Below, piece by piece: positions 1 through 64,000 of a stretch of DNA of 64,000 nucleotides. Numbering within the stretch: the stretch's first letter is position 1; every line of letters starts with the position of its first letter. The DNA is from a virus (taxonomy: Duplodnaviria > Heunggongvirae > Uroviricota > Caudoviricetes). The translations under genes were made by a program, and so were the position numbers. The stretch is from IMG/VR virus record IMGVR_UViG_3300008111_001458, one strand, 5' to 3'. The notes under the pieces were generated by a model that saw nothing but the letters and a program-made list of their open reading frames with translations, ran no database searches and was not told where the DNA came from.

Positions 1-1
1 T

Positions 2-535
2 TTTACTCCAGAGTTAGATTGGGAACCTTTACGTAAGGAGATGAAAGAACATGGTGTACGAAATGCTACTCTTATGGCTATTGCTCCAGTTGAGTCTAGT
101 AGTGTTGTTATTAATAGTACTAATGGAATAGAATTACCTATGAGCCTTATTTCTACTAAAGAGTCAAAGGCAGGATCATTTACACAGGTAGTTCCCGAGT
201 ATCATAGATTAAAAAACAAATATCAATTAATGTGGGAACAGCGTGACTGTTCTGGATATCTAAAAACAGCAGCAGTGTTAGCTGCCTATGTAGATCAAAG
301 TATTAGTACCAATACATTCTACAATCCAGCACATTTTATAGATCGTAAAGTTCCAACTACATTAATTGCTAAAAACTTAATGCAAGCTCACATGTGGGGT
401 TTAAAAACTTTCTATTATAGTTTGATTAACAAACAAGGTAGTAAAGCACAAGAAGAAAAAGTTCAGGAAGTCGTTAATTATAATGGCTACCATAATGAAG
501 AATTAGAAGATGATTGCGAGGCATGTAAACTATGA
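2..535 (+). CDS. nrdA: Ribonucleotide reductase class Ia large subunit, C-terminal fragment (5' end of the gene lies outside the window)
   Basis: The frame is open from the window edge. The C-terminus (GLRNATLMAIAPVESSS ... QSISTNT ... LKTFYYS ... DDCEACKL) matches the conserved NrdA tail, including the C-terminal Cys pair. nrdB follows immediately. Confidence 0.75.
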   Translation, partial: FTPELDWEPLRKEMKEHGVRNATLMAIAPVESSSVVINSTNGIELPMSLISTKESKAGSFTQVVPEYHRLKNKYQLMWEQRDCSGYLKTAAVLAAYVDQSISTNTFYNPAHFIDRKVPTTLIAKNLMQAHMWGLKTFYYSLINKQGSKAQEEKVQEVVNYNGYHNEELEDDCEACKL

Positions 536-1632
536 GTACGGCACAGTATAATTTAAACACAAAAACAGACTACCTTAATCGCAAAATGTTCCTTGATCCA
601 GCCGGACCAGTTACTATTCAAAGGTTTGAGGAAGTCAAATATAATAAAATTTCAGACTTTGAAAAAACAGCTAGGGGTTTCTTTTGGGTTCCTGAAGAAA
701 TTAGTCTAGCTAAAGATGCAAATGATTTTAAGGAAGCCAGCGATGCAGTTAAACATATCTTCACTAGCAACCTGCTTAGGCAAACTGCTCTTGACAGTCT
801 GCAAGGCCGCGGCCCAAGTCAAATCTTTACTCCGGTCGTAAGTCTACCAGAACTAGAAGCACTGGTCTATAACTGGACATTCTTTGAAACAAACATCCAC
901 AGTCGCAGTTACAGTCACATTATTCGTAACATTTACAATGTGCCCAAGGATGTATTCAACACAATCCATGACACTAAAGAAATTGTCGACATGGCTAGTT
1001 CAGTAGGTAATTATTATGAATCTTTACATCGTATCAATATGCAAGTTGAACTAGGTATGGATGTCAAAAAAGAAGATCATATTAAAGCAATCTATCTAGC
1101 ACTACATGCCAGTTATGCTCTCGAAGCATTCCGCTTTATGGTATCGTTCGCTACATCACTAGCAATGGTTGAGAATAAGATCTTTATCGGCAACGGCAAC
1201 ATCATCAGTTTGATTCTACAAGACGAATTGCTACACAAAGGATGGACTGCTTGGTTAATCAATCAAGTGGTCAAAGAAGATCAAAGATTTGCCCAGGCAG
1301 CTCGAGAATGTCAAGAAGAAGTAATTCAAATTTACAAAGATGTTATTGCAGAAGAAAAAGGGTGGGCTGACTATCTGTTTAAGAAAGGTCCGGTGATTGG
1401 ATTGAATGCTAACATTCTAAAAGACTTTGTAGACTATACTGCTGTTGGAGCATTAAAAGATATTGGTATTAAATATTGGGATGTTGCTCCTAAAACTACA
1501 CCAATTCCTTGGTTCAATAAACATTCAGACACCAGTAAAAAACAAACGGCTCTGCAAGAAAATGAATCAACTAATTATGTCATTGGTGTAATGAGTGATG
1601 CTCTAAATTATGCAGAGCTTCCAGCAATTTAA
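532..1632 (+). CDS. nrdB: Ribonucleotide reductase small (beta) subunit
   Basis: 366 aa. The N-terminus resembles E. coli NrdB (FFWVPEEISLAKD), and ferritin-like di-iron helices are present. It starts on an ATGA overlap with nrdA. Confidence 0.85.
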   Translation: MSTAQYNLNTKTDYLNRKMFLDPAGPVTIQRFEEVKYNKISDFEKTARGFFWVPEEISLAKDANDFKEASDAVKHIFTSNLLRQTALDSLQGRGPSQIFTPVVSLPELEALVYNWTFFETNIHSRSYSHIIRNIYNVPKDVFNTIHDTKEIVDMASSVGNYYESLHRINMQVELGMDVKKEDHIKAIYLALHASYALEAFRFMVSFATSLAMVENKIFIGNGNIISLILQDELLHKGWTAWLINQVVKEDQRFAQAARECQEEVIQIYKDVIAEEKGWADYLFKKGPVIGLNANILKDFVDYTAVGALKDIGIKYWDVAPKTTPIPWFNKHSDTSKKQTALQENESTNYVIGVMSDALNYAELPAI

Positions 1633-1644
1633 TTAAGTAAAGAT

Positions 1645-1812
1645 ATGTATAAAGCACAGTTTAAAAGTAAGAGTCCATACGAATCGTGGACTACTCTTGG
1701 AACATTTGGAACAGAAGCCCAAGCTATCTCTGCTGCTCTACAAAAAAAACAAAAAGGTGCTGTTATGGTTAGAGTTGTTGATAAAAACAACAGCATTGTT
1801 TATTCAAGTTAA
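1645..1812 (+). CDS. Small hypothetical protein (55 aa) between nrdB and the glutaredoxin
   Basis: ORF found by hand; it is below the track's size threshold. It exactly fills the nrdB-grx gap. Confidence 0.3.
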   Translation: MYKAQFKSKSPYESWTTLGTFGTEAQAISAALQKKQKGAVMVRVVDKNNSIVYSS

Positions 1813-1821
1813 GGAAGAAAG

Positions 1822-2061
1822 ATGAAAGCAGTAGTATGGAGTAAGTATCATTGTCCATTCTGTGATCAAGCTAAGGCACTGCTCACAGCAAAGGGCATTC
1901 AGTTTGAAGAAAAGAAAATTGGCGATGGATTTACCAAAGAAGATTTATTAGAAGCTGTTCCTAATGCAAGAACAGTTCCACAAATTTTCTTAGATGATAA
2001 GTTAATTGGTGGTTTTACAGAATTAAAAGCATATCTAGCAAAGGAACAAAATGTTAATTGA
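1822..2061 (+). CDS. Glutaredoxin-like thiol-disulfide oxidoreductase, probably the RNR electron donor
   Basis: 79 aa with a CPFC active-site motif near the N-terminus (YHCPFCDQAK). A good RBS (aaggaag) precedes it, and it is adjacent to nrdAB. Confidence 0.8.
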   Translation: MKAVVWSKYHCPFCDQAKALLTAKGIQFEEKKIGDGFTKEDLLEAVPNARTVPQIFLDDKLIGGFTELKAYLAKEQNVN

Positions 2062-2341
2062 TAAAGGCGTAACAGAAGGTGAAGTAGTAACTCTAAAACT
2101 ATCAACTGGTGAAGAGTTAATAGCAAAATTAATTGAGGATGGTGCCCTCTATTACAAATTAAGTAAGCCCATGGTTCTTAGTATGACACAAAAGGGTGTG
2201 GGCATGATGCCTTATCTTTTTACAGTTAATCCAGAAAAAGAAATTAAATTGTTTAAGACCAATGTAGTGGTGTTAGAAGCTACTGACAAAGATTTTGCTA
2301 CTGCATATACGCAACAAACAACAGGAATAGCTCTAGCATAA
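2051..2341 (+). CDS. Hypothetical protein
   Basis: 96-aa ORF translationally coupled to the neighbouring genes. Confidence 0.4.
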   Translation: MLIDKGVTEGEVVTLKLSTGEELIAKLIEDGALYYKLSKPMVLSMTQKGVGMMPYLFTVNPEKEIKLFKTNVVVLEATDKDFATAYTQQTTGIALA

Positions 2342-2342
2342 T

Positions 2343-3371
2343 ATGGTAAAAGCAATACAGAGACTCAAGGATGAAAACACATCCGGTGGTGAGATTGTCG
2401 AAACCGATGGCAACACTACTGTTTATGCTAATGATCGTTTAGTATCTGTTAATACAAGTTTAGTTGGAGAATTCATAGAAGGCGATATACAAGCCAACGA
2501 TGTAACCGCTAACGGAAGCAATGCAGTGTTTGTTCGTTTAATTGGAGTCAACTACACAACTAATAAAGACGAAAGTGGTGCTACTAGAATTGGTGGTAGT
2601 TCGGACGTTTTTGTTGGAGATGATGTTGATCAAGATATTCCTAGTATTAGAGAAGTTGTAACTGCCGACGATCTTGACCTCGATCCTGAAGATCCAGGAG
2701 CTGGCCGAAGAAGGTACGAAGAGCTAGTAAGAAATGGTACTATTAGCAAACGAGAACAAGATGTTGCTTCCCCAAAACCCAGTGGAAAGAAAGATACTGC
2801 TCCTAGTAAATTTACCGGGACACCAACAACTGCCTGCGAAGGAATTGAATTAATAGTTGAACCCCCCGGTCTTCCTCCATTACAGGGATCGGTGTTAGAT
2901 GCTGTTCAATTGTCACCAAGATTCACTGTTGGAAAACTAACTAGAGCTCCTAATATAATTTTTGATCATCCCCTTAAACTTGGTGATTTAAGATTATCAT
3001 TAGCAGAAACTGTGTGTAATTTAAAATTACTAGCAATCAATGTTTTAGAACCTATTTTTTCTAAATACCCAAATGCTTTTATAACAAATACATTTAGACC
3101 TGCATCAACAAGTCAAAAAAGTCAACATGTTACAGGACAAGCGGTGGATTTGCAATTTAGAAATGTCACTAAAGGTGATTATTATATAATTGCTCAAGAT
3201 TTAAAAAATTTAGTCCCTTTTGATCAATTTTTATTAGAATATAAAACTACAGGTACTAGATTACCGTGGATACATATAAGTTTTAGTAAATCCAACAATA
3301 GAAAACAGGTTCTTACTTTGCTTAATGATACAACATATGGTCAAGGACTAATTGATTTACAGGCACAATAA
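2343..3371 (+). CDS. Protein with a C-terminal LAS / peptidase-M15-like (D-Ala-D-Ala carboxypeptidase fold) peptidoglycan hydrolase domain; possibly virion-associated
   Basis: The C-terminal third carries SQHVTGQAVD ... WIHISF, which matches the S-x-H-x-x-G-x-A-x-D ... H zinc signature of the VanY / M15 family. The N-terminal 200 aa are not recognised. Confidence 0.55.
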   Translation: MVKAIQRLKDENTSGGEIVETDGNTTVYANDRLVSVNTSLVGEFIEGDIQANDVTANGSNAVFVRLIGVNYTTNKDESGATRIGGSSDVFVGDDVDQDIPSIREVVTADDLDLDPEDPGAGRRRYEELVRNGTISKREQDVASPKPSGKKDTAPSKFTGTPTTACEGIELIVEPPGLPPLQGSVLDAVQLSPRFTVGKLTRAPNIIFDHPLKLGDLRLSLAETVCNLKLLAINVLEPIFSKYPNAFITNTFRPASTSQKSQHVTGQAVDLQFRNVTKGDYYIIAQDLKNLVPFDQFLLEYKTTGTRLPWIHISFSKSNNRKQVLTLLNDTTYGQGLIDLQAQ

Positions 3372-3781
3372 TGAAAAAATTATTTTGGAACATTTTAGGA
3401 TTTTTAAGTTTGGGTATGGCCTACATAGGTTTGGTAACCCCCGGCATTCCTTACTCACCATTCATTGTATTTTCTGCATATTGTTTTAGCAAAGGCTCAG
3501 AACGTATGCATCGTTGGATCTACAATCATAAGATTTTTGGTCCGTTCTTAACCAACTGGACAGAAAAGCGTGTGTTCCCAACTAAACTAAGATATCTCAT
3601 GTTAGCCATGATGAGTCTAAGTTTAGTGCTGATGTGGACGGGAGGGGTTAAGCCTATAGGGATAATCAGCACAGCAATATTCATGCTTTTAGTTGCAGTG
3701 TGGGCCTGGAGATATCCAGCAACACCAGAAGAACATGATCAAAGAAAATTAGATAATAAGAGGATTGGATGGCTAAAATAA
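3371..3781 (+). CDS. DUF454 / YbaN-like inner-membrane protein
   Basis: 136 aa with 3-4 TM segments. The motif GIPYSPFIVFSAYCFSKGSERMHRW is typical of the YbaN family. Confidence 0.55.
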   Translation: MKKLFWNILGFLSLGMAYIGLVTPGIPYSPFIVFSAYCFSKGSERMHRWIYNHKIFGPFLTNWTEKRVFPTKLRYLMLAMMSLSLVLMWTGGVKPIGIISTAIFMLLVAVWAWRYPATPEEHDQRKLDNKRIGWLK

Positions 3782-4026
3782 CATTGAACGAATTAATTGA
3801 CATTGCTTTTGCTGCCGAGGAAGGGGATCCAATTGAGTGGGGAATCTTTACCAACGGTAAAGAACAAGCAATGACAATGATCGGAACTAGTATCTTAGAA
3901 CAGTTCGACAAAGACATTATTACAGATGAAGATAAACTAATACTGTTAGCAACAATTACTAAATTGGTAACAGAAAATATGGTATTAAACACAAAGCTAT
4001 TGACATTGTCTAAAAAAGATAGTTAA
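3769..4026 (+). CDS. Hypothetical protein
   Basis: 85-aa ORF. Confidence 0.4.
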   Translation: MAKITLNELIDIAFAAEEGDPIEWGIFTNGKEQAMTMIGTSILEQFDKDIITDEDKLILLATITKLVTENMVLNTKLLTLSKKDS

Positions 4027-4033
4027 ATAACAT

Positions 4034-4108
4034 ATGAACGATGATTTAACAAGATTCTTAGTTGGTTTTCTTATAGTCGCGGCTGTGCTTTTTATTATAC
4101 TACTATGA
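4034..4108 (+). CDS. Tiny hydrophobic peptide (24 aa)
   Basis: Hand-found ORF MNDDLTRFLVGFLIVAAVLFIILL. It overlaps the next small ORF in an ATGA junction. Confidence 0.2.
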   Translation: MNDDLTRFLVGFLIVAAVLFIILL

Positions 4109-4239
4109 TTTTTAATCTTTTAATTTTAGCATTTGCTGTATACTGTTTAGTAGTATGGATCCATGCGTTAGTAACATACGATTGGACTAAATTTGAAGAG
4201 GATTCAAAAGACGACGATTTTTTGAAACCTTATGAATAA
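4105..4239 (+). CDS. Small membrane peptide (44 aa)
   Basis: Hand-found ORF MIFNLLILAFAVYCLVVWIHALVTYDW... It ends just upstream of the tmRNA acceptor piece. Confidence 0.2.
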   Translation: MIFNLLILAFAVYCLVVWIHALVTYDWTKFEEDSKDDDFLKPYE

Positions 4240-4243
4240 AGAA

Positions 4244-4307
4244 TTGTTGTAATTCCTTCAAAGTGAAGGCATTCTGGACGCGGGTTCGACTCCCGCCAGG
4301 TCCACCA
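4244..4307 (+). ncRNA. ssrA: tmRNA acceptor piece (3' half of the tRNA-like domain: T-arm + acceptor 3' strand + ACCA) of a permuted two-piece tmRNA
   Basis: The sequence ggcattctGGACGCGGGTTCGACTCCCGCCaggtccACCA is near-identical to the 3' end of canonical tmRNA. It ends in a discriminator A plus CCA. No 5' acceptor strand lies upstream, so it is not a tRNA. Confidence 0.6.
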
Positions 4308-4428
4308 ATAGAGATGATTATGAACACTACACAAACTATAAAATTAGCAGGATTTTTTCTAGGAACGTATATTTTATACAGACTAGGATTAGAAGTTTGG
4401 TGTATAGTTTATGGACTACTTTATTGAT

Positions 4429-4646
4429 GGGCCTGACATGGTTTCGACAGGGTGAGATAATAGAGACGGCAACACGGTAGGCGATGACCGTAAATCAAGC
4501 AAATCTATAAATGCAAACGATAATGCATTTGACTTTACAGCAATGAGCTTCACCGGTAACACTGTTGCCAATGACAGCAAATTTGCTCTAGCAGCCTAAG
4601 AAACTGCAAGTCCGGGGTAGCTATACCTTGTAACCCAAAATAGTGA
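4429..4646 (+). ncRNA. ssrA: tmRNA coding piece (5' acceptor strand GGGCCUG, D-loop analogue, resume codon and tag ORF ANDNAFDFTAMSFTGNTVANDSKFALAA, stop TAA at 4597-4599)
   Basis: gggcctgacatggtttcgacaggg matches the canonical tmRNA 5' end GGGGCUGAUUCUGGAUUCGACGGG. GGGCCUG pairs with caggucc of the upstream piece with a G3-U wobble. The reading frame 4514-4599 begins GCA-AAC-GAT (A-N-D) and ends ALAA-stop. Confidence 0.6.
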
Positions 4647-4672
4647 AAAGCCCCCTTGGGGGCTTTTCTTTA
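4646..4672. terminator. Bidirectional rho-independent terminator
   Basis: GC stem agccccc-tt-gggggct followed by a T run. It sits between the tmRNA coding piece (+) and the convergent lipoprotein gene (-). Confidence 0.6.
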
Positions 4673-5134
4673 TTGCGGATAGACTAAAACGTTTTCTTCG
4701 GTTCCGATAATAGGATCAACTATAAGTTTCCCAAATCCTAGCATGGTCTGATTAGTGTTAATAGCAATGTCTTTGTTATTGTTGCTGTTGACTATGGCAA
4801 GATCAGTGCTTTTCCCAATACCATAAATTTGAGTAAGGCTGGGCACAATTACACTAGCCCACCGCAGAGCTGTGTCGCCTGTGCTAGTAGGTTGCTGTAG
4901 CTTAGGACTGTTGTTTTCCGGTGCGCCTTGCTGTAATGCAATTACAGCGGCTACACGAGCCGTGGTGTCGCCACTATTGGCAATAGCTTCTAATGCCTTG
5001 TATCGTGCAATTTCTGCTTCTGCTCTTGCTAGGGCAATATTTTCTTGGGTTTGGGCGTATTGTTGGTAGTTGTTAGATGCACAACCAGTTAGTGTTATGA
5101 CGCAGATGGCGCCGGCGAGAATAGTTTTTCTCAT
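4670..5134 (-). CDS. Lipoprotein (signal peptide with lipobox LTGC)
   Basis: 154 aa. The N-terminus MRKTILAGAICVITLTGCASN fits a lipobox. It is the only minus-strand gene in the first 27 kb. Confidence 0.55.
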   Translation of the reverse strand: MRKTILAGAICVITLTGCASNNYQQYAQTQENIALARAEAEIARYKALEAIANSGDTTARVAAVIALQQGAPENNSPKLQQPTSTGDTALRWASVIVPSLTQIYGIGKSTDLAIVNSNNNKDIAINTNQTMLGFGKLIVDPIIGTEENVLVYPQ

Positions 5135-5246
5135 AATAGTTTCCTTATAAATGATTTTATTTGGAAACTACTTAGATCAACTTACTCCCAATATAATATT
5201 GGCATATAAGGCTTAACAGCGAAAGAATTACTTCGGTAACTTTTTT

Positions 5247-5275
5247 TTGAGTTTTTATTCTAAAGACTATATAAT
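5247..5275 (+). promoter_or_regulatory. sigma70-like promoter TTGAGT-17-TATAAT
   Basis: -35 at 5247-5252 and a perfect -10 TATAAT at 5270-5275. The predicted transcription start coincides with ATG 5283, so the mRNA would be leaderless. Confidence 0.4.
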
Positions 5276-5282
5276 AACTCTT

Positions 5283-6137
5283 ATGAAACGTACCTCTATT
5301 AAAGAACTTTTTGGCGGTGAAGTTGCCTTCACCAAGTTCATCTCTCAAGATATTCAAACTGCCAAACGTTTGATTAATGCTATTTCTGCAGACTATGACG
5401 ATGATTATACAGTCAAACCAGAGGATCATACGATTGATTCAAAACGTGTTGATCTTGTAATCCGCGATTCAGAAAACGTAGTTGCGTATGTAATTGAAAG
5501 CCAAGATTGTACTGGCTGGCTTGATTCAATTCATGCCAGCAAGATTCTTTATTATATGTACGAAAAAGAATGTTCAGAAGGTATTTTACTTTGCGAAGAT
5601 GCAGATGAGCATATCAAAGGATTTGTTCGTTGGTGCAATGAAAATACACCTGTACAGATTTGGTTGATGAGTGCTGTATGTTTTGAAGTTAATAATTCAA
5701 AGTATGTAGACTTCATTCCTTTGATTCGGCCAGGTATGCTTAAAGATAAAAAGATTCGTCGAGTATCATCAAACGGATCTACATCAGCGTCTGTAGACTT
5801 TTCAGAAATGTTACAAGAAAAAGCAGACCAACATCCTGGTTTATTCACGAATGTAAGATCAAGATATCTCAGTACAAATGGTGTAGGAGGATCTGGGATC
5901 AACGTAGGTATTAGTCCACGTAAGAGTGGTTACTTTATGGTTACCATTTGGCATGCAGGCAAATGGAATAATGATAAATTTAGAAATAGTTTTAATGAAT
6001 TTGTTAAAAACGAAACTAATCTAGAACCTAAGTGGCAAGATAGACAGAGTTATGTAAATGTAGATTCTTGGGACGAAGGTATAGAAGTTTATAAAAAATT
6101 TATAGATGGTTTAAAGTCTAAACAGATTGTCGGATAA
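5283..6137 (+). CDS. Hypothetical protein (possible PD-(D/E)xK-like core; unassigned)
   Basis: The track ORF 5247-6137 is trimmed to the in-frame ATG 5283 (MKRTSIKELF) because the promoter lies inside its 5' end. No recognisable family. Confidence 0.45.
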   Translation: MKRTSIKELFGGEVAFTKFISQDIQTAKRLINAISADYDDDYTVKPEDHTIDSKRVDLVIRDSENVVAYVIESQDCTGWLDSIHASKILYYMYEKECSEGILLCEDADEHIKGFVRWCNENTPVQIWLMSAVCFEVNNSKYVDFIPLIRPGMLKDKKIRRVSSNGSTSASVDFSEMLQEKADQHPGLFTNVRSRYLSTNGVGGSGINVGISPRKSGYFMVTIWHAGKWNNDKFRNSFNEFVKNETNLEPKWQDRQSYVNVDSWDEGIEVYKKFIDGLKSKQIVG

Positions 6138-6180
6138 TTTGATATTGAAAAATCCTATTATCGTCATTGAAAAATATTAG

Positions 6181-6200
6181 ACAAAATCTATAGATTTTGT
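6181..6200. promoter_or_regulatory. Perfect 20-bp palindrome ACAAAATCTATAGATTTTGT (candidate operator) upstream of ahpC
   Basis: Exact inverted repeat lying immediately 5' of the -35 element. Confidence 0.45.
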
Positions 6201-6236
6201 TTGATTTATAGGATAACTAAATGTATAGTTATACAT
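6201..6236 (+). promoter_or_regulatory. ahpC promoter TTGATT-17-TATAGT with a second palindrome ATGTATA-GT-TATACAT overlapping the -10
   Basis: -35 at 6201-6206 and -10 at 6224-6229. The inverted repeat at 6221-6236 overlaps the -10, the usual position for a repressor site. Confidence 0.45.
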
Positions 6237-6283
6237 AGAACTTGTTGTTCTTTACGTTTTCAACACACACTTAAGGAGATAAA

Positions 6284-6817
6284 ATGAAAACAGTTGGTGA
6301 TAAAATTGAAGCATTTGCCGTAACCGGCGTTAATCCTGGTAAAGATGATTTCTTTACCATTACTGAAAAGTCATACGAAGGTAAGTGGAAAGTAATTGTT
6401 TACTATCCAAAAGACTTTACATTTGTATGCCCAACAGAAATCGTAGCATACGATAAATTGAATAGTGATTTTGCCGATCGTGACGCAGTATTACTAACTG
6501 GTTCAACAGATAACGAATTCTGTAAACTGGCATGGCAAGCAGCCCATGAAGATCTTAAAAAAATCAAACATGTTCAGTTTGCTGATACACAGCGTAACGA
6601 ATTGAGCCTTATTGATCAGCTTGGCGTATTCTATGCTCCAGCAGGTGCTGCACTTCGTGCAACATTCATTGTTGATCCAGAGAATGTTATCCAACACATT
6701 ACTGTCAACAACTTGAATGTTGGTCGCTCACCAGAAGAAACACTTCGTGTATTAGACGCATTGCAAACAGGTGAACTTTGTGCTTGCAACCGTACAGTTG
6801 GCGGAGAGACACTGTAA
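6284..6817 (+). CDS. ahpC: Peroxiredoxin (AhpC/Prx1 family, typical 2-Cys)
   Basis: 177 aa with the peroxidatic motif FTFVCPTEI. RBS aaggag is 7 nt upstream. Confidence 0.85.
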   Translation: MKTVGDKIEAFAVTGVNPGKDDFFTITEKSYEGKWKVIVYYPKDFTFVCPTEIVAYDKLNSDFADRDAVLLTGSTDNEFCKLAWQAAHEDLKKIKHVQFADTQRNELSLIDQLGVFYAPAGAALRATFIVDPENVIQHITVNNLNVGRSPEETLRVLDALQTGELCACNRTVGGETL

Positions 6818-7332
6818 TGACTGCTTGGGTAGATCAAATTAAAGAAACTATTCCGGACTATGCTAAAGACACTCGTCTTAACATTGATGCAGTAGTTAAG
6901 CGTTCTACTCTACCCCAAGAAGAAGCAGAAGCTGTTGCTATCGCAGCGGCTTTTGCCACAGGTAATAGTAAACTGTGGACTTGGATGCAGAGTCAGGCAA
7001 TAGATAAGAAAGAAACTGAAGCAGCAGTTACCGCAGCTAGTCTAATGGCCATGAACAATGTATGGTACCCATTCGTTGAAATGGCTGAGGATCCTAATCT
7101 AACAGGATTACCGGCACAGTTGCGTATGAACGCAATTACTACACATGGCGGCACTACTAAAGCAAGATTTGAAGCATATTCTTTATCTGCTAGTATTGTT
7201 GGCAAGTGTCATTTTTGTGTGAAAGCACATTATGAAACACTCAAGCAAGAAGGATATACAGTAGAACAATTACGTGATATTGGGCGCATAGCGGCAGTTA
7301 TCACCAGTGTATCCAGAGTACTAAATAGTTAA
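6817..7332 (+). CDS. ahpD: AhpD-like carboxymuconolactone decarboxylase family protein (alkylhydroperoxidase partner)
   Basis: The start is reset to ATG 6817 (TAATG overlap with the ahpC stop; same frame as the 6778 track ORF). It has a CxxxH motif (KCHFCVKAH) and is adjacent to ahpC. Confidence 0.6.
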   Translation: MTAWVDQIKETIPDYAKDTRLNIDAVVKRSTLPQEEAEAVAIAAAFATGNSKLWTWMQSQAIDKKETEAAVTAASLMAMNNVWYPFVEMAEDPNLTGLPAQLRMNAITTHGGTTKARFEAYSLSASIVGKCHFCVKAHYETLKQEGYTVEQLRDIGRIAAVITSVSRVLNS

Positions 7333-7369
7333 TCGCCGTAACAGAACTGTAATCTTAGGTCTCTTAAAT

Positions 7370-7405
7370 AAGAAGGTACAACATAGTGTTGTACCTTTCT
7401 TTTTA
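7370..7405 (+). terminator. Rho-independent terminator after ahpD
   Basis: 14-bp stem aagaaggtacaaca / tgttgtacc(t)ttctt followed by TTTTT. Confidence 0.55.
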
Positions 7406-7428
7406 TTCACTCACACAAGGAGATTACA

Positions 7429-8454
7429 GTGAAAAAAATCATACTGACACTACTGGCGGCATTGACCGTTTCAGCACATGCAGCGGATCTAACAGGAGCA
7501 GGGGCAACATTTCCTTATCCTATCTATTCAAAATGGGCCGAAGCATATAAAGCAGCAACAGGCATCGGACTCAACTATCAATCAATTGGTTCAGGCGGCG
7601 GCATCCGTCAAATCAAAGCTAAGATTGTAGATTTTGGCGCCAGTGACATGCCACTAAAACAAGACGAATTAGACAAAGACGGTCTAATGCAATTCCCTGC
7701 AATCATTGGCGGAGTTGTGCCGATTGTAAACATTGATGGTATTGGTGCAGGACAACTTAAACTTACCTCAGACATTATTGCTGACATCTATATGGGTAAG
7801 ATCGTCAAGTGGGATCATCCCAGCATCACAGCAATCAATCCAGGATTAAAATTACCTAATGCAAATATCTCTGTGGTTCACCGCAGTGATGGTTCAGGTA
7901 CAACCTTTATATGGACTAACTGGTTAAGCAAGACTAATAAAGAATGGGCAGATAAAGTCAAAGACGGCACCGCAGTCAAATGGCCAATGGGTGTAGGTGG
8001 TAAGGGCAATGAAGGTGTAAGTGCTGTGGTCCAACAACTAAAAAATAGTATTGGTTATGTAGAATATGCCTATGCTAAACGCAACAAGATTCCACACGCA
8101 CAAGTCAAAAATCGTGATGGCAACTTTGTACAGCCTAGCGATGATACATTCAAGGCAGCGGCAGCAGGTGCAGACTGGGCAAATGCTCCAGGGTTCTATC
8201 TATTGCTAACAGACCAAAAAGGCAAGGACGCTTGGCCTATTACAGGTGCCAGTTTCATTCTCATGCATAAGCAACAAGAGGATGCACTAACAGGTCGTGC
8301 AGTTCTTAAGTTCTTTGATTGGAGTTACAAGAACGGCGGGCAGATGGCTACAGATTTAGAATATGTACATCTTCCACAATCTGTTATTACATTAGTACAG
8401 AATCATTGGAAGACTCAGTTAAAAGATAAGGATAGCAACGCTATTTGGAAGTAA
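7429..8454 (+). CDS. pstS: Phosphate ABC transporter substrate-binding protein
   Basis: 341 aa. GTG start with RBS aaggag, a signal peptide, and the PstS-family motifs TFPYPIY ... SIGSGGG ... GASD. Confidence 0.85.
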   Translation: MKKIILTLLAALTVSAHAADLTGAGATFPYPIYSKWAEAYKAATGIGLNYQSIGSGGGIRQIKAKIVDFGASDMPLKQDELDKDGLMQFPAIIGGVVPIVNIDGIGAGQLKLTSDIIADIYMGKIVKWDHPSITAINPGLKLPNANISVVHRSDGSGTTFIWTNWLSKTNKEWADKVKDGTAVKWPMGVGGKGNEGVSAVVQQLKNSIGYVEYAYAKRNKIPHAQVKNRDGNFVQPSDDTFKAAAAGADWANAPGFYLLLTDQKGKDAWPITGASFILMHKQQEDALTGRAVLKFFDWSYKNGGQMATDLEYVHLPQSVITLVQNHWKTQLKDKDSNAIWK

Positions 8455-8464
8455 GCAGTACCCA

Positions 8465-8495
8465 CCGCCAGTGATCACTGGCGGATCTATTTTAT
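8465..8495 (+). terminator. Terminator-like perfect palindrome CCGCCAGTGATCACTGGCGG followed by a T-rich tract
   Basis: 20-bp perfect inverted repeat at 8465-8484 followed by atctatttta. Confidence 0.45.
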
Positions 8496-8506
8496 AAGGA
8501 TTTAAA

Positions 8507-9919
8507 ATGAAAACATTACTTAAGGTAATGCTGGCGTCATCTGTGACAGCATTTATACCTGCACCTGCACACGCAGACGAATACAAAGACACACTTGAAA
8601 TTCTAAAAAATAAAAATATTCTTACACAGAAAGAATATGATATTAAACTTAAAGAATATGAAGAAAAAGAAGAAAACAAAAAGTTTATTGAACAGAGAAT
8701 TGACAGAGATGTCAGCGACTCAGTCAAATACAGACAGGCCAGAGTTAATGACGGATCAGTCACAGAAAACGGAATTGGACTCAAAAGCAAAGATGGCGGC
8801 AACACCGTCCAGCTTACAGGTCGACTACATATGGACTATCGTCAGTACTCCCCGGATTACGGTACAGGTCAAACCACAGATTCGTACCAGAATACTGCTG
8901 AAGCACGACGAGCCAGATTTGGAGTAAGAGGTCAGTTTGCCAAAGATTTCAAATATCAATTATTAGCAAACTTTGGTGCCAGTGATGGTTTTAGTTCAAC
9001 ATCGAGTACAGCAGATGAAATGTGGGTCAACTATGCTGCAAATCCAGAAGCACAGTTTCAATTTGGTTTATTCAAGATGCCATTCAGTCTTGAGCAGTTA
9101 ACAAGTTCAAACAATCTTGACTTTATGGAACGCAGTTTAATTGGTCAAAATGATACAGAGTTTATACCTGCTAAAGAAACTGGATTTATGTTACATGGTA
9201 TTCCTAAGCCTGGCTTAACATACGCTCTAGCATTAAGCAGAGGTAAGAGCAATAAGAGTGCCGAGTTTGATGGCTTTGACTACATTAGTCGTGTAACTAC
9301 AAACATCGCTGAACTAACCGGAAGCAAAGCATATACAGCACATTTAGGTGCCGCTTATAGTACAGGTGAAATCAAAAGCGGTGTAGCTCCAGCAAGTGGT
9401 AGAACAGAATCACGTATGCAATCAGGATGGTTTACAGGATCTGCTCTTAGCGGTGCAACTACAAGAACACGTCAAGGCCTCGAAGCTGCATTTGCTTATA
9501 ATGCATTTAAGGTGCAAGGCGAACATTTTCAATTTAATTATGATCCTGCAACAGGTAACGATCAGAAAATAAATGGATACTATGTGCAAGCTGTGTATAA
9601 TCTAACAGGTGAGTCACACTCATATAAAGATGGCGCATTTGGTTGGATCAAACCTGCTAATCCTTTGGACAAAGGTGGTCGTGGTGCATGGCAAGTTGGT
9701 GTACGTATGAGTGAGTTTGATGCCAGTGACATTACTGTAGCTACCGGCAAATCAAATCGTGCTACTGCTATGACATATGGTGTTACCTGGTTCTGCACAG
9801 ACAACCTACGTTTTATGTTAAATTATGTAGACACAAAATTTGATAGTCTAGTAGGCAGTTCAGGTAGTCGTGTAAACGGCGAACGTGCTGTTATGTTTAG
9901 AAGCCAACTAAGTTTTTAA
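8507..9919 (+). CDS. Outer-membrane porin, probably phosphate-selective OprO/OprP-like
   Basis: 470 aa with a signal peptide (AHA cleavage), C-terminal aromatic residue (F), beta-barrel-like alternating pattern, and position directly after pstS. The family call rests on weak motif recall. Confidence 0.5.
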   Translation: MKTLLKVMLASSVTAFIPAPAHADEYKDTLEILKNKNILTQKEYDIKLKEYEEKEENKKFIEQRIDRDVSDSVKYRQARVNDGSVTENGIGLKSKDGGNTVQLTGRLHMDYRQYSPDYGTGQTTDSYQNTAEARRARFGVRGQFAKDFKYQLLANFGASDGFSSTSSTADEMWVNYAANPEAQFQFGLFKMPFSLEQLTSSNNLDFMERSLIGQNDTEFIPAKETGFMLHGIPKPGLTYALALSRGKSNKSAEFDGFDYISRVTTNIAELTGSKAYTAHLGAAYSTGEIKSGVAPASGRTESRMQSGWFTGSALSGATTRTRQGLEAAFAYNAFKVQGEHFQFNYDPATGNDQKINGYYVQAVYNLTGESHSYKDGAFGWIKPANPLDKGGRGAWQVGVRMSEFDASDITVATGKSNRATAMTYGVTWFCTDNLRFMLNYVDTKFDSLVGSSGSRVNGERAVMFRSQLSF

Positions 9920-9941
9920 TAAATAACTTGGCATTTATAAT

Positions 9942-9967
9942 GCCCCATCTAATGGGGCTTTTTTTTG
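9942..9967 (+). terminator. Rho-independent terminator (gccccat-cta-atggggc + T9)
   Basis: 6-7 bp GC stem with a 3-nt loop followed by nine T. It contains the recurring CTAATGGG motif. Confidence 0.7.
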
Positions 9968-9977
9968 GACACACTAA

Positions 9978-10157
9978 ATGGAAACACACAAACGAACACT
10001 AACACGAGCAATTACATGGAGAATTACCGCAACTCTTATAACTGCGGCATGGACAGGATTGGCAGGAGCTATCGTTATTAATATTTTTATGACTGTTGCC
10101 CACTACATACATGAACGATTTTGGCTAAAAATTGAGTGGGGTAAACAGATCAATTAG
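9978..10157 (+). CDS. DUF2061-like small membrane protein (59 aa)
   Basis: Hand-found ORF METHKRTLTRAITWRITATLITAAWTG... The ITWRI..T...W pattern is characteristic of DUF2061. Confidence 0.4.
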   Translation: METHKRTLTRAITWRITATLITAAWTGLAGAIVINIFMTVAHYIHERFWLKIEWGKQIN

Positions 10158-10265
10158 CCTATTTTAATGAATTTCACTATGGTTTTCTGGTAGTTTTTAT
10201 CATATAATGCAGATACATACTGTTGCAATAGTATGTTTTTATTGTTGTTAAAAAGGAGAAGCATT

Positions 10266-10337
10266 ATGTGGACCAAGCCAGAAGCAACCGAGATGCGTTA
10301 TGGTTTTGAGATCACTATGTACATCGCTAATCGCTAA
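10266..10337 (+). CDS. pqqA: PqqA-like 23-aa peptide (coenzyme PQQ precursor-peptide homolog)
   Basis: [23 protein letters not shown] compared with Klebsiella PqqA [23 protein letters not shown]: same length, 12 of 23 identical, and the conserved E-x-T-x-Y ... NR core (the Glu and Tyr cross-linked by PqqE). RBS aaggag is 8 nt upstream and its own terminator follows. Confidence 0.5.
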
Positions 10338-10356
10338 TACATAGTATCAAAAATCA

Positions 10357-10379
10357 AAACCCGCTCCGGCGGGTTTTTT
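10357..10379 (+). terminator. Rho-independent terminator after the PqqA-like ORF
   Basis: cccgc-tccg-gcggg stem followed by TTTTTT. Confidence 0.6.
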
Positions 10380-10380
10380 C

Positions 10381-10408
10381 TTGACTTTTATTGCAAATAT
10401 GTTATACT
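10381..10408 (+). promoter_or_regulatory. sigma70-like promoter TTGACT-16-TATACT
   Basis: -35 at 10381-10386 and -10 at 10403-10408, upstream of ORF 10441. Confidence 0.45.
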
Positions 10409-10440
10409 ATATGCTCAGTAACTAATTTTGGAGATATACT

Positions 10441-10812
10441 TTGAGTATGCATTTGGAAGGTCCGTGGCTCAGTACCACAGGCAAGAAAAAAAGCAAACGT
10501 AAATTTCGTAATGCTGAAGAAGCACGTAAGTCTCGCGAGTTACAAGATTCTTGGCAGTCGTTGTTAGAAAAGTATGATGTGCCAAAAACTAGTAAACAGA
10601 AAAAATTTGAACCATTAAAGGCCAAATCAGCACCTATAAGAGAGACTCCAAAGATTCCTAGTCTTCCTTTTACTGCTGGACCTTGTACTAAACCAGAGCA
10701 GAAAGTTTATACTGGTACAAAAGTTAAAGGTATTGGCACTATGCATAAAAGTAATGCTGTTCCAATTTTTTCAGACGAAGAAGCTGTAGAAATTGCCAAA
10801 ATGAGGCGATAA
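10441..10812 (+). CDS. Hypothetical basic (Lys-rich) protein
   Basis: 123-aa ORF downstream of a consensus promoter. Confidence 0.45.
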   Translation: MSMHLEGPWLSTTGKKKSKRKFRNAEEARKSRELQDSWQSLLEKYDVPKTSKQKKFEPLKAKSAPIRETPKIPSLPFTAGPCTKPEQKVYTGTKVKGIGTMHKSNAVPIFSDEEAVEIAKMRR

Positions 10813-11112
10813 TACCACATTTTAGTACCAAAATGAGTGATATATGCTATATAAAAATACGTTTCGCAAAGAAACTAAGATAGTAGAACCAAAGTATGTC
10901 AAAAGCTGAAACGGTTCCGCGAGTCTTGGCCAATTGGAAACCCGTGAGATTCGGGCGGTCAAGGCTCCAAAGGCACACAAGTTATGAGATTGTGCGTCCA
11001 ATGGAGACAACTACACGAACCCAGGGTTCTTCATTTAGAGCCTCGTGAAGTTTACTCCCTTAATGTAATGTAATATGAAGTTCGTATTACACCAAATGAA
11101 AGGAGATACAAA

Positions 11113-11652
11113 ATGGAAAAAGTAATAAAACCTATAATTTTGATTATTGGGTTAGTACTAACAGTAATGTCTATTAAAGCTGTTACAGCCGTAAAACTAA
11201 ATCAATTAAAACAGACAGCAGGAGTTTCTTATTCTGATGTTGTCACAATTCGTGAACGTGAGCGTCAGTTAGATTGCTTGGCTAGAAATATCTATCACGA
11301 AGCGGCCAGCGAACCATTTGAGGGTAAAGTTGCGGTAGCACAGGTTACAATGAACCGTGCATCCAGCGGCAAATTCCCAAATGATATTTGCGGTGTTATA
11401 TACCAAAAGAATGTTTTCTATGAAAAAGTAGTTTGCCAATTTAGTTGGTACTGCGAAGGTCACGGTAAAAGCAAACCAATTCGTAGCAAAGAAATGTACG
11501 ACGAATCATATCGTGTTGCTAAAAAAGTATTGTTAGAAAACTTTAGACTTGACGTTATGAAAGAAGCCATGTATTATCATGCTGATTACGTGAACCCTCA
11601 ATGGGGTAGAGAAAAGATTGGCAAAATTGGTCGTCATATATTTTACAAATAA
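11113..11652 (+). CDS. SleB-like cell-wall hydrolase (Hydrolase_2 family) with N-terminal membrane anchor
   Basis: LARNIYHEAASEPFEGKVAVAQVTMNR matches the SleB/Hydrolase_2 core. RBS aaaggag. Confidence 0.65.
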   Translation: MEKVIKPIILIIGLVLTVMSIKAVTAVKLNQLKQTAGVSYSDVVTIRERERQLDCLARNIYHEAASEPFEGKVAVAQVTMNRASSGKFPNDICGVIYQKNVFYEKVVCQFSWYCEGHGKSKPIRSKEMYDESYRVAKKVLLENFRLDVMKEAMYYHADYVNPQWGREKIGKIGRHIFYK

Positions 11653-11661
11653 GGATTAAGA

Positions 11662-11973
11662 ATGGAAAAGTTTGAGTTGTTGTTTAATAAATGCAGAGAA
11701 TTTTTATCTACCAAATTAAGTCACATCAGTAGCGAAGCTTTGGGTTGGTTAGCTACTATTGTGATTCATGCATCAACCTTGCCAACGTTTCTTGCAGTTA
11801 TGATGGGATTAACTGACAAGCTACCTGGCGTTGATATCATTCTAATGGTTTGGGGTGGACTAACCTTGTTGTTCTTTAGAGCCGTGTTAATCAAAGACAT
11901 GCTCAATGTAGCAACAATTGGATTTGGTTTTATTCTTCAAGCTGTATTCATGTCACTGATTTTCTTTAAGTAA
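11662..11973 (+). CDS. Small 3-TM membrane protein
   Basis: 103 aa with three hydrophobic segments. Confidence 0.45.
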   Translation: MEKFELLFNKCREFLSTKLSHISSEALGWLATIVIHASTLPTFLAVMMGLTDKLPGVDIILMVWGGLTLLFFRAVLIKDMLNVATIGFGFILQAVFMSLIFFK

Positions 11974-11991
11974 TTTTGGTAATCACCGTAG

Positions 11992-12020
11992 TTGACTTTG
12001 GTCGACTGCGGTGTTATATT
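11992..12020 (+). promoter_or_regulatory. sigma70-like promoter TTGACT-17-TATATT
   Basis: Lies inside the 5' extension of track ORF 11992, so the real start is ATG 12055. Confidence 0.45.
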
Positions 12021-12054
12021 AGTAACTGTCTTAACACACACAGAAAGAGGCATT

Positions 12055-12531
12055 ATGAAAAAGGCAATTTTAGTAGGCTTAATGGCAGCGGCTATTACAG
12101 GCTGTTCGTCTATGAAAGATATTCCAGAACGTAAAACTTATGCTCAACCTAGTTGGTATCAGGATTGCGCACAAGAAGGCATCAAAGGCTGGTTCTGGTG
12201 GAAAGAAGACTATGTCTATGCCTGCGGTGCAGGTGAATCAGCATACGCACAGGCTGCTGAAGAGCAAATGGATGCAATTGCAATGAATAACTTTGCAAAA
12301 CGCATTAATGGTACAGTAAACTCTGAAACTGTAATTGATATCAAAGACGATAAGAAAACTACTCGTACACTGATTTCTTACAAAGTTACTGATACTGCTA
12401 TTCGTCGTCACGTCAAGACCGAAAAAGGCCACTTTACGATGAATGGACGCCACTACACTTATGTACGGCTTGAAATGAAAAAGTCTACATTTGAACAATT
12501 GATGAACGAAGCTAAACAGAAAGCACAATAA
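12055..12531 (+). CDS. Lipoprotein
   Basis: MKKAILVGLMAAAITGCSS lipobox. RBS agaaagagg. Confidence 0.55.
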   Translation: MKKAILVGLMAAAITGCSSMKDIPERKTYAQPSWYQDCAQEGIKGWFWWKEDYVYACGAGESAYAQAAEEQMDAIAMNNFAKRINGTVNSETVIDIKDDKKTTRTLISYKVTDTAIRRHVKTEKGHFTMNGRHYTYVRLEMKKSTFEQLMNEAKQKAQ

Positions 12532-12845
12532 TGAAATTATTGATTATTGCTGCTACCGCTGTAATTTTAGCGGGCTGTAGTTCTGCCCCTAAAATTGCAG
12601 CCGAAAAGCCGCAGTATTGTCACACTTATCAAACAATAAAATCTAAGAACGGTGATACTGTTAATAGTGAGACTACTGTCAAATGTACTGATGATCAGGT
12701 TGAACGTGTAACTTCAAAACGTCTAGGTATGGCGGACAATTGTGGTTATTTTACTAGTTATATGAAAGTTGGAGGCAAAGATGTTCCGTATCGTGCGATT
12801 AGTTGTTTTGACGGTCGTAATTGGGAAATCATTAATGTTCAGTAA
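12531..12845 (+). CDS. Small lipoprotein
   Basis: MKLLIIAATAVILAGCSS lipobox. ATGA-coupled to the preceding gene. Confidence 0.5.
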   Translation: MKLLIIAATAVILAGCSSAPKIAAEKPQYCHTYQTIKSKNGDTVNSETTVKCTDDQVERVTSKRLGMADNCGYFTSYMKVGGKDVPYRAISCFDGRNWEIINVQ

Positions 12846-13200
12846 TGCATTAGCATCTGATTTTAATAATCCTAAATTTTTTGAATATTCAGGTGGTGAT
12901 TTTATAAATCGTCTTTCTGATCTTAGTTTTGGATGGTTTAAAACACTATCAACTGAAGAAAGTGTAGCTTATCACCAAAGCATAACCCATGCGATAATGT
13001 ACGCAGATAATGGGCAAAGTGTACGTTGGTTTAGAGGAAATGCCAGCGGCGAATCTACCCCAATTATGACATATCCCTCAGGCAATGGTTATTGCAGAAG
13101 GATATATATTAGAGTAATTGCCCATGAAACTGAAAAACGCCTAAAAAATACGGCCTGTTATAATAAGACAAACGACAGGTGGATGTGGGTCAATGAATAA
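12769..13200 (+). CDS. Secreted hypothetical protein
   Basis: N-terminal signal-like segment. The start is uncertain because it overlaps the previous ORF. Confidence 0.4.
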   Translation: MEAKMFRIVRLVVLTVVIGKSLMFSNALASDFNNPKFFEYSGGDFINRLSDLSFGWFKTLSTEESVAYHQSITHAIMYADNGQSVRWFRGNASGESTPIMTYPSGNGYCRRIYIRVIAHETEKRLKNTACYNKTNDRWMWVNE

Positions 13201-13224
13201 ATATAACATTAAGGAGATATTTTT

Positions 13225-13920
13225 ATGGCCTCAGGATTCCAACAAGACACAAACCAACTAAGTCCTAATTTTTATAGAGTAACTATTGATCTTAGTGGTT
13301 ATGATTCCACAGCCGCTAATACGACTTCGGGTAGTGTTGAACCTGATAGCGGCGATTCTTTCGCAACAATGAACACAACTTTAGCAAATTCAAGACGTCG
13401 TGCTAGAGGTAACTTACGTTGGGAAGCAATTATCAGCAACCTGTCAAAGCACAGTGATTGCCAAATTTTAGATGTTACTGCTACAGAAGCAGGCCCATCA
13501 ACTCTAGATGTAGCAGATGATGTTACTACTGCACTTTCTTTCACAGTTAGATATGATCGTGATGCATTTGTATTGCCTGGTGTTCAAGCTCAGTTAATTG
13601 CCGAGGGAAGAATTTCCGGTGGAGCAGCCAAAATGACTGATCATGAAACTCTTGGCAGTGCAACTAGTTGTACCACAACTGCATTAGCTGTTAAAGAAAT
13701 GATAGTTCGTGGTATTACTAAAGGATATGCCGATTATCTAACTAACGTTTCTACTGCTGTTAATTCATCAACAGACGTATTTCAAAAGTCTGCTAGAGTT
13801 TATGACGGCATCGGTGGTGGTCAAGAAACGGTTACAGTTGCATCCCCAGTAACTCCAAAGGTTGCTCATACTGATGTGACAGTGACACTGGTTGACACAG
13901 TTACCTTGGTGAATGCATAA
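13225..13920 (+). CDS. Hypothetical protein, possibly structural or abundant
   Basis: 231 aa, T/S/V-rich. Strong RBS aaggagat. Confidence 0.45.
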   Translation: MASGFQQDTNQLSPNFYRVTIDLSGYDSTAANTTSGSVEPDSGDSFATMNTTLANSRRRARGNLRWEAIISNLSKHSDCQILDVTATEAGPSTLDVADDVTTALSFTVRYDRDAFVLPGVQAQLIAEGRISGGAAKMTDHETLGSATSCTTTALAVKEMIVRGITKGYADYLTNVSTAVNSSTDVFQKSARVYDGIGGGQETVTVASPVTPKVAHTDVTVTLVDTVTLVNA

Positions 13921-15085
13921 TAGCTTAATGCTACTAGCCTATCTACTACTACTAACTGGTTTAACAATTTCAGCGGTCGCAATCTACTACTCAGTAGTTG
14001 GTTTGGCCGCTATTTTCTCTGCGGCTGTTATTCCTATCTATATTATGGGAACAACGTTAGAGGTTGCCAAACTAGTTTGCGCCAGCTGGTTAAAAGCCAA
14101 CTGGGAACGTGCTCCACGTTTTATGAAATACTACATGAGTATTTCTGTAGTAGTATTGATGATTATTACTTCTATGGGTATCTTTGGATTTCTGTCAAAG
14201 GCACATACCGATCAAAATTTAGTCAGCGGCGATGTACAAAGTAAGATTGCTGTGTATGACGAAAAAATTAAAACAGAACGAGATAACATAGACGCAGCCA
14301 AGAAAGCTTTGAGCCAAATGGATGCACAAGTTGATCAAATGTTGGGTCGTACAGACACTGATCGAGGAGCAGAACGTGCTGTACAAATTCGTCGTAATCA
14401 AGCAAAAGAACGTGCAGCATTGCAAGCAGATATTGCCAAAGCTCAAAAAAATATTTCTCAGTTACAAGCAGAACGTTCTCCAATTGCAGCAGAAGTTCGT
14501 AAAGTAGAAGCAGAAGTTGGCCCTCTAAAATATATTGCTAAGTTTATCTACGGTGATAAAGGTGCCGATGTAAACATGCTAGAGAAAGCTGTTACCTGGG
14601 TAATTATCCTTATTGTTATTGTGTTTGATCCATTGGCAGTTATCATGTTGTTGGCAGCACAAATGACATTCCAGTGGAATCGCGAACAGAAAAAAGTCAA
14701 CGATGAAATGCACGATGAGTATGACTTTTCTAATGGAGTAAAAGGTCCGGTACTTCCACCTGAAGTACCTCCAGCACCTTGGCCATTTCCTGCTAAGATA
14801 GATACTCTTGTTGAAGCCGAAGATCGTCATAATGAATCTATTGATCTAGGAAAAGTTGCGACAGAAAAACCTAAGGCAGAGAAAGCTGCAGAGGAAGAAG
14901 CCAACAGGCTTAAAGAAGAACTAATTGCAACTGAAGAAGCTAAGAAATGGGCTGAGGAAAATCCTCAAACTGAAGAAGCCGAAAAAGCTAAAGAGTGGGC
15001 GGACGAAGAAGAGACCAAAAAAAAAGAGTTGACTTGGTTCGAGAAGGAAGGCAAGGAACAGGTCAAAAAGAGCCGCTTAGAATAG
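13913..15085 (+). CDS. Membrane protein with central coiled coil and Lys/Glu-rich C-terminal tail
   Basis: 390 aa with N-terminal and internal TM segments, then a long heptad-like and KE-rich region. Confidence 0.5.
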   Translation: MHNSLMLLAYLLLLTGLTISAVAIYYSVVGLAAIFSAAVIPIYIMGTTLEVAKLVCASWLKANWERAPRFMKYYMSISVVVLMIITSMGIFGFLSKAHTDQNLVSGDVQSKIAVYDEKIKTERDNIDAAKKALSQMDAQVDQMLGRTDTDRGAERAVQIRRNQAKERAALQADIAKAQKNISQLQAERSPIAAEVRKVEAEVGPLKYIAKFIYGDKGADVNMLEKAVTWVIILIVIVFDPLAVIMLLAAQMTFQWNREQKKVNDEMHDEYDFSNGVKGPVLPPEVPPAPWPFPAKIDTLVEAEDRHNESIDLGKVATEKPKAEKAAEEEANRLKEELIATEEAKKWAEENPQTEEAEKAKEWADEEETKKKELTWFEKEGKEQVKKSRLE

Positions 15086-15365
15086 AAGGCTATCAACAGA
15101 ACAGCGAACAAAGCAATTCTACAGTTTGGAAAAAAATTAAAGAAAGACAACCAGTAGAAGATAACTTTACCCCACGCGATAGAATATATAGAAATCTAAA
15201 CAAAGACAATTTAAGTTCTTTGGATCTAGAAATTTATAATGAAGAAGATCCCGAGCTAATTAGAATTATGACGTTTATTAAAAAATTGCGGTCTCGTGAA
15301 ATAAAACCGGAAGACTTGTCAGTCGAAGATGCTGAAATCGTTGCAGAAGTATTATCTAAAATCTA

Positions 15366-15758
15366 ATGAATAAAATTACTTTGGTTACTGAGCCAGATGA
15401 TATACTGGTAGATGCTTTTAGAATATTGTGCGTAAATCTAACCGTAGATCAAACACAGTTTCTTTCTGACATCGTAAATGATATGGAATATATAGTTGAC
15501 ACTGTTGTATATGTTTGGAACGATGGAGATGACGAAAAATGGTTATTTGATAAAAAGACAAAAAGTAATCTAATTGTCTTTAATGCAAGTACAGAATGTG
15601 GAGAGATAAATGGATATCTAGCTGCACAACCAAATTCGTTTTATTTTGGTCCTCTCAGAAATTTATCTCTCGTAAATATTAGAGATATATATGATGCAAC
15701 AGATTTTAAAGATACTTTATTAGAATATATCAGGAAATATGAACAAATTTACGAATAA
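15366..15758 (+). CDS. Hypothetical acidic protein
   Basis: 130-aa ORF. Confidence 0.4.
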   Translation: MNKITLVTEPDDILVDAFRILCVNLTVDQTQFLSDIVNDMEYIVDTVVYVWNDGDDEKWLFDKKTKSNLIVFNASTECGEINGYLAAQPNSFYFGPLRNLSLVNIRDIYDATDFKDTLLEYIRKYEQIYE

Positions 15759-15978
15759 ACCTTCTGGTAGTGTAGTTACAGTTAAAGATGGCGAAGATAT
15801 TAATCGTGCTCTTAGACGTTTTAAGAAAAAAATAGAAGAATCCGGCACACTTGACACCCTCCGTAAAAAAGAATTTTACGAAAAACCTACTACAGAACGT
15901 AAGCGTAAAAAATCAGCGGCTAAGGCACGTTGGCGCAAACAATTACGTTCACAAGAATTACCACCTAAACTCTATTGA
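15739..15978 (+). CDS. rpsU: Ribosomal protein bS21
   Basis: [44 protein letters not shown] aligns closely with bacterial S21 (ALRRFKRSCEKAG...[21 protein letters not shown]). Confidence 0.85.
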   Translation: [79 protein letters not shown]

Positions 15979-16003
15979 CATCTGAAAGAAAGTAGTTTAT
16001 AAT
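15975..16003 (+). promoter_or_regulatory. Perfect consensus sigma70 promoter TTGACA-17-TATAAT
   Basis: -35 at 15975-15980 and -10 at 15998-16003, 6 nt before ATG 16010. Confidence 0.55.
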
Positions 16004-16009
16004 AGTACT

Positions 16010-16591
16010 ATGAACTCAGATATAATGATAGACCTCGAAACCCTTGCCACCACTCCTGATGCTGCAATTTTAAGTATTGGCGCAGTGAAATTTGATCCGT
16101 TTGGGCAAGAATTAAAAGAACCAGCAATGGAAAGTTTTTATCTACGTGTAGATATTGACAGTTGTGATCGGTTAGGATTAGCTACATCACAAGATACTCT
16201 TGAATGGTGGGCAAAACAAAGTCAAGCAGCTCAAGACGAAGCATTTGGAACCGAAGGTAGAGTTGATATTGTTAGTGCTATGAATCAACTTTATAAATTC
16301 TGTTGGGGTGCTAAACGTGTATGGAGTCACGGTGCTGGCTTTGACGTTGTTATTTTAGAAACAGTATTTCGCAAAATGGGAAAAGGTTACCCTTGGAGTT
16401 TCTGGCAAGTAAGAGATACTAGAACAATTTTTGATCTTGGTATCAATCCAGACCGCCCTGAAGTATTAGCTCACCATGCGTTACACGATTCTTATAATCA
16501 AGCAATTGGTGTGCAAAATGTTTTCCGTAGATTGCGAACATCGTCGACATTAGACGGCCAATTGCTTTCTCCATTAAAGGATTCAAGATGA
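16010..16591 (+). CDS. DEDDh-type 3'-5' exonuclease (DnaQ / RNase T / oligoribonuclease-like)
   Basis: Exo I motif IMIDLETL, Exo [14 protein letters not shown] and Exo III HHALHDS (H-x4-D). Confidence 0.65.
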
Positions 16592-17667
16592 GAATCGAAG
16601 ATGAAATCAAATTAGATTTCAAAGATGTTCTTATTCGTCCTAAGCGCAGTACTTTATCAAGTCGCAAAGAAGTTGACTTAACAAGGACTTACAAATTTAA
16701 ACACAGTCGCGCCGAGTGGACAGGAGTTCCGATTATGGCCAGTAACATGGACGGTGTTGGTACACTAGAAATGGCTCATGCTCTATATCAACACAAAATG
16801 TTCACTTGCCTAGTTAAGAATATCAGTACGGTATACTTTGAAACAACCGTACAAGATATAGGAGGCAATCATTTCGCAGTAAGCACAGGGACTTCCGAAA
16901 AGGACTTTGAAAGATTAAGTAACATACTTAATTCTTATTCCGAAATAAAATTTATCTGTATAGATGTAGCAAATGGATATAGCGAACACTTCGGGGACTA
17001 TGTAGAAGAAGTGCGTGAGGCATTTCCTAATCACACAATTATCGCAGGTAACGTTGTTACCGCAGACATGACACAGGAGTTAATTTTACGTGGAGCAGAT
17101 ATTATCAAAGTGGGCATTGGTCCAGGCAGTGTTTGTACAACTAGGATACAAACTGGCGTCGGTTATCCTCAGCTCAGTGCTATTATTGAGTGTGCTGACG
17201 CTGCTCATGGTCTCGGCGGCCATATTATTGCTGATGGTGGTTGTGTGTGTCCCGGTGACATTGCTAAGGCGTTTGGCGCCGGAGCAGACTTTGTAATGTT
17301 AGGAGGCATGTTAGCCGGTCATGATGAGGGCGGCGGTGAAGTTATTGAAGAAATGCACGAACTTTCAAAACTTCAAAAAGATATGTTTTCAAATGATTAT
17401 GAAATTAAAAAATATGTAGAATTCTATGGAATGAGTTCAAATACTGCTATGAACAAGCATCATGGTGGCATAGCTGAATATCGTTCATCAGAAGGACGTA
17501 CGGTAAGAGTACCGTATAAGGGCCCGGTCCAAAGTACAATTTTGGATATGTTGGGCGGACTGCGTAGTTCTTGCACATATGTAGGTGCTGCAAGTCTTAA
17601 ACAATTATCTAAATGTACTACATTTATTAGGGTCAATATGCAATTTAATGATGTCTTTACGAGATAA
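16588..17667 (+). CDS. guaC: GMP reductase
   Basis: [23 protein letters not shown] ... [46 protein letters not shown] is almost collinear with E. coli GuaC. No CBS insert, which marks GuaC rather than IMPDH. Confidence 0.85.
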
Positions 17668-17748
17668 ATAAAAACGCAATTAGCACCCAATGGGCTAATT
17701 GTAACGAGCTCAGTGCTCATTAAATTCTTACTTTTTAAGGAGAAAAAT

Positions 17749-19662
17749 ATGTCAAAAATCATCGGTATCGATTTGGGTACCACAAACTCATGTGTAGCTG
17801 TTATTGAAAACGGCAAATCCAAAGTAATTGAAAACTCAGAAGGCGCAAGAACAACTCCGAGTATTGTTGCTTATACAGACAGCGATATTTTAGTAGGTGC
17901 TTCAGCAAAGCGTCAGGCGGTAACTAATCCCAAAAACACAATTTATGCATCTAAGCGGTTAATTGGACGTAAGTTCAATGAACAGGCTGTTCAGAAGGAC
18001 ATTGACCTAATGCCTTATGAAATTGTCAAGGCAACAAATGGTGATGCTTGGATTCGCGCACAAGGAAAAGAAATGGCACCTCCACAGGTGTCTGCAGAAG
18101 TTCTTCGCAAGATGAAAAAGACTGCAGAGGACTATTTAGGGCATGAAGTTACACAGGCTGTTATTACAGTGCCTGCTTACTTCAATGATAGTCAAAGACA
18201 GGCAACTAAAGATGCCGGTCAAATCGCTGGCTTAGAAGTTCTACGTATTATTAACGAACCTACTGCGGCTGCATTAAGCTACGGTGTTGACAAGACAGAC
18301 AAAGCTGATCGTAAGATTGCGGTGTATGACTTAGGTGGTGGCACATTTGATATCAGTATCATTGAGATTGCCAACGTCGAAGGCGACAAACAAATTGAAG
18401 TATTGTCAACAAACGGCGATACATTCTTAGGCGGTGAAGACTTTGACCAGCGCATTATGGATTATCTGGTTGAGGAATTTAAGAAAGAGCAAGGCATTGA
18501 TCTAACTAAAGATATGTTGGCACTACAACGTCTTAAGGACTCTGCTGAAAAAGCTAAGATTGAATTATCTAATTCTACACAAACTGAAGTTAATCTTCCA
18601 TACATTACTGCCGATGCTAGTGGTCCTAAACATCTAGTGGTAAAAATTACCAAGGCAAAATTGGAACAGTTAGTTGACGATTTAATTCAACGTTCATTAG
18701 AACCTTGTCGTATTGCTATGAAAGATGCCGGAGTTACCGCAGATCAGATCGACGAAGTTATTCTAGTTGGCGGCCAAACTCGCATGCCAAAGGTACAAGA
18801 AGAAGTAGAACGTTTATTTGGAAAAGCGCCACGTAAAGATGTTAACCCAGACGAAGCAGTAGCAGTTGGTGCTGCTATCCAAGGTGCTGTGTTGGGTGGT
18901 GATCGTAAAGATGTCCTATTGTTAGATGTTACTCCATTAACTTTGGGTATTGAAACAGTAGGCGGTGTAATGGCCAAACTGGTTGCTAAGAATACTACTA
19001 TTCCAACTAAGGCAAATCAAATTTTCAGTACAGCTGATGACAATCAACCTGCTGTTACTATTCGTGTGTTCCAAGGAGAACGCGAATTGGCACATCATAA
19101 CAAATTGTTAGGCGAATTTAATCTTGAAGGTATTGATCCAGCACCACGTGGTATGCCTCAAATTGAAGTTACATTTGATATTGATGCTAATGGTATTTTA
19201 AGCGTAAGTGCCAAAGACAAAAATACTGGTAAAGAAAATAAAATTACCATTAAAGCTAATAGCGGCATTACTGAAGATGAAATCAAACGTATGATCGCTG
19301 AAGCAGAACAATATGCAGAAGAAGATAAAAAAGCACGTGAAGTTATTGAAACACGTAATGGTGCATTATCTGAACTGTATACAATTCGCAGAGAATTAGA
19401 AGCAGAAAAAGATCTTGCTACAGAAGAAGAATGGAAAATAATTGAAGATGCACTAGAGGCTGCTGAAAAATTAGTCAATGATAATAGTGACATTGAAGAA
19501 ATTAAGAAAGGTCCTTTCAATGTAGCCGATGCTGCAAAACCTTTGTTTGAAAAAATTAAAGCCAAACGCGAAGCTGCCAAAGCAGAACAATCTGCACCGC
19601 AGCCAACTGATGGTGAAGTGATCGATGCTTCCTTTACAGCAACTGAAGGCAAGGCATCTTAA
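17749..19662 (+). CDS. dnaK: Hsp70 chaperone DnaK
   Basis: [33 protein letters not shown] and the EEVD-less bacterial C-terminus are present. The start is reset to ATG 17749 (RBS aaggag). Confidence 0.93.
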
Positions 19663-19753
19663 GAATACACATATGTGTGTATAATGTTGCGGTACCTAAT
19701 GGGCCGCAACATTGAGCATAAAGCTCATATTCTTACTTTAAAAGGAGATTAAT

Positions 19754-20191
19754 ATGAATAATAATCAGTTAGCACAAATTACAGCTCTTAACAGAGCTCT
19801 TATTGGATTTGACACACTGTTTGATCAAATGGAAAGACGTTTTTCTAATAGTGTATCTAATAACTATCCACCTCACAACATTCTTAAAACTGGTGAAAAT
19901 CAGTATGAGATTCAATTAGCAGTTACTGGATTTGATAAAACAGAAATTTCTGTTACTGTAGAGGACGGAATTCTTATTGTTAAAGGTGAAAGCATGGCTA
20001 CAGATCATGCGCCAGAACAATACATTCATCGCGGTCTTGCTACTCGCGATTTTGTTAAAGAATTTCCTCTAGCAGAACATATTGAAGTTACTGGAGCGGA
20101 AACCAAAAATGGTATGTTAACCATTAAGTTGGTCCGTAATGTTCCAGAGTCTGCGAAACCGAAAGTCATTGACATTGTAGACATTAAGTAA
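19754..20191 (+). CDS. Small heat-shock protein (Hsp20 / alpha-crystallin family)
   Basis: 145 aa with an alpha-crystallin domain pattern (EIQLAVTGFDKTEISVTVEDGILIVKGE ... NGMLTIKL). Confidence 0.8.
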   Translation: MNNNQLAQITALNRALIGFDTLFDQMERRFSNSVSNNYPPHNILKTGENQYEIQLAVTGFDKTEISVTVEDGILIVKGESMATDHAPEQYIHRGLATRDFVKEFPLAEHIEVTGAETKNGMLTIKLVRNVPESAKPKVIDIVDIK

Positions 20192-20197
20192 TATAAT

Positions 20198-20223
20198 TAA
20201 GGGGAAGGAAACTTCCCCTTAAT
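20198..20223 (+). terminator. Perfect 11-bp hairpin TTAAGGGGAAG-gaaa-CTTCCCCTTAA (terminator or attenuator between hsp20 and clpS)
   Basis: Exact inverted repeat with a GNRA loop and no strong T tract. Confidence 0.4.
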
Positions 20224-20240
20224 TAACCTACAGAGGAAAT

Positions 20241-20549
20241 ATGGCAGACGTAGAAACTAAAATCAAAGAAGTAACAAAGACAGTTGAAACTCAACCACCC
20301 AATCATTGGAAGGTAGTATTCTTAAACGATGATTATACTCCCATGGAATTTGTTGTTGCTCTTTTGGTTACTATTTTTAGGCACAGTGAACAATCTGCCG
20401 AGCAGATCACAATAGAAATACACAACACGGGCAGTGCTGTTGTTGGTTTATACACACACGAAATTGCAGAACAAAAGTCTATTGATGCAACAACCGTTTG
20501 CAGACAACACGGTCATCCTTTACAAATTACAATCGAAGAAGACAAATAA
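20241..20549 (+). CDS. clpS: ATP-dependent Clp protease adaptor ClpS
   Basis: VVFLNDDYTPMEFVVALLVTIF ... LYTHEIAEQK closely parallels E. coli ClpS. Confidence 0.85.
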   Translation: MADVETKIKEVTKTVETQPPNHWKVVFLNDDYTPMEFVVALLVTIFRHSEQSAEQITIEIHNTGSAVVGLYTHEIAEQKSIDATTVCRQHGHPLQITIEEDK

Positions 20550-20807
20550 ATGACAGCCGACGAGTTTAAGTTCATACGATATATGAACGCTGAAACTAGT
20601 CGGTTTTCTTTTTGGATAATTTTTCACGACCTTAGAAGATATAATTTGGGTAAAAAAGGAAGAAAGAATTTTATAAGCTTCTTTACAGAAATTCTAGGGC
20701 CAGTAGGTGAGCGTTGGCAATATGAAAAAACAATTCATACATTTTGTATAAAATTAGATAAAGAAATAGATGCCACAATGATGATACTGAGATACGGGCC
20801 TAAGTAA
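20550..20807 (+). CDS. Hypothetical protein
   Basis: 85-aa ORF. Confidence 0.35.
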   Translation: MTADEFKFIRYMNAETSRFSFWIIFHDLRRYNLGKKGRKNFISFFTEILGPVGERWQYEKTIHTFCIKLDKEIDATMMILRYGPK

Positions 20808-20817
20808 ATAAAAAACT

Positions 20818-21384
20818 ATGAGTTTAAAAGAAATTACCAAAGATCTTCATCACGAAGCAGAAACAACCCAATTTGCTAAGATGTTACTTAGCGGAAAAAT
20901 TACTAAAGAAGATTATGCCAACTACCTTTATCAGTTAGTATTAATTTATAATGCTATAGAGTTAGGTAATCGAGTAGAAGGCAATTTTAAAAATCTTCCT
21001 GGTTTAGAAAGAACACACGCAATCTATCAAGACTTTATTGAGATCGCAGGTGTTGATCACAATTACAAATGGTTACCTGGAACTATAGACTATTACAACT
21101 ATCTCTTAAATTTAGTTCGTGATCCTGCGCATCGTCCTAAAATCAAAGCTCATCTATATTGTCGACATATGGGAGATCTGTATGGTGGTCAAATAATTAA
21201 AAAACAAGTAGCACATATTAGCAAAGGTCGTTTTTATGATTTTAAAGATGCAGATGCATTAAAAATGTCCATACGTGCAGAACTAACTGATGACCTAGGA
21301 GACGAAGCAAGAGTTGCGTTTGAATGGGCCATTAAAATGATGAGAGAATTGTATAATGAGTCAGGTCTGGAACAGTCTAATTGA
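20818..21384 (+). CDS. Heme oxygenase
   Basis: 188 aa. The CRHMGDLYGGQ block matches the HO-1 signature YTRYLGDLSGGQ. Confidence 0.7.
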   Translation: MSLKEITKDLHHEAETTQFAKMLLSGKITKEDYANYLYQLVLIYNAIELGNRVEGNFKNLPGLERTHAIYQDFIEIAGVDHNYKWLPGTIDYYNYLLNLVRDPAHRPKIKAHLYCRHMGDLYGGQIIKKQVAHISKGRFYDFKDADALKMSIRAELTDDLGDEARVAFEWAIKMMRELYNESGLEQSN

Positions 21385-22036
21385 AATACAAAAACTGTTA
21401 GAAAAAAGATTTTCAGAGACAGGCATTGAAACTTTTGAGCCCGGAATGGAAAGATTTAATCAACCGGGTTGGGTAAATAGAGTTTGGTGCAGCGATCATT
21501 ATCGCAGAGCTCATGTCGACGTAGTTGACGCCCGATCCTCAAAGGGCCTTTGGATGATGCATTGCTGCATCTTTCCTCACATACACAATCCTGCTCCTAT
21601 TTTTGGATTTGATGTAATTGCAGGAAAAAATAAAATCACAGGTTGTTTTATAGACTACAGCCCAACAGCTGATAAACAGCATCCTATGATCGAATATTTT
21701 GCTGAAGAAGTCAGTAGATACGAATGGATCCGCAAACGTGAACTACCTGAATGGGCGCAACGTATATTCAGTTCACACATGGTGGCCGCTGGCAATGTGC
21801 AAGAAGAATCAGAATTATCTCAAATTAGCGGTCTAGCGAACATTCTAGTAAATCATTATTTAGAAACAGTAGGCGAAACAAATCACAAAGTTGCAGATAC
21901 AACGTTTGAGCAAAATTATTACGCACAGAATCAAAAACAAAATCCGCACACCCCTAGAGTTATGGTTAGTTTGGGGCTTAGTGAAGAAGATGTTAAGCAT
22001 TTTATTCAAGATTGTTTATTTCCAGAAATAAACTAA
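21356..22036 (+). CDS. Ferredoxin-dependent bilin reductase (PebS/PcyA/PcyX-like)
   Basis: 226 aa. N-terminal W..L...QK pattern and the central FDBR core (HIHNPAPIFGFDVIAG ... FIDYSP). It is adjacent to the heme oxygenase that supplies biliverdin. Confidence 0.7.
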   Translation: MSQVWNSLIEIQKLLEKRFSETGIETFEPGMERFNQPGWVNRVWCSDHYRRAHVDVVDARSSKGLWMMHCCIFPHIHNPAPIFGFDVIAGKNKITGCFIDYSPTADKQHPMIEYFAEEVSRYEWIRKRELPEWAQRIFSSHMVAAGNVQEESELSQISGLANILVNHYLETVGETNHKVADTTFEQNYYAQNQKQNPHTPRVMVSLGLSEEDVKHFIQDCLFPEIN

Positions 22037-22043
22037 ATATTCA

Positions 22044-22262
22044 ATGCGTTTTACAGAAATAGAATCAAAACCACAGCTTATCAAACTTCACTACTTTCAA
22101 GTAGATGACACGCAGGCCGCTCGGGATATTGGTATGCGTCAAGATCGTAATGGCCAATGGTTTCTTCCACAATACAATAAAAGTGGTGGCGGATTTGATC
22201 GTAAAGTGTCATCGGCTATGAGGTTATTTGGTACACCTCGTACAATTACATTAAAAAATTAA
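22044..22262 (+). CDS. Hypothetical protein
   Basis: 72-aa ORF. Confidence 0.35.
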   Translation: MRFTEIESKPQLIKLHYFQVDDTQAARDIGMRQDRNGQWFLPQYNKSGGGFDRKVSSAMRLFGTPRTITLKN

Positions 22263-22351
22263 ATTTAATTAAGACACCATAATCTAGTGTTTTAATATCT
22301 CTCCTCTTCTCCTTAAATAATAATAACCCAATATCCCGGGAGCGAGAAAAA

Positions 22352-23182
22352 ATGAAAAAAATAATAATAACGGGCGTATTGCTGGGATCTTTAACCACCC
22401 CTGCATTTTCGCAAACAACGTATGATAGTAAAAGTTTAGTAGATACCAATAATAACTCAACAAGTACTAGCACGGTTAACAGCACCAGTACCAACACTAA
22501 TAATAATATAAACACCAGTACAGTTAACAGTAATAGTGTCAATACCAATGTAAACCAAAATACCAGTACTAGTACGAGTGTTAATACCAACAACAATATT
22601 AATACCGGTCATACAACCAGTGCTAACACTAATACAAATAATAATACTAATGTAAACACTAGTACCAGTACAGCAACCAGTACCAATCAAAACAATAATG
22701 TAAATCAAAATATCAACAGTGGTGATATGACCAATCGTAATATTAATGACAGTAATATTACACAAAAAGTAATTCAACCTCCACCAACTGCCATTGCACC
22801 TGCAATGATGAGCGGTGGCAATAATGATTTATGTACTACAGGAACCAGTGGTGCTGTTCAAACACAAATATTAGGTGTCAGTAGTGGTGGTACAGTAAGA
22901 GATATGAATTGCGAAAGATTAAAAAACGCCAAGACACTTTATGATATGGGAATGAAAGTTGCTGCGGTAGCTACAATGTGTCAGGATCGTAGAGTTTTTG
23001 ATGCTATGTGGAATGCTGGCACACCTTGTCCTTATGAAGGTGTGATTGGTGAACAGGCTCGTGTAGCATGGAATGAAAATCCTAACAAGTGGCCAAAAAC
23101 TGAGGAACCAAAGAGTGATGATTTCTATAAGAAAACTGGCTTCGGCGCTTTGCTTGGCGCTCTGCTTTTCGCACTATTCTAA
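22352..23182 (+). CDS. Secreted protein with a long Asn/Thr/Ser-rich low-complexity region
   Basis: Signal peptide (AFSQ), then about 120 aa of N/T/S-rich low complexity with iterated short N-T-S triplets (STSTNTNNNINTST...), then a Cys-containing C-terminal domain. Confidence 0.5.
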   Translation: MKKIIITGVLLGSLTTPAFSQTTYDSKSLVDTNNNSTSTSTVNSTSTNTNNNINTSTVNSNSVNTNVNQNTSTSTSVNTNNNINTGHTTSANTNTNNNTNVNTSTSTATSTNQNNNVNQNINSGDMTNRNINDSNITQKVIQPPPTAIAPAMMSGGNNDLCTTGTSGAVQTQILGVSSGGTVRDMNCERLKNAKTLYDMGMKVAAVATMCQDRRVFDAMWNAGTPCPYEGVIGEQARVAWNENPNKWPKTEEPKSDDFYKKTGFGALLGALLFALF

Positions 23183-24953
23183 CGCTCAAGAACCTGGCGT
23201 TGAGTATACCACCGGCAACATAGTTCTTCCTACTGTTGCTGGTTCCGGAACGACTCCTTGGGTTGGGGGAGTGTATCAAGACAATCTCACCTGCTGGAGT
23301 TGGGGCAATCCAGGATATTGTGGACCAAACGCAATTGTTCGTCCGGGTGGAAGTATAAACTTCTCATTTGGTACGACAGACTTATATCAGAGCCAGGCCA
23401 TAGCAAATGTGTTACCTAATTCCGGTACTGGATTACAAGTTAACGGATATACTTTTAGTTTTATGGCTAAGAATGGTAATGGGTGGGACGATGGTCGCGT
23501 AGATTATCTAAACGCTTATGTGCATTTTAAAAACTCTAATGGTAGCGTAGTAGAGTATGATTCATATGATCTAAACTACAAATTTAATTGGACTAACTTT
23601 AATTTTTCAAGAAATTTTACAACACCATACTCTGCTAGTACATTAGGAAATGTTACTTATGGATTTGTTGGTCGTGATAATAATGGGTGGGCAGGACCTT
23701 ACGGTCCAGAAATTAATAATGTTAATTTTAGTCTAAGATATTCAGTTGATCAATGCGTGATAAATCCTCTTAGTAGTGTATCCTGTACTGGATATGCAGA
23801 AGCATTTAAAAATTATCAATGTTCAATAAATCCCTTATATGATAGTACATGTCCGGGTTACGCACAGGCTTATTATACACAACAATGTTCAATCAATGCT
23901 TTGTATGATCCCACTTGCCCTGGTTATGCGCAGGCTTATTATTCACAGCAGTGTTCAATAAATGCATTATACGATCCAGGATGTCCAGGTTACGCACAGG
24001 CTTTCTTTAATAATCAATGTTCGTTGAATGCACTTTATAATACACAATGCCCTGGTTATGCACAGGCAAAAGTTCTTAAAGATCTGCAGGATAAACAAAC
24101 CGAATCAACGGAAACTGCAACAACGACCAGTTCGCCAATCCCTACATCTTCAACCTCAACTGCACAAGCATCGTCACCAACAGTATCATTGGCCGATCCT
24201 ACTAGAACTGAAACACTTGTGACTACAGATGTGGGCGGAGTTGAATTAACTACCAGCGGTCAAATTAGCATACCCACTGGTCAAACTGCTTCTACTAAAG
24301 AAGCAATAAAAGAATCGACAAGAGAAGAAAATAAAACAGAATCCGCCAATAGAGAAACCGCCAATAGAGAATCTGACAGAAAACGTGTAGATCCTAGAGC
24401 TCTTGCTGTAGCCATGGCAGCAGTGGCAGCTACAGAACGTACAGCATTGGCTACATCAGAACAAGCAATAGTAATGAGTCAAGCTAGTATAGGTCCTAAT
24501 GACGGAACTAGTATAGCATTAGGTTCTGGATTAACTTTACAAAATAATAGATCTCAATCATTTAATGATGACAAGTTTGAAGATAAAAAGGATGAAGGCA
24601 AAAATAATACTGCACAAAAATCTTCCGGACCAACTGATAATATTAATTTACTGATAACACCAATTCAAACAGTTCCAGATACTAATCAAAAGGCAGGACC
24701 TAGTGTAAGAAGAGGTGGAGCAGTAGAAGGTATGGAGGGAGGACCAGATCCTACCACATTAGCAAAAGCACCGATGGATTTTAATCAATATCTTAATTCA
24801 CAATTAAAAGATGCACAGTTTTATCAAAGTAAAGAAATTTATCGAGGACAGCGAACTGTTGATAATCAAAGGTTGTTAAGAGGTTTGTCTGGAGGTAGTG
24901 ATGCACTACACCAAAGAATGATAGAACAACAATATAATATTTCAGGACAATAA
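23118..24953 (+). CDS. Secreted repeat protein (fiber or adhesin-like) with five 23-aa tandem repeats QCSINALYDPTCPGYAQAYY
   Basis: The start is reset to MISIRKLASALCLALCFSHYSNAQ, a signal peptide. Tandem Cys-containing repeats at 23750-24070, then a Ser/Thr-rich linker. Confidence 0.5.
   Translation: MISIRKLASALCLALCFSHYSNAQEPGVEYTTGNIVLPTVAGSGTTPWVGGVYQDNLTCWSWGNPGYCGPNAIVRPGGSINFSFGTTDLYQSQAIANVLPNSGTGLQVNGYTFSFMAKNGNGWDDGRVDYLNAYVHFKNSNGSVVEYDSYDLNYKFNWTNFNFSRNFTTPYSASTLGNVTYGFVGRDNNGWAGPYGPEINNVNFSLRYSVDQCVINPLSSVSCTGYAEAFKNYQCSINPLYDSTCPGYAQAYYTQQCSINALYDPTCPGYAQAYYSQQCSINALYDPGCPGYAQAFFNNQCSLNALYNTQCPGYAQAKVLKDLQDKQTESTETATTTSSPIPTSSTSTAQASSPTVSLADPTRTETLVTTDVGGVELTTSGQISIPTGQTASTKEAIKESTREENKTESANRETANRESDRKRVDPRALAVAMAAVAATERTALATSEQAIVMSQASIGPNDGTSIALGSGLTLQNNRSQSFNDDKFEDKKDEGKNNTAQKSSGPTDNINLLITPIQTVPDTNQKAGPSVRRGGAVEGMEGGPDPTTLAKAPMDFNQYLNSQLKDAQFYQSKEIYRGQRTVDNQRLLRGLSGGSDALHQRMIEQQYNISGQ
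23750..24070 (+). repeat. Five tandem in-frame 69-nt coding repeats
   Basis: Protein-level repeats (INPLYDSTCPGYAQAYYTQQCS and so on) inside CDS 23118-24953. Confidence 0.6.
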
Positions 24954-25093
24954 AATGTTTGAAGCATTTATGATTTTTTATCTATTAGAAGTGTTAGTGC
25001 TAGTGTCAGTGGCCGTTTGGTATTATAAAGAACCTAAAAAGGTAGAAAAAAAATTACATGACCCTTGGGGTTTTTTTAGAGGAACAAAATAAA

Positions 25094-25711
25094 ATGAGCG
25101 AAGAAAAAGTAGACGTAAACAAAAAAATTGACGAAGCAGATGCAGCAATGAAAAAATATGCCAGCAAAGACACTGTTATCAGTATCGGCGGCTATGAATT
25201 TACTCCTGCTAAACTTATGGTAGCAGCTACGCTGATTTCATCAACACTGGGTGGGTTATATGGATGTTTTGAAGTGTACAAGGATTACATGGGCATGAAG
25301 AAAAAGATTGCCGAGTATGTCACACCCGACTTAACTGAAATCTATAAGAAGATGGAAGTGTTAGATGCCAACACCAGCAAGATGGTCGAATACACTGACA
25401 ACATCAAGATTGATTTAAAGAATGATGTCCGTAGACTAGAAAATGTAGTTGAAAATGTTGAACGTAGTTCTAAACAAACTGCAAGAGATACTGACCAAAC
25501 GGTCAAGGAGATAAAGAGAGATGTTGACGGTACTCTTAAAGAAGTTAGAAGATATAGCGATCAGACTGTTAAAGAAATTAATCAAGAAATAGCTCGTAAT
25601 AATCAAGAGATGGCTAGAAATCAAAAAGAAACGCAAGCTGAAATACGTGCGTTAAGAAAAGAAGTAGATGACAAAATTAAGAAAGCATTGGACAATCCAT
25701 TGTCTCAATAA
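25094..25711 (+). CDS. Coiled-coil protein, paralog A
   Basis: KDTVISIGGYEFTPAKLMVAA...GGLYGCFEVYKDY ... ALDNPLSQ. Paralogous to the next gene. Confidence 0.5.
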   Translation: MSEEKVDVNKKIDEADAAMKKYASKDTVISIGGYEFTPAKLMVAATLISSTLGGLYGCFEVYKDYMGMKKKIAEYVTPDLTEIYKKMEVLDANTSKMVEYTDNIKIDLKNDVRRLENVVENVERSSKQTARDTDQTVKEIKRDVDGTLKEVRRYSDQTVKEINQEIARNNQEMARNQKETQAEIRALRKEVDDKIKKALDNPLSQ

Positions 25712-25723
25712 GGAGAGGAGCAA

Positions 25724-26188
25724 GTGGCAGAAGATAAAGATCTAAACAAAGCAGTAGATAAATTACAGGAGATTACCAGCAAGGACACAGTAATAAGCAT
25801 AGGTGGGTATAGTTTTACTCCGGCCAAACTTATGATTGCCGCGGGTATTATATCATCTGTAATTGGAGGACTCTATGGAGCATTTGAAGTATATAAGGGC
25901 TATATAGATATGAAGGAAAAAATAGCCAAATATGTAGCACCAGATTTAAGCGAGTTTGACAAGCGTCTGTCAGTAATTGAAGAAAACAGTCAAAAAACCA
26001 CAGACTACACACGTGATATTAAAAATGATTTAAAGCAGGATTTGCGTAAACTTGAACAAGTCGTAGAGACAGTAGAACGTAGTTCTAAACAACAACAGAG
26101 AGAAGTTGATCAGGATATTAGGCAGTTGCGCAAAGAAGTAGACACTAAGATACAGAAAGCCATGGATAACCCGTTAGCCAATAAATAA
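25724..26188 (+). CDS. Coiled-coil protein, paralog B
   Basis: GTG start with RBS aggagaggag. Shares KDTVISIGGYSFTPAKLMIAA...GGLYGAFEVYKGY ... AMDNPLANK with paralog A. Confidence 0.5.
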   Translation: MAEDKDLNKAVDKLQEITSKDTVISIGGYSFTPAKLMIAAGIISSVIGGLYGAFEVYKGYIDMKEKIAKYVAPDLSEFDKRLSVIEENSQKTTDYTRDIKNDLKQDLRKLEQVVETVERSSKQQQREVDQDIRQLRKEVDTKIQKAMDNPLANK

Positions 26189-26210
26189 CTATATATTCAG
26201 GAGCTAAATT

Positions 26211-26543
26211 ATGAAGCCGTTACTAGATATACTAAGATTGTCGCTAGTAGCGGCTTTCTTTTCACCGTTATTTGCTCAAGCAGAAGTAGTCTATCCAACA
26301 AAACTAGTATGTGTTACTGAACAGGAATTAACCCCTGTTTTAACAAAATATCAAGAACAACCCGTACTAAAGTTTTCCTCTATGCGAGTTATAGGAAATA
26401 GTCAGGGTTATTTGCAATCAGTCCTGTATATGAATCCTACTACTAAAACATGGACATTGGTTGAACAATGGGATGAAAATTTATACTGTATTGTTTCCAT
26501 AGGAGTCGATGCCGAGCCAGCGATATCGGGCGATAAAATATGA
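26211..26543 (+). CDS. Small secreted protein
   Basis: Signal peptide (LFAQA). Confidence 0.45.
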   Translation: MKPLLDILRLSLVAAFFSPLFAQAEVVYPTKLVCVTEQELTPVLTKYQEQPVLKFSSMRVIGNSQGYLQSVLYMNPTTKTWTLVEQWDENLYCIVSIGVDAEPAISGDKI

Positions 26544-26565
26544 ATCAATTCCTTATAGGTGTTCA

Positions 26566-27210
26566 ATGAATGGTAAAATAGGTTTATTTTTACACCAGCC
26601 AAAATGTTCCGTTCAGAGCGGGAACGGAATCATGCAAGCACTGTATCCGCACTATTCTTTTAAAATTTTCACTAAGCATGAGATAGAAGACGATTTTTTC
26701 AACAATCTTGATATGGTCTGCTTTCCCGGTGGGTTTGGGGACAGTGATGCTTTTGACTATCTTTTACCAAACCATATTAAAAGTATAAAAAAATTTATAA
26801 ATCGTGGCGGAAAGTATCTTGGTATCTGCATGGGAGCATATTGGGCAGATAAAGATTACTTTGATATATTAGAAGATATTAGAGTAGAACAATATATCAA
26901 ACGTCCTAACACAGATACAAAAAGACCACATGCTAAAGCCATAGATGTTAAATGGTTTAATAGATCAGAAAAAATGTATTTTTATGATGGTTGTACTTTT
27001 GTTGGGGATCGTTCAAAGTTTGAAACAGTGTCAACGTATGCTAATGGTGATCCAATGGCTATTATTAAAAATAACATTGCACTAATTGGTTGCCATTTGG
27101 AAAGCGAACGGCATTGGTACAACAGTTATAGTTGGATGCCACGTCACTGGCATAAAGGTTCTCATCACAAATTACTTTTAGAGTTTGTCGACAGATTTTT
27201 GACCAAATAA
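26566..27210 (+). CDS. Class-I glutamine amidotransferase-like / BPL_N-type domain protein
   Basis: VCFPGGFGDSDAFD ... RGGKYLGICMGAYWA matches the GG-x-YLG-x-C-x-GAY core. The start is reset to MNGKIGLF. Confidence 0.45.
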   Translation: MNGKIGLFLHQPKCSVQSGNGIMQALYPHYSFKIFTKHEIEDDFFNNLDMVCFPGGFGDSDAFDYLLPNHIKSIKKFINRGGKYLGICMGAYWADKDYFDILEDIRVEQYIKRPNTDTKRPHAKAIDVKWFNRSEKMYFYDGCTFVGDRSKFETVSTYANGDPMAIIKNNIALIGCHLESERHWYNSYSWMPRHWHKGSHHKLLLEFVDRFLTK

Positions 27211-27387
27211 TTCTCCGTCTTTTAAAAATTTAATCAAATCGTCTTGTTTGACCAAATACTGCCGTCCATTTACATTGACTAATTTAAAATAGTCTCCGCC
27301 CTTCCAGCCTAATCCATCTGAATCAAATTCTGGATCTAACAGAATTCCTTTTTTATTAACCACCCACTCGTATTCAAAATTTTTCAT
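27178..27387 (-). CDS. Hypothetical protein
   Basis: 69-aa minus-strand ORF in an otherwise + region. Confidence 0.35.
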   Translation of the reverse strand: MKNFEYEWVVNKKGILLDPEFDSDGLGWKGGDYFKLVNVNGRQYLVKQDDLIKFLKDGELFGQKSVDKL

Positions 27388-27400
27388 CCTTTATTTATTA

Positions 27401-27429
27401 TTGACTTTGTCCAAACTATCTGCTATAAT
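27401..27429 (+). promoter_or_regulatory. Perfect consensus sigma70 promoter TTGACT-17-TATAAT
   Basis: -35 at 27401-27406 and -10 at 27424-27429, upstream of ATG 27459. Confidence 0.55.
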
Positions 27430-27458
27430 CTACATATTATTCAGTTGGTAAATAGACG

Positions 27459-28268
27459 ATGAAAATTAGATTAGTATCAGATCTCCATTTAGAATTTTCA
27501 GATTGCTTCGATATTAAGAATGATGATAATATCGATGTCTTAATTCTTGGCGGTGACATTATGATCGCCAGTAAAGTTCTAAAACCTCAAAGTGAATACG
27601 GTATTCGTTTTCGTGACTTTCTAAAACGAATGAGCTTTCAGTTTCCTCATGTTATCTACATAATGGGCAATCATGAATTTTATAGTGATGGTCATTGGGT
27701 AGGTAGTGTTGAACAAATGCGCATGGCTTGCGGTGTACATGATAATATCTACATGTTGGAGAGAGATACTAAAATTATCGACGATGTAGTTTTTGTTGGT
27801 GGAACATTATGGACAGACATGAATAAGTACGATCCATTAACTATGCATGCCGTCCGAGACATGATGAACGATTATCGTGCTATTCGTAATGATCAGGCTG
27901 GATATCGAAATCTTAAACCTGCCGACACTGCCGAACGTCATCGTCAAACAGTAGATTATATTAAACATGTTGTTAAAGAACACAAAGATAAACAGTGCGT
28001 AGTAGTTGGACATCATTCTCCAAGTTGGTTAAGTGTGCATGAACAATATAAGAATGATTACATAATGAACGGTGCATATCACAGTGATCTCTCTAATATC
28101 ATGTTAGATAATCCTAATATTAAATTGTGGACGCATGGCCATACACATCATTGCTTTGACTATATGATTGGAGAAACTAGGATAGTTTGTAATCCTAGAG
28201 GTTATCATCAGGCAAGTGGGTGGAGTGAAGACACTAACTGGAACCCTTCATTATGTATAGAAATTTAA
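27459..28268 (+). CDS. Calcineurin-like metallophosphoesterase
   Basis: Motifs DLHLE, GDIM, GNHEFY, GHHS and GHTHH. Confidence 0.7.
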   Translation: MKIRLVSDLHLEFSDCFDIKNDDNIDVLILGGDIMIASKVLKPQSEYGIRFRDFLKRMSFQFPHVIYIMGNHEFYSDGHWVGSVEQMRMACGVHDNIYMLERDTKIIDDVVFVGGTLWTDMNKYDPLTMHAVRDMMNDYRAIRNDQAGYRNLKPADTAERHRQTVDYIKHVVKEHKDKQCVVVGHHSPSWLSVHEQYKNDYIMNGAYHSDLSNIMLDNPNIKLWTHGHTHHCFDYMIGETRIVCNPRGYHQASGWSEDTNWNPSLCIEI

Positions 28269-29062
28269 TCTTATTAATCCTGTTGTTCCCTATTAAGAGT
28301 TGGGCCGAATCCAACTCTTATCTTTATAATATCACCAATGATAAAATTGTCATGGGCGATAGATTAGATGAAGTACGACCAATTGCCAGCATAACAAAAA
28401 TTATGACTGCTATGATTGTATTAGACTACTATAAATCGTTATCTGATAAAATTAAAACTGGCACCGGAATGCTACCTCGTAAAGAGTATACTCTCGAACA
28501 AATACTAACTGCTATGTTGGTACGAAGTGATAATGGCGCTGCAGAAACATTGGCTAGAAATTTTCCCGGAGGTAGGAAGGAGTTTCTAATCCAGATGAAT
28601 CGCAAAGCCAATCAACTTAAAATGTATAATACCAACTTTGATGATCCAACAGGATTGAGTAGAAAAAACGTATCTTCTATTCACGATCTTAGTTTAATGA
28701 TGACAACGGCTCAAAAATATTCTAAAATTAGAGAAATTAGCATTAAGAAACAGGCATTATTTGAAACCAAATATAAAAAGAAAATTAGAACTATTCATTT
28801 GCATAATACTAATACACCAATACTTTTTGAATTTGATACTGTAGTGGTGTCTAAAACAGGGTATACCAACCCAGCTGGATGGTGTGTGGCAATGGTAGTT
28901 GAAAAGTTCAATAACACTTATGTTGTAATTGTCTTGGGTGCTAAAAACAAAGCGCATCGTATTGACAAAGTTAAGGAAATCATGTATAATCATATTGTTG
29001 ATGAAAGAGTTTTTGATAAAGACATAGACTATGATTTCCAAATCCCCCATCCTATTTTATAG
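28253..29062 (+). CDS. Serine-type D-alanyl-D-alanine carboxypeptidase (S11 / PBP5-like), secreted
   Basis: Signal peptide. SITK (SxxK) at 28390-28401, SDN at 28522-28530 and KTG at 28850-28858, in canonical order. Confidence 0.7.
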   Translation: MYRNLILLILLFPIKSWAESNSYLYNITNDKIVMGDRLDEVRPIASITKIMTAMIVLDYYKSLSDKIKTGTGMLPRKEYTLEQILTAMLVRSDNGAAETLARNFPGGRKEFLIQMNRKANQLKMYNTNFDDPTGLSRKNVSSIHDLSLMMTTAQKYSKIREISIKKQALFETKYKKKIRTIHLHNTNTPILFEFDTVVVSKTGYTNPAGWCVAMVVEKFNNTYVVIVLGAKNKAHRIDKVKEIMYNHIVDERVFDKDIDYDFQIPHPIL

Positions 29063-29504
29063 AAAAGAAGGTCGCCGTTATATTCCGGTAGCAGAATATG
29101 ACAACGAACTATTAGATAGTTTCCCCAAAGGGGATCATCTTGTGTCTGTATACCCCGGCGGCACTAGTCGTCGCTTTAAGATTGATCCAGCTTATGCTCC
29201 TATGATTGCTGCGGGTCGTGTTGCCGAAGACAAAATCTGTAGGGCTATCGCCAAAGCCGCTGAACTACGTCCTCCTCGTTCTCCAATTACTCCTCAGCAG
29301 AAGAAAGCCTGGGAAGCATTGGCCAAAGCATTTGGCGATGAACTTTGTACCTTACAAGGATTGAGCATTCATGATTGTGCAGAAGCAGGTATTAAAGCTA
29401 TGCAGGAAGAAGCAGATAAACTTTTAAAACATGAAAGTGTTCGAAAGGCGTATGATCATTTTATGTTAATGTGCGAACTTACAAAAGAAAATACAGGAGA
29501 TTAA
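29031..29504 (+). CDS. Hypothetical protein
   Basis: 157-aa ORF. Confidence 0.4.
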   Translation: MISKSPILFYRKEGRRYIPVAEYDNELLDSFPKGDHLVSVYPGGTSRRFKIDPAYAPMIAAGRVAEDKICRAIAKAAELRPPRSPITPQQKKAWEALAKAFGDELCTLQGLSIHDCAEAGIKAMQEEADKLLKHESVRKAYDHFMLMCELTKENTGD

Positions 29505-29506
29505 AA

Positions 29507-29686
29507 TGGCACTACCATTATTAATAATTGGATTTGCTTCTTTGTTTGGCAGTGGTTGTACCTTTATGGACTGGCGCAGTCATCGAGAAGAAACATCTAA
29601 AATTGTTTGGACTGTTGGTCTGGCTATTATTGGTATGTATATGGTAGTTGCTGTTATTGGACAGTTAGTAAGGCATTGCTCATGAG
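29507..29686 (+). CDS. Small 2-TM membrane protein (59 aa)
   Basis: Hand-found ORF MALPLLIIGFASLFGSGC... Confidence 0.3.
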
Positions 29687-30317
29687 TTTTAATTTAGGTG
29701 ATATTTGGTCATATGAAGATAAAACTAGGAATCTTCCTAGTATTCAAGTAGTACGATATCCAACTATCCATTATCAAGATTGGTTTCCAGTATCTGTAAT
29801 CAATCCTAATTTTGAAAAAGGTCCTTGGATTGCTGGCGGTGCTGGTTTACGTTGGTATCAAGGAATTCCTGTAGGGGAAAGCGACATAGATGTATATTGT
29901 TCTTCTCCCATGCAGGCAGAGCAGTTACAACAGAAAATTTTTGCTTCAATGGCCTGTACAGAAAAATACAAATCAGATAACGCTGTTACATTAGAAGTTT
30001 CAAAAGATGATCAGACATGGACTGTACAAATAATTAAGAAAAACTATTTTACTGATATGCAAAAAGTCATTGATAGTTTTGATCTATCAGTTTGTCAAGT
30101 TGCTACTGATGGAAATACCTACTTGTTAGGCAATCATACAGCCAAGGATATTCGTGAACGCAACTTAAGAATGCGTATGCCTTTACAAGCAGATGCACTC
30201 AAGCGCCTTATCAAATATTGGACCTACGGGTATCGTCCAGTAGACGGATTATTAGAAGCAATTCAACACAATCCAGTAGGTCGTTGGGAATTTAACCCTG
30301 CAGAGGATTATCTATGA
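29682..30317 (+). CDS. Pol-beta-superfamily nucleotidyltransferase-fold protein
   Basis: GGAGLRWYQGIPVGESDIDVY matches G[GS]-x9-13-[DE]h[DE]h. A downstream FDLSV is a candidate third acidic residue. The start is reset to ATG 29682. Confidence 0.45.
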   Translation: MSFNLGDIWSYEDKTRNLPSIQVVRYPTIHYQDWFPVSVINPNFEKGPWIAGGAGLRWYQGIPVGESDIDVYCSSPMQAEQLQQKIFASMACTEKYKSDNAVTLEVSKDDQTWTVQIIKKNYFTDMQKVIDSFDLSVCQVATDGNTYLLGNHTAKDIRERNLRMRMPLQADALKRLIKYWTYGYRPVDGLLEAIQHNPVGRWEFNPAEDYL

Positions 30318-30706
30318 GAGCAGAACACAGTTGGAGTTTATTAGATCCAAGACCAGTTTTAATGTATCTAGAACATCACGATGATTATATCGTCTATTGG
30401 AATGGTGTTGTTATGCCACACAGCTATGCACTTGCTATGGCAGTAGAACAGTTTGGAATTTATGCTACTCCAGAAATGAAAAATGCAAGGTTGACAAATT
30501 ATAAGAAATTATATTATACTAACGCATTTGAAACTCGAGCTTGGGACAGTAAGATAATGGATCATGATGTTTATTCATATCTAAAAAATATAATGTCATA
30601 TCATATTACTAAAACATGTGAAGGTAAAGAACCACAAGAAATATTATCCTGGTTTGATTATAAACGAGCCAGAACAGAAAATTATCAACCAAAGGAAGAG
30701 AAGTAA
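30314..30706 (+). CDS. Hypothetical protein
   Basis: 130-aa ORF. Confidence 0.4.
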   Translation: MRAEHSWSLLDPRPVLMYLEHHDDYIVYWNGVVMPHSYALAMAVEQFGIYATPEMKNARLTNYKKLYYTNAFETRAWDSKIMDHDVYSYLKNIMSYHITKTCEGKEPQEILSWFDYKRARTENYQPKEEK

Positions 30707-30918
30707 TGGATATGAATCAAGCAGCAGTATTTTTAGCAGGTAGTGTTTTAACTATGATTGGTTTTATAGTTATAGTTGTGGGATTAGTTATTATTAACAA
30801 TATTCTTCATAGGTATTGGAAACCTGTTAAGATGTGGAAATTTGATGTATATCCTCCGCAGTTCATGCATCAAGAACCTTTAATGGATCAACCTAAAGAA
30901 AAGGAACTTAAGAAATGA
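30706..30918 (+). CDS. Small membrane protein
   Basis: 70 aa with one TM. Confidence 0.4.
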   Translation: MDMNQAAVFLAGSVLTMIGFIVIVVGLVIINNILHRYWKPVKMWKFDVYPPQFMHQEPLMDQPKEKELKK

Positions 30919-31424
30919 TTACCTTAAAACAGTTCATGGAAACCGTTGACTACCGTATCACTGAAGGTAGTGAGTATATGTGGCAATGCTACGGTCCTAA
31001 TGCTTATAGATTAGATTCATGGTCTGGCGATCAAGACGGGCATTCTGTTAGTATTGTATTCGATACTAAAACTCAAGAAGTCTACGAAGCCAGCGCATAT
31101 GATTATAAAAATCAACGTGCCTATAGATTGATTAATACTGATTATAAGACGGATCACGATGACGAATCTGAGGATCGTGGTGTGTTAGGTAATCAAGCAT
31201 GGGATGATGTTAATTATGTTGATCTAGATGTCGATGAAGACTTTTTAGAAAAAGCACAGGCAATTGTAAATGAGGAAGATTACGACACTCGGGTTCAAGT
31301 TCAAGTAGAATTTACGGATGACGAACTATTTCGTTACATGAAATTTGCACATGATAAAGATATAACATTTAATCAATTAGTTGAGGAAGCTGTAAAATCA
31401 GCAATCAAGGAACACCAAGCATGA
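30915..31424 (+). CDS. Acidic hypothetical protein
   Basis: 169 aa, D/E-rich. Confidence 0.4.
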   Translation: MITLKQFMETVDYRITEGSEYMWQCYGPNAYRLDSWSGDQDGHSVSIVFDTKTQEVYEASAYDYKNQRAYRLINTDYKTDHDDESEDRGVLGNQAWDDVNYVDLDVDEDFLEKAQAIVNEEDYDTRVQVQVEFTDDELFRYMKFAHDKDITFNQLVEEAVKSAIKEHQA

Positions 31425-31597
31425 TTAAAGTTGTACTGTCGTTCTTAGTTGTTGCTGTTGTATTTCATTTTGTAATCGAATCTTGGAGATATACTTCAGG
31501 AAAAGAACGTTGGAATAGTATAAAAACCTTGACATACAGTCTAGGTCTTGCTACACTAACTTTCATAGCATTATCGCTATTTGTTTTTTTATTTTAA
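31421..31597 (+). CDS. Small 2-TM membrane protein (58 aa)
   Basis: Hand-found ORF MIKVVLSFLVVAVVFHF... Confidence 0.3.
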   Translation: MIKVVLSFLVVAVVFHFVIESWRYTSGKERWNSIKTLTYSLGLATLTFIALSLFVFLF

Positions 31598-31609
31598 GGA
31601 TTTACACAC

Positions 31610-32407
31610 ATGAAACGTATCGCAACTCTTGGCCTTATCGCTGCCGCTGTGTTGGCAACTGGCTGTACTCGTATTGAAACCGGTGAGGTTGGTGTACGAG
31701 TTGGTTTTGACAAACAGGTTCAACCTGGTGAACTATTGCCTGGTTCGTTTAATCAGGTATTGATTGGCGACGTGCTTACATTCCCTATCAAGGATGTCAA
31801 CGTCACACTAGAGAACATGACTCCTGTGGCCAAAGATAATAGCACAATGAAAGACTTTGATGCTGTGGTTGTTTACAACATCAACCCACAACAAGTATCA
31901 GAACTGTATGCTACCAAGAACAAGGCTTTCCACGCTGACTTCAAAGGCGACACTTATGTGATGTATAACTACATTGTTCAGAATGCTCGTAATGCTATCT
32001 ACAAAGCCGCACGTAAGTACGAAGCCTTGGACATGGCAGACAATCGTGGCGAAATGGAGAAGTTCATCCAAGACGAGATCGTTCGCAACTTGTCAGAAGA
32101 AAAGTTGGACGGTACTATTATGATTAGTCAAGTGCTGATTCGTAATGTTGTGCCAGCAGACAGTGTGGTTGAATCAGCTAACGCATTAGTTCGTTCAAAG
32201 AACGAGTTGAAGCAGAAGGAAGTTGAAGTTAAGACTGCTGAAGCCGAAAGCCGTCGTATGGCAGCATTGGCTAACAACTCAGGTGCATCAATTGCATTCA
32301 TGCAGGCCCAAGCCATGTTAAATATCTCCGAAGGTATTAAGAACGGTCAAGTGCAGACTATTGTAGTGCCTTCAAACTTTAACGCTTTGATGTTACCCAA
32401 ACAATAA
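31610..32407 (+). CDS. Lipoprotein with SPFH/band-7-like domain
   Basis: Lipobox LATGC, and the C-terminal region resembles the HflK/C-type SPFH domain. Confidence 0.45.
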   Translation: MKRIATLGLIAAAVLATGCTRIETGEVGVRVGFDKQVQPGELLPGSFNQVLIGDVLTFPIKDVNVTLENMTPVAKDNSTMKDFDAVVVYNINPQQVSELYATKNKAFHADFKGDTYVMYNYIVQNARNAIYKAARKYEALDMADNRGEMEKFIQDEIVRNLSEEKLDGTIMISQVLIRNVVPADSVVESANALVRSKNELKQKEVEVKTAEAESRRMAALANNSGASIAFMQAQAMLNISEGIKNGQVQTIVVPSNFNALMLPKQ

Positions 32408-32575
32408 TGTAGGATTATTTCTTAGAGGTTAATTAGTGATATTAGAAATTATGATGTGGGGTTTTTTCTCCGCCTGGGGGTGGTTTGGAGCCAGTTATAT
32501 TAAAGATCAAATCTGGAAACCAGAAACTGTTGAGCAGGATAAGCAACAGAAACAAGAAAAGAAAGATTAATAATT

Positions 32576-32836
32576 ATGAATTATAATTTCAATATCACTA
32601 TGACAACTGATATATCTTCAACTATTGTAGAGGAAATAATAAAAAAAATAGTAGAAGAACAAACAGGTAAAAAAATTTCCTCTATAGAAGTTAAACTACG
32701 CCGAGTACAAAAAGGCATAGGTCCCAATGAATCAATTGACACTGTGTTTGACGGATATAACATTGTGTTTGTTGAAGAATCCACAAAAGGAAACAAACAA
32801 CCTAATACTGGATTTAAACCTGCTGTTTATCAATGA
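32576..32836 (+). CDS. Hypothetical small protein
   Basis: 86-aa ORF; first of a long run of coupled small ORFs. Confidence 0.35.
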   Translation: MNYNFNITMTTDISSTIVEEIIKKIVEEQTGKKISSIEVKLRRVQKGIGPNESIDTVFDGYNIVFVEESTKGNKQPNTGFKPAVYQ

Positions 32837-33159
32837 CTTTAACTAATCAAAGACTTATTGAAGAAATAAAAGGAATCCGCCGAGTGGTGATTAACATTTG
32901 CCACGGCGGATTTAGCCTTAGTGATCAAGCAATTGAAAAATATCGAGAGCTCACCGGTATAACTGATGAAAAATTTTGGGATCGAGATATATCAAGAGAC
33001 GATCCCTATCTAATTCAAATAATCAATGAAATGGGCGAAAAAGCCAACGGTTCTTACGCCGAATTAAAAATCGTAGAGATTCCTGCAGATGTTGATTGGA
33101 TTGTTGAGGAATACGATGGAAGAGAATGGATTGCCGAACGACATAGAACTTGGGACTAA
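32833..33159 (+). CDS. Hypothetical small protein
   Basis: 108-aa ORF. Confidence 0.4.
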   Translation: MTLTNQRLIEEIKGIRRVVINICHGGFSLSDQAIEKYRELTGITDEKFWDRDISRDDPYLIQIINEMGEKANGSYAELKIVEIPADVDWIVEEYDGREWIAERHRTWD

Positions 33160-33391
33160 ACTTAAACAAGTTTTAGCTACAAGATCTCGAGCTGTCTTTA
33201 GTTATCGTATAAACTTTGACACAATAGGATATGAATCTTTAGATCTCATGAGAAAGTGGTGTGAAGATAATTGTTCTGGACTTTGGCGATTAGAGCATGT
33301 CCACGCACTATATTTTCAATTTGAAAACGACAGAGATGCTACAATGTTTATGCTACGTTGGGGCACCGCAGAAGGAAATAGATTGAAATGA
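33116..33391 (+). CDS. Small protein, member 1 of the FxLKW C-terminal-motif paralog family
   Basis: Ends WCEDNCSG...LYFQFENDRDATMFMLRWG. The start is reset to MEENG. Confidence 0.45.
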   Translation: MEENGLPNDIELGTKLKQVLATRSRAVFSYRINFDTIGYESLDLMRKWCEDNCSGLWRLEHVHALYFQFENDRDATMFMLRWGTAEGNRLK

Positions 33392-33780
33392 TACAACCGT
33401 GGCAACTAAACCTTTTAGATAAAATGACACAGTATAAAGGTAAAGGTATGACAACAATTACTGGACGCAATTTAGGCAAGAGTGCCTTTTCAACTCAGGC
33501 TTTTCAAAGATTGTGGGAAGATATTCATGCTCGTCCTGTAGAAGATCTTAAGCTCACAGAAGGCACAGTCTACGGTGCTAGATATTATTGTGTAGAACCA
33601 GTTGGTGGAGTATGGCGAGAAATGGAAGCGTGGTGCGTAGAAACATTTGGTTCAGTTGGGGAACACATGTGGGGTAACGAGAAAGCACCAGATCCTGCAC
33701 AGCGTTGGTACATGAACAATCGCAAGTTCTGGTTCCACAATGAAGTAGATAGAATGGTGTTTGTATTAAAATGGCGATAA
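33388..33780 (+). CDS. Small protein, FxLKW family member 2
   Basis: Ends WCVETFG...FWFHNEVDRMVFVLKWR. Confidence 0.45.
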   Translation: MIQPWQLNLLDKMTQYKGKGMTTITGRNLGKSAFSTQAFQRLWEDIHARPVEDLKLTEGTVYGARYYCVEPVGGVWREMEAWCVETFGSVGEHMWGNEKAPDPAQRWYMNNRKFWFHNEVDRMVFVLKWR

Positions 33781-34148
33781 AACTTTTAAGACGAAAAGTT
33801 ATTATAAGAGAGCACGACTTTAATAAAGTTGAAGCTAAATCTCGGCACCTGTCATTATATGACAGGATGTCATTTACTCCTCTTAATCAAGATAGTTTAG
33901 AAAAATTAAAACTACAAGAAATTTTAAGAGGTAAGACTGGGCCTTTAGCAGCTATTGATACTGATCTTAAAATGCCTGCAGTTCTAGTGGCACAGTTACA
34001 AGACTTTCTCTACGACAAAAAATATCATCAATGGACTGTATCCATTGATGAAGAAGGTTACCTCTGTGTACAGTCTAGAAAGAATACACCTAGAACTAGA
34101 TTAGGGTGGGGTATCTTTGAAAAAGATATAGAAAGACATTATGAATAA
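33771..34148 (+). CDS. Hypothetical small protein (no family motif)
   Basis: 125-aa ORF. Confidence 0.4.
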   Translation: MAIKLLRRKVIIREHDFNKVEAKSRHLSLYDRMSFTPLNQDSLEKLKLQEILRGKTGPLAAIDTDLKMPAVLVAQLQDFLYDKKYHQWTVSIDEEGYLCVQSRKNTPRTRLGWGIFEKDIERHYE

Positions 34149-34404
34149 TTTAGAAGAAGAAATAACTCAAGAACTAGCTACACAGATGCAAAGTGAAATG
34201 GACTTTCATATTCTTTCTGATATGTTGGTCAAATCCTGCGGATGGAAGAAAGTCACATTAACCAGATTCTTTAGTCGTAAACATTCTGTGAATATTTTAA
34301 TGTGGTGCGAAGAAAATATTAAAAATCCTTTTGAACATAGAGGAAGCACTTTTGTATTTGAGAATGAAGGTGATGCTGTTAACTTTACACTAAAATGGTT
34401 ATGA
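34141..34404 (+). CDS. Small protein, FxLKW family member 3
   Basis: Ends WCEENIKNPFEHRGSTFVFENEGDAVNFTLKWL. Confidence 0.45.
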   Translation: MNNLEEEITQELATQMQSEMDFHILSDMLVKSCGWKKVTLTRFFSRKHSVNILMWCEENIKNPFEHRGSTFVFENEGDAVNFTLKWL

Positions 34405-34625
34405 AAACTGCTAGAGATTTTCCTTACCAAACAGTTACTGATAGAACCAATCATGGAAAAGCTGCAGAATGGTGCAAGGAAAAGTTTGGTCCTAGATGGG
34501 AAGCTATAGGATATAGAGAAGGTACATGGTGTACATTTTGGCAAGGTCGAGGCGTACCGGGAAGCTATGAATGGTTCTTTCTCAACGAACAAGATTATTT
34601 GATGTTTACTTTAAAATGGTTATAA
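34395..34625 (+). CDS. Small protein, FxLKW family member 4
   Basis: Starts MVMKTARDF. Ends WCKEKFG...WFFLNEQDYLMFTLKWL. Confidence 0.45.
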   Translation: MVMKTARDFPYQTVTDRTNHGKAAEWCKEKFGPRWEAIGYREGTWCTFWQGRGVPGSYEWFFLNEQDYLMFTLKWL

Positions 34626-34882
34626 AAACTTCTGTACACCATTGGCGTTTTGAGGACGGCAAGACAGTGCCTAACCCCAGTAGCCATTTCCCTTTAGGAC
34701 CTCCTCCTCGTGGTTGGTACTGTTGGGTATATCCCGAAGACGATCATGAGTTTGAAGAATGGATGGCTAAGATGTGTCCTACGACAGATTGCACACACCG
34801 ATTTAACGGTGGCGATCCCATGTACACCGTTTTTATTAAAGAAGATAAAGAAGCGACACTGTTTCAATTAAAATGGATGTAA
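34616..34882 (+). CDS. Small protein, FxLKW family member 5
   Basis: The start is reset to MVIKTSVHH, which parallels member 4. Ends WMAKMCPTTDC...VFIKEDKEATLFQLKWM. Confidence 0.45.
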   Translation: MVIKTSVHHWRFEDGKTVPNPSSHFPLGPPPRGWYCWVYPEDDHEFEEWMAKMCPTTDCTHRFNGGDPMYTVFIKEDKEATLFQLKWM

Positions 34883-34885
34883 TAC

Positions 34886-35281
34886 ATGGCAAGATGGTAT
34901 AAGGATATCGACAGAACTTTTCAAATTAATGAATATCTTTCTGATCGATATTCTTCAAATCATAAAGACAAGATTCGTTGGCCGGTAACAAATAAGTATG
35001 TTATAATAAACACCCCCGAAGGAGATCGCGTGGAAGAAGTTAAAGAGATAATAGTTCATCAATTCTCGATGGGGGATGTTGAAGATCCAGATCTTTACGC
35101 TGCTACTCCTCTATGGGAGTGGGAGAAAAGTGAACAAGGACAGTGGGTAATGAAAAATGCCGTGGATACCCCAACGTGGTATCGAATGGCTGATACCAGT
35201 ATATTTGGTTACAAATATCAAATTAGAGCCAAGCTAATGGGTCCGGCATTAACAGAATGGTTGTTGAGGTTTGGTGAGTGA
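34886..35281 (+). CDS. Hypothetical small protein (no family motif)
   Basis: 131-aa ORF. Confidence 0.4.
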   Translation: MARWYKDIDRTFQINEYLSDRYSSNHKDKIRWPVTNKYVIINTPEGDRVEEVKEIIVHQFSMGDVEDPDLYAATPLWEWEKSEQGQWVMKNAVDTPTWYRMADTSIFGYKYQIRAKLMGPALTEWLLRFGE

Positions 35282-35538
35282 AAGATAATCCAAAACAATT
35301 TATTACTATGGCTCACAAAAAAGTGGGTTCGGTATTATTAGAAGATGATAAACTGATGTCTATCTTAAATGGTTATCATATTGTACGATTAGAAGGTGAC
35401 GACGACTTTAATGAAAAACTCACGTGGTGTATGGAACACTGTCAAAGTAAATTTCGAGATATAAGAGAATCTAACTGCCGTGCTTGGTATTTTCAAAATG
35501 AACAGGACGCCAGTATGTTTGCCATGAAATGGTCTTAA
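35278..35538 (+). CDS. Small protein, FxLKW family member 6
   Basis: Ends WCMEHCQSKF...WYFQNEQDASMFAMKWS. Confidence 0.45.
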   Translation: MKDNPKQFITMAHKKVGSVLLEDDKLMSILNGYHIVRLEGDDDFNEKLTWCMEHCQSKFRDIRESNCRAWYFQNEQDASMFAMKWS

Positions 35539-35760
35539 ATGTTAGTAGTATATCTCGATGATTCAAAAATAGTCTACGATAGATCCTTAGAATATTTTCA
35601 AACAGCGGCAGATTGGGCCAAAGCTCAATGTCAAAGTTTTGTTGACTATCATGTTCAAGATGTTTCAGATGTATCAATGATGTTCGATCACGTGGCAGAA
35701 TATCGATTTAAAGATTCTAAAGATGTTTTAATGTTTCAATTAAAATGGAAAACCAATTGA
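35539..35760 (+). CDS. Small protein, FxLKW family member 7
   Basis: Ends WAKAQCQSF...YRFKDSKDVLMFQLKWKTN. Confidence 0.45.
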   Translation: MLVVYLDDSKIVYDRSLEYFQTAADWAKAQCQSFVDYHVQDVSDVSMMFDHVAEYRFKDSKDVLMFQLKWKTN

Positions 35761-35816
35761 CTTTTGAAGTTAATGAGTATATAATTAACTTGTTTAATAA
35801 TATATAGGTAACTTAA

Positions 35817-36227
35817 ATGAAAATTGGTTTTAGTTTTGGACGCTGTATTCGTGACATCGTTAACGGTGATGTTGAACTCGAAGATGTTGCATTTATTATT
35901 GCAGCAACTTGTATGCATGACGAGAAGCATGTACGTAATGTTATTCTTAACTATCTAACAGAACCTAGTTATCTCCTTGGCTACAATGAAAAAGATTGCA
36001 TGGAAGTAGGTCTTGCACTTTGGAATCAAAACAAAGTTCTACAACCTCGCAAACAGGGAATACCAAGACATGCCCAACCAGAAAATGCAGTTTGGGTTGA
36101 TATCTTTCCTACATCTCATTCCGACAGCGAAGCAGTAAAAACTGCTTGGGATCAATATCGCTTTATGTTACATATGGTTGAAAATGTAGACACTGAAGCT
36201 ATCGATGTTTTTAAAGAACCTTATTAA
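35817..36227 (+). CDS. Hypothetical protein
   Basis: 136-aa ORF. Confidence 0.4.
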   Translation: MKIGFSFGRCIRDIVNGDVELEDVAFIIAATCMHDEKHVRNVILNYLTEPSYLLGYNEKDCMEVGLALWNQNKVLQPRKQGIPRHAQPENAVWVDIFPTSHSDSEAVKTAWDQYRFMLHMVENVDTEAIDVFKEPY

Positions 36228-36229
36228 CA

Positions 36230-36502
36230 ATGTTTAGATTATTTTTTAATATCAGCAATCCCTGGAGCGATCGTTGGGAGAACATCAAACAGTGGTCTGG
36301 AACTACTCCTTTTAAACACAAGTTTTGGGAAGCGCAGATTGATAAAACTCATGATGTTATAGGTGTTGATATACAATACAGTGTTCGACAAGATCATGCA
36401 GGAATATTCCTGTGCCTGGCATTTTTGGGCTATGAAGTAATTTTTAATTTTTACGATAGCAGGCACTGGGATCATGAAACCAATAATTGGGCAAAAGATT
36501 AA
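36230..36502 (+). CDS. Hypothetical protein
   Basis: 90-aa ORF. Confidence 0.35.
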   Translation: MFRLFFNISNPWSDRWENIKQWSGTTPFKHKFWEAQIDKTHDVIGVDIQYSVRQDHAGIFLCLAFLGYEVIFNFYDSRHWDHETNNWAKD

Positions 36503-36573
36503 GTGCGCAGTTAATTAAATATGTATGAAATCTAAACTCTAGATAAGTACATAGTTAATCAAATGGAGCATTT

Positions 36574-37131
36574 GTGAAAAAAATCGAGGACTTCAATGCC
36601 GAAGATCGTATTGATATCGAACTACTCGGAAACAGTATACATTTCTTAGTGGGAGAAATAAATGAGGACACGATCAAAAGTGCTATAAAATGGATTGTTT
36701 ACGAAAACCTAGAGTCAAAGGAAAAAACATTAACTTTATACGTTAATTCAACAGGCGGTGATCTTTATCAAGCATTTGCCTTAATTGATGTAATGCGTAG
36801 CAGTAATCACACAATTAGAACTGTTGGTATCGGTGCTGTAATGAGTGCAGCATTTTTAATTTTTGCCAGCGGTGATCAAGGTGAAAGATACGCAGCTCGT
36901 AATACTAGTTTTATGTGTCATCAGTTTTCAGAAAGTATGGATAACAAATATCATGACCTTAAAGCTACTATGCGAGAAAATGATTTATGTAATGAAAAAA
37001 TGGTACAAATATTAAAAGACGCTACAGGACTTGCTCCTAGCGTAGTCAAAAAGAAATTACTGCCCGCCAGTGATGTTTATCTATCATCCCAGGAAGTCAT
37101 AGATCTCAACGTTGCAGATCATCTGTTATAA
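36574..37131 (+). CDS. ClpP-like serine protease subunit
   Basis: GTG start with RBS aatggag. [21 protein letters not shown] ... [31 protein letters not shown] matches the ClpP core, including Ser and His catalytic positions. Confidence 0.7.
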
Positions 37132-37133
37132 AT

Positions 37134-37352
37134 ATGTCTAAAGAAGATATTATTAAGTTCGACGGAACTATTGTAGAAGTTCTGCCCAACACAACTTATC
37201 GTGTAAAATTAGCAGATACCCAAACAGTAGTATATGCTTATTCTAGCGGTAAAATTAGGAAGAACAACATTAAAATTCTGTTAGGTGATACAGTAACTTT
37301 GGAGTTTAGCCCCTATGACCTTTCCAAAGGAAGGATTGTTTACCGAAAATAA
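37134..37352 (+). CDS. infA: Translation initiation factor IF-1
   Basis: 72 aa. [64 protein letters not shown] is near-collinear with E. coli InfA. Confidence 0.88.
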
Positions 37353-37983
37353 AATAATTGATCCGAATAGGGTAATAGTATATCTCACGGATAGACTGTT
37401 AACTACTGAAAAAATAAGTTCTGAGGAACTGATCAAAATCCTCAAAAAAATGTTACCTTCTAAAACTAAAATTAAGGTAACTTATCAAAGATCAAAAATT
37501 ACCAAAGACTGTTTTGGAATAAATGGTTTTTTTGATTCTGATTATGTTAGAGATATAGAGTTACAGATCTGCTGCTCTAGCTTTAAAAAGAAATTCCCCA
37601 TTACAGAAGATCTAAAGCAACAGTTAATTTACGATGTTGCTGATACGCTCTGTCACGAAACTATACACAGACGTCAATTTTATCTTCGAGGAGATTGTGC
37701 AAGCATTGACGAAACTGGGGATCGTCAAAGAGATTATTATCTAGATCCAGATGAAATGTTTGCTTATTCAGTAAACATAGCACATAATCTTCACCGTAAA
37801 TATGGAGTTGATGCACTAAAACATCTTTGCGATATAAACAGCGCAGTTAAAGATGACTGTTATCTAGCGGATTATTATTACTGGTTTTATAACGATTATC
37901 CGTTTAAACGCTTATTAAAAATGATAGCACAAAATTTAGAAGCTATAAATCAGGGTGAAGTTTGCCATCGCTCTTTAATTTGA
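37315..37983 (+). CDS. Putative zinc metallopeptidase (HExxH)
   Basis: [10 protein letters not shown] contains an HExxH motif. The start is uncertain because it overlaps infA. Confidence 0.4.
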
Positions 37984-38020
37984 ATTGCGATAAATATTAC
38001 ATCAAAACGGATTTTTAAAT

Positions 38021-38950
38021 ATGCAACCAGTACAAATAGCTATGTCGGGAGTTACTCCCGGAACTTATGGAAACAACACCCAGATTCCTTCTTTCACAGT
38101 TGATGCTAGAGGTAGACTAGTATGGGCTGCAAATGTTGATATTCAATCAACATTTAAATTTAAGGTTAATGATGACGATAGAATTGAAACCGTTAATTTA
38201 AGTAATGATTCATTCAATTTTAGAAGTGGACATGGAATCAATATAACACCGGCACCAGACGGAATTAATATTGATTTTGATAGATCAATAATTCCCGATA
38301 CTAGTGACTTTGTTAGAAAATCAGAAACATCTCATCAATTTTTAGGATCTATAAGATCTCCGTTAATTTATTCTCAAGAAGGAATATTTGATTCAGTTAC
38401 TACAAAAGAAATATTAATAGATGGTGTATATACTAGATTTCAAACAAAAGGGTTCCATGTAGATTTTACAGACTTTGATGTTCTTGATTCTAAAGTTTTT
38501 CAAATCGATGGAATTTCAAAAAATACTAATACTGAAACAGCAAATTTTAATGTTGATATTACATCTTCTTGGTTAAAATTCACCAGTCAAATTGAACTTC
38601 CTAATTCTGCTTTAAGTTTTCCAGATGGCCATGCTTTGGGAATTATTTCTTTTCAAGATGGCGGAATTGAAATGGGATATGGTGCAGGATTAATTGCTAT
38701 CAAAAATTTTAATAATGATGGATCTTCACCGACAGGAATTTGCGTTATTACTTCAAATGGGAAAGATGATATTTTTGAAAATCCAACAAAGTTTAACTTT
38801 GGTGGCGACGGAGTATTTGAAGCACCAATTTTAAAAACAAAAAGCTATACAAGTTTGCCAGATAATCCCAAAGAAGGTTGGATAGTATTTGATGGCAACA
38901 ACAAACAATTTAAAGGGTGGAACGGAACTAGTTGGATAACTTTAGGATAA
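38021..38950 (+). CDS. Hypothetical protein, possibly structural; last + strand gene before the strand switch
   Basis: 309-aa ORF. It overlaps a convergent minus-strand gene by 23 nt. Confidence 0.4.
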   Translation: MQPVQIAMSGVTPGTYGNNTQIPSFTVDARGRLVWAANVDIQSTFKFKVNDDDRIETVNLSNDSFNFRSGHGINITPAPDGINIDFDRSIIPDTSDFVRKSETSHQFLGSIRSPLIYSQEGIFDSVTTKEILIDGVYTRFQTKGFHVDFTDFDVLDSKVFQIDGISKNTNTETANFNVDITSSWLKFTSQIELPNSALSFPDGHALGIISFQDGGIEMGYGAGLIAIKNFNNDGSSPTGICVITSNGKDDIFENPTKFNFGGDGVFEAPILKTKSYTSLPDNPKEGWIVFDGNNKQFKGWNGTSWITLG

Positions 38951-40484
38951 GAGGTTTAAAATAATCTCTTATTATTGTTTCTTTAAACATTTCTGTAAAA
39001 TTAATAGACTTAATTAAATTTTGATATTCTTTATCTGTTAAATCTAAATTTTTTTCTCTATTGCTTAGTCTACTATCATTAAAACTACTAATATAAAAAT
39101 CTCCTCGATACGGCTTATTCTTCAATGTAGAATTTAATTCTTGCGAAAGTAATTCGGCCTGTTCGTAGCTGTTTATATCAGTATCATCATCTTTTCTCCA
39201 ACTAAAGAAATTTATATCGGGATTAGGAAAATAATAACCATACTTTGAATAATTGCGATCAATTTCACTCATATACATGTATTTCATAATATTGTGATTA
39301 CCAATAATACTTAAAGGAAATGTGTTAGCTAAATCTATTGGGCAATCTTTTCTTTTAAAAAATTCAACAGCCTTATAAATTGTATCTGTACTTTCGTAAG
39401 GTAAACCTATAATAATCCCCGAAGCAATGTAACTTCGATCTCCCCAAATTTCTTTACACTGATAGATAGTATCTATTAATCTTTCACTAGCCATCCCCTT
39501 ACCAATAAACTTTGCAGTTTTTGGATTAAATGTTTCTAGACCAAAGTAAGTTTCTGCTATACCGGCATCTTTTAGTAATTGTATTTGCTCTGGGTGTGCC
39601 GCTAATAAATCTGCTCTTAGATAACACCAAAATTTTAATTCAAAAGGCAAACTCTGACTAACATCTGCAAACATCTGCATCTTTTCTGTACTATCATTAA
39701 ACGTATCATCAACAATAAAATATTTTGTTGTTCCCCATTGTTCATAATTTTCTAAGAGTTCTCTACGTATAACATCAGCTTGTTTAAGATAGTTGACTGT
39801 TTTCTGTCCTATCAAAGGATACGAGCAATAGGCACATTTAAATTTACAACCTCTGCTGACTTCTAAATTTAAAGTTTCTTGAGGTTGTATTAAATCCCAG
39901 GACGTATATGAAGTAGTACTTAATTTAAAATCCCATGTTGGATTGTGCGCCTTACGATCATGATCTATAATTCTATTAAATATCCTTTTTGTTTTTCCCG
40001 ACAGAGAATCTAACAAATCAATAGTTTCAGTTTCTCCTAATCCGACTATAACATAATCTGTAGGAGCATTAAGATAAAAATCAATCCTTGCACCACCCAA
40101 CATTGTTTTTGTTTTTAAATTACATTGTTTGACATAATCGATCCAGGGTTTATAATTATCTCGAGCAAACTCAGTAACTAAACTTGGAATCTCAAATCGT
40201 TCTTTATCTGTTCCTGTTCCTTCTCCCGGATTACTGGTTCTAACACCAATATCAGGAAACTTAAAAGGCATCCATGTTGTACTATAGCCAACTAGTAATG
40301 TGTTTGGTCCAATTGCTTTATCTAATATTTCAGTGTATATTTCCCAAGTAACAAGAGAGCTAAAATTAATTACTAAACAGCTATAACCATAATTGCGTAT
40401 ATGACTGGCTAATCTGTGTACACCATAACCTCTAGATTTAATATTAAATTCTACAGTGTCAGTAAAAAGAATAACATCAAACAT
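38928..40484 (-). CDS. B12-binding (class B) radical-SAM protein, paralog 1
   Basis: N-terminal cobalamin-binding Rossmann-like domain (MFDVILFTDT...GYSCLVINFSS), then a radical-SAM core with LEVSRGCKFKCAYCSYP (CxxxCxxC). Confidence 0.7.
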   Translation of the reverse strand: MFDVILFTDTVEFNIKSRGYGVHRLASHIRNYGYSCLVINFSSLVTWEIYTEILDKAIGPNTLLVGYSTTWMPFKFPDIGVRTSNPGEGTGTDKERFEIPSLVTEFARDNYKPWIDYVKQCNLKTKTMLGGARIDFYLNAPTDYVIVGLGETETIDLLDSLSGKTKRIFNRIIDHDRKAHNPTWDFKLSTTSYTSWDLIQPQETLNLEVSRGCKFKCAYCSYPLIGQKTVNYLKQADVIRRELLENYEQWGTTKYFIVDDTFNDSTEKMQMFADVSQSLPFELKFWCYLRADLLAAHPEQIQLLKDAGIAETYFGLETFNPKTAKFIGKGMASERLIDTIYQCKEIWGDRSYIASGIIIGLPYESTDTIYKAVEFFKRKDCPIDLANTFPLSIIGNHNIMKYMYMSEIDRNYSKYGYYFPNPDINFFSWRKDDDTDINSYEQAELLSQELNSTLKNKPYRGDFYISSFNDSRLSNREKNLDLTDKEYQNLIKSINFTEMFKETIIRDYFKPLILKLSN

Positions 40485-42087
40485 TTTTATTTTTAAGATA
40501 GTTTAACAACGGTTGAAAATATTCTTTATTGGTATGATCATAAAACAGTTGATTAAAGTCTATAGAATTTATTAAATTATTATATTCTATCTTTGGCATA
40601 TCGATAGTAAACTCTCTATTTCCAAGTATTGGATGATTGAAAGAACTAACATAAAAATCTCCCTGACGTATTCTTTGATATGATGCTAATTCTTTAGTGG
40701 TAATGTCGGCTATTTCTTGTGCTTGATAAAAATTTTTAATATCGGTATCATCTTTCTCCCAATATAACATTCCGTCTACTCCGTCCTTAGGAAATTGATA
40801 TCCAAACTTTTCGTAGTTTTCGTCAAACCAACTAGTAGGGAACCATTTATTTCTATCGGTTTTTTTAATTATATTGAGAGGATATACTGTCGAAATATCT
40901 AGCGGACAATCTCTACGCTTTAACCAATCAACGGTTTCTCTCCAACTAGCCTGGGTTTCGTGAGGAAGGCCAATCATAAAACCCCCTTCTAACCATACTC
41001 GATCACCCCACACTTCTTTTGCTCTATATAAAGTATCCTTACGGCGACTTGATGGCATTCCCTTACCAATAGTTTTTGAGCTCTTGTCATTAAAAGTTTC
41101 AAGACCAAAAAATGTTTCTGCTATGCCTATTTCTTTTAACAGTTCCATCTGTTCGGGATGTGCGGCTAATAGATCAACTCGGGTATAACACCAAAATTTA
41201 ATTTTAAAAGGCAAGTCGCTCATTACCTTGGCCAACATTTCTAATTTTTCAGTGCTGTCATTAAATGTATCATCCACAATAAAATACTTAGTAGTACCCC
41301 AAAGTTCGTAATTTTTTAACAACTCGTCACGAATAATAGTTGGATATTTTAAATAATCATTGACATTTTTTTGACCAATAAGAGGAAAGTTGCAGAACGA
41401 ACATTTAAATCTACATCCGCGACCTACTTCTAAGTTAAGAGTTTCTTGAGGTTGTATAAAATCATATTCTGTGTATTGTGTGCTACTTTCTCTAAAATCC
41501 CATGTAGGAGCATGAGCTTTTCTATCGTGATCGATATATTTTCCAAATATGCGTTTTGTTTTTCCCGATAGTCGATCTAATAAATCAATAGTTTCAGTTT
41601 CGGCAATTCCAAAAATAACATGATCTATATTTTTTAGATCCATATAAAAATCTGCTTTTGCACCACCTAATACAATTTTTAATTTTGAATTAATTGTTTT
41701 AGGATATAACAACCATTCTTCAACTTCATTCTTTCCAAATTTAACCACTAAATTATCTTTTCTCCAATCGTGCATCTCTGACTTTAAATGACTTAATTCA
41801 TGTTGTTCCCCAATATGGTGTCCGGGAATCTGATTGGTAAATTCTCCTGGTTTTTCCGGCCATCTATAAGGTAACCAAGTTGTACTAAAACCAACCATAA
41901 GAGTTTCTGGTCCCACTGAATTATCAATAATTTCTTTATATCTATCAAATGTTAGTGCCGAACTAAAATCAATGACAAGACAAGAGTAACCATTTGTTCT
42001 AATTTGACTAGCAATTCTATGCACACCATAACCTCTAATTTTATGATGAGGATAGGGAGCATCGGTAAATAGTATGACATTAAACAT
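40477..42087 (-). CDS. B12-binding radical-SAM protein, paralog 2 (tandem duplicate of 38928-40484)
   Basis: MFNVILFTDAPYPHHKIRGYGVHRIASQIRTNGYSCLVIDFSS ... LEVGRGCRFKCSFCNFP, collinear with paralog 1. Confidence 0.7.
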   Translation of the reverse strand: MFNVILFTDAPYPHHKIRGYGVHRIASQIRTNGYSCLVIDFSSALTFDRYKEIIDNSVGPETLMVGFSTTWLPYRWPEKPGEFTNQIPGHHIGEQHELSHLKSEMHDWRKDNLVVKFGKNEVEEWLLYPKTINSKLKIVLGGAKADFYMDLKNIDHVIFGIAETETIDLLDRLSGKTKRIFGKYIDHDRKAHAPTWDFRESSTQYTEYDFIQPQETLNLEVGRGCRFKCSFCNFPLIGQKNVNDYLKYPTIIRDELLKNYELWGTTKYFIVDDTFNDSTEKLEMLAKVMSDLPFKIKFWCYTRVDLLAAHPEQMELLKEIGIAETFFGLETFNDKSSKTIGKGMPSSRRKDTLYRAKEVWGDRVWLEGGFMIGLPHETQASWRETVDWLKRRDCPLDISTVYPLNIIKKTDRNKWFPTSWFDENYEKFGYQFPKDGVDGMLYWEKDDTDIKNFYQAQEIADITTKELASYQRIRQGDFYVSSFNHPILGNREFTIDMPKIEYNNLINSIDFNQLFYDHTNKEYFQPLLNYLKNKNV

Positions 42088-42110
42088 CTAGTTATTTAAG
42101 TGAGATATCT

Positions 42111-42797
42111 ATGGTAAAAAAATTTAATTCAGTTCTAGCATTTGGAGATAGTCATGTTGCTGGATGTGAATTATCAAATCAATATACTTTTGAAGATTAT
42201 ACCAGAGGTAAAATAACAATAGAACAAGCAGATGATTCTGGAAAAAAATTAGCCTTTCCTCAAGTGGTTGCTGATAAATTAAATATTCCTTGTTATAATT
42301 ATGCAATGACTGGCGGAAGTAATGCTCGTAGTCTAAGATTATTAGTCAACGCATTACAAGAACATCCAAATAGTTTAGTATTGTTTGGGTATACATGTAC
42401 AGATAGAACAGAATTTTACTATCCAGACGTTGGCAATTTCTTAGGTAGAGATAAAGATAAATTCATACAAGTTGGTATGCAATGGAAAGGTAAGGTTGAT
42501 GGAACCATGATTCATCCAATTAACGATCTGTTTGTTAATGAAATGCTTCGTCCTTATAATAATTTAAATGAATTAATGTTTATAGTAGATAATTTATGTA
42601 CAGGATGGGCTACTGATTTTTTACATTTACCGTTGTTTCCAGAAATTATACCAAAGGTAGATAATGTTTTTAATTTTGAAAGTTGTGAGAATTATGTAAA
42701 TTGGTGTGAATTCAAAATGTATAAAAAATTACCATTTTATCATTACGATCAAGAAGCACATAATAATTTGGCTAGATTAATTCTTGAGGAGTTATAA
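42111..42797 (+). CDS. SGNH/GDSL-family hydrolase
   Basis: N-terminal block VLAFGDSHVAG (GDS-H). Confidence 0.5.
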   Translation: MVKKFNSVLAFGDSHVAGCELSNQYTFEDYTRGKITIEQADDSGKKLAFPQVVADKLNIPCYNYAMTGGSNARSLRLLVNALQEHPNSLVLFGYTCTDRTEFYYPDVGNFLGRDKDKFIQVGMQWKGKVDGTMIHPINDLFVNEMLRPYNNLNELMFIVDNLCTGWATDFLHLPLFPEIIPKVDNVFNFESCENYVNWCEFKMYKKLPFYHYDQEAHNNLARLILEEL

Positions 42798-43150
42798 TGT
42801 CTTGGGGTTATCATATTATGTTAGATTGTGCCGGTTGTGATTTAAAAAAAATTAAAGATAAAGATCACATATGGGCATTTGTATATACATTAATAAAACG
42901 TGTTGAAATGGAAGCGCACGGAAAAATGATCATTGAAAATTTATTACCAGGAACAGACAATGAAGGATATAGTGTATTACAAATGATTACTACAAGTAAT
43001 ATAAATTGTCATTTTGTAAACAAGACTGCTGATGCTTATATTGATTTGTTTAGCTGTAAAGAATTTAAAGCAGAAATAGTTATTGCTACTGTTAAAGAAT
43101 TTTTTAATCCAACCAGCATCAAATTAAACTTTGTAGAAAGACAGGCTTAG
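42797..43150 (+). CDS. speD: S-adenosylmethionine decarboxylase proenzyme, small bacterial pyruvoyl type (SpeD/SpeH-like)
   Basis: HIMLDCAGCD...IKDKDHIWAFVYT ... SNINCHFVNKTADAYIDLFSCKEF parallels B. subtilis SpeD (HVISELWGCD...ESHLTIHTWPE...AAIDVFTCG). Confidence 0.55.
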   Translation: MSWGYHIMLDCAGCDLKKIKDKDHIWAFVYTLIKRVEMEAHGKMIIENLLPGTDNEGYSVLQMITTSNINCHFVNKTADAYIDLFSCKEFKAEIVIATVKEFFNPTSIKLNFVERQA

Positions 43151-44226
43151 GGATCTATCCTCATATCCTCTCTGCTACGAAATCTATAACGTTCCGGAAC
43201 GGTGTCATATAATATCATATTCTTGTTTACAGCCGCGTCACGTAGCATGATTTGATGTAGAAAATTACTAATAGGTTTATTAGGTACAAAGTCACACCAC
43301 GGACCACATCGTAGCTCTTCCATATCAATGGTTTTAGGATCGCTCCATTGTATTAATCTATGTGTGATACCGTTAATCTTAACCATATAATGATACAGAT
43401 TATCATCTGCAGGTATCTTTTCCCATGTCCATCCTTTGCTGTCTACATAGTCCTTAATTGCTTTTACATGGTCACTAAGATAATAACGAGGTTCATCCGG
43501 GTTGCGACCAATGTCGCTGCCAGCACGTACACGATACTGTAAGGCATTATTTCCTAGTTTTTGTATTTCTTCTAGTACTTCTGGAATGTGATTTAAGTTT
43601 TCTAATGTATAACCTACGTAGTAAACAACAATGCCAGCAGCCTTACAATTCTCAATACCTTGTAACTGTTTTTGATGTACAGTATCACCTTGGTACGAAT
43701 GATGGTTAAGTCCTACCATCACAGCACGACATCCAGCCTTGGCTATTTCTTCAGTCCACTGCTTATCAGCGAGCTTAACACCATTAGTTAAAATTGTAAT
43801 ATCCTGGTGTGTTCTGCCTAGGCGAGTTTGTACATGTCTGATGTTTCTAATTAGTTCAGGTAAGTCTTTACGTAGTGTAGGTTCAGCACCTGCAAGGATA
43901 ACGCTACCAGCATCTTCAGGCCAACTTTCAATTTGTTGAAGTATTAATCCTAAGGGTTTGTCTGTTGTTGCATTTTCTGGTTCATGATAACAGTGCGGGC
44001 ATTTTAAATTACAGCGATCTGTAACTTCAATCATAATACCACTGGGCACATCGTATCCGTACGGATCAAATTCTAAACTCTTATAAAAGTCTGAATCGCG
44101 TTCTATCATATATTCACTATAACCGTGCTCCGGACACTCTTTACTCATCCACACGCTACCATCTCGTATAAACTTTTTAGCAGAAACGTGTCTATAACAA
44201 TGTTCGCATAAACTTATTGTGTCCAT
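43147..44226 (-). CDS. Radical-SAM protein with N-terminal Cys-rich (zinc-ribbon-like) extension
   Basis: VTDRCNLKCPHCYHEP CxxxCxxC. Additional Cys pairs at the N- and C-termini. Confidence 0.6.
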   Translation of the reverse strand: MDTISLCEHCYRHVSAKKFIRDGSVWMSKECPEHGYSEYMIERDSDFYKSLEFDPYGYDVPSGIMIEVTDRCNLKCPHCYHEPENATTDKPLGLILQQIESWPEDAGSVILAGAEPTLRKDLPELIRNIRHVQTRLGRTHQDITILTNGVKLADKQWTEEIAKAGCRAVMVGLNHHSYQGDTVHQKQLQGIENCKAAGIVVYYVGYTLENLNHIPEVLEEIQKLGNNALQYRVRAGSDIGRNPDEPRYYLSDHVKAIKDYVDSKGWTWEKIPADDNLYHYMVKINGITHRLIQWSDPKTIDMEELRCGPWCDFVPNKPISNFLHQIMLRDAAVNKNMILYDTVPERYRFRSREDMRIDP

Positions 44227-44759
44227 CTATCTACCTTTGATAATTGATCTAAAAATATATTTTTATTAAGTTTCCAGAACGTTTGTTTATGACCTCTATA
44301 ATTATGATCAAACGCTCTGGTCAGCACTCCTGTAGATTCTAATGTGGGCCCCCATATTGTATGAACTAATCTTTGTGTGCCAACTTCGCTTTCGTGACTA
44401 GTAATATACATATCATGATTGCCTACCCATTCAATACAAGTGGGCATAAAAAACTGTGCAGTAATATGTTGATGATTTTTAATTTGATTAATTGTTCTTA
44501 AAGTTATTTTAGGTAAGTGATTGGTTAATACACATGTTCTAGCACAAATCCTATATCCAAGATCGTCTAAAGTATGTGCCGCCACAGATCCAACGGGGTG
44601 GTCATTATAATATAATATCCAGATGTTCCAACGTACTTCATTTTTAAAACAATCGATCATTGCTGCTTGACTTGAGTTATTTACGAAACCTCTAGATTTT
44701 GCCTCGGCATAAAATTCAGTAAGATCTAAATCTTCCGACCATGGAACTATTTTATACAT
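44214..44759 (-). CDS. Hypothetical protein
   Basis: 181-aa ORF. Confidence 0.4.
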   Translation of the reverse strand: MYKIVPWSEDLDLTEFYAEAKSRGFVNNSSQAAMIDCFKNEVRWNIWILYYNDHPVGSVAAHTLDDLGYRICARTCVLTNHLPKITLRTINQIKNHQHITAQFFMPTCIEWVGNHDMYITSHESEVGTQRLVHTIWGPTLESTGVLTRAFDHNYRGHKQTFWKLNKNIFLDQLSKVDRWTQ

Positions 44760-45451
44760 TCTTTTACACTTTCTATAAAATCTTGAGGATAGTTTGTTCT
44801 AAAACTCTCCCAACATAATTGGTCCATTATTTTCCAAGGTTGCGGTGTATGCCATTCGATGTTCAGTGTTTTTAAATGCTTACGCATTTCTGCTTGTCTA
44901 TTAGAGTGGATGTGACTTTCAACATCTTTAATGCTAATATTAGGTTCTTCTTCATGATATGTAAAAAAATAATTAATGCTTTTAAGCTGACCGTTAACAA
45001 CAAAATAACTGCTGGGATGCATACTATATTTGTGTAATCCTAAACTTTTGTGGGCTGTGATAATTTTACACATCTGATCTTTCCAATCTGGTAATACTTT
45101 ATCATAATTTTCAGTAACACATCCTGCACGATTCCAAAAGTCTAAACCATCTATAGACAAATAAATTTTTTGTTCTTTATGATTTATTTCTAATATTTTT
45201 GGAACTTTATCTTCATACTTCCGGGCCATTTCTATAAGATATTTTACTTCACGATTCCACTTAGCATTCATCAGATTCGAATCAACAACTTCATTATTCC
45301 CTTTATGATATTCACTATCATTATGATACCATTGGACAAAAGTTTTTTTATCACGACTGATCAAGCTGGTGTAAATAAGGTTGTTCCTTGTTAAACCAAC
45401 TCCAGGAACATTGTTGTAATAATATTCATAATCCATACATTTAATTATCAA
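44747..45451 (-). CDS. Hypothetical protein
   Basis: 234-aa ORF. Confidence 0.4.
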   Translation of the reverse strand: MIIKCMDYEYYYNNVPGVGLTRNNLIYTSLISRDKKTFVQWYHNDSEYHKGNNEVVDSNLMNAKWNREVKYLIEMARKYEDKVPKILEINHKEQKIYLSIDGLDFWNRAGCVTENYDKVLPDWKDQMCKIITAHKSLGLHKYSMHPSSYFVVNGQLKSINYFFTYHEEEPNISIKDVESHIHSNRQAEMRKHLKTLNIEWHTPQPWKIMDQLCWESFRTNYPQDFIESVKECIK

Positions 45452-45459
45452 GAAAAATA

Positions 45460-46263
45460 ATGATCAAAGGTATAAACGAACAACCCTACTTTAACATGGA
45501 ACCATATTTGGATATGGCCAAGTTTGAGCAACTACAACCTGAAATTTTAACTGGTTTTGCTCTAGCACGAGAAAATGCTAAAGAAGGCACTTGGATGAAG
45601 CCCGGTTTTAATTTTGATAATATGAGTTATAAACTAAGCTGGAAACCAATATATCAAGCCATGGATGAATTTATGGAGTTGCCTAAAGATGATCCTATAT
45701 ATCAAACCGGCATAAAACTAATGCCTACAGATTTTAAAAACTTCCAACAGCGTAATAAGTTTACTCGTTATTTGAAAATGGCAATGGGTGCCTACGATCC
45801 TTACATTTACTATTACTTGTGGGAAGAAGGCTCATGGGATGATCGAACAGCACCACGCAAACTAACTCCAGAAGCAGAACATTTTCCTAACGTAGTTAAG
45901 TGGGTTGAAAGCCTAGTAGGCACAGTGTTCAAAGACATTGGCCGTGTTATATTCTTCCATTGTGAAGCCGATGGCATTCCGTTTGAACACAGAGACTTAG
46001 ATGCTAAGAATGGTATCGATGTTGTTAAGCCACATTGCAACGAGTTTATACATGTTCGACCAAATACAAAAAAAGCCATGTACTTATGGGATCCAGAAAC
46101 AAAAAATAAAACATATCTTAATACTAGAGCCGCCTGGTGGAATGACGTAGATTGGCATGGCGGAGAACGTATTATGGAACAGAGCTATAGCCTACGCATT
46201 GACGGCAAATTTACAGAAGCATTTCGTAAACAACTAGGAGTAGATCACCTTGACAGCTATTGA
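45460..46263 (+). CDS. Hypothetical protein
   Basis: 267-aa ORF. Confidence 0.4.
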   Translation: MIKGINEQPYFNMEPYLDMAKFEQLQPEILTGFALARENAKEGTWMKPGFNFDNMSYKLSWKPIYQAMDEFMELPKDDPIYQTGIKLMPTDFKNFQQRNKFTRYLKMAMGAYDPYIYYYLWEEGSWDDRTAPRKLTPEAEHFPNVVKWVESLVGTVFKDIGRVIFFHCEADGIPFEHRDLDAKNGIDVVKPHCNEFIHVRPNTKKAMYLWDPETKNKTYLNTRAAWWNDVDWHGGERIMEQSYSLRIDGKFTEAFRKQLGVDHLDSY

Positions 46264-46825
46264 TCACGGCATATTTTCACTAGACATTGTAGATAATCTT
46301 GCAGTAATGGAATTTAATCCGGAGGGTGATAGATATCCCGATGACCTAGTTAATGAAGTATATACTAGAGAATGTAGATATCTTGAAAGATTGTCAAGGT
46401 ATTCTTGGGCACCGCAGAACATACATCTATTAAAACCATTCAGACAAATATGTTTTGAATGGTATGGTAATACCTGTGAGGATTGGTTACCGAAGGATTA
46501 TAAAGAACAGTTAGAGCAAATAGTATCTGATTTGCATAAAGAACAAATATATAAACCTAGCTTTTATCCCAAGTACTTCTACTCAGATAAGAATGGACAA
46601 CTACATGCATATGCATTTTATAGTTCTAGCGATTATAGCGAACAGCCCATACATATGGACTTCTATAAACCTATATTGAATCCTAGACGTGAAGAGCTTG
46701 TTAATTTCTTGCTAGGAGATAGCAAGACACTAGATATGGGTTTACTTGTTGAAAGAGCGTTTACGGACTATATTAAATGGCCAGAAGATGCATTAAAAGA
46801 AATTTATAATAAAGTTTATAGATAG
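46250..46825 (+). CDS. Hypothetical protein
   Basis: 191-aa ORF. Confidence 0.4.
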   Translation: MTAIDHGIFSLDIVDNLAVMEFNPEGDRYPDDLVNEVYTRECRYLERLSRYSWAPQNIHLLKPFRQICFEWYGNTCEDWLPKDYKEQLEQIVSDLHKEQIYKPSFYPKYFYSDKNGQLHAYAFYSSSDYSEQPIHMDFYKPILNPRREELVNFLLGDSKTLDMGLLVERAFTDYIKWPEDALKEIYNKVYR

Positions 46826-47073
46826 TCTTTTTCTTTTTCTATCATCATTAACACAAAGGTATTAATATTTTTCCAAGATTTAATAAATTCTTCGTTATTA
46901 TCTAACCATTGTTTAAATTCATCACTTTCTAAATAATCTTTATAATCTACATGGTCAATGTTTTTTATAAATTTGCTAATGCTATACATAATATCAGCCG
47001 GAGTATCCATTTCGTTTGTCATTGCAATTATGTTATAAATTTCTTCTTGAAGATTATTCATAAGAATTAACAA
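46816..47073 (-). CDS. Hypothetical small acidic protein
   Basis: 85-aa ORF. Confidence 0.35.
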   Translation of the reverse strand: MLILMNNLQEEIYNIIAMTNEMDTPADIMYSISKFIKNIDHVDYKDYLESDEFKQWLDNNEEFIKSWKNINTFVLMMIEKEKDYL

Positions 47074-48847
47074 TTAATAAATTTTTTAAAGAACCTCTAC
47101 GTCTCATAGAAACTAAACTTAAACCTTTAATATCTTTAATTTTTGGAACAACCTCGTAAAATACATTTTCTTTTTTCTTATTAACTATATCGCAACTGCC
47201 TTGTATTCTAATAGGATATGTATGCTCAATATCGAATATAAAAGTTGATTGAAGATCAATCACCCATTGTGGTATATTATTAAACTTTTTTGAAAAATCA
47301 ATAACTTTTCTTATCAATTCGTGACGATGATCGTATAACCATTCATTACTTCGTTTGTGTAATATGTGTCCCGGTCCGTCATCTATTTTTCCAAAAGTTA
47401 AAAACTGTCGAACAAGATTTTTCATTTTATCATATTCTTGTTTTGTTAACGGATCAGTTTTTAAAAATTCATAAAAATCATCATAAAACTGTTGATATGA
47501 AATATCATTATTAACTCTTAAATATCTTGAAATAATTTGAGAGTATCCAGTAAAGTGAAATTTTGTTATCATCCATCCGTACATATATCCATCGACCATT
47601 TCTTCTCTGGACATCGTTTTAGTTTCGCAAATTATTTCTATAGTTTCTGAAATGCCGTCGTTCGTTTCGCTATGCATGTCGATATAATCATGACACTTAA
47701 CTGCTTTTATTCCATGCATCAGTCTGCTGGTAGCAGAAGCAAGTTCGCTATTTGTCAACAGTTGAGTCCAATACATTTCAACTACATTGTGTTGTCCTAA
47801 TTCAATTACTCGAGTAAATCCCTCTTTCCAGCTCTTTAAAGTTTCATTAGGCATTCCCAGAATTAATTCTGTATAAGTGGGAACATTATATTTTGTACTC
47901 ATTTCTAACAATTCTTCTAAATTGTTTGTAGGTAAATTTTTACGTTTTATGGCATCTAAAGTATCTTCATTGAAACTTTGCAATGCAATAGAAACTCCTA
48001 AATATTTTGGTCCCAAAACCTGCCCAATCATAAAAATATTTTCCGTACTATTTTTTGCAGTAATAATACTCATTACTTCTACTTTTGGGTTACTATCTGT
48101 TACTTCTCTTAATTTTTTAGCAATCTCTAAATCTCTTTCTTTGAATATTCCAAAGTTTGCATCTGCGAGATATACATAAGAAATTGGTCGATCTCGTATC
48201 CACTCTATTTCGCTATAAATTTTTTCAAGTTCAAATTTAGCAACTTTACTGTAAGTAAGACTGCCCCAATCGCAAAATGTGCAGGAATATGGACAACCCC
48301 GATTGGTTTCTAATGTCATAGCCCAAACTGCATTCGGATTTTCTTCTATGATTTTATCAAATATTCCTGTTGTGTATGGACTTGGAATAACTGATAAATC
48401 CTTCATGCGTTTTTTTGGCATGAATTTTTCGATAGGTTGTTGATTTTTTATTCTTCTTAATATTTCAACAAATGTTTCTTCGCCTTCGGCCTGGACTATT
48501 GAATCAATAAAATCGTATTCTAAAAACCCAGAATTAACTTCCGGCCCCCCAAAAACAATAACACACGAAGGCCATTTTTCTTTAATTTGTTTTGCAAATT
48601 CTAAACAATAAAGGCGATTCCACATATAACAACTAAACCCACATAATGACGGATTTTCAATTTTAGATATGGCATCTTCTATTTTTTCTCTTTTAAAAAT
48701 CAAACCAGCCAGCGTAAAATTTTCTGCAATTTCTGGATATTGAATAGCATAACACCAAATGGTTCCAACACTATAAGGTATCCAATGATTGGCTTGTCCG
48801 TTGATTACTGCTGTATATTGTGGTTGTAAAAGATAAACGTTAAACAT
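47054..48847 (-). CDS. B12-binding radical-SAM protein, paralog 3
   Basis: N-terminal B12-binding-like domain, then NRGCPYSCTFCDWGS (CxxxCxxC). Confidence 0.65.
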   Translation of the reverse strand: MFNVYLLQPQYTAVINGQANHWIPYSVGTIWCYAIQYPEIAENFTLAGLIFKREKIEDAISKIENPSLCGFSCYMWNRLYCLEFAKQIKEKWPSCVIVFGGPEVNSGFLEYDFIDSIVQAEGEETFVEILRRIKNQQPIEKFMPKKRMKDLSVIPSPYTTGIFDKIIEENPNAVWAMTLETNRGCPYSCTFCDWGSLTYSKVAKFELEKIYSEIEWIRDRPISYVYLADANFGIFKERDLEIAKKLREVTDSNPKVEVMSIITAKNSTENIFMIGQVLGPKYLGVSIALQSFNEDTLDAIKRKNLPTNNLEELLEMSTKYNVPTYTELILGMPNETLKSWKEGFTRVIELGQHNVVEMYWTQLLTNSELASATSRLMHGIKAVKCHDYIDMHSETNDGISETIEIICETKTMSREEMVDGYMYGWMITKFHFTGYSQIISRYLRVNNDISYQQFYDDFYEFLKTDPLTKQEYDKMKNLVRQFLTFGKIDDGPGHILHKRSNEWLYDHRHELIRKVIDFSKKFNNIPQWVIDLQSTFIFDIEHTYPIRIQGSCDIVNKKKENVFYEVVPKIKDIKGLSLVSMRRRGSLKNLLIVNSYE

Positions 48848-50093
48848 ATTTTTTCACTAACTTTTTAATATTTAATAATATGTTATCTGAAGAATTTAGC
48901 AGAATCATATCAAGGTTATGATTATAGTTATCATTAACATAATCTAATTCCTGATATAGTGATTTTTGATCATTTTTAAAAAAAATTAATTTTTTAATAA
49001 CTGCATTTGCTCTTTCAACTGGATCTTTAATTTTATCAATTTCTAATGTTGATTTTGAAAATTTAAAATTAAATTTTTCTTCCAAAGCATGGCATAGATT
49101 ATATGTAGCTAAAGGTAAGATAATTTGCCCTAGTAAAATAGGTCTTAAAATTTTTTCACTGTGTGTTATGATATTTTGAACAAAAAAGGTCTCAGTGACA
49201 ACATTAATCGGCGCCATAAACATTTGATCATTGTAAAAATTTGAAACAAAATATTCGTGCGTACCGTGGGTTAATTTAAAATTTGGTATTTCTAAATTGT
49301 CTATCTTAATAGGAAGAAGTTTATTAATTTGATTTAATTCTTCCTCAGAGACATTTAAATTAAATTTTTCACATATTTTTAAAAATCTTAAATTATAATT
49401 TTTTTGATGCATGGATAAAATTCCATCGTCTAATAGATTATTTTTCCACAGTAGGTAAAATATTAATTCTCTATTCCAGCGACGCTGTCTATTAAAAGAG
49501 TTGAATAAATGTGTGTGGCGGTATTGTTTCCTAATTTCTTGGAATGTTGTTCTAAAAAACATTTCTGGATCAGAAGAAGATTTAAAAAATAACATTGTAA
49601 AATTTAATAGAACTTTTCCGTACAATAGGTTGTCAACACAAGATACTGCAAATTTAGGTTTAGTCTTTAAAGCTCTAGCCCATTTTCTAAAACTTGATTT
49701 AATTGAAAAATCATTGTCAATATACTCTAATGTATTTGGAGTAACAAGATTATGATAAACAGTTAAAAATTCATATACTGGCTGATATTCTGGAGATTCA
49801 ATAATTCTATCTTCAATAAGTTTAACCGCGGGTTCCATTCCATGAAAAAATATATGATGTTTAAATGATTTAATAAATTCTAAATCTCTAAGGATAGTCG
49901 ATGGGATGTCAATAGAAAATCCGCTAAACATATTAAAAACAATAACAGATACGTTAGTGGATAATTGTTTTATTTTTTCACTTATTATGTTATCTGTAAA
50001 AATATCATTTCCGTCAATGTCTTTTGCCGAAACAATTAATTTTCCGTTGATGTTTAGAGAATAAAAAATATATGCTGGAGTCATTGGTTCCAA
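48840..50093 (-). CDS. Hypothetical protein
   Basis: 417-aa ORF. Confidence 0.4.
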   Translation of the reverse strand: MEPMTPAYIFYSLNINGKLIVSAKDIDGNDIFTDNIISEKIKQLSTNVSVIVFNMFSGFSIDIPSTILRDLEFIKSFKHHIFFHGMEPAVKLIEDRIIESPEYQPVYEFLTVYHNLVTPNTLEYIDNDFSIKSSFRKWARALKTKPKFAVSCVDNLLYGKVLLNFTMLFFKSSSDPEMFFRTTFQEIRKQYRHTHLFNSFNRQRRWNRELIFYLLWKNNLLDDGILSMHQKNYNLRFLKICEKFNLNVSEEELNQINKLLPIKIDNLEIPNFKLTHGTHEYFVSNFYNDQMFMAPINVVTETFFVQNIITHSEKILRPILLGQIILPLATYNLCHALEEKFNFKFSKSTLEIDKIKDPVERANAVIKKLIFFKNDQKSLYQELDYVNDNYNHNLDMILLNSSDNILLNIKKLVKKYV

Positions 50094-50833
50094 AAAGTTT
50101 CCACTTTATCTGTAAAATCTAAACACAATCCATTTTGATAATTTTCAATGCTATGTTTTATCCAATTAAAAACTAAGGTATTTTTTATTTCCCCATCGAG
50201 GTGATTAGCTCTTTGATCTGTTTGTAAAATTTTTATATCATGATCAGTTAAACTTAAACTTAATAATGGGGGACGAATCTCAACTCCGTGCTTCCATGTA
50301 TGATGATACGTAACATTATTTGGTTTTGTACTGTCAGTAGACCAATCACTTGTTTTACCGGCAGTCCATAGATGAATAATTTTTGTAGGTAATTTTGATA
50401 AAATTTCGTCGTCGAAATATCTTAATGCAGAAATATATTCAAGTTCCTCTTTTTCCCAATTAAACAATTCATTATAATATAATTGAGCAGCTTTCCATAC
50501 TTTCCAATATAATGGATTAAATGTATGAAATTTTGGATTAATTGCATCTGCACTATTTAGTCTTCTTACTTTTTTATGATATAATCGACCCGGTAAACTC
50601 CATACAAATACAGATATATCGGGAACTTTATTTTGGTCTATTAATGGTTTTAGCTGTGTTAGATAACAATCCCATATGCCCGACCCTCCATATCCAAGAT
50701 TTACTATATCACAAGAATAATGTTTTTTTAATTTTTTTATATAGGTGTCATACCTAAACCATAAGCTATGATGATTTTCTATCTCTGCGCAAAAGCTATC
50801 TCCAAAGAATCCTATAGTATTATATTTTTGCAT
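50081..50833 (-). CDS. SGNH/GDSL-like hydrolase
   Basis: N-terminal IGFFGDSF block. Confidence 0.45.
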   Translation of the reverse strand: MQKYNTIGFFGDSFCAEIENHHSLWFRYDTYIKKLKKHYSCDIVNLGYGGSGIWDCYLTQLKPLIDQNKVPDISVFVWSLPGRLYHKKVRRLNSADAINPKFHTFNPLYWKVWKAAQLYYNELFNWEKEELEYISALRYFDDEILSKLPTKIIHLWTAGKTSDWSTDSTKPNNVTYHHTWKHGVEIRPPLLSLSLTDHDIKILQTDQRANHLDGEIKNTLVFNWIKHSIENYQNGLCLDFTDKVETFWNQ

Positions 50834-51881
50834 CTTTTGTGTTTACATATAAGGTAAATTTTGCATCCAAGTCAACTGAACATGCTCCGGAGCAAACAAG
50901 CAATCTTCCTTCTGAAAATTTCTTAGTCCAACTCCTTTCTAGTTCTAGATAAAATTCACTGTTTAAAATATCATTCCAGTTGTGCGAAGATAATTTTAAC
51001 TTATCTCCTCCGTAGGTTGTCCATAATTTATAGTACCCGTCCGGATCTGTCGGGTTCAATGTAAATTTTGCGCCTGCTATAAAACAACACGGTAATAGAT
51101 GTGTGTCGGCATCAATGTATAATTCGTCCTTTTCTAATGACTGACATTTTATACAAGACTTCTCGGAATTCTCTCCCCACTCTTCAGTTGATTTTTTATC
51201 AAGTTTTAGCAGTATTGATTTTTCTTCTTCTATGGTTGGAGGTTCTAATCTTTTTCCGTCGGCACCAAACGTTTCTCTTCCAAAAAGTTCTTCAACAAAG
51301 AATCTATTATTATAGATAGTAAAGAAATTCTTAAATCCCATTTGTTGAGAAAAATTTCTAGCTTCTTCAATTTGTTTTTCGTTATGTTTAAAAACAATAA
51401 ATTGCCACCAGGCATGTCCGCCTGCATCAATAAATGCTTTCACATTCTCCATTAATTTATTCCACTTCACATTTACTCGATAAATCCAATTTGTATTTTC
51501 TAGCCCGTCAATGCCAAAAATAACTATATCAGTCCGATCTAATACAGATGCTAATTCTTTCCACCATTCGACGGATCTCAATCCTCCGTTTGTTGCTATA
51601 GTTAATTTTATATTCGGATTTTTCTTTTTTATTATTCTGCAAACATCTATAAAATTAGGTGCCGCACACGGATCTCCCATTGTTCCACAAAAATTTATTC
51701 TTTCTAAATCATTATAAATTTGATCTGGTATTCTTTCTTCATAGAATTCTGTTGGGATATAAGTTTGTTTAAAAAAGCTATGATCTCCTTCGTACCATTC
51801 TCTGAGACATTGTGGACAGGCAGCATTACAAATCGTGCTAGTTTCAATTTGTATATTTTTAATTTTATTGTATTTGGCCAT
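50820..51881 (-). CDS. Radical-SAM protein with C-terminal Cys-rich region (SPASM/twitch-like)
   Basis: IETSTICNAACPQC CxxxCxxC near the N-terminus. C-terminal cysteines CIKCQ ... PCCF ... CSGAC. Confidence 0.6.
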   Translation of the reverse strand: MAKYNKIKNIQIETSTICNAACPQCLREWYEGDHSFFKQTYIPTEFYEERIPDQIYNDLERINFCGTMGDPCAAPNFIDVCRIIKKKNPNIKLTIATNGGLRSVEWWKELASVLDRTDIVIFGIDGLENTNWIYRVNVKWNKLMENVKAFIDAGGHAWWQFIVFKHNEKQIEEARNFSQQMGFKNFFTIYNNRFFVEELFGRETFGADGKRLEPPTIEEEKSILLKLDKKSTEEWGENSEKSCIKCQSLEKDELYIDADTHLLPCCFIAGAKFTLNPTDPDGYYKLWTTYGGDKLKLSSHNWNDILNSEFYLELERSWTKKFSEGRLLVCSGACSVDLDAKFTLYVNTKDAKI

Positions 51882-52503
51882 ATATAATTGCTACTTGTAG
51901 AAAATCAGTATTTCCCTCGATAATTAGATTTAATTTTGTATCTAAAATCTGCTGTCTTAATTCGTCGGCATTGAATGCTGCTAAGAGCGAATTGTAATAA
52001 TCGTTTTTAAATAATTCGCTATCTTTTTCAGCCAATTGACCAACAATTTTTTTTGCAATATCTTTGTTTTTAGGACGAACCAAATCCATAATGAATACAT
52101 TGTTTGAAATATTCTTTACACAGTTCCAAAAAATATTAGAATCATGTATGTGATGAAGTGTATTAGTTGATATTACGCAATCAGCAGAATCTTTAACATT
52201 TTTAAAATATTCGCATCTTAATCGTACTCCACTACTGATATTTTCTACAATAGTTTGTCCAAGTTCTATCATATACTCACTCGCGTCATAGCCGGTTATT
52301 AATAGGTCTGGATATTGCGTCTCTAATGCAAATAGATACGATCCAGTACCACATCCCAAATCGACTACTTTACCTTTTTTGAGATTGACATATTTTTTAT
52401 AAAAGTCAAGAAATCCCTTGATTCCATAATCTCTACTACCGTGATGAAACGCCAATACTTGATTTTTTTCATTCATTATTTCTGGTTCTAAATGACGTTG
52501 CAT
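51865..52503 (-). CDS. Class I SAM-dependent methyltransferase
   Basis: Motif I VVDLGCGTGSY. Confidence 0.65.
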   Translation of the reverse strand: MQRHLEPEIMNEKNQVLAFHHGSRDYGIKGFLDFYKKYVNLKKGKVVDLGCGTGSYLFALETQYPDLLITGYDASEYMIELGQTIVENISSGVRLRCEYFKNVKDSADCVISTNTLHHIHDSNIFWNCVKNISNNVFIMDLVRPKNKDIAKKIVGQLAEKDSELFKNDYYNSLLAAFNADELRQQILDTKLNLIIEGNTDFLQVAIIYGQIQ

Positions 52504-53090
52504 ATATTGGATCCTATAATAATTCTATCTTCATTCGAAAGATTGGGTTGAGTTTTATGATTTATATACCCGGGAAATATTATTAACATTCCTGTTTTCA
52601 CGGTAATTTCTTGCTCAAATGATTTGTAACGCATTTGATCAAAATCATATGGCTGGTGTTTTAGCAAGATAGCATTGGGATGTTCGAATATAATATTTCC
52701 ACCATTTGTAGGATGCTGAAGATAAAAACTAGCAGTCATGTGTATAGGACTATGATTATGCATATCAATAAATGATTCTTGTTCGTATCGATTCACCCAC
52801 ATTTCATAAACACCTGGTTTACCTGATTTACTATATCCTAATCTGTTCCAATATGTTCCTGCTTCTTTGTTTATAAATTCAGTTAATTCAATAAAGGATG
52901 GATCTAAATTTAAATCTCGTTTTATGTTATATGAACATATACCTTTTCCGCGTATGCTCGATTGATTATTCTTTTTGGTTTCTTCAAACCACGGTTGTAT
53001 CTTAGGGAATAACATATTCTGAAGTTGTTTAATATCTCCAGAATACTCTGCTGTATGAATCAGTATGGGAAAAATTTCTTTAGTTGGCAT
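52488..53090 (-). CDS. Cupin / 2OG-Fe(II)-oxygenase-like protein
   Basis: His-rich beta-rich core (MHNHSPIH ... FPGYINHKT). Weak call. Confidence 0.4.
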   Translation of the reverse strand: MPTKEIFPILIHTAEYSGDIKQLQNMLFPKIQPWFEETKKNNQSSIRGKGICSYNIKRDLNLDPSFIELTEFINKEAGTYWNRLGYSKSGKPGVYEMWVNRYEQESFIDMHNHSPIHMTASFYLQHPTNGGNIIFEHPNAILLKHQPYDFDQMRYKSFEQEITVKTGMLIIFPGYINHKTQPNLSNEDRIIIGSNICNVI

Positions 53091-53107
53091 AAGTCTATAA
53101 ATACCGC

Positions 53108-53740
53108 ATGTATCTTACTTATGTTGACTTACCGCCCGTACCAAAATATATTAGAGATCAAATAATTCACATAGTAGAACACCCTATTCATAATTTTCAA
53201 AACTCGGCATCATTCGTCGAATATGCTAGAAAAAATCTAAACATAGAAGCAAGCCAAGAAATTATTGATGCTATTGTTGGTATAGAATATAATTCGCAGG
53301 ATTCTTTGGGTTATCATTTATCTGATGCTTTCAAATATTTTGATGATCTAGCAAATTTTGATTTTTTAGAAGTTAACGATGAAATTAAAAAATGGGTTAG
53401 AGAGAATATCGATCTTGATGTAATACACATTAGCATACAATCAATGCATAGTGGAAAAACAATCACCCCACACATTGATGAAATGAGAAATTACGCTTAC
53501 AATTATATCATAGAAACAGGAGGAGATAAAACCTCCACATGTTTTTGGACTCCAAAGGTAGAATACAGTCATTTAAAAACATATGCTCAAACAGTATTTC
53601 CATATGACAGATTAGATTTAGTAGAAAAAATTAAAATAAAAGAATGCGCCTGGCACAAACTAGATACTAAAACTATTCATAGTGTAGAAAATTTAGATCC
53701 ACATAAAAAAAGAATTTCGTTGTCACTGAGTTTTTTATGA
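53108..53740 (+). CDS. Hypothetical protein
   Basis: 210-aa ORF. Confidence 0.4.
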   Translation: MYLTYVDLPPVPKYIRDQIIHIVEHPIHNFQNSASFVEYARKNLNIEASQEIIDAIVGIEYNSQDSLGYHLSDAFKYFDDLANFDFLEVNDEIKKWVRENIDLDVIHISIQSMHSGKTITPHIDEMRNYAYNYIIETGGDKTSTCFWTPKVEYSHLKTYAQTVFPYDRLDLVEKIKIKECAWHKLDTKTIHSVENLDPHKKRISLSLSFL

Positions 53741-54921
53741 CCAATATTATATTTCCCTATTCAAAAAATAATCAACAACCGATTCGTAAAATAGAAGAAT
53801 ATACTGACTATGGGTTTATCGAAAATGGTAATCAGTATTTAGATCTAAGTTTGGGTGCCTGCGGTTGTTTTCCCCTAGGATTTAAAAGAAAAGACATTAT
53901 TGATTTCGTATCTCTTAGAATGATCAATAATCCATTTTGCGGCGGAGAATTCTACACAACAAATGATGCTGTGTTAGAATTAACCGATCGAATTAGTAAA
54001 ATGAGCGGAGGATACAAAAGTGCATTTGCATTGAGTGGAAGCGATGCGATCGAAGGAGCACTAAGGTTAGCTCAAATGTATAACAAAAAAAATAAATTTT
54101 TGGGATTTCGAAAATCTTATCATGGAAGTACATTTTTAAGTAGCAGTGTCAGTGATGCTACTTATATGACAGATGTATTCGGAAAAGATTCAAGATGTGT
54201 CATCAGCGATTACAACTTAGAGATGATTACTGAAGATTTATGTGCCGTAGTTGTAGAAACTGCCAGTTGGCAAAACGGATTATACGATCCTGGTGAAAAC
54301 TTTTGGAACGGGCTTAGAGAAGAATGCACTCGCAAAAATATAGTTCTTATTGTTGATGACATCGCCGTGTGCGGAGGAAAGACTGGTTCTTTTTTTGGTT
54401 GGACTGGAAGAATAATTCCAGATATTTTTACAATGGGTAAAGCATTAACCGGAGGTTATTTTCCTCTCAGTGCCGTTTGTGCTAATCAAAAAATATTTGA
54501 TAAAATTAAATATGATGTTTTTGTGCATGGCTTTAGTTACAGTTTCAATCTAAGTGGGATTTATTCTGCATTAGAATATATGAATATATTAGATCGAGAA
54601 CAGTTATTAATTAATCAACCTAAATTAGAAAGATGGGGGAAATTAATGTGTCAGCGATTTAAAGACAAAGAATTAATTAAGGATTATAATAATTATGGAC
54701 TTTTATTTAATCTAGTATTACTAAACGAAAAGCCCATGGACAGTACATTTGAAAGATTTTTATATCAATATGGGATTAATGCCGGAATGTGGAACGAAGG
54801 TGGAACTGGAGTTTTGTTTGTTATTCCTCTCGATGCACCTTCCGATTGGTTTGAAGACATTGAATATCGATTTTTACAAGCCTTAACTGATTACAGATCG
54901 ATTTCTACCCTCACGAGATAG
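53737..54921 (+). CDS. Class-III (PLP-dependent) aminotransferase
   Basis: VDDIAVCGGKTGSFFG ... FTMGKALTGGYFPLSA contains the family's PLP-lysine block. Confidence 0.65.
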   Translation: MTNIIFPYSKNNQQPIRKIEEYTDYGFIENGNQYLDLSLGACGCFPLGFKRKDIIDFVSLRMINNPFCGGEFYTTNDAVLELTDRISKMSGGYKSAFALSGSDAIEGALRLAQMYNKKNKFLGFRKSYHGSTFLSSSVSDATYMTDVFGKDSRCVISDYNLEMITEDLCAVVVETASWQNGLYDPGENFWNGLREECTRKNIVLIVDDIAVCGGKTGSFFGWTGRIIPDIFTMGKALTGGYFPLSAVCANQKIFDKIKYDVFVHGFSYSFNLSGIYSALEYMNILDREQLLINQPKLERWGKLMCQRFKDKELIKDYNNYGLLFNLVLLNEKPMDSTFERFLYQYGINAGMWNEGGTGVLFVIPLDAPSDWFEDIEYRFLQALTDYRSISTLTR

Positions 54922-55923
54922 ATCCAAAGTTAAACAGTGGATTCCTGCTTCCCAGAATAATCCGTGGCGTTGTGGTACTACATGACAGTTAATGCTGTAA
55001 CGTTCCATGACTTTAAAAATACCGGGCTGATGATTGCTGAATAAAATATTGTTGCTGTCAATAACTAAAACATTACTATCAAAAAACACTTCTTGTGCAT
55101 ACCCTTTCCATTCGGTTAGCCACTTATCGATCCAAGCATCACTAAATTTGCCTGTTGTGTTTCGATAGTCATTGATAAATTTTGTATCGTCGAATTTCTC
55201 AAAATGATCTTGTAGCTCTACTATCTGCTTATTATGCAACGGTTCTGGTACCCAAGTTTTGTTTACGCAAAAAATTAGATCATCGTTAGTCATAAACCAT
55301 CCGTGATCTATGTGTCCAAAACCTTTCTGATGTGTATTGCCTGCATCAATAATAGTATTTTCTGGAAGATTACGTTTCATCCATTCGAGTCCAAGAGTAT
55401 TTCCCGGTCCTTTGATATTAGTAATTAATTTGTCTCCGCACTTAAACATTGTAGCTGTATGCCATAGAACTTGATTCTTTAATTGCTCGTGATAGACATA
55501 TTCACCGTTTGCCCACCATCTATCTACTAGTGTATCTAATTTTGGTGGAGGCATGCTTATCCAATTATAACCTCTATCAAAAAATTCCTTAAAAATATGT
55601 GTGTAATTTATGCTGTCTAAATATCTATCAGGCATACTAGTATATGTTTGATAGATGGTATTTCCATAAACTAGATATTGATCTCGGGGAACAATAGGAG
55701 CAGTTGCATATTTAATTTTAAAATTGCTTAGATCAATATCTTCTTTAAAATAGGTTACATCGGGACGATATACTTTAATTCCCATTTTAATCAAATAGTC
55801 TGCTAGATTATCTAAATCTTCTTTAGTTTCGATAAAAATTTGAGATAATTTATTTCGACTATGATCAACAAAACAGTTACCTACTATAATTTCTTTAAGC
55901 GGATCCCAATTAGTATAAATCAT
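54883..55923 (-). CDS. Hypothetical protein
   Basis: 346-aa ORF. Confidence 0.4.
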   Translation of the reverse strand: MIYTNWDPLKEIIVGNCFVDHSRNKLSQIFIETKEDLDNLADYLIKMGIKVYRPDVTYFKEDIDLSNFKIKYATAPIVPRDQYLVYGNTIYQTYTSMPDRYLDSINYTHIFKEFFDRGYNWISMPPPKLDTLVDRWWANGEYVYHEQLKNQVLWHTATMFKCGDKLITNIKGPGNTLGLEWMKRNLPENTIIDAGNTHQKGFGHIDHGWFMTNDDLIFCVNKTWVPEPLHNKQIVELQDHFEKFDDTKFINDYRNTTGKFSDAWIDKWLTEWKGYAQEVFFDSNVLVIDSNNILFSNHQPGIFKVMERYSINCHVVPQRHGLFWEAGIHCLTLDLSREGRNRSVIS

Positions 55924-57407
55924 TTGTTTAACTTTTTTTCTACATATTCTCGCTCTCTCGGACCTGTTCGATTTTTAGGAGCATCAAAATATTTTACTTT
56001 ATCTAATACTTCTTGAAGAGGAATATCGGGATAGGTATAATCAGCAAAAGTCCAGATGCTAGATTTCATTATAATCTCATCTCTTACAATTTTAACATAA
56101 AAGTCATCGACTATTTTACACGCATCTGCATAAGTCATGTTATCATTTTCCCATATAACTTTATCGTTAGCTTGCTTCACTCGTGTTTCGGCCGATCCAA
56201 AAAATTTGACTTCCTCTGGAGGTTCTGGCTCGGGTATATCTGAATGTCGATACCCATATTTTCCCATATCTTTTGATATAGTAGATTGCACATCATTAGT
56301 TTCTGATCCGTGTATTTCTAAAGGAAATGCATGGACACATTCACCTTGCCAATTTTTTTCAATCCAATTAAAAGTTTTTATCTGACTTTCTAATGTTTCG
56401 TGCGGAAGTCCTACTACTATTCCGAGTGCCCCTCTGTAAGGACCATTGCTTAAAAAATAATTTTTTACTTCGATTAATCCATCTCCGAGTTTTTCCGGTC
56501 TCATTCCCTTTCCAATAAATTTTGCTGTTTCATAATTCATAGTTTCTATACCATAAAAATGTCCAACAAATCCCATCTTTAATAAAGGTTCCCAATCTCT
56601 TCTTCTAGAAACTAAAAGGTCTGCACGAATAAATCCTGCAAAAATAGTATCAAGATTTAATTGTTGTATAGCATCTGAATATTTTTCTATTTTTTCACTA
56701 TGATCATTAAAAGTTTCATCGGCCATGTAGTAATTTTTGATTCCCCACCTTTCCCAATTTTCTTTCATATCTTCCTTAAAATCTTCTGCCGATCGAGTAT
56801 AATCTCCCTTAACACCAAGAACCGGATGATTACAATATGGACATTGAAATTTACAACCTCTAGAGCACTCTATCGTCAACCATTCCCAGGGTTGTAGATC
56901 ATCTCGATCTTGATATTTTATTGTGAGGCGATTCATAGGAAAAGCAGGATAATGTTTATTTGCGCTAATAACTTTTTTCTTTCCAAGATATAACGGATCA
57001 AGGGTTATTTTATTATTCGAATTTCCTACAAAAGATCTGGCAAGTTCTAATACTGCTAATTCTCCGTAGCCGTGAATATAGTAATCGACTTTTTTAGTAT
57101 TAATTAGAGGTTTACTTTGTCCTCCTACAATTATTCTAATGTAAGGATAAGAAGATTTAATCCAGTCAATAAAAATATCAACGTCGTCGCTCCATGCATT
57201 AAAAAAAGAACTGAAACCAATAAAAATAGTTTTAGAACTTATACGCATTTTAGCTACTTCTTTTAATTCTTCTAGCGTGAATGATTTAACGTAATCTATT
57301 ACCTCTACATCCCATTCGTGTTCGCGAAGAAATGTGGCTATCCTATATGGGCCTGCCAATCTCCTTAATGCCAAGTCGTGAACACAAAAAATTAATGCGT
57401 GATTCAT
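55920..57407 (-). CDS. B12-binding radical-SAM protein, paralog 4
   Basis: N-terminal B12-binding-like domain, then ECSRGCKFQCPYCNHP. Confidence 0.65.
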   Translation of the reverse strand: MNHALIFCVHDLALRRLAGPYRIATFLREHEWDVEVIDYVKSFTLEELKEVAKMRISSKTIFIGFSSFFNAWSDDVDIFIDWIKSSYPYIRIIVGGQSKPLINTKKVDYYIHGYGELAVLELARSFVGNSNNKITLDPLYLGKKKVISANKHYPAFPMNRLTIKYQDRDDLQPWEWLTIECSRGCKFQCPYCNHPVLGVKGDYTRSAEDFKEDMKENWERWGIKNYYMADETFNDHSEKIEKYSDAIQQLNLDTIFAGFIRADLLVSRRRDWEPLLKMGFVGHFYGIETMNYETAKFIGKGMRPEKLGDGLIEVKNYFLSNGPYRGALGIVVGLPHETLESQIKTFNWIEKNWQGECVHAFPLEIHGSETNDVQSTISKDMGKYGYRHSDIPEPEPPEEVKFFGSAETRVKQANDKVIWENDNMTYADACKIVDDFYVKIVRDEIIMKSSIWTFADYTYPDIPLQEVLDKVKYFDAPKNRTGPREREYVEKKLNK

Positions 57408-57823
57408 GTTTCTAAAATCTCTTTTAAATATTCTTCACTCCAGTGCGTATAATAACTAGATTTAGATAATTTATCTCTCGCTTTATTCAGTTCGTCTCTC
57501 CACTGGCACAGAATTAAATTGTGTTCTCCATTATTAGTTTGTATACCATTAATGTAGGTTATTCTATTTTTAGGATCTGGTAAGAAAACCATCTCTGGAT
57601 AAATGCTGTTATATTCTTTCGCAATTTTAAATATTTCTTCTTCGGAATAGTCATTCGGTAATTTATAAATGATGAGCTCAAAATTCCAAGGAGGTGGATC
57701 GATATCTGATCCATCAGTTTCAATAATTTCATACTTAGAACCTTTAGCATACGGACAAATGCTAAATCCACCAAGTTCATCTCTAGGTTGGGTAATACGA
57801 TCAATCCAATTGTCAATATCCAT
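57404..57823 (-). CDS. Hypothetical protein
   Basis: 139-aa ORF. Confidence 0.4.
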   Translation of the reverse strand: MDIDNWIDRITQPRDELGGFSICPYAKGSKYEIIETDGSDIDPPPWNFELIIYKLPNDYSEEEIFKIAKEYNSIYPEMVFLPDPKNRITYINGIQTNNGEHNLILCQWRDELNKARDKLSKSSYYTHWSEEYLKEILET

Positions 57824-58430
57824 TTTGTACCGTTATACTTGAAATAAAGTTTCTACCATTGATACTCTGTAAAATTAAATCAACAGTCTTTGTAAGATCT
57901 TCAATTGTAATTATGCTATTGGTATCCATTACCTTATTATATAATTCTATACCATTCTGATTTTCTGTGTCATAGGGATTATAAAAATTAGTTTGACAAA
58001 CACCTGGCATAATAACTATGCTTTTACATTTACTACCGCTATGATTTATATCCCAGCTGACTTTATTAATAGCATATTTTTCTTCTCCGTAGTTTTTAAG
58101 CCATGGAAAATTTTTAGGTATATCTGCTAATGGTTCTGCAGCTATAGAACTTGTACTTATAATAAAATGAGGATCATTCCAATGTTGTTGGTGCCATAAT
58201 TTCATTAGTTCTACTTGAGAATAATAATGATAGGCATTATTGATAAACAAATCACAATCTTTTGTATAAGAAATAATAATATCTTGATTAGATCTATCAC
58301 CGATATCGAAACCGTTGTCTTTGCTAAATCCTTTAACTCTACAATTTAAATTAAGAAAATAATCATATAATCCTTTGCCAATCCCGCTGGTATGACCAGT
58401 AATTGCTATATTATTAAATTTCATAAACAT
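57813..58430 (-). CDS. Short-chain dehydrogenase/reductase (SDR)
   Basis: N-terminal ITGHTSGIGKGL (TGxxxGIG) Rossmann motif. Confidence 0.55.
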   Translation of the reverse strand: MFMKFNNIAITGHTSGIGKGLYDYFLNLNCRVKGFSKDNGFDIGDRSNQDIIISYTKDCDLFINNAYHYYSQVELMKLWHQQHWNDPHFIISTSSIAAEPLADIPKNFPWLKNYGEEKYAINKVSWDINHSGSKCKSIVIMPGVCQTNFYNPYDTENQNGIELYNKVMDTNSIITIEDLTKTVDLILQSINGRNFISSITVQNGY

Positions 58431-58959
58431 CTTCCTTAAGAAGTTCTAATAACACAACAACTCTAGGAGATGATGTGTGATTCCAAACCGAATGAGGAGT
58501 TTCTACATCTAATAAAAAACATTCCCCCTCGAACCATCTTCCTCGATAATCTCCTTCTGAGAATCCGACATCTCCGAGAGGAATAATTAGAGGAACGTGA
58601 CAAATAACATAATTTTCGTGACCTTCTTCTGTATCAGTGTGCATCGGAACAACTCCGCCTGCGTCTAAAACACTGTAACCTGCACTACGACAAGTATCAC
58701 CAAAACTTTTAACTAGTTCAGTTAATATTGGGTATCGAGATAAATTTTTATCTTCCCATTTGCCCATAATTTTAATTACAAGCATTTTCCATTTATTTTG
58801 AGGATCTAAACTGTTTCCAATATATTCGCTGTAGAGGGGAATGTTACCAGTATCGTAACCGTGAACAGTCACAAATTCATTTTTTAATTTTGGTATAAAT
58901 TTATTAATTTTATCTTTAAAAATAAATTTGTTTATGTCATAGATCATTCCACTCTCCAT
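58414..58959 (-). CDS. Aspartyl/asparaginyl beta-hydroxylase-like cupin
   Basis: VVPMHTDTEEGHENYV ... HSVWNHTSSPRVVV resembles the Asp/Asn beta-hydroxylase family. Confidence 0.45.
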   Translation of the reverse strand: MESGMIYDINKFIFKDKINKFIPKLKNEFVTVHGYDTGNIPLYSEYIGNSLDPQNKWKMLVIKIMGKWEDKNLSRYPILTELVKSFGDTCRSAGYSVLDAGGVVPMHTDTEEGHENYVICHVPLIIPLGDVGFSEGDYRGRWFEGECFLLDVETPHSVWNHTSSPRVVVLLELLKEDVYEI

Positions 58960-60271
58960 CCATGTGCCACGAAGGAAGTGAATCTTTATAAATCTCCGAT
59001 GCCTTATTTACAGTAACAATAATGGCATTGGGATTATATTCTTTAATTTTTTTGAACAATAGATTCTCATTATATATTCTGTGTCTTAATGGAACAAAAG
59101 GTGCTACGGGATCGTAATTAAAAATATGACTAAGATGCACAATAGTAGAAGGCACTGCATCTAGCCAATCGCTTACTTCGAGATTTTTGTTAAGAACTAA
59201 ATCTTGATGAGAAAATTCGAATTTAACGACTTTACTAATGTCACTCCAAATTACAGGATCAATCCGTTGTTCAACACCAGTTAACGTTATCCACTCTTGT
59301 TTTTTATTTTTTAAAAAACTTGATCTTTTATTAACATACGTTTTTACAAATTCTAAATAATTCAACCCGTCCCAATTCTTTATAATATATTCCATACACT
59401 CTAAAGCAAACAAATTATAATCTACAAAACGAACAACGGTATTTTTATCATATCCATATTCTAAAAGATATTCTATAAACTGCAATCCACTTGCTTGAAT
59501 TACTAATTGTTGTATTGGTGTACTACAATTAATTTTTATAACTTCTTCTGTATTGTAAGGATAGAATAATGTTTGTGAGGCAACCTCGTTTTTGCCGTAT
59601 AGATAATCGCACGATTTTATAAACGCAGGTTCATAATTAGGATAATAGTATCTTTTGTTTTTTCTGAAACGATCTGCAAATGGTTTCACAAATTTATTAT
59701 TAGCAAACGCAACACTAAGAATGTTCCAGCCGTGCCATTTGTGTTTATATTGACGTTCGGTATCGCCACCGGTTACCCAGATAGGAGTATAATCGTCGTG
59801 AATATTTTCTTCACTGCGTCTGGGTGCTATCTGTGTATGAGCTGAATAATATTCAAATTTTCCTATAACAGGACAACCTAATTCTTTGTAAGTTTTTAGA
59901 TTGATTATGTAGCATTGTTCGTGTAATTCATAATAACCATCATCCCTATCTGGTATATGACCCCAGATAAAAAATTCTTTGCCGCTGTAGACTTCCTTTT
60001 CGACTTCATGGAAAAATTCATCACCGTTGATGAACTCTGTGCCTGTACTTAATACAACTGCATGTGTATATTCTTTGGCGGCTTCTTGTAACATAGCATC
60101 TTCATCTAATCCTTGAATAATATTAAATCCGTGACCAAGAATCTTACTAAGAACATAATCCGACATGTTCCTCATCAATTCGGCAGTCCATTTAGTTTGG
60201 CACTGACTAATTCTGTCCAAAAATATATAGACTATATCTGAAGATCCTTCGGGTGTATTAAATTTTACCAT
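58937..60271 (-). CDS. Hypothetical protein
   Basis: 444-aa ORF. Confidence 0.4.
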   Translation of the reverse strand: MVKFNTPEGSSDIVYIFLDRISQCQTKWTAELMRNMSDYVLSKILGHGFNIIQGLDEDAMLQEAAKEYTHAVVLSTGTEFINGDEFFHEVEKEVYSGKEFFIWGHIPDRDDGYYELHEQCYIINLKTYKELGCPVIGKFEYYSAHTQIAPRRSEENIHDDYTPIWVTGGDTERQYKHKWHGWNILSVAFANNKFVKPFADRFRKNKRYYYPNYEPAFIKSCDYLYGKNEVASQTLFYPYNTEEVIKINCSTPIQQLVIQASGLQFIEYLLEYGYDKNTVVRFVDYNLFALECMEYIIKNWDGLNYLEFVKTYVNKRSSFLKNKKQEWITLTGVEQRIDPVIWSDISKVVKFEFSHQDLVLNKNLEVSDWLDAVPSTIVHLSHIFNYDPVAPFVPLRHRIYNENLLFKKIKEYNPNAIIVTVNKASEIYKDSLPSWHMDGEWNDL

Positions 60272-60737
60272 ATTGATTATTATAACATCTTACTAACATT
60301 TCACAAAACTCGGCAGTTCTATGTCCCAATATAATGTTAGCAATCATATGCACTCTTGGTTTACTGCTACGATTAAAAACGGCATGTTTTTTGCTTATAT
60401 TGATCATAATTATCTTTCCTTCTTTCCAAGGAACTTTCTTATCTTCTATAAACATCTCGCAATTATTTGGATGAGCTATAGCAATATTAATTGGTAGAAT
60501 AGATAATAATGGATCCATATCCAGTGGAATCTCGCCGTCGGTGTGCCAGTTTATATTACTCCATCCGTGTAAACAACAACCGCTCCATCCTTCGCTATAT
60601 CCTTCTCTATATTCTTGATAATGAGGCTCTGCTTCTAATGCCTGTTGTTTCCAGATATCTGCATTAAAAGAAATATCTAATTCTAACCAAGGTATATCTG
60701 ATCTTAATATTTTACGTGCTTGTTCTATGCTATCCAT
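60258..60737 (-). CDS. Cupin-like hydroxylase (related to 58414-58959)
   Basis: NWHTDGE ... HAVFNRSSKPRVHMI parallels the previous cupin. Confidence 0.4.
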   Translation of the reverse strand: MDSIEQARKILRSDIPWLELDISFNADIWKQQALEAEPHYQEYREGYSEGWSGCCLHGWSNINWHTDGEIPLDMDPLLSILPINIAIAHPNNCEMFIEDKKVPWKEGKIIMINISKKHAVFNRSSKPRVHMIANIILGHRTAEFCEMLVRCYNNQYGKI

Positions 60738-61303
60738 GATTTAAAAATTTCTAAAGATTCTGCTATTGTTAGTCCCGCTTCTGGATTCTCTTTCCTACTA
60801 ATGTCACAACTAATTAACCAACGCGGTTCCCAAACATTATTGTGAATGTTATGTGGAATGCCAGTTTGCACGATTGTAGGCCATTTAACCACGTGAGAAT
60901 ATAAATGATTAACTTGGTTAGGGTGGTATTGTATGTAAGGTGTACCTGCTTGGGTATCCGTAGTTTCAAATGGTTGCTCGCCCTCTTTAAGTTTGTACCA
61001 ATGCATCATACTACCAGCACCCTGTACACACCAATTCATAACAGCACGGTCTGCGTCAGGAGAATGTCCGTCAATGTGTATACCGCATTGCTTGCCTTTA
61101 GGTGTGTAAAAAATAAGAGGAGGATAAGTTATTACTAATCCTAAACTATCAAGCCAGGATCGAAACTCATCAGATACGTCACTATGATTAGCAAACCATA
61201 TTTCTGTTTGGTCGCCTGTTTGATTTAATATAGCAGGGTTTACTAACGGATGAGATATCGGTATAGATAAATCGATAGCATAATTAGTGTTCACTTTTGC
61301 CAT
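60725..61303 (-). CDS. Cupin / 2OG-Fe(II)-oxygenase-like protein
   Basis: CGIHIDGH (H-x-D) ... IPHNIHN candidate facial triad. Confidence 0.4.
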   Translation of the reverse strand: MAKVNTNYAIDLSIPISHPLVNPAILNQTGDQTEIWFANHSDVSDEFRSWLDSLGLVITYPPLIFYTPKGKQCGIHIDGHSPDADRAVMNWCVQGAGSMMHWYKLKEGEQPFETTDTQAGTPYIQYHPNQVNHLYSHVVKWPTIVQTGIPHNIHNNVWEPRWLISCDISRKENPEAGLTIAESLEIFKSWIA

Positions 61304-61854
61304 CCAAAGAAATTAAACATATATTTTGTTTCAAGTCCCATATTCAGTCCGCCATGCCAATTTTGCCAATCATCCCAACGATAAACATCTCCTTGTTTAG
61401 GATCGTATATAGCATGATTTTCAATTATTGATACCTGACCAAAGCTAGGCTCGCATATATAGCAAGTATAATGAACAATTGGTCCTTTTGATAACCATTC
61501 TTTTTCCTGGTTGGGCATCTTATAATCGGGATGCCAAGGAACTATATACCCTGGAGGAACGGCACTAACCCAACAGCCTGCAGGTTCACAATTTATCCAT
61601 TTAGAAAAATTTTCAACCCATACATTAGAAAAATGCTCATAAGGCAAATAATCAATCCATTTTGCTGCGGCATTATTTTTATCATAACCTGCATTTTCCC
61701 AAATCTTAATTAGTTTTTCTACTTTGGGATTTCCTAAATGTATATCATCTTCCTGATCGTTTCCTCTTAATCTAGGAGGTATTAATTTAAGATGATTTAT
61801 TAAATCTTCCCATTTCATTGTTTTATTTGAATTTCCAATGTATGTGGCCATCAC
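61291..61854 (-). CDS. Hypothetical protein, paralog of 61851-62396
   Basis: Shares the C-terminal block Y-x-WD-x5-H-G-G-x-N-x-GL-x4-MF-x-F-x-G. Confidence 0.4.
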   Translation of the reverse strand: MMATYIGNSNKTMKWEDLINHLKLIPPRLRGNDQEDDIHLGNPKVEKLIKIWENAGYDKNNAAAKWIDYLPYEHFSNVWVENFSKWINCEPAGCWVSAVPPGYIVPWHPDYKMPNQEKEWLSKGPIVHYTCYICEPSFGQVSIIENHAIYDPKQGDVYRWDDWQNWHGGLNMGLETKYMFNFFGWQK

Positions 61855-62396
61855 TTTATTCCTAAAAAATGAAACATAAATTGATCATGGAGCCCGCAGT
61901 TACCACCTGCATGATAATCTAAGTAATGGTCCCACTGATATGTATTACCAGAAAGTTCGCAATGAAAACATTGATTTTTACAAACAAAAACTCCTCCCGG
62001 ATAAGGGTGACTGATAAAAGTACTGAACCGAATTACTTCTCCCTGAGATAGATATTCTTCAATGTTATCATCGATGTCTTGATGTATTGGAGCATATTTT
62101 CCTGGACGTATTTTACTAATCCATGCTCTAGCACATTTCATTCCAACAAATTTTTCAAATTCTATAACACACGAATTATCAAAATGTTTTATAGGATAAT
62201 AATTAAACCACTCAACAGTGTCAACTTTATTATAGCCCGCATCAATCAACATTTGGATGTTATTGTCAAATCGACCATCAAAGTTCTTATAAAAGTCTAC
62301 ACCAAACGCTCTCCGATCGCCTTCTTCAATACATAAAGAGTCAATTATACTATCCCATTTTCCTGCAAAAAAATTACCTATAAACTTAATTGACAT
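61851..62396 (-). CDS. Hypothetical protein, paralog of 61291-61854 (possible metal site HQDIDD)
   Basis: APIHQDIDD ... WDHYLDYHAGGNCGLHDQFMFHFLG. Confidence 0.4.
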   Translation of the reverse strand: MSIKFIGNFFAGKWDSIIDSLCIEEGDRRAFGVDFYKNFDGRFDNNIQMLIDAGYNKVDTVEWFNYYPIKHFDNSCVIEFEKFVGMKCARAWISKIRPGKYAPIHQDIDDNIEEYLSQGEVIRFSTFISHPYPGGVFVCKNQCFHCELSGNTYQWDHYLDYHAGGNCGLHDQFMFHFLGIK

Positions 62397-62413
62397 TTAA
62401 TCCTCATATCTTA

Positions 62414-62941
62414 TTACATATTCTTTAAATTTATTATCTTCTGATCATTAAATGCATAAATTGGGTAATCTTTTAATATCTTAGGATATATTTTTTCCCC
62501 AGTTATCTCTTTTGCAATATAAAAAGAATCTTGATCGTAATGAGGAGTTAATAAAACATTATATCTTTCCGGACTTTTAGGATATGTGAAGTCAATAGTT
62601 ATATCATGATGAGCATCGACCGGACCTGTTTGAAGATATAGGCCTCCCCCGATAATTTGTTTAAATGGCAAAGATTCTAAAATTTCTATTAATTCTGGCA
62701 TTAATTCTTTGATTCCGGGTCGATAGTAAGTTGGATCGTTATCGGTGAGATCTTGAAGTTTATCTTCTGTAAAAATTTGAGAAGCATCTCTCCAATCGGT
62801 CACTGCCTTTCTAACAACTAATGGACATAATAAAGCATTAGGTATAATATTTTTATCCAAATAATTCTTCTTAACATATTCTATGAGTAAATCTTGATCA
62901 GGAATTTTACATTTAATATCAATGGGAGTGTATATTATCAT
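62414..62941 (-). CDS. Hypothetical protein
   Basis: 175-aa ORF. Confidence 0.35.
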   Translation of the reverse strand: MIIYTPIDIKCKIPDQDLLIEYVKKNYLDKNIIPNALLCPLVVRKAVTDWRDASQIFTEDKLQDLTDNDPTYYRPGIKELMPELIEILESLPFKQIIGGGLYLQTGPVDAHHDITIDFTYPKSPERYNVLLTPHYDQDSFYIAKEITGEKIYPKILKDYPIYAFNDQKIINLKNM

Positions 62942-63675
62942 AATAATTCAAAGTTTTCTGGAAGCATTTTATTAAGTGTGTCTTTAGATTCTTTTTCGAT
63001 ATTAAATTTAACAAATGTTTTCCCATACTCAAACTTATTTATAAGCCCACTCTTATCAAAATGATTTAATAACGGACTTAATTTCTCATCAAAAATAAAC
63101 CTCGCATGTTCGTCAGTAATATCATTAAACTTAATGCATACCGGAACGCTGTTTTTAAGAATATTGTTTTTTAATAACTGTCTAACAACTAATTGTATTC
63201 TTGTGACTCGTCCAACATTCATCGCTGTATGCCTAATCCCGGCATTCATGTTGTACCAAAATCCGTCTGTTGTTAACTTATACAACACGTTGTTTTCTAA
63301 ATCTATCAAAAACGATTCATCAGAACATAAATTTAGATGATACCGATCATCTATATCAGCGTGTCCCTGGTAACATTTACCAGGTTCTAAAATTATTATC
63401 CTAGCTTCACCGATCGGTTCATTGATTGTTTTTAAAATAGATTCCCAAATAGTATTTTTAAATTCCTCTTTAATTTTCCAAGGATCATAAAAGAAAGAAT
63501 CTGTTGGTTGATTGATTGTATATCTAAAGTTATCACTGGGAATTTCTTTCAATGCAATTTCGATTAAATCTAAAGAAACTTGATAGTTAGTTTTTGTTAA
63601 CATGAAATATTTATATGCTACTATAACCCAGTTAAATAGTTCATGAACTATAATCATAATACATTTTGTATGCAT
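62938..63675 (-). CDS. Cupin-like protein
   Basis: CYQGHADIDD ... IRHTAMNVG candidate HxD...H. Confidence 0.4.
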   Translation of the reverse strand: MHTKCIMIIVHELFNWVIVAYKYFMLTKTNYQVSLDLIEIALKEIPSDNFRYTINQPTDSFFYDPWKIKEEFKNTIWESILKTINEPIGEARIIILEPGKCYQGHADIDDRYHLNLCSDESFLIDLENNVLYKLTTDGFWYNMNAGIRHTAMNVGRVTRIQLVVRQLLKNNILKNSVPVCIKFNDITDEHARFIFDEKLSPLLNHFDKSGLINKFEYGKTFVKFNIEKESKDTLNKMLPENFELL

Positions 63676-64000
63676 CCTTTTACAGGATTAGCAACACGTG
63701 AAGACGGCGCAATTAAAGTTTGTTGTCGCAGTTATCCTATTGGATTTATACAAGATGCTTCTTTAGAAGATCATTGGAATAATGATACTATGAGACGCAT
63801 TCGTAAACAAGTTTTAAACGGAGAACGTCCTCCGGAGTGTGAACCTTGTTTTAGTTTAGAAGATCAAGGGGTTGAAAGTTTAAGACAGCGACACATTAAA
63901 GGAGAAATTCCAGAAGCACGTATTAATCTTTATCCTAATTCATTAAAGAAAATGGATCAAGATTTTACAATGCCTTTCGAAATTCCAACAATAGAGATTA
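63671..64000 (+). CDS. Cys-rich protein, 5' fragment (continues past the window end); possibly SPASM-like or a radical-SAM partner
   Basis: MHPFTGLATREDGAIKVCCRSYPIG ... PPECEPCFSLED. Open to the window edge. Confidence 0.3.

Follow-up and report, generated by a model that had tools for sequence, protein, structure and literature searches.

Two-piece, circularly permuted tmRNA genes are already known from phages: 53 have been counted in isolated phages (Buchholz et al., 2022; PMC9004378), with carriers that include Melnitz, Pelagibacter HTVC008M and Mosig, Caulobacter phiCbK-like phages, Synechococcus myophages and Stenotrophomonas Mendera, among others. The possible novelty of a permuted tmRNA in a phage, raised by an earlier sequence-only reading of the DNA analysed here, is therefore superseded. 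The gene described below lies at 4245–4668 on the plus strand of a 64-kb stretch of viral DNA (hereafter the window) and is very probably a working ssrA, encoding a two-piece tmRNA of the betaproteobacterial structural type in an uncultivated, probably jumbo-sized phage. Because phage two-piece tmRNAs are known, it is mostly ordinary as a gene and is detected by standard tools; its value lies in its tag, which is conserved in more than 90 viral contigs and was found in none of the bacterial or archaeal genomes or GenBank phages searched.

The gene shares several properties with the permuted tmRNAs of isolated phages: it is a complete two-piece ssrA of a large aquatic phage, is common but not universal in its clade, and has no phage SmpB reported adjoining it (PMC9004378). 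Melnitz and its relatives have a gene of the alphaproteobacterial type whose 3′ domain includes a glutamine riboswitch, whereas an Rfam search of the window returned no glutamine riboswitch and no family other than the tmRNA. The closest cultured carriers found were the Xanthomonas jumbo phage XacN1 (AP018399) and phages X1 and BUDD, in whose GenBank records the tmRNAs are unannotated. The XacN1 gene scores 107.8 bits with the beta_tmRNA model, and the opening of its tag, ANANTFDYALAA, resembles that of the long tags (AN-x-x-TF-D/E-F/Y). Among isolated phages the nearest NrdB (60%) is that of X1, whose tmRNA lies a few kb upstream of nrdAB. Both XacN1 and X1 share with the window the leader UGAU before G1. 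These three phages differ from the window in having tags of 12–14 amino acids and no obvious ORF in the intervening sequence, and their DNA similarity to it is confined to the T-arm region. A long tag of the FTGN type was found in no GenBank phage, and tblastn of the complete 28-amino-acid tag against these phages gave no match. Similarly, a close DNA search of window positions 1–20000 against GenBank phages had no match, and in a distant search of 4200–4700 the T-arm region alone matched, in 10 phages.

Gammaproteobacterial hosts such as Xanthomonas have a standard one-piece tmRNA gene. Beta-type or permuted tmRNAs were found in XacN1 and X1, phages of the gammaproteobacterial genus Xanthomonas, and Melnitz, with its alpha-type tmRNA gene, infects OM43 (PMC9004378). 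These phages contradict the proposal that the acceptor-first gene form narrows the likely host range: the form of the tmRNA gene is uninformative on the host, and the structural type of a phage tmRNA should not be taken to reveal the lineage that it infects.

ARAGORN called a single permuted tmRNA (tmRNA*) at 4215–4690 with the tag ANDNAFDFTAMSFTGNTVANDSKFALAA. Two Rfam models matched over their full length, RF04321 tmRNA_permuted with 152.6 bits (E = 2.6e-30; gathering score 47) and RF01850 beta_tmRNA, which has been merged into RF04321, with 135.9 bits (E = 2.4e-41; gathering score 84). These covariance-model scores are far beyond chance, and the core of what had been proposed from the letters is upheld: a phage-borne permuted tmRNA with a 28-amino-acid tag and its own terminator. 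On one strand, the T-arm, acceptor 3′ strand and CCA (4280–4307) lie upstream of the acceptor 5′ strand and tag frame (4429–4599), giving the order acceptor piece, intervening sequence, coding piece and terminator; the spacing is 121 nt, where about 120 had been claimed. Since the complete coding piece adjoins the acceptor piece, an attP-like remnant was ruled out. A form consisting of the tRNA-like domain only (mycobacteriophage DS6A type) was also rejected; the full coding piece, with its conserved tag frame, is present.

By comparison with betaproteobacterial two-piece tmRNAs, the gene has the same order, a tRNA-like domain with G3–U, the P2 helices, a hairpin at the PK1 position, the resume context UAAAUGCAAACGA, a FALAA tag end, and a 3′ hairpin followed by a terminator. 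It differs in its location in a viral genome; in an intervening sequence of 121 nt against approximately 24 nt in the beta_tmRNA model; in a tag 15 codons longer than the model consensus; and in an acceptor strand reading GGGCCUG rather than the consensus GGGGGUG.

The acceptor piece (4245–4307; Rfam alignment and sequence), which would become the 3′ portion of the mature tmRNA, comprises the P2 5′ strands (4245–4249 and 4270–4276; Rfam alignment), a T-arm at 4280–4296 with a 5-bp stem (4280–4284/4292–4296) and a 7-nt loop, UUCGACU, then the acceptor 3′ strand CAGGUCC (4297–4303), the discriminator A4304 and an encoded CCA (4305–4307; ACCA 4304–4307). The 5′ end of the coding piece (4429–4474), placed by sequence, Rfam, the joint fold and relatives, begins 121 nt downstream of the ACCA with the acceptor 5′ strand GGGCCUG (4429–4435, G3 at 4431), followed by a D-loop analogue, ACAUGGUUUCGA (4436–4447; sequence and Rfam), and the 3′ strands of the P2 helices (4448–4454 and 4470–4474; Rfam and RNAalifold). 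As predicted from sequence, GGGCCUG and CAGGUCC form seven pairs, including the wobble G4431–U4301 (G3–U70), and a joint fold of both pieces formed this 7-bp acceptor stem together with the T-arm. Covariation among relatives supports the expected P2 pairing of the two pieces, but the minimum-energy joint fold of the single sequence paired the P2 strands otherwise than in the consensus, so that the support for P2 is comparative.

RNAalifold on 66 unique relatives gave a consensus with the outer P2 helix, P2a, the T-arm and the acceptor stem. Among 29 distinct sequences six helices were 100% paired, and 15 pairs had changed on both sides against 8.6 in shuffles, a count that none of 500 shuffles reached. 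The helices of the acceptor piece were 100% paired in the 29 relatives, and both the T stem and the acceptor stem show compensatory changes; the sixth acceptor pair is A–U, C–G or U–A among close relatives, and G3–U is invariant (29/29). All 12 pairs of P2 were 100% paired in this set, with an A–U to G–C change in four sequences. Further into the coding piece, a hairpin with the stem CGGU/ACCG and an 8-nt loop (4475–4490; Rfam structure line) occupies the PK1 position of standard tmRNA; it is kept in relatives with other sequence, three pairs being altered on both sides, and no convincing second pseudoknot stem for PK1 was found in the window or its relatives. The hairpin GCAG/CUGC (4591–4607), which carries the UAA stop in its loop, is 100% paired in the 29 sequences and has A–U in the window where relatives carry U–A, and the hairpin GGGGUA/UACCUU of the 3′ domain (4614–4629) is likewise 100% paired, with a compensatory U–A to C–G change in three sequences.

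The upstream neighbour of the tmRNA, a DUF454 gene (3371–3781, plus strand; Pfam PF04304), is conserved and was used to gather clade members without reference to the tmRNA sequence, giving 250 viral relatives. The order nrdA, nrdB, grx, DUF454, tmRNA, ahpC, ahpD recurs in dozens of IMG/VR contigs with 60–90% amino-acid identity, and a permuted tmRNA is present at at least 37 of the 57 DUF454-anchored loci with room downstream. Positions 4100–4700 are identical (100%) in four independent assemblies; one contig with the same NrdB is 0.2–1 Mb long, and the isolates nearest in NrdB are large phages of Xanthomonas and Stenotrophomonas in which permuted tmRNAs likewise occur. At this locus no tmRNA is detectable in about one in three clade members and one variant, L156, is visibly decayed, having lost the resume region and kept the tRNA-like domain; the gene is therefore dispensable. 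The 64-kb window holds no capsid or terminase gene, and its viral origin is probable from its place in IMG/VR, its gene content and neighbours of phage type. It is extremely improbable that the gene is bacterial, either as a host ssrA beside an integrated element or as an attP-type fragment from imprecise excision. Although integration at tmRNA genes is common and prophages can contain fragments of such genes (PMC9004378, PMC4131195), the gene here is complete in both of its pieces, in its tag and in its terminator; neither the ORF list nor Pfam showed an integrase near the tmRNA; synteny at the locus extends over hundreds of viral contigs; the long-tag motif is absent from representative genomes of 185,579 bacterial and archaeal species; and G+C is flat across the neighbourhood at 36–40%. 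The synteny, the lack of an integrase and the absence from bacterial genomes place a complete ssrA in a viral genome, outside any integration junction.

The tag reading frame (4513–4599, plus strand; ARAGORN, Rfam and dN/dS) comprises 28 codons and a stop, running from the alanine resume codon GCA (4513–4515), without a start codon, to an ALAA tail and the UAA at 4597–4599 in its hairpin loop, and encodes ANDNAFDFTAMSFTGNTVANDSKFALAA; the 28-residue frame had been recognised from the sequence, but placed at 4514–4599. U and A stand at −5 and −4 relative to the resume codon, and the site aligns to the Rfam consensus UAAAUGCAAACGA with high posterior probability; its GUAAAU context is kept in all relatives. 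Residues 1–18 make up a module, rich in aromatic residues and conserved in the clade, with the consensus A-N-x-D-T/S-F-D/E-F-x-A-M/L/I-S/N-F-T-G-N-T/S-V, joined to a host-like ANDxxFALAA tail; in the window the last 10 residues, ANDSKFALAA, resemble an ordinary betaproteobacterial degradation tag. Searches for the DNA motif of the long tag matched 92 viral contigs but no representative bacterial or archaeal genome; a looser scan of the same genomes gave five matches, all due to chance (three short-tagged standard tmRNAs of Clostridia and two non-tmRNA sites). Among the sequences searched, the long tag thus appears to be a conserved family seen only in viral contigs, and it appears undescribed.

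Conservation of the DF-AMSFTGN core in the 92 loci is partly by construction, as the search pattern fixed those bases. The selection statistics accordingly come from loci gathered by way of the tmRNA 5′ end or the DUF454 neighbour. In 19 unique reading frames collected in this way, without selection on the tag, dN was 0.165 and dS 0.587 (dN/dS approximately 0.28), and the N-terminal 18 codons alone gave 0.14 and 0.53. Tag lengths were 26, 27, 28, 30 and 31 amino acids (family range 26–32), so all indels are multiples of three, and the other two frames were closed by stops in 15–16 of 18 sequences. By these comparisons the 28-codon frame is kept open, evidently under purifying selection. Within it, a 6-bp hairpin (GGUAAC-ACU-GUUGCC, 4555–4569, plus strand; codons G-N-T-V-A) covaries in relatives (GGU/ACU, GGA/UCC, GGC/GCU), and part of the tag conservation is therefore at the RNA level; selection on the peptide may not extend to every residue.

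That hairpin would also fit a shorter true tag, with resumption at an internal GCC (4567) giving the 10-residue ANDSKFALAA, and with the 54 nt upstream serving as structural RNA that is open by chance. The last 10 residues do form a canonical tag by themselves and relatives with short tags (ANDKAFMLAA, ANDERFALAA) exist in the same clade, but it is the first GCA that aligns with the Rfam resume codon and has the universally kept context; the low dN in the N-terminal codons, the indels in multiples of three and the closure of the other frames also count against resumption at 4567. Further, many members have no second AND-type start (...NTVSGKSKVALAA, ...NTVGGRVALAA), and the shorter tag is inapplicable to them. 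Overall we consider the short tag very unlikely, and take the 28-residue tag as the probable product.

In length the tag resembles the Lon-recognised ssrA tag of Mycoplasma (27 amino acids), in which the additional residues have been proposed to serve recognition by a protease other than ClpXP (PMC8403727). The Mycoplasma tmRNA is nevertheless of the standard one-piece form, with an unrelated tag sequence and in an organism without ClpXP, whereas the ClpX-type C-terminus ALAA is kept here. We infer that the N-terminal module may have a Lon or adaptor role, and our best guess is that the first 18 residues would offer an adaptor or a Lon-type protease a second recognition element. The tag hints that the phage may alter the destination of rescued proteins, and it offers a sequence handle for telling phage from host tagging in infected cultures or lake metaproteomes, through the peptides FDFTAMSFTGNTVANDSK or SKFALAA.

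From established tmRNA biology, RNase P would be expected to cleave the precursor at G4429, with trimming back to the CCA at 4307, leaving two RNAs that would remain base-paired and be charged by host alanyl-tRNA synthetase. With host SmpB and EF-Tu, the charged RNAs would enter ribosomes stalled on truncated mRNAs, and translation would resume at GCA 4513 and append the tag ANDNAFDFTAMSFTGNTVANDSKFALAA. Because ANDSKFALAA looks like an ordinary betaproteobacterial tag, the tagged proteins would be expected to go to host ClpXP-type proteases. The phage would likely gain from the freeing of ribosomes and the recycling of amino acids while infection destroys host mRNA; roles suggested for phage tmRNAs are to keep ribosomes free during host mRNA degradation, amino-acid recycling and the sensing of host state.

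The neighbouring genes had been read as signs of a virus that supplies its own rescue and tagging machinery. Pfam confirmed three of those named: the ribosomal protein bS21 (15739–15978; PF01165, E = 1.2e-19), ClpS (20241–20549), which closes a protein-quality-control cluster at 17713–20549 with DnaK (17713–19662) and Hsp20 (19754–20191), and the initiation factor IF-1 (37134–37352; PF01176, E = 4.4e-21), all on the plus strand. The fourth, a ClpP-like gene, was not found by tblastn with E. coli ClpP. Self-supply was not upheld: no SmpB, ClpP, ClpX or SspB was found in the 64-kb window, so that the tmRNA must draw its partners from the host or from other parts of the phage genome. A tblastn search with E. 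coli SmpB, a query that matched at 44% identity in three bacterial control loci, found nothing in the window or in approximately 280 related viral loci, and the function of the tmRNA would accordingly depend on its match with host SmpB.

That no SmpB was found in the window would also fit a tRNA-like domain serving as a decoy or regulator, titrating host SmpB or blocking host trans-translation with tagging irrelevant, as has been proposed for mycobacteriophage DS6A. The minimal tmRNA of that phage is little more than a tRNA-like domain, and a comparable molecule is reported to be a strong tmRNA inhibitor (Hudson et al., 2014; PMC4131195); the decayed relative L156, with its tRNA-like domain retained, is in keeping with such a function. 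However, the tag frame, resume context and stop-codon hairpin are conserved across the clade under purifying selection, and a decoy would not need them. We regard a decoy as highly improbable for this gene, and a tmRNA active in tagging as the better account.

The 121-nt intervening sequence (4308–4428), predicted to be removed on processing, appears as an insertion in both Rfam models and ends in the leader UGAU directly before G1. The segment between the pieces had been given as 114 nt, which is the length of the ORF within it and not of the segment itself. That ORF, a predicted hydrophobic frame of 37 codons (4314–4427, plus strand; ORF list), would encode MIMNTTQTIKLAGFFLGTYILYRLGLEVWCIVYGLLY and is present as described, with a weak Shine–Dalgarno match (AGAG) and a TGA stop 1 nt before G4429; it had no homologue in any fetched locus and no PHROG match. 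Among relatives the intervening sequence is hypervariable in length (29–273 nt) and in sequence, and small ORFs occur in a matching position; counted without limiting stops to the intervening sequence, 22 of these ORFs end at the stop before G1, five end earlier and 28 run into the coding piece. The intervening sequence of the window folds end to end (z = −2.36). Three relatives (L124, L130 and L134) have a stretch resembling a T-arm within this segment, which was rejected as a tRNA, ARAGORN making no call there. The hypervariable segment, often holding small ORFs, appears to be undescribed, no account of it having been found in the searchable literature, and is a lead on how a permuted RNA gene's dispensable spacer may be put to use in compact phage genomes.

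Taken jointly, a bipartite tag evolved in the clade and an intervening sequence acting as an expression slot for small, interchangeable genes make up a reading that we put forward tentatively and think rather less probable than its failure. If the tag is bipartite in this sense, the N-terminal module would be read by an adaptor or protease other than that of the host tag, the phage would route rescued polypeptides in its own way, and phage-tagged products would be separable from host-tagged ones by proteomics. In an expression slot, the genes, among them membrane mini-proteins and in one instance a thioredoxin, would start just past the CCA end, many of them ending at a conserved UGA or UAA 1 nt before the RNase P site, and one precursor would give rise to a mini-mRNA besides the two RNA pieces.

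Immediately upstream of the tmRNA no sigma-70-like promoter was seen, and its transcription is therefore presumably by read-through from the upstream genes. The rho-independent terminator recognised earlier at the end of the unit is a 10-bp GC-rich hairpin with T runs on both strands (4645–4668), corresponding to the last helix of the Rfam beta_tmRNA model; it closes both the tmRNA unit and the convergent minus-strand gene at 4670–5134.

The gene at 4245–4668 is a phage two-piece tmRNA, and its identification from the sequence alone was correct. Across the whole window ARAGORN called a single gene, a permuted tmRNA at 4215–4690 with the tag ANDNAFDFTAMSFTGNTVANDSKFALAA, and Rfam 15 returned full-length matches to tmRNA_permuted (RF04321; 152.6 bits, gathering score 47) and beta_tmRNA (RF01850; 135.9 bits, gathering score 84), both above the gathering scores. 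The acceptor piece (4245–4307) contains a T-arm, with its stem at 4280–4284/4292–4296 and the loop UUCGACU, followed by the acceptor 3′ strand CAGGUCC (4297–4303) and ACCA (4304–4307); the acceptor 5′ strand GGGCCUG (4429–4435) lies 121 nt downstream of the acceptor piece. The two strands form seven pairs, as the sequence-only reading had proposed, among them G4431–U4301; this is G3–U70, the pair used by alanyl-tRNA synthetase. The rho-independent terminator predicted to close the gene is real (4645–4668) and acts in both directions. Two details needed amendment: the tag frame is present but spans 4513–4599 rather than 4514–4599, and the segment between the pieces (4308–4428) is 121 nt long, the 114 nt first quoted for it being the length of the ORF that does exist within it (4314–4427, + strand).

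Permuted tmRNAs are already a known kind among phages and the window gene is not a first. A two-piece ssrA has been described in the OM43 phage Melnitz, and 18,146 phage genomes yielded 133 unique tmRNAs, including 53 permuted ones, of which 50 come from aquatic phages; the permuted genes in Table S1 of that study include those of Caulobacter, Synechococcus, Pelagibacter, Stenotrophomonas, Bordetella and other phages (Buchholz et al., 2022; PMC9004378). The 2025 tmRNA database, source of the RF04321 model, holds 79 phage sequences (PMC11915505), and huge phages with a tmRNA and SmpB were noted by Al-Shayeb et al. (2020; PMC7162821). Permuted tmRNA genes lacking any feature in the GenBank records were found in the cultured Xanthomonas phages XacN1 (AP018399, locus L205, 1481–1901; RF01850, 107.8 bits, passing the beta_tmRNA threshold; tag ANANTFDYALAA) and X1 (OQ427096, locus L204, 6941–7391; RF04321, 76.6 bits, passing tmRNA_permuted only). 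Xanthomonas is a gammaproteobacterium, and hosts of this sort are expected to have a standard one-piece tmRNA gene. Melnitz carries an alpha-type gene, though its host is OM43 (PMC9004378). Given these beta-type or permuted genes in Xanthomonas phages and the alpha-type gene of Melnitz, the form of the tmRNA gene does not narrow the host, contrary to what had been argued from the two-piece arrangement.

The proposal that this virus supplies its own rescue and tagging machinery did not hold either. Escherichia coli SmpB, ClpP, ClpX and SspB queries had no match in the 64-kb window, so that the ClpP-like gene reported there was not recovered with the ClpP query; the SmpB query recovered its target from three bacterial control loci (44% identity) and had no match in 2.4 Mb of viral loci from relatives. 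The bS21, IF-1 and ClpS genes listed with it are all present, and bS21 and ClpS recur in relatives. The phage RNA most likely depends on the SmpB, AlaRS, EF-Tu and proteases of its host, unless other parts of the phage genome encode such partners.

A joint fold of the two window pieces recovered the acceptor stem and T-arm, but paired the P2 strands otherwise than in the family consensus, and comparative data were therefore used for the structure. In an IMG/VR scan for the 14-mer TGGTTTCGACAGGG, followed by ARAGORN, beta-type permuted tmRNAs turned up on many viral contigs. From 66 unique sequences RNAalifold recovered the acceptor stem and T-arm as well as P2a and the outer P2 helix. Across 29 aligned, distinct close relatives, six helices were paired in 100% of cells: outer P2, P2a, the T stem, the acceptor stem, a stop-codon hairpin (4591–4594/4604–4607) and a hairpin at 4614–4629. 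Two-sided changes occurred at 15 pairs versus 8.6 in shuffles (0 of 500 shuffles reached 15), and shifting the partner columns by 1–3 lowered pairing from 88% to about 43%. Among the closest relatives A-U, C-G and U-A all occur at acceptor pair 6; the G3–U pair is unchanged throughout. No convincing PK1 pseudoknot was found in the window tmRNA, where a conserved hairpin (4475–4490) occupies that site.

The long tag is no quirk of the window alone. Among contigs found via the tmRNA 5′ end or the DUF454 neighbour, tags of 26–31 amino acids with the same architecture predominate (for example ANADTFDFSAMSFTGNTVRGAANESRFALAA; ANDDSFDVSAISFTGNSVANDSRFALAA, from the closest relative, L206; ANADTFEFGALNFTGNTVGAANEGRFALAA; and ANDDSFDFAALSFTGNTVGGRVALAA), and tags of 10–13 amino acids also occur among clade members. 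The architecture consists of an aromatic-rich N-terminal module and then a tail like an ordinary betaproteobacterial tag. Less than the whole 28-amino-acid frame might be translated, giving a short tag; several features of 19 unique reading frames, from those same sets not selected on the tag, argue against this. Mean dN was 0.165 and mean dS 0.587 over the whole frame, with 0.14 and 0.53 for the N-terminal 18 codons by themselves; length differences were multiples of three in every case; and stops closed the other two frames in 15–16 of 18 sequences. With A1, A10, F13, T14, N16, V18 and the final L-A-A invariant, it is most likely that the entire frame is translated. Some of the conservation lies at the RNA level, since a 6-bp hairpin inside the frame (4555–4569) covaries with Gly and Ala/Thr/Ser codons in relatives. 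Pairing joins the wobble base of the Gly codon to the middle base of the codon four positions on, so the Ala/Thr/Ser choice is tied to a synonymous site; 31-amino-acid variants have a CACCG-UUCG-CGGUG hairpin instead.

Other long viral tags, exemplified by ANVSTFKFWQSPVSVAANDEAFALAA and ANANTFEYFETHVALNDERFELAA, make up a second group that shares the opening A-N/K-x-x-T-F-x-F/Y with the XacN1 tag. Scans for the DNA motif of DF-AMSFTGN found it on 92 viral contigs, and representative genomes covering 185,579 bacterial and archaeal species had no copy; a looser scan of the same genomes, for a beta-type 5′ end with F-T-G-N codons 90–120 nt downstream, gave five matches, all attributable to chance. 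The long tag had no match in GenBank phages. Tag length alone is not unprecedented, since Mycoplasma has a 27-amino-acid tag that is read by Lon (PMC8403727). We infer that the N-terminal module may be a second recognition element.

No part of the gene varies more than the intervening sequence (29–273 nt; 93 unique versions). An ATG-started ORF of at least 19 codons beginning within 30 nt of the CCA end was found in 42 of the 93, against a shuffle expectation of 14.8 ± 3.5 (maximum 25 in 200). Small ORFs between CCACCA and GGGCCUG occur in loci L038, L122, L126, L154, L158, L215, L017, L039, L262 and others, and of the 55 longest (at least 19 codons), 31 are preceded at 4–15 nt by a Shine-Dalgarno-like 4-mer, as in TAAGGAGAT. 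They are mutually unrelated, comprising membrane peptides of 19–26 amino acids, many single-helix, and proteins of 65–68 amino acids. Locus L156 (540–790, minus strand) has an 84-amino-acid thioredoxin in this position (WCGPC motif; phrog_22, E=2e-13), as do L129 and L236; the P2 3′ strand, hairpin and resume codon (about 70 nt) are gone from the thioredoxin-bearing copy, which looks like a decaying gene. A 44-amino-acid window ORF just upstream of the tmRNA (4105–4239, MIFNLLILAFAVYCLVVWIHALVTYDWTKFEED...) has a 41-amino-acid homologue within the intervening sequence of L262 and L264, and the slot appears to gain and lose small genes.

The mature 5′ G of the coding piece is preceded by UGAU in 66 and by UAAU in 18 of the 93 versions (4425–4428 in the window), and by UGAU in XacN1 and X1 as well. 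In this leader positions −4 to −2 form a stop codon and −1 is U; it could serve RNase P recognition, halt ribosomes ahead of the tmRNA, or both; 22 ORFs end at the stop and 28 continue into the coding piece. The 37-codon hydrophobic ORF of the window is consistent with this small-ORF pattern, with only a weak ribosome-binding match and neither a homologue in related loci nor a family match; it may plausibly be translated. The window intervening sequence folds end to end (z = −2.36). In L124, L130 and L134 a 79-nt intervening sequence contains the T-arm-like GGTTCGAGTCCTAC inside a long hairpin, in which ARAGORN makes no tRNA call. Neither ORF-bearing intervening sequences nor a conserved long tag were found described in the searchable literature; both appear worth a note, the evidence for them is comparative, and any function given to them would be a guess.

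No close match to positions 1–20000 of the window exists among GenBank phages, and the tmRNA neighbourhood recurs in hundreds of IMG/VR contigs at 60–90% amino-acid identity, with nrdA, nrdB, a small ORF, grx, two further ORFs and DUF454 (3371–3781, + strand) upstream and ahpC, ahpD and a cell-wall hydrolase downstream. When clade members were collected by the DUF454 protein alone, without selection on tmRNA, a permuted tmRNA was present in at least 37 of 57 loci with room downstream; it is common in the clade and not universal, as likewise in the Melnitz group (Buchholz et al., 2022). The genome is real and recurrent: the exact window NrdB is on at least 22 contigs, and region 4100–4700 is found at 100% identity in four assemblies of differing source. 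One contig with this NrdB is 0.2–1 Mb long, and the genome is probably jumbo-sized. The closest isolate NrdB proteins are those of Xanthomonas phages X1 and BUDD (about 60%) and Stenotrophomonas phages of the Mendera group (55%).

The 64-kb window contains no capsid or terminase gene and its viral assignment is therefore strong but indirect. PHROG matches, including a gp5-like lysozyme domain and an exonuclease, are consistent with a large phage carrying many auxiliary genes, as are bS21, IF-1, DnaK, Hsp20, ClpS, PstS, a porin, AhpC/AhpD, heme oxygenase and a bilin-reductase-like gene. Next downstream of the tmRNA region (6284–9919) is a row of genes for AhpC, AhpD, PstS and a phosphate-selective porin O/P; PstS and the porin are in few relatives only (L018, L094 and L106) and are therefore taken as recent additions. 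At 17713–22036, adjacent DnaK, Hsp20 and ClpS genes are followed by heme oxygenase and a ferredoxin-dependent bilin-reductase-like gene (phrog_7278), two genes whose pairing is familiar chiefly from cyanophages. The region at 38900–63700, mostly on the minus strand, is lower in G+C (about 31% versus 36–40% elsewhere in the window) and encodes a class-III aminotransferase and at least six radical-SAM proteins, two with B12-binding domains and one with an HMPTM-type zinc ribbon; it looks like a biosynthetic or modification gene cluster, unusual in a phage.

Follow-up and report, generated by a model that had tools for sequence, protein, structure and literature searches.

How might phage-borne genes for a peroxiredoxin system, a phosphate-binding protein and a porin be switched on in an infected cell, and by whose regulators? 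The question is raised by positions 6138-9967 of a 64-kb stretch of DNA (the window) from a large T4-like freshwater phage, where ahpC, ahpD, pstS and a porin gene follow one another (Table 1). A preliminary description of the locus had suggested that ahpC is repressed at palindromic operators, for example by a host peroxide or metal sensor. Based on the sequence patterns described below, the region is here read, with moderate confidence, as two auxiliary cassettes, ahpC-ahpD and pstS-porin, each carrying a host-type stress-responsive promoter that would be controlled by host OxyR and PhoB, respectively.

Genes of the two cassettes

The gene calls made earlier were borne out by family and profile matches. 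Phage AhpC carries its peroxidatic cysteine in an FVCPTE motif together with a C-terminal CxC, and its best solved relative is AhpC of M. tuberculosis (2BMX); likewise, the CxxC...H motif of phage AhpD aligns to M. tuberculosis AhpD (1GU9/1KNC). The genes described here differ in being phage-encoded. In M. tuberculosis, the reductant of this pair is lipoamide on DlaT together with Lpd. At least 597 relatives of ahpC are present in IMG/VR, with the best 80 at 83-94% identity. The phage protein does not exceed 68% identity to AhpC from Burkholderiales loci that are cultured or chromosome-scale, and the few higher matches (70-82%) lie mostly on short MAG contigs. At nearly all related loci ahpC and ahpD are paired, and the gene upstream of ahpC (5247-6137 in the window) is variable. 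The ahpC stop codon overlaps the ahpD start (TAATG, 6815-6819), which suggests translational coupling. PstS matched the NCBIfam PstS equivalog model with 438.8 bits (cut-off 339). The porin gene comes next after pstS in 79 of 80 related viral loci, and its homologues at 81-90% identity were all found in phage-like contexts.

Table 1 Features of the ahpC-ahpD and pstS-porin region (window positions)
Feature	Position	Strand	Description
OxyR-type multi-box operator (candidate)	6144..6191	+	five boxes in 11-bp register: ATTG 6144-6147, CTAT 6155-6158, ATTG 6166-6169, TTAG 6177-6180, CTAT 6188-6191
Perfect 20-bp palindrome ACAAAATCTATAGATTTTGT	6181..6200	.	spans the 20 bp from box 4 to -35
Sigma-70-type ahpC promoter	6201..6229	+	-35 TTGATT 6201-6206, 17-nt spacer, -10 TATAGT 6224-6229
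Inverted repeat ATGTATA-GT-TATACAT	6221..6236	.	overlaps ahpC -10
5'-end transcript hairpin AGAAC-TTGTT-GTTCT	6237..6251	+	directly at predicted ahpC start
ahpC	6284..6817	+	PF00578; 2-Cys peroxiredoxin, AhpD-dependent (mycobacterial) type
ahpD	6817..7332	+	CMD/AhpD family alkylhydroperoxidase, CHFC...H
Pho-box promoter of pstS (predicted)	7336..7370	+	CCGTAAC 7336-7342, AGAA, CTGTAAT 7347-7353, 11 nt, -10 TAAATA 7365-7370
Hairpin and T-run	7372..7405	+	hairpin 7372-7398, full fold -15.0 kcal/mol
pstS	7429..8454	+	periplasmic phosphate-binding protein; signal peptide, GTG start
GC-rich hairpin between pstS and porin gene	8465..8484	+	-14.6 kcal/mol
Porin gene	8507..9919	+	PF07396 Porin_O_P, 1e-51; OprO/OprP-family, signal peptide
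Intrinsic terminator GCCCCATCTAATGGGGC, then T8	9942..9966	+	hairpin 9942-9958; closes pstS-porin cassette

A conserved OxyR-type array upstream of ahpC

When 69 distinct upstream regions of related ahpC genes were aligned, the consensus was ATTGATTTTTCCTAT-N7-ATTAAAAAATAnnnn-N7-CTAT. The array of the window matches the OxyR pattern ATAG-N7-CTAT-N7-ATAG-N7-CTAT, with a LysR T-N11-A dyad in its first half-site ATTGAAAAATCCTAT and with box 4 (TTAG) being off-consensus. Direct repeats had already been noticed here and indeed exist, yet as ATTGAAAAAT at 6144-6153 and 6166-6175 and not as CATTGAAAAAT at 6163-6186; the base ahead of them is not the same in both copies, which start with boxes 1 and 3, respectively. 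Using a 48-nt matrix built from 36 relatives, the window itself excluded, the array scores 45.7 bits and the next best site in the window 14.1. Across 2.13 Mb of phage loci, the phage-derived 48-nt matrix gave 83 matches of at least 18 bits, with 51 before ahpC, 28 before rubrerythrin-DUF3501 and none before other genes.

The element also resembles bacterial sites. A bacterial matrix, started from the published OxyR consensus and trained solely on 63 bacterial ahpC upstream regions, placed 52 of the 69 phage regions at or above the 95th background percentile and 36 at or above the 99th, compared to 45 and 15 with a GC-matched background; the motif is AT-rich and sits in AT-rich DNA. The window's own site reached 13.0/10.1 bits, above the 99th percentile of background tiles, a moderate score (8-13 bits) that ranks third in the window and is to be seen against an average maximum of 13.6 in random 64-kb sequences, so that its significance derives from position and conservation and not from score alone. 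At seven bacterial loci, ahpC lies divergent to a gene whose OxyR product has the invariant C199 and C208, and the intergenic regions of these oxyR-ahpC divergons harbor the same array (e.g. ATTG-N7-CTAT-N7-..-N7-CCAT). Published half-sites of P. aeruginosa OxyR include ATTGATAAAACCTAT, the consensus being ATAGATTNAATCTAT (PMC3378865). Common to the phage element and the OxyR-activated ahpC promoters of E. coli, P. aeruginosa and Burkholderiales ahpC-ahpD loci are four ATAG-like tetrads at 7-bp gaps, the T-N11-A dyad, A/T richness and a site upstream of the sigma-70 promoter that serves a peroxiredoxin gene. One more ATAG sits shortly before the -10, a trait shared with Oligella, Undibacterium and Ampullimonas. 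In contrast to the bacterial promoters, the phage element has five boxes and no oxyR nearby, its best four-box orientation is inverted relative to the bacterial consensus, and most phage promoters place it one helical turn further from the -35.

This offset belongs to a fixed geometry. The TTGATT-17-TATAGT promoter was correctly recognized in the preliminary description, and a promoter scan also lists it (9/12 matches). Relatives keep a TTGAyy -35, a TAyAAT -10 and the 17 nt between them; the spacer holds a partly conserved ATAG (6208-6211). Of 33 distinct promoters, 23, that of the window among them, have the -10 exactly 80 bp from box 1, and seven have it at 72 bp. The four-box site of the window ends 20 bp upstream of the -35; bacterial ahpC promoters and the 72-bp phage class have it one helical turn closer. 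Transcription is predicted to start at about 6236-6237, followed by the 5' hairpin, a leader rich in CA and, at 6273-6279, the ribosome-binding site AAGGAGA. Among relatives, the leader TTTTCAACACACACAAGGAGA is conserved. Hairpins at the same position with differing stem sequences occur, as judged by eye, in most of 55 related leaders folded, of which 24 have z < -1.5 (mean z = -1.28).

Which factor might act on the array? An OxyR-like gene was not found on related phage contigs using two peptide patterns, which a divergent LysR regulator could escape, and a host factor is thus implied. At ahpC promoters, OxyR is classically an activator and not a palindrome-binding repressor. Hence, the earlier idea of a host peroxide sensor governing a phage peroxiredoxin is retained in general, while the element is an OxyR-type array with activator logic rather than a repressor palindrome. 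We infer that a host OxyR tetramer would bind the five boxes; upon oxidation by H2O2, the promoter-proximal dimer would shift between the overlapping half-sites 6166-6180 and 6177-6191, as in the 'sliding dimer' model of LysR regulators, and RNA polymerase would be activated at ahpC.

Two other explanations accept the upstream region as functional. According to one, the boxes are real regulatory DNA bound by a non-OxyR host LysR-type regulator or a phage factor, which would serve infection-cycle timing instead of peroxide sensing. LysR operators do share a degenerate T-N11-A, the array departs from classical OxyR sites in its five boxes and its 20-bp distance to the -35, and only about 64 kb are visible of a genome of probably 150-350 kb. 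Nevertheless, this is unlikely considering that the motif precedes only two unrelated antioxidant operons, ahpCD and rubrerythrin, that it is similar to the oxyR-ahpC divergon and to Burkholderiales ahpC promoter sites, and that the search with two peptide patterns gave no LysR gene in either the window or the phage flanks. The other explanation, a sensor-free structural element (phased A-tracts, UP element or curvature) of a strong constitutive early promoter, appears improbable. In its favor, early promoters of T4-like phages are frequently of a strong sigma-70 kind, with upstream DNA rich in A/T; here, A+T makes up about 70% of the region, and A-tracts recur at a spacing of about 11 bp (AAAAA at 6148, 6170 and 6183). 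The information, however, is concentrated in the ATnG/CnAT tetrads and not in A-tracts alone, other sigma-70-like promoters of the window (e.g. 10381) are devoid of the array, and the element is limited to antioxidant genes.

The palindromes at the ahpC promoter

The perfect palindrome at 6181-6200 is present as described earlier, and so is the inverted repeat covering the -10. They could be taken as operators of a dimeric repressor (PerR, Fur, Irr type or a phage repressor) shutting off ahpC: the palindrome abuts the -35, the repeat covers the -10, and just 14 of 100 dinucleotide-shuffled versions of the window produced a perfect palindrome of 20 bp or longer. Neither is conserved, though. 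At the equivalent position, relatives retain 0-7 of 10 complementary pairs (mean 3.6), and some 70 related phage promoters lack both palindromes. Of the 20-bp palindrome, only the left arm (AAAAnCTA), with box 5, is conserved; the lineage-specific right arm coincides in the alignment with the -35 TTGATTTTGT of the 72-bp class. The 7+7 inverted repeat occurs once in the window and is no more than chance would give; its right arm is not conserved in relatives, which keep the -10 alone (GTAyAAT). Further copies, for which the preliminary description had advised a search, do not occur in the window for either palindrome; a second perfect palindrome of this length there is the pstS hairpin 8465-8484. 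The exact 20-mer was found in 17 public viral and metagenome contigs, none related to the ahpC locus. Of the PerR, Fur and Irr boxes, whose comparison had likewise been proposed, none has a conserved palindrome of its type at the ahpC promoter, and the locus has no linked repressor gene, the gene ahead of ahpC being variable. A lack of match to host regulator motifs together with absence from related phages had been named beforehand as speaking against operators, and repression via these repeats, now very improbable, is thereby already largely refuted. The two repeats are probably lineage-specific by-products.

As RNA, the 20-bp palindrome folds with -10.8 kcal/mol (z = -4.6) and lies 44 nt after the stop codon of gene 5247-6137, whose transcript it might terminate; unrelated contigs have this 20-mer in terminator-like surroundings, with A- and T-runs on its flanks. 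This role, compatible with OxyR control, is doubtful: the stem is A/U-rich without a clean U-tract, the terminator scan made no call, and L081, the sole relative with the same gene upstream, shows no hairpin of this kind.

A predicted Pho-box promoter for pstS and parallels in other phages

Contrary to the preliminary description, which saw neither Pho box nor promoter before pstS, a Pho box is found at 7336-7353 together with a -10 TAAATA. It is the sole plus-strand match to YYGTNAY-N4-YYGTNAY in the window; of 38 distinct upstream regions of related pstS genes, 27 contain this pattern, compared to a background of 0.03 per kb. The promoter has no -35 hexamer; its place is taken by the Pho box 11 bp before TAAATA, a geometry agreeing with that of E. 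coli K-12 pstS. As TAAATA resembles the T4-type late promoter core TATAAATA, pstS might also be readable as a late gene.

A terminator of its own had been assigned to each gene. Terminator-like hairpins are indeed present at 7372-7398, 8465-8484 and 9942-9958; ahpC, with its stop overlapping ahpD, has none. The hairpin and T-run 7372-7405 likely terminate the ahpCD transcript, and the predicted Pho-dependent start (about 7377) falls within the left hairpin arm. Transcripts of pstS would therefore keep just a weak remnant (-4.9 kcal/mol when folded from 7377 onward). The hairpin 8465-8484 is likely an attenuator or partial terminator within the operon.

Cyanophage pstS is reportedly controlled by host PhoR/PhoB, as described by Zeng and Chisholm in 2012. 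This host PhoBR control, with a Pho-box-like element before phage pstS and the host two-component system sensing phosphate limitation, is a documented precedent (PMC10976474). Pho-box prediction in phage genomes is reported to be unreliable without binding assays (PMC10976474). The present Pho box differs in being of proteobacterial type (CTGTCAT-like 7-mers, 4-bp spacer) rather than cyanobacterial PyTTAAPyPy(T/A), and pstS is here coupled to an OprO/OprP porin gene in another phage lineage and host. Binding of host OxyR to phage-borne sites is known from the Mu mom operon and Pf4 pf4r (PMC3378865 Table 1; PMC7549136). There, OxyR represses genes of the phage life cycle, whereas here it would activate antioxidant auxiliary genes from a site conserved across hundreds of contigs, unlike those cases. 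Large phages of freshwater ammonia oxidizers carrying amoC and oprP (155-338 kb, 36-39% GC) encode a phosphate-selective porin, and the window has a similar GC content; the terms ahpC, peroxiredoxin, OxyR, pstS and promoter do not occur in that report (bioRxiv 10.64898/2026.06.18.733297). The window also carries a tmRNA of betaproteobacterial type.

With OxyR- and PhoB-type patterns ahead of the two cassettes, host stress sensors probably act as the switch. Peroxide stress in the infected cell would lead to production of the phage peroxiredoxin system, and phosphate limitation sensed by host PhoR/PhoB would induce pstS and the porin gene from the PhoB-type promoter.

Gene content of the region and of its relatives

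The window shows the character of a large phage-like genome with a GC content of 29-40% and also codes for the small subunit of ribonucleotide reductase, an endolysin-like gene and DnaK. Since searches of GenBank phages gave no match, either by DNA with positions 5200-10200 or by tblastn with the porin, it appears to have no cultured close relative. AhpC displays the peroxidatic cysteine in FVCPTE together with a C-terminal resolving cysteine, AhpD carries a CxxC...H motif, and the two genes are adjacent, which is the sequence signature of the AhpD-dependent peroxidase type. In the PDB, AhpC matches 2BMX (4.7e-43) and AhpD matches 1GU9 (8.6e-22), with the CxxC aligned. Both have to be regarded as divergent members of their families because the NCBIfam equivalog cut-offs are missed (115 vs 272 for AhpC, 118 vs 192 for AhpD). 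PstS exceeds the curated equivalog cut-offs (NF008171, 438.8 bits vs 339; TIGR00975, 396.9 vs 205). The porin is recognized by PF07396 at 1e-51 over 345 of 370 profile positions and has a visible signal peptide; no NCBIfam model matched it. The four genes occupy region 6138-9967. A terminator was proposed for each of them in the preliminary description; a terminator-like hairpin is indeed found downstream of ahpD, of pstS and of the porin gene, whereas ahpC lacks one.

Features of the window (boxes are given by their first nucleotide)
Feature	Position	Remarks
Permuted tmRNA	4209-4669	two-piece, betaproteobacterial type; tag peptide ANDNAFDFTAMSFTGNTVANDSKFALAA
Boxes 1 to 5	6144, 6155, 6166, 6177, 6188	ATTG, CTAT, ATTG, TTAG, CTAT; 11-bp register throughout
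Four-box site	6144-6180	ATTG-N7-CTAT-N7-ATTG-N7-TTAG
Direct repeat	6144-6153, 6166-6175	ATTGAAAAAT
Perfect palindrome	6181-6200	20 bp
ahpC promoter	6201-6229	TTGATT-17-TATAGT
Second inverted repeat	6221-6236	ATGTATA-GT-TATACAT
5' hairpin, ahpC	6237-6251	at predicted transcript end
ahpC	6284-6817	family assignment; best solved relative M. tuberculosis AhpC 2BMX
ahpD	6817-7332	start overlaps ahpC stop; best solved relatives M. tuberculosis AhpD 1GU9/1KNC
Pho box	7336-7353	CCGTAAC-AGAA-CTGTAAT
-10 of pstS	7365-7370	TAAATA
5' hairpin, pstS	7372-7398	at predicted transcript end
pstS	7429-8454	phosphate-binding protein family
Porin gene	8507-9919	OprO/OprP family
23-codon ORF	10266-10337	own ribosome-binding site
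Terminator of 23-codon ORF	10356-10377
Host-like genes	16588-19662, 28253-32407	GMP reductase/IMPDH-family enzyme, DnaK, D-Ala-D-Ala carboxypeptidase (Peptidase_S11), calcineurin-like phosphoesterase, SPFH/Band 7 protein
Bilin reductase ORF	21356-22036	ferredoxin-dependent; PF05996, 3.5e-16
Low-GC block	38928-57407 (minus)	GC 29-34%; many ORFs without assigned function; at least 4 radical-SAM genes, 2 with B12-binding domains

At least 597 relatives of AhpC are present in IMG/VR, the best 80 being 83-94% identical and many of them residing on contigs of 100-360 kb. In Burkholderiales loci that are cultured or of chromosome scale, AhpC reaches identities of only 62-68%, and the few higher matches (70-82%) lie mostly on short MAG contigs, which may be phage-derived. 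A recurring gene order is seen among these loci, namely a lysozyme-like gene, DUF454, a variable part, ahpC, 0-2.7 kb of cargo, ahpD, a further variable part, orf123 and a SleB-like gene, with pstS and the porin gene belonging to the variable cargo. Inserted cargo of 0.4-2.7 kb splits ahpC from ahpD in many relatives (among others at 6534-6956 in locus L009 and 6552-8768 in locus L018); examples, judged by translation, are a GDSL/SGNH-like ORF of 137-140 amino acids and, in L018, an aldolase-like gene and one resembling serine hydroxymethyltransferase. Elsewhere in the window, the type of tmRNA hints at the host lineage; the bilin reductase ORF is unexpected, since a betaproteobacterial host is what the other signals suggest. 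The peptide encoded by the 23-codon ORF presumably resembles PqqA-type precursors, and similar peptide ORFs occur just upstream of rubrerythrin in the related loci L297, L309, L317 and L323.

An OxyR-like array upstream of ahpC and rubrerythrin

Both inverted repeats and the promoter described initially at ahpC are present in the window, and the former had been taken as repressor operators. When the window is shuffled by dinucleotides, 14% of the resulting sequences contain a perfect palindrome of at least 20 bp; the window itself holds a second one, and no further copy of either repeat was found in it. Across 69 distinct related upstream regions the palindromes are not kept: at the equivalent position only 0-7 of 10 pairs are complementary (mean 3.6), and the 17 public contigs containing the exact 20-mer are all unrelated to the ahpC locus. 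A palindromic repressor operator of the PerR, Fur, Irr or phage-repressor type would call for an inverted repeat that is conserved in place among related genomes or repeated within the genome; neither was seen in the relatives or in the window, and this reading was rejected. The flagged palindromes are incidental. The left arm of the 20-bp palindrome holds box 5 of a different element, while the right arm (TAGATTTTGT) lines up with the -35 (TTGATTTTGT) found in another class of promoters. The most striking symmetry of the region was not the functional signal, which calls for caution.

The different element is an array of five ATAG/CTAT-like boxes upstream of the promoter. Direct repeats had been noted here as well; they exist, albeit with another sequence and position than initially given, and represent boxes 1 and 3. 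Alignment of the 69 upstream regions yields the conserved array ATTGATTTTTCCTAT, N7, AT(T/A)(A/G)AAAAATAnnnn, N7, CTAT (consensus of 36 relatives: ATTGATTTTTCCTAT-N7-ATTAAAAnATA). Downstream of it, the -35 (TTGAyy) and the -10 (TAyAAT) are likewise conserved, with 17 nt between them, and are succeeded by a short hairpin at the 5' end and by the leader TTTTCAACACACACAAGGAGA. The spacing is equally fixed: among 33 distinct promoters, the -10 lies exactly 80 bp from box 1 in 23, the window included, and exactly 72 bp in 7. OxyR sites consist of four ATAG elements at 7-bp spacing with the half-site ATAGATTNAATCTAT, and ChIP-defined sites include ATTGATAAAACCTAT (PMC3378865). The four-box site follows the tetrad scheme ATAG-N7-CTAT-N7-ATAG-N7-CTAT at 10-11 bp spacing, although its boxes are degenerate and box 4 is the weakest; a fifth CTAT follows. 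In the window, 20 bp separate the four-box site and 9 bp separate box 5 from the -35. Compared with bacterial ahpC promoters, the four-box site lies one extra helical turn away from the -35, whereas in the 72-bp phage class, as in bacterial homologues, the last CTAT adjoins it.

The same array is carried by the intergenic regions of oxyR-ahpC divergons in seven fetched bacterial loci, in which the divergent OxyR gene shows invariant C199 and C208 in alignment, and by Burkholderiales ahpC promoters, which have an extra ATAG just before the -10. A bacterial matrix, which started from the published consensus and was trained exclusively on the upstream regions of 63 bacterial loci, was applied to the 69 phage regions: 52 reached at least the 95th and 36 at least the 99th background percentile (45 and 15, respectively, with GC-matched background). 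Family-wide, the phage operators match independently defined OxyR sites statistically. For the window site alone, the bacterial matrix gives a moderate score above the 99th percentile of background tiles that is not significant across the whole 64 kb, and a degenerate three-box pattern yields 1 match vs 0.6 expected, likewise not significant; hence the comparative set is needed for significance. Two higher matches, at 42408 and 46697 (minus), lie inside ORFs and were taken as chance. A phage matrix of 48 nt, built from 36 relatives with the window excluded, scores 45.7 bits at box 1, the next best window site reaching 14.1.

In 2.13 Mb of related phage DNA, this phage matrix gives 51 matches of at least 18 bits before ahpC and 28 before a rubrerythrin-DUF3501 operon; four more have no downstream ORF, at least one being the reverse strand of an ahpC site, and no match precedes any other gene. 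The operator is associated with peroxide defence, as would be expected of an OxyR operator. The rubrerythrin (PF02915) and DUF3501 operon is found in related phages (locus L182, 10757-11979; locus L194, 12343-13403; several from L244 to L323) and has 387 relatives in IMG/VR, about half of the distinct upstream regions carrying the same OxyR-type operator/promoter cassette; the window itself has no rubrerythrin gene. The boxes are the same, and the spacing is 80 bp in L245, the sole one counted by hand. As the operator is common to two unrelated antioxidant operons, it looks like a peroxide regulon. At the sequence level, the array is an OxyR-resembling motif that is conserved, fixed in position and gene-specific.

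No OxyR-like gene was detected in the window, in phage flanks or in ahpC-bearing IMG/VR contigs with an E. coli OxyR query, the bacterial matches of which were later validated by C199/C208, and with two peptide patterns; the simplest reading is thus that a host factor acts here. The assumed host OxyR would bind the predicted array, and its oxidised form would activate transcription from a start near 6236, possibly by a shift between the overlapping half-sites 6166-6180 and 6177-6191. The initial suggestion of peroxide-sensor control of a phage peroxiredoxin was partly right, yet through this array and not the palindromes. Short hairpins lie directly where the transcripts of ahpC, pstS and rubrerythrin are predicted to begin, in the window as in related loci; their stem sequences differ in a covarying manner, and the CA-rich leader ACACACAAGGAGA then follows. 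They may stabilise the mRNA, as we would propose for these transcripts, or enhance translation.

A Pho box and the pstS-porin cassette

The assertion that no Pho box precedes pstS proved wrong. Two 7-bp direct repeats related to CTGTCAT (4/7 and 6/7 positions) with a 4-bp gap stand in place of a -35, about 10 bp upstream of the -10; the distance to TAAATA is 11 nt in the window and in all same-type relatives checked by eye (family pattern TTGTAAC-N4-CTGTAAT, 11 nt, TAAATA). This layout matches that of pstS in E. coli K-12 (...CTGTCAT-AAAA-CTGTCAT...CTGTCAC, 10 nt, TATTTT), and more distant phage pstS copies carry the near-canonical CTGTAAC-AAAA-CTGTAAC. Pho-box predictions in phages have been reported to be unreliable (PMC10976474); the degenerate pattern occurs here in 27 of 38 distinct pstS upstream regions vs a background of 0.03 per kb. 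A T4-type late promoter was considered instead and rejected, as TATAAATA and TTTAAATA are under-represented in the window and do not occur at pstS, and is kept only as a caveat. Host PhoB would bind the predicted box and transcription would start at about 7377, inside the 5' hairpin. The full hairpin has -15.0 kcal/mol and the portion from 7377 only -4.9 kcal/mol, so that it might terminate ahpCD transcripts while leaving pstS transcripts unblocked.

IMG/VR contains 88 relatives of the porin, and in 79 of the 80 loci fetched its gene comes after pstS. All close homologues (81-90%) were found on metagenome contigs of phage-like character, where T4 rIIB or ribonucleotide reductase genes are their neighbours, and hence give no pointer to a host. 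Neighbours of the pair in relatives are ribonucleotide reductase genes, or a T4 rIIB homologue with rubrerythrin, and its genomic position differs, as in loci L324 (GCA_013573015.1, a 280-kb contig) and L325. These data are consistent with a mobile pstS-porin cassette travelling with its Pho box.

Phage auxiliary genes with proposed control by host stress regulators

To our knowledge, catalogues of phage auxiliary genes usually go by the encoded proteins, and the way in which such genes are turned on has seldom been established; the sole well-studied case we are aware of is cyanophage pstS under host PhoB. Control of this gene by host PhoBR is a known precedent (PMC10976474), and OxyR acts on phage Mu mom (PMC3378865) as well as on phage Pf4 (PMC7549136). 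Large freshwater amoC-phages carry oprP, while ahpC, peroxiredoxin, OxyR, pstS and promoter are absent from the text of that preprint (bioRxiv 10.64898/2026.06.18.733297). The literature searched did not describe OxyR-type operators in front of phage ahpCD or rubrerythrin genes. Judged by its sequence, the region of ahpCD and pstS-porin would join the phage auxiliary genes already known to be under the control of host regulators. Comparison across hundreds of contigs from uncultured phages suggests OxyR as a second host sensor, which would drive phage antioxidant genes (ahpCD and, in relatives, rubrerythrin) beside a Pho-box cassette of proteobacterial type.

In its full form, the proposal is that a widespread family of large T4-like phages from freshwater maintains a portable peroxide-responsive cassette whose geometry is precise to the base pair (five-box OxyR operator, sigma-70 promoter 80 bp downstream, 5'-terminal hairpin and CA-rich leader). 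In these phages it would have been put in front of two or more unrelated antioxidant operons (ahpC-ahpD and rubrerythrin-DUF3501), with a mobile pstS-oprP cassette under PhoB control next to it; we put this forward tentatively, at slightly less than an even chance. The operator motif could serve to find more members of such a phage 'stress regulon' and to deduce which host regulators are involved. Were the proposal confirmed, these phage genes would be expressed in lakes according to environmental peroxide and phosphate and not by the infection clock alone. The virus would then keep a small 'stress regulon' plugged into two sensory systems of its host, possibly so that hosts which are sensitive to peroxide and limited for phosphate stay productive while infected.

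Follow-up and report, generated by a model that had tools for sequence, protein, structure and literature searches.

The pqqA gene and its peptide

The window (the whole 64-kb stretch of DNA that was analysed) contains a single PqqA-type open reading frame (ORF), pqqA, which has 23 codons and lies on the plus strand. It is preceded by a palindrome, a −10 hexamer, a leader hairpin and a ribosome-binding site, and is followed by an intrinsic terminator (Table 1). An initial annotation, made from the letters alone, had reported a PqqA-like ORF of this length here, and its start and stop codons agreed with ours. A 34-codon version starting at 10233 was rejected, since no ribosome-binding site precedes it and relatives do not share this start.

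Table 1. Features of the pqqA locus and their positions in the window.
Feature	Position	Strand	Remarks
18-bp conserved motif, TTAATGAATTTCACTATG	10164-10181		Core is the palindrome TnATGA-N3-TCATnA
"pqqA box" palindrome, TAATGAATTTCACTA	10165..10179		9 of 10 specified positions of TnATGA-N3-TCATnA
−10 hexamer, TATAAT	10203..10208	+	Read from sequence; conserved in alignment of relatives
Leader hairpin, CAUACUGUU / AAUAGUAUG	10215..10236	+	Start of 5′ leader; −8.0 kcal/mol, z = −2.1
Shine-Dalgarno sequence, AAGGAG	10253..10258	+	7 nt 5′ of ATG; read from sequence
pqqA	10266..10337	+	23 codons plus stop (ATG at 10266, TAA at 10335-10337); Pfam PF08042 and TIGR02107 matches
Intrinsic terminator, AAAACCCGC-UCCG-GCGGGUUUU, then U run	10356..10379	+	−14.7 kcal/mol, z = −3.7 vs shuffles; 9 pairs (10356-10364 with 10369-10377), 5 of them G-C; U run to 10379

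The peptide scored above the cut-offs of both curated models of the PqqA family, with 35 bits against 21.1 for Pfam PF08042 (E = 1.3e-8) and 38.2 bits against 20 for the equivalog model TIGR02107 (E = 8.8e-10). By both cut-offs it is a member of the family, and as a sequence match this is far beyond chance. It has the same length as Klebsiella PqqA and is identical to it at 12 of 23 positions, the count given earlier for the enterobacterial peptide. The Glu and Tyr that had been described as conserved are indeed present, as Glu15-X3-Tyr19, at the Klebsiella positions. W2, P5, R11, G13, E15, T17 and Y19 are invariant among the phage, Acinetobacter and Klebsiella peptides. The exact window peptide was absent from a collection of 15 billion proteins; the best bacterial PqqA among the matches listed was 87% identical to it.

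A self-contained cassette

In 15 aligned syntenic relatives the elements around pqqA follow the same order (18-bp motif, TATAAT, hairpin, ribosome-binding site, ATG), with divergent sequence between them. There is no good −35 hexamer at pqqA, the pqqA box occupying that region, and a consensus scan called no full sigma-70 promoter there. From the TATAAT hexamer and its conservation, we infer that the cassette has an active promoter of its own.

The hairpin at the start of the leader persists in relatives with other arms, such as AAGTACT/AGTACTT in L015 and ACGTGTAC/GTACACGT in L014. Viral pqqA leaders had a mean folding z of −1.6, compared with −0.27 in a control region. RNAalifold returned no structure from the alignment of the 5′ leaders, because MAFFT misaligned hairpins of differing loop length. 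Leader structure was judged by folding each sequence and by reading the arms directly. The leader had no match in Rfam.

The strong ribosome-binding site of the initial annotation was found at the expected distance from the ATG (Table 1), and sites of the AGGAG type are found before nearly all of the best 80 viral pqqA copies. The rho-independent terminator attributed to the gene could also be confirmed: its nine-pair stem begins nineteen bases past the stop codon of pqqA and is followed by a U run. The consensus scan had listed the terminator hairpin on the minus strand only, because it counted A-U pairs as stem. The 55 nt on the 3′ side of pqqA were strongly structured (z < −2) in 65% of the viral and 81% of the bacterial copies. 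As read from its sequence, the cassette forms a self-contained unit of operator-like palindrome, −10 hexamer, 5′ hairpin, ribosome-binding site, ORF and terminator. The model scores, together with the predicted ribosome-binding site and terminator, support the earlier view of a genuine, separately expressed minigene.

An accessory gene in a phage genome

The window encodes a ribonucleotide reductase, a two-piece tmRNA and DnaK, in addition to host-like metabolic genes (ahpC/ahpD, pstS, a phosphate-selective porin, and haem oxygenase with bilin reductase). The gene immediately downstream of pqqA matches phrog_27048 (E = 7e-37), and other neighbours also match phage-family profiles, including a phage exonuclease. 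The window is syntenic, at ~70–80% nucleotide identity, with many IMG/VR contigs, some of them 245–355 kb long. A 7.1-kb metagenome contig is 98.6% identical to the window from pstS to the cell-wall hydrolase gene and carries an identical pqqA. Pelagibacter phage Mosig has a protein with 44% identity to one encoded in the window. Positions 7400–13000 of the window had no megablast match among 50,697 phage records, and the window does not belong to a catalogued phage. The pqqA gene sits inside a genuine phage genome.

The presence of pqqA varied among the relatives. Because intactness in a set of copies that was found through the peptide is partly circular, relatives were also sampled independently, through the cell-wall hydrolase gene two genes downstream. 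Within 6 kb of that gene, pqqA was found in 17 of 74 informative relatives and was intact in all 17; the other 57 had no pqqA nearby. In L227, a relative as syntenic as those with the gene, ahpD runs straight into the phrog_27048 gene. The site of pqqA is a hypervariable island flanked by nrdB and the phrog_27048 gene, and in the window pstS, the porin gene and a small membrane ORF are inserted between ahpD and pqqA. Conservation of the minigene in related phages, which the initial annotation had left to be checked, was thus found in part: the ORF is intact in 17 of the 74 sampled relatives and absent from several that are equally syntenic. Its absence in such relatives indicates an accessory gene rather than a spurious ORF. 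In brief, pqqA is a dispensable accessory cassette in a variable island and not a core gene.

Distribution among phages and purifying selection

A tblastn search of catalogued phages with the peptide gave ten records from methylotroph systems: MEP401, MEP402, MEP301, Venkman, P19250A, four Melnitz isolates and a spring-water podovirus. Two further matches, labelled "Acinetobacter phage MD-2021a", were discarded as mislabelled contigs of a bacterial chromosome with a full pqqABCDE operon. Among these phages are small siphoviruses and podoviruses as well as a myovirus of 141 kb.

In the collection, pqqA is present in all cultured methylotroph phages, and in most of them it is unannotated. In five of six GenBank records inspected the gene was unannotated, and in those of Melnitz and the spring-water virus an ORF on the wrong strand was annotated over it; the records of MEP402, Venkman, MEP301, P19250A and Melnitz all have pqqA either unannotated or under a wrong-strand ORF. 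Standard gene callers miss pqqA, and surveys of viral metabolic genes would therefore undercount it.

The best 80 loci in IMG/VR all had an intact ORF of 23–25 codons, usually with a terminator hairpin. In 78 distinct viral ORFs, 20 of the 23 third codon positions were variable, compared with 8–10 of 23 at first and second positions. The ratio pN/pS was 0.19 overall and 0.13 among the 15 syntenic relatives, with pS at ~0.65. The phage gene is under purifying selection, and these ratios, together with synonymous divergence near saturation, imply long retention under selection.

The evolutionary pattern bears on whether the cassette might be passenger DNA, a recently captured host "moron" that has no selected role for the phage. 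The hypervariable island, the many relatives without pqqA and the host-like character of the cassette from operator to terminator would all agree with such an origin. A passenger would not be expected, however, to have kept an intact ORF in 87 of 87 viral copies, with pN/pS as low as 0.13–0.19 and synonymous sites near saturation, and the 17 independently found copies are intact as well. In addition, the gene was acquired in several unrelated phage lineages, and its position and flanking signals are kept across relatives of ~70–80% nucleotide identity. We consider the passenger explanation unlikely.

Hosts and the conservation of the peptide

The closest bacterial PqqAs among the matches listed came from Methylovorus, Methylotenera, Methylophilus, Methylobacillus and Novimethylophilus, all Methylophilaceae, and further close ones from uncultured Burkholderiales, Rhodocyclaceae bins, the marine bin TMED22 and Methylophaga. 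The tmRNA of the window matched the betaproteobacterial model best (135.9 bits; gathering score, 84). Viral pqqA loci had a GC content of 31–44%, like the streamlined planktonic methylotroph bins sampled.

Many of the closest bacterial pqqA loci are orphan copies, while 25 have pqqBCDE adjacent. Genes for PQQ synthesis belong to the core genome of the Methylophilaceae, which have 3–12 pqqA copies for one pqqBCDE set (PMC4109929). A PQQ pathway in plausible hosts, on which the initial annotation had made its proposal depend, is thus present both in the nearest bacteria and in the Methylophilaceae as a family. In an OM43 strain xoxF is the most transcribed gene (PMC5120137).

The orphan pqqA genes of Methylophilaceae and related methylotrophs resemble the phage copy in length, invariant residues, a ribosome-binding site of their own, a terminator hairpin and the upstream palindrome. 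The phage copy differs from bacterial pqqA in lying between phage-family genes, in having Tyr12 and Ile16, and in having the box nearer to the start codon. Tyr12 and Ile16 are the variant residues of this phage group and are common in T4-like phage copies; in the bacterial sample, Tyr12 was present in 1 of 100 pqqA copies and Ile16 in 3 of 100.

The initial annotation had also suggested that the peptide might act as a decoy or regulator of a host PqqE/PqqD system. A decoy or inhibitor would tie up host PqqD/PqqE unproductively, or disturb the pathway in another way, and so shut down or redirect host PQQ synthesis. A variant that is common in T4-like phages and rare in bacteria might be expected of such a peptide. 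The residues that are invariant in bacteria, including Glu15 and Tyr19, were nevertheless kept in all 87 phage copies, which disfavours a decoy. Several phage peptides are even identical to bacterial ones: that of Venkman equals a Methylophilaceae PqqA at NCBI, and that of P19250A equals the copy in bacterial locus L119. Blocking the main energy pathway would, moreover, be costly for a lytic phage of an obligate methylotroph. Overall, we find a decoy function very improbable.

Pathway partners and radical-SAM genes

No pqqB, pqqC, pqqD or pqqE was found by tblastn in the 64-kb window with PqqBCDE of Acinetobacter as the query set, from a genome that may exceed 100 kb. The same query found no pqqBCDE within 8 kb of pqqA in any of 80 viral loci. 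As a positive control, it detected the operon in 25 of 80 bacterial pqqA loci. The statement in the initial annotation that no PqqB, C or D is recognisable in the window is therefore supported by a search that recovers the operon where it is present. The remaining 55 bacterial loci also had no pqqBCDE within 8 kb; because of this, and of the multiple copies in Methylophilaceae, an adjacent pqqBCDE is not obligatory for the PqqA family.

In IMG/VR as a whole, a PqqA profile found at least 592 viral contigs. A profile built from 25 PqqC sequences found one contig, in a bin labelled as a giant virus, and a single PqqC sequence as query found nothing. Phages therefore carry the gene for the precursor but essentially never those for the rest of the pathway.

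Six radical-SAM proteins are encoded in the window at 38.9–57.4 kb, on the other strand from pqqA and in a module of lower GC content. The initial annotation had placed such enzymes more than 30 kb away; they are distant, as stated, and the measured distance from pqqA is 28–47 kb. These genes, along with the Tyr12/Ile16 variant being largely specific to phages, could suggest that the peptide is a RiPP precursor handled by the phage's own radical-SAM enzymes, giving either a product other than PQQ or PQQ without host PqqE. Against this, the best score of the six with the PqqE model was 35.1 bits (cut-off, 381.35), and four of them are like B12-binding methyltransferases. Pfam searches of the two that are not of the B12 type found Radical_SAM only, plus a zinc ribbon in one, and no PqqD/RRE or SPASM domain in either. 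No PqqE-like gene lay within 8 kb of pqqA in the 80 viral loci. The minigene is also carried by phages of 35–44 kb; the survey of radical-SAM genes was that of the window. Because no enzyme reaches the level of PqqE, none lies near pqqA and such small phages carry the gene, processing by the phage's own enzymes, which was one of the options first raised, appears most improbable.

A palindrome upstream of pqqA and its candidate regulator

The 18-bp motif occurs only once in the 64-kb window, which rules out a general phage promoter element as its identity. The centre of the pqqA box within it lies ~42 nt upstream of the inferred transcription start. In at least 13 syntenic relatives with divergent flanks, the box is at the same position. 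The bacterial DNA surrounding pqqA, 982 kb in total, contained 53 strict palindromes, every one of them upstream of a pqqA gene (51 at 60–200 nt and two at about 220 nt). With matches at 9 or more of the 10 specified positions counted, the box was found at 71 of 100 bacterial and 33 of 87 viral pqqA genes, where about 2 are expected by chance; many pqqA copies of small phages have no box. The median distance from box to start codon was 82–86 nt in viruses versus 130 nt in bacteria.

In Methylophaga, the two half-sites show symmetrical changes (TAAGGAAAATCCTTA), the pattern to be expected if a dimeric regulator and its site co-evolve. In 21 of 80 bacterial loci, pqqA adjoins genes for a HAMP-PAS-HisKA_3 kinase and a response regulator of the NarL/FixJ type; in L097, for instance, the regulator gene is at 3295–3954. 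The end of the regulator gene is 116–191 nt from the pqqA start codon in 15 of these 21, and the box falls inside this gap wherever it was located. For example, a TMED22 pqqA with an adjacent kinase and regulator has the box CTAATGATTTTCACTAGG, which is nearly the phage sequence, and its PqqA ends in -IANR, as the window peptide does. No such regulator is encoded in the viral pqqA loci. The gene neighbourhood suggests that the NarL-type regulator binds the box.

The box could also be compared with the 19-bp consensus of Fur, which it matches at 12 of 19 positions in the window and at 15–16 of 19 in some other copies. We downgraded Fur on three grounds: strict palindromes were confined to the regions upstream of pqqA, the two half-sites change together in Methylophaga, and the neighbouring regulator gene is of the NarL type. 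No such box precedes the phage haem oxygenase gene in the window. The exclusive association of the box with pqqA argues for a dedicated regulator, for which the NarL-type protein is a nearer candidate than Fur.

The palindrome itself might be the main selected element, soaking up the host regulator of pqqA as phage genomes replicate and thereby altering expression of the host pqqA copies, with the ORF secondary. Its conservation in phage copies and its specificity for pqqA would fit, yet the peptide is itself under purifying selection at the codon level, and the box reaches 9 of 10 positions in fewer than half of the viral copies, being absent from many in small phages, so that titration as the main function has very little probability.

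Retention of a host-type palindrome suggests that phage pqqA still responds to the regulator that controls pqqA in the host, which is probably a NarL-family response regulator. We would propose only tentatively that phage pqqA is a regulated member of a host regulon, with a NarL-family two-component system of the host timing its expression; as part of this, the operator could also titrate the regulator when phage genomes are present in many copies, and so alter expression of the host pqqA copies. If this were true, a phage metabolic gene would be wired into a host two-component system outside the Pho regulation of cyanophages, and methylotrophs would have a previously undescribed regulator and operator of pqqA. 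We found no description of a pqqA operator in the literature. The palindrome and the adjacent two-component system provide a lead on how methylotrophs control the supply of the PQQ precursor.

For cyanophages, Zeng and Chisholm reportedly found in 2012 that pstS and phoA are under the control of the host PhoR/PhoB two-component system through Pho boxes. Phage pqqA may be similar in keeping a site for a host regulator and in letting expression follow the state of the host. In contrast to the Pho boxes, it is genomic association that points to regulator binding at the pqqA box.

A likely role in methanol oxidation during infection

Each PQQ derives from a Glu and a Tyr that a single PqqA peptide supplies, while PqqB to PqqE act as catalysts. 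One PqqA is therefore consumed per PQQ, and the peptide and its mRNA would be expected to run out first as host expression declines. With this stoichiometry, phage pqqA is likely to be an extra copy of the multicopy cassette of the host, kept as an auxiliary metabolic gene. A gene that boosts host PQQ synthesis, the first of the three options of the initial annotation, fits the sequence evidence best among them.

Early in infection, host RNA polymerase would transcribe a monocistronic mRNA of ~165 nt bounded by hairpins, and the peptide would become abundant. Host PqqD/PqqE would cross-link Glu15 to Tyr19 of the phage peptide, and host PqqB, PqqC and the PqqF/G proteases would complete PQQ. 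The cofactor could then be loaded into periplasmic XoxF/MxaF methanol dehydrogenase, so that methanol oxidation, and the energy and carbon that it supplies, would be kept going for phage production. Methanol enters the carbon cycle of marine and fresh waters through PQQ-dependent methanol dehydrogenase. A phage gene for the precursor alone points to PqqA supply as a candidate weak link in infected cells. Several cultured phage-host pairs carry the gene (Venkman and Melnitz on H5P1, the MEP phages and P19250A), which makes the hypothesis directly testable.

Cyanophage psbA, which encodes D1, is a familiar case of a phage that carries only the fastest-used component of a host energy pathway while the host supplies the rest. 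Phage pqqA may be a parallel to it in this respect. The two differ in that D1 is a structural subunit that turns over, whereas PqqA is a substrate that is destroyed stoichiometrically for a small-molecule cofactor.

Relation to earlier reports

The initial annotation had overrated the novelty of a phage PqqA. Viral PqqA was reported in 2020 in T4-like phages of Lake Baikal that were predicted to infect Methylophilaceae, population VP_266 (Coutinho et al. 2020, PMC7678222), so the novelty of the gene itself is modest. The Baikal phages have a GC content of ~35% and carry ribonucleotide reductase, radical-SAM and methyltransferase genes, and their PqqA was proposed to be an auxiliary metabolic gene supporting methanol dehydrogenase (PMC7678222). 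The window shares with them the gene, the T4-like kind, the GC content of ~35%, these three types of gene and the proposed role; it differs in having no methanol dehydrogenase gene in its 64 kb. A list of viral phosphorus-cycling genes also contains a pqqA entry (PMC13188868). Beyond that entry and the Baikal report (PMC7678222), we found no report of pqqA in phages in the literature, and the Melnitz paper does not mention pqqA.

This analysis adds the scale, with at least 592 viral contigs for PqqA against one for PqqC, and the unannotated pqqA in cultured methylotroph phages. It also adds the accessory status of the gene in a variable island, and the host-type operator with its candidate regulator; regulatory signals of the cassette are not described in the Baikal paper (PMC7678222). 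The same paper states that P19250A has no such genes (PMC7678222). This is contradicted by our tblastn match, according to which P19250A carries an unannotated pqqA.

Annotation and lineage of phage pqqA

In GenBank records of cultured methylotroph phages carrying pqqA (L001, L002, L004, L005 and L006), the ORF was either not annotated or lay under a hypothetical ORF on the wrong strand. In Melnitz, a cultured methylotroph phage, this wrong-strand ORF was MelnitzEXVC044M_152, and a tRNA-Leu gene lay directly 3′ of pqqA. Records labelled 'Acinetobacter phage MD-2021a' in the phage collection (L007, CAKLQF020000010.1) were rejected as phages because they carried the whole pqqABCDE operon together with fur and ppk. 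They are mislabelled bacterial chromosome contigs.

When the 80 best viral loci (L008-L087) were compared with 80 bacterial loci (L088-L167), Tyr12 and Ile16 of PqqA were found to be common in the copies from T4-like phages. Among the 100 sampled bacterial copies, one had Tyr12 and three had Ile16. The Tyr12/Ile16 form may represent an old phage-specific gene lineage, or else the bacterial sample may lack the host clade.

The tmRNA gene might bear on the host. Its tag was predicted by ARAGORN to end in ...ANDSKFALAA, and its top match within the Rfam clan was the betaproteobacterial model RF01850 (135.9 bits; gathering score, 84), whereas the tmRNA of Melnitz was reported to be alphaproteobacterial-like. 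Because the best clan match was the betaproteobacterial model, the tmRNA type hints at a betaproteobacterial host.

Features of the window and of other pqqA loci
Feature	Sequence	Position	Strand	Method
tmRNA gene, two-piece (permuted)	window	4209-4675	+	ARAGORN, Rfam
Island of host-like genes, just 5′ of pqqA	window	6284-10157	+	
Second set of host-like genes	window	16588-22036	+	
Two adjoining secreted-looking proteins	window	22352-24953	+	
Two adjacent coiled-coil paralogues (217 and 154 residues)	window	25058-26188	+	
Lower-GC module	window	38928-63675	mostly minus	
Melnitz pqqA	L001, MZ577097.1	76134-76208		
Kinase/regulator pair	L097	1694-5700		

Neighbours of pqqA in bacteria and phages

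In 21 bacterial loci, a conserved pair of genes for a sensor kinase and a NarL-type response regulator lay directly 5′ of a pqqA preceded by the pqqA box (L097 and L094-L096, L102, L120, L121, L131, L132, L134-L136, L138, L141, L144, L145, L147, L148, L154, L161, L166). The pair was found across distant methylotroph lineages. L097 also had a gene for a Zur-like member of the Fur family about 1 kb away.

The island upstream of pqqA in the window carried ahpC, ahpD (encoding a CMD-family protein), pstS, a gene for a phosphate-selective porin O/P and an ORF for a membrane protein of 59 residues with weak similarity to DUF2061. In relatives, pqqA directly adjoins ahpD. In L249, a metagenome contig from a 98.6% identical strain, the gene content to the left of pstS and the signal peptide of PstS both differed from those in the window.

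Other gene groups in the window

The second set of host-like genes encoded a GMP-reductase-like protein and a DnaK of full length, at 649 residues. It also encoded haem oxygenase together with a ferredoxin-dependent bilin reductase. Neither a pqqA box nor a Fur-like site was found upstream of the haem oxygenase gene.

The module of lower GC content (0.30-0.33, versus 0.36-0.39 in the remaining window) encoded six radical-SAM proteins (four B12-binding and two other), one protein resembling methyltransferases, one resembling aminotransferases, and many consecutive small paralogous proteins with no assigned function. No protein of this module scored above the cut-off for any specific characterised family.

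Asn, Thr and Ser were highly abundant in one of the secreted-looking proteins; in the other, a Cys-containing motif, C-S-I-N-A/P-L-Y-D-P/S-T/G-C-P-G-Y-A-Q-A-Y/F, occurred at least five times in tandem. The coiled-coil paralogues, neither of which matched a PHROG family, shared their C-terminal end as well as the segment TVISIGGY-FTPAKLM.
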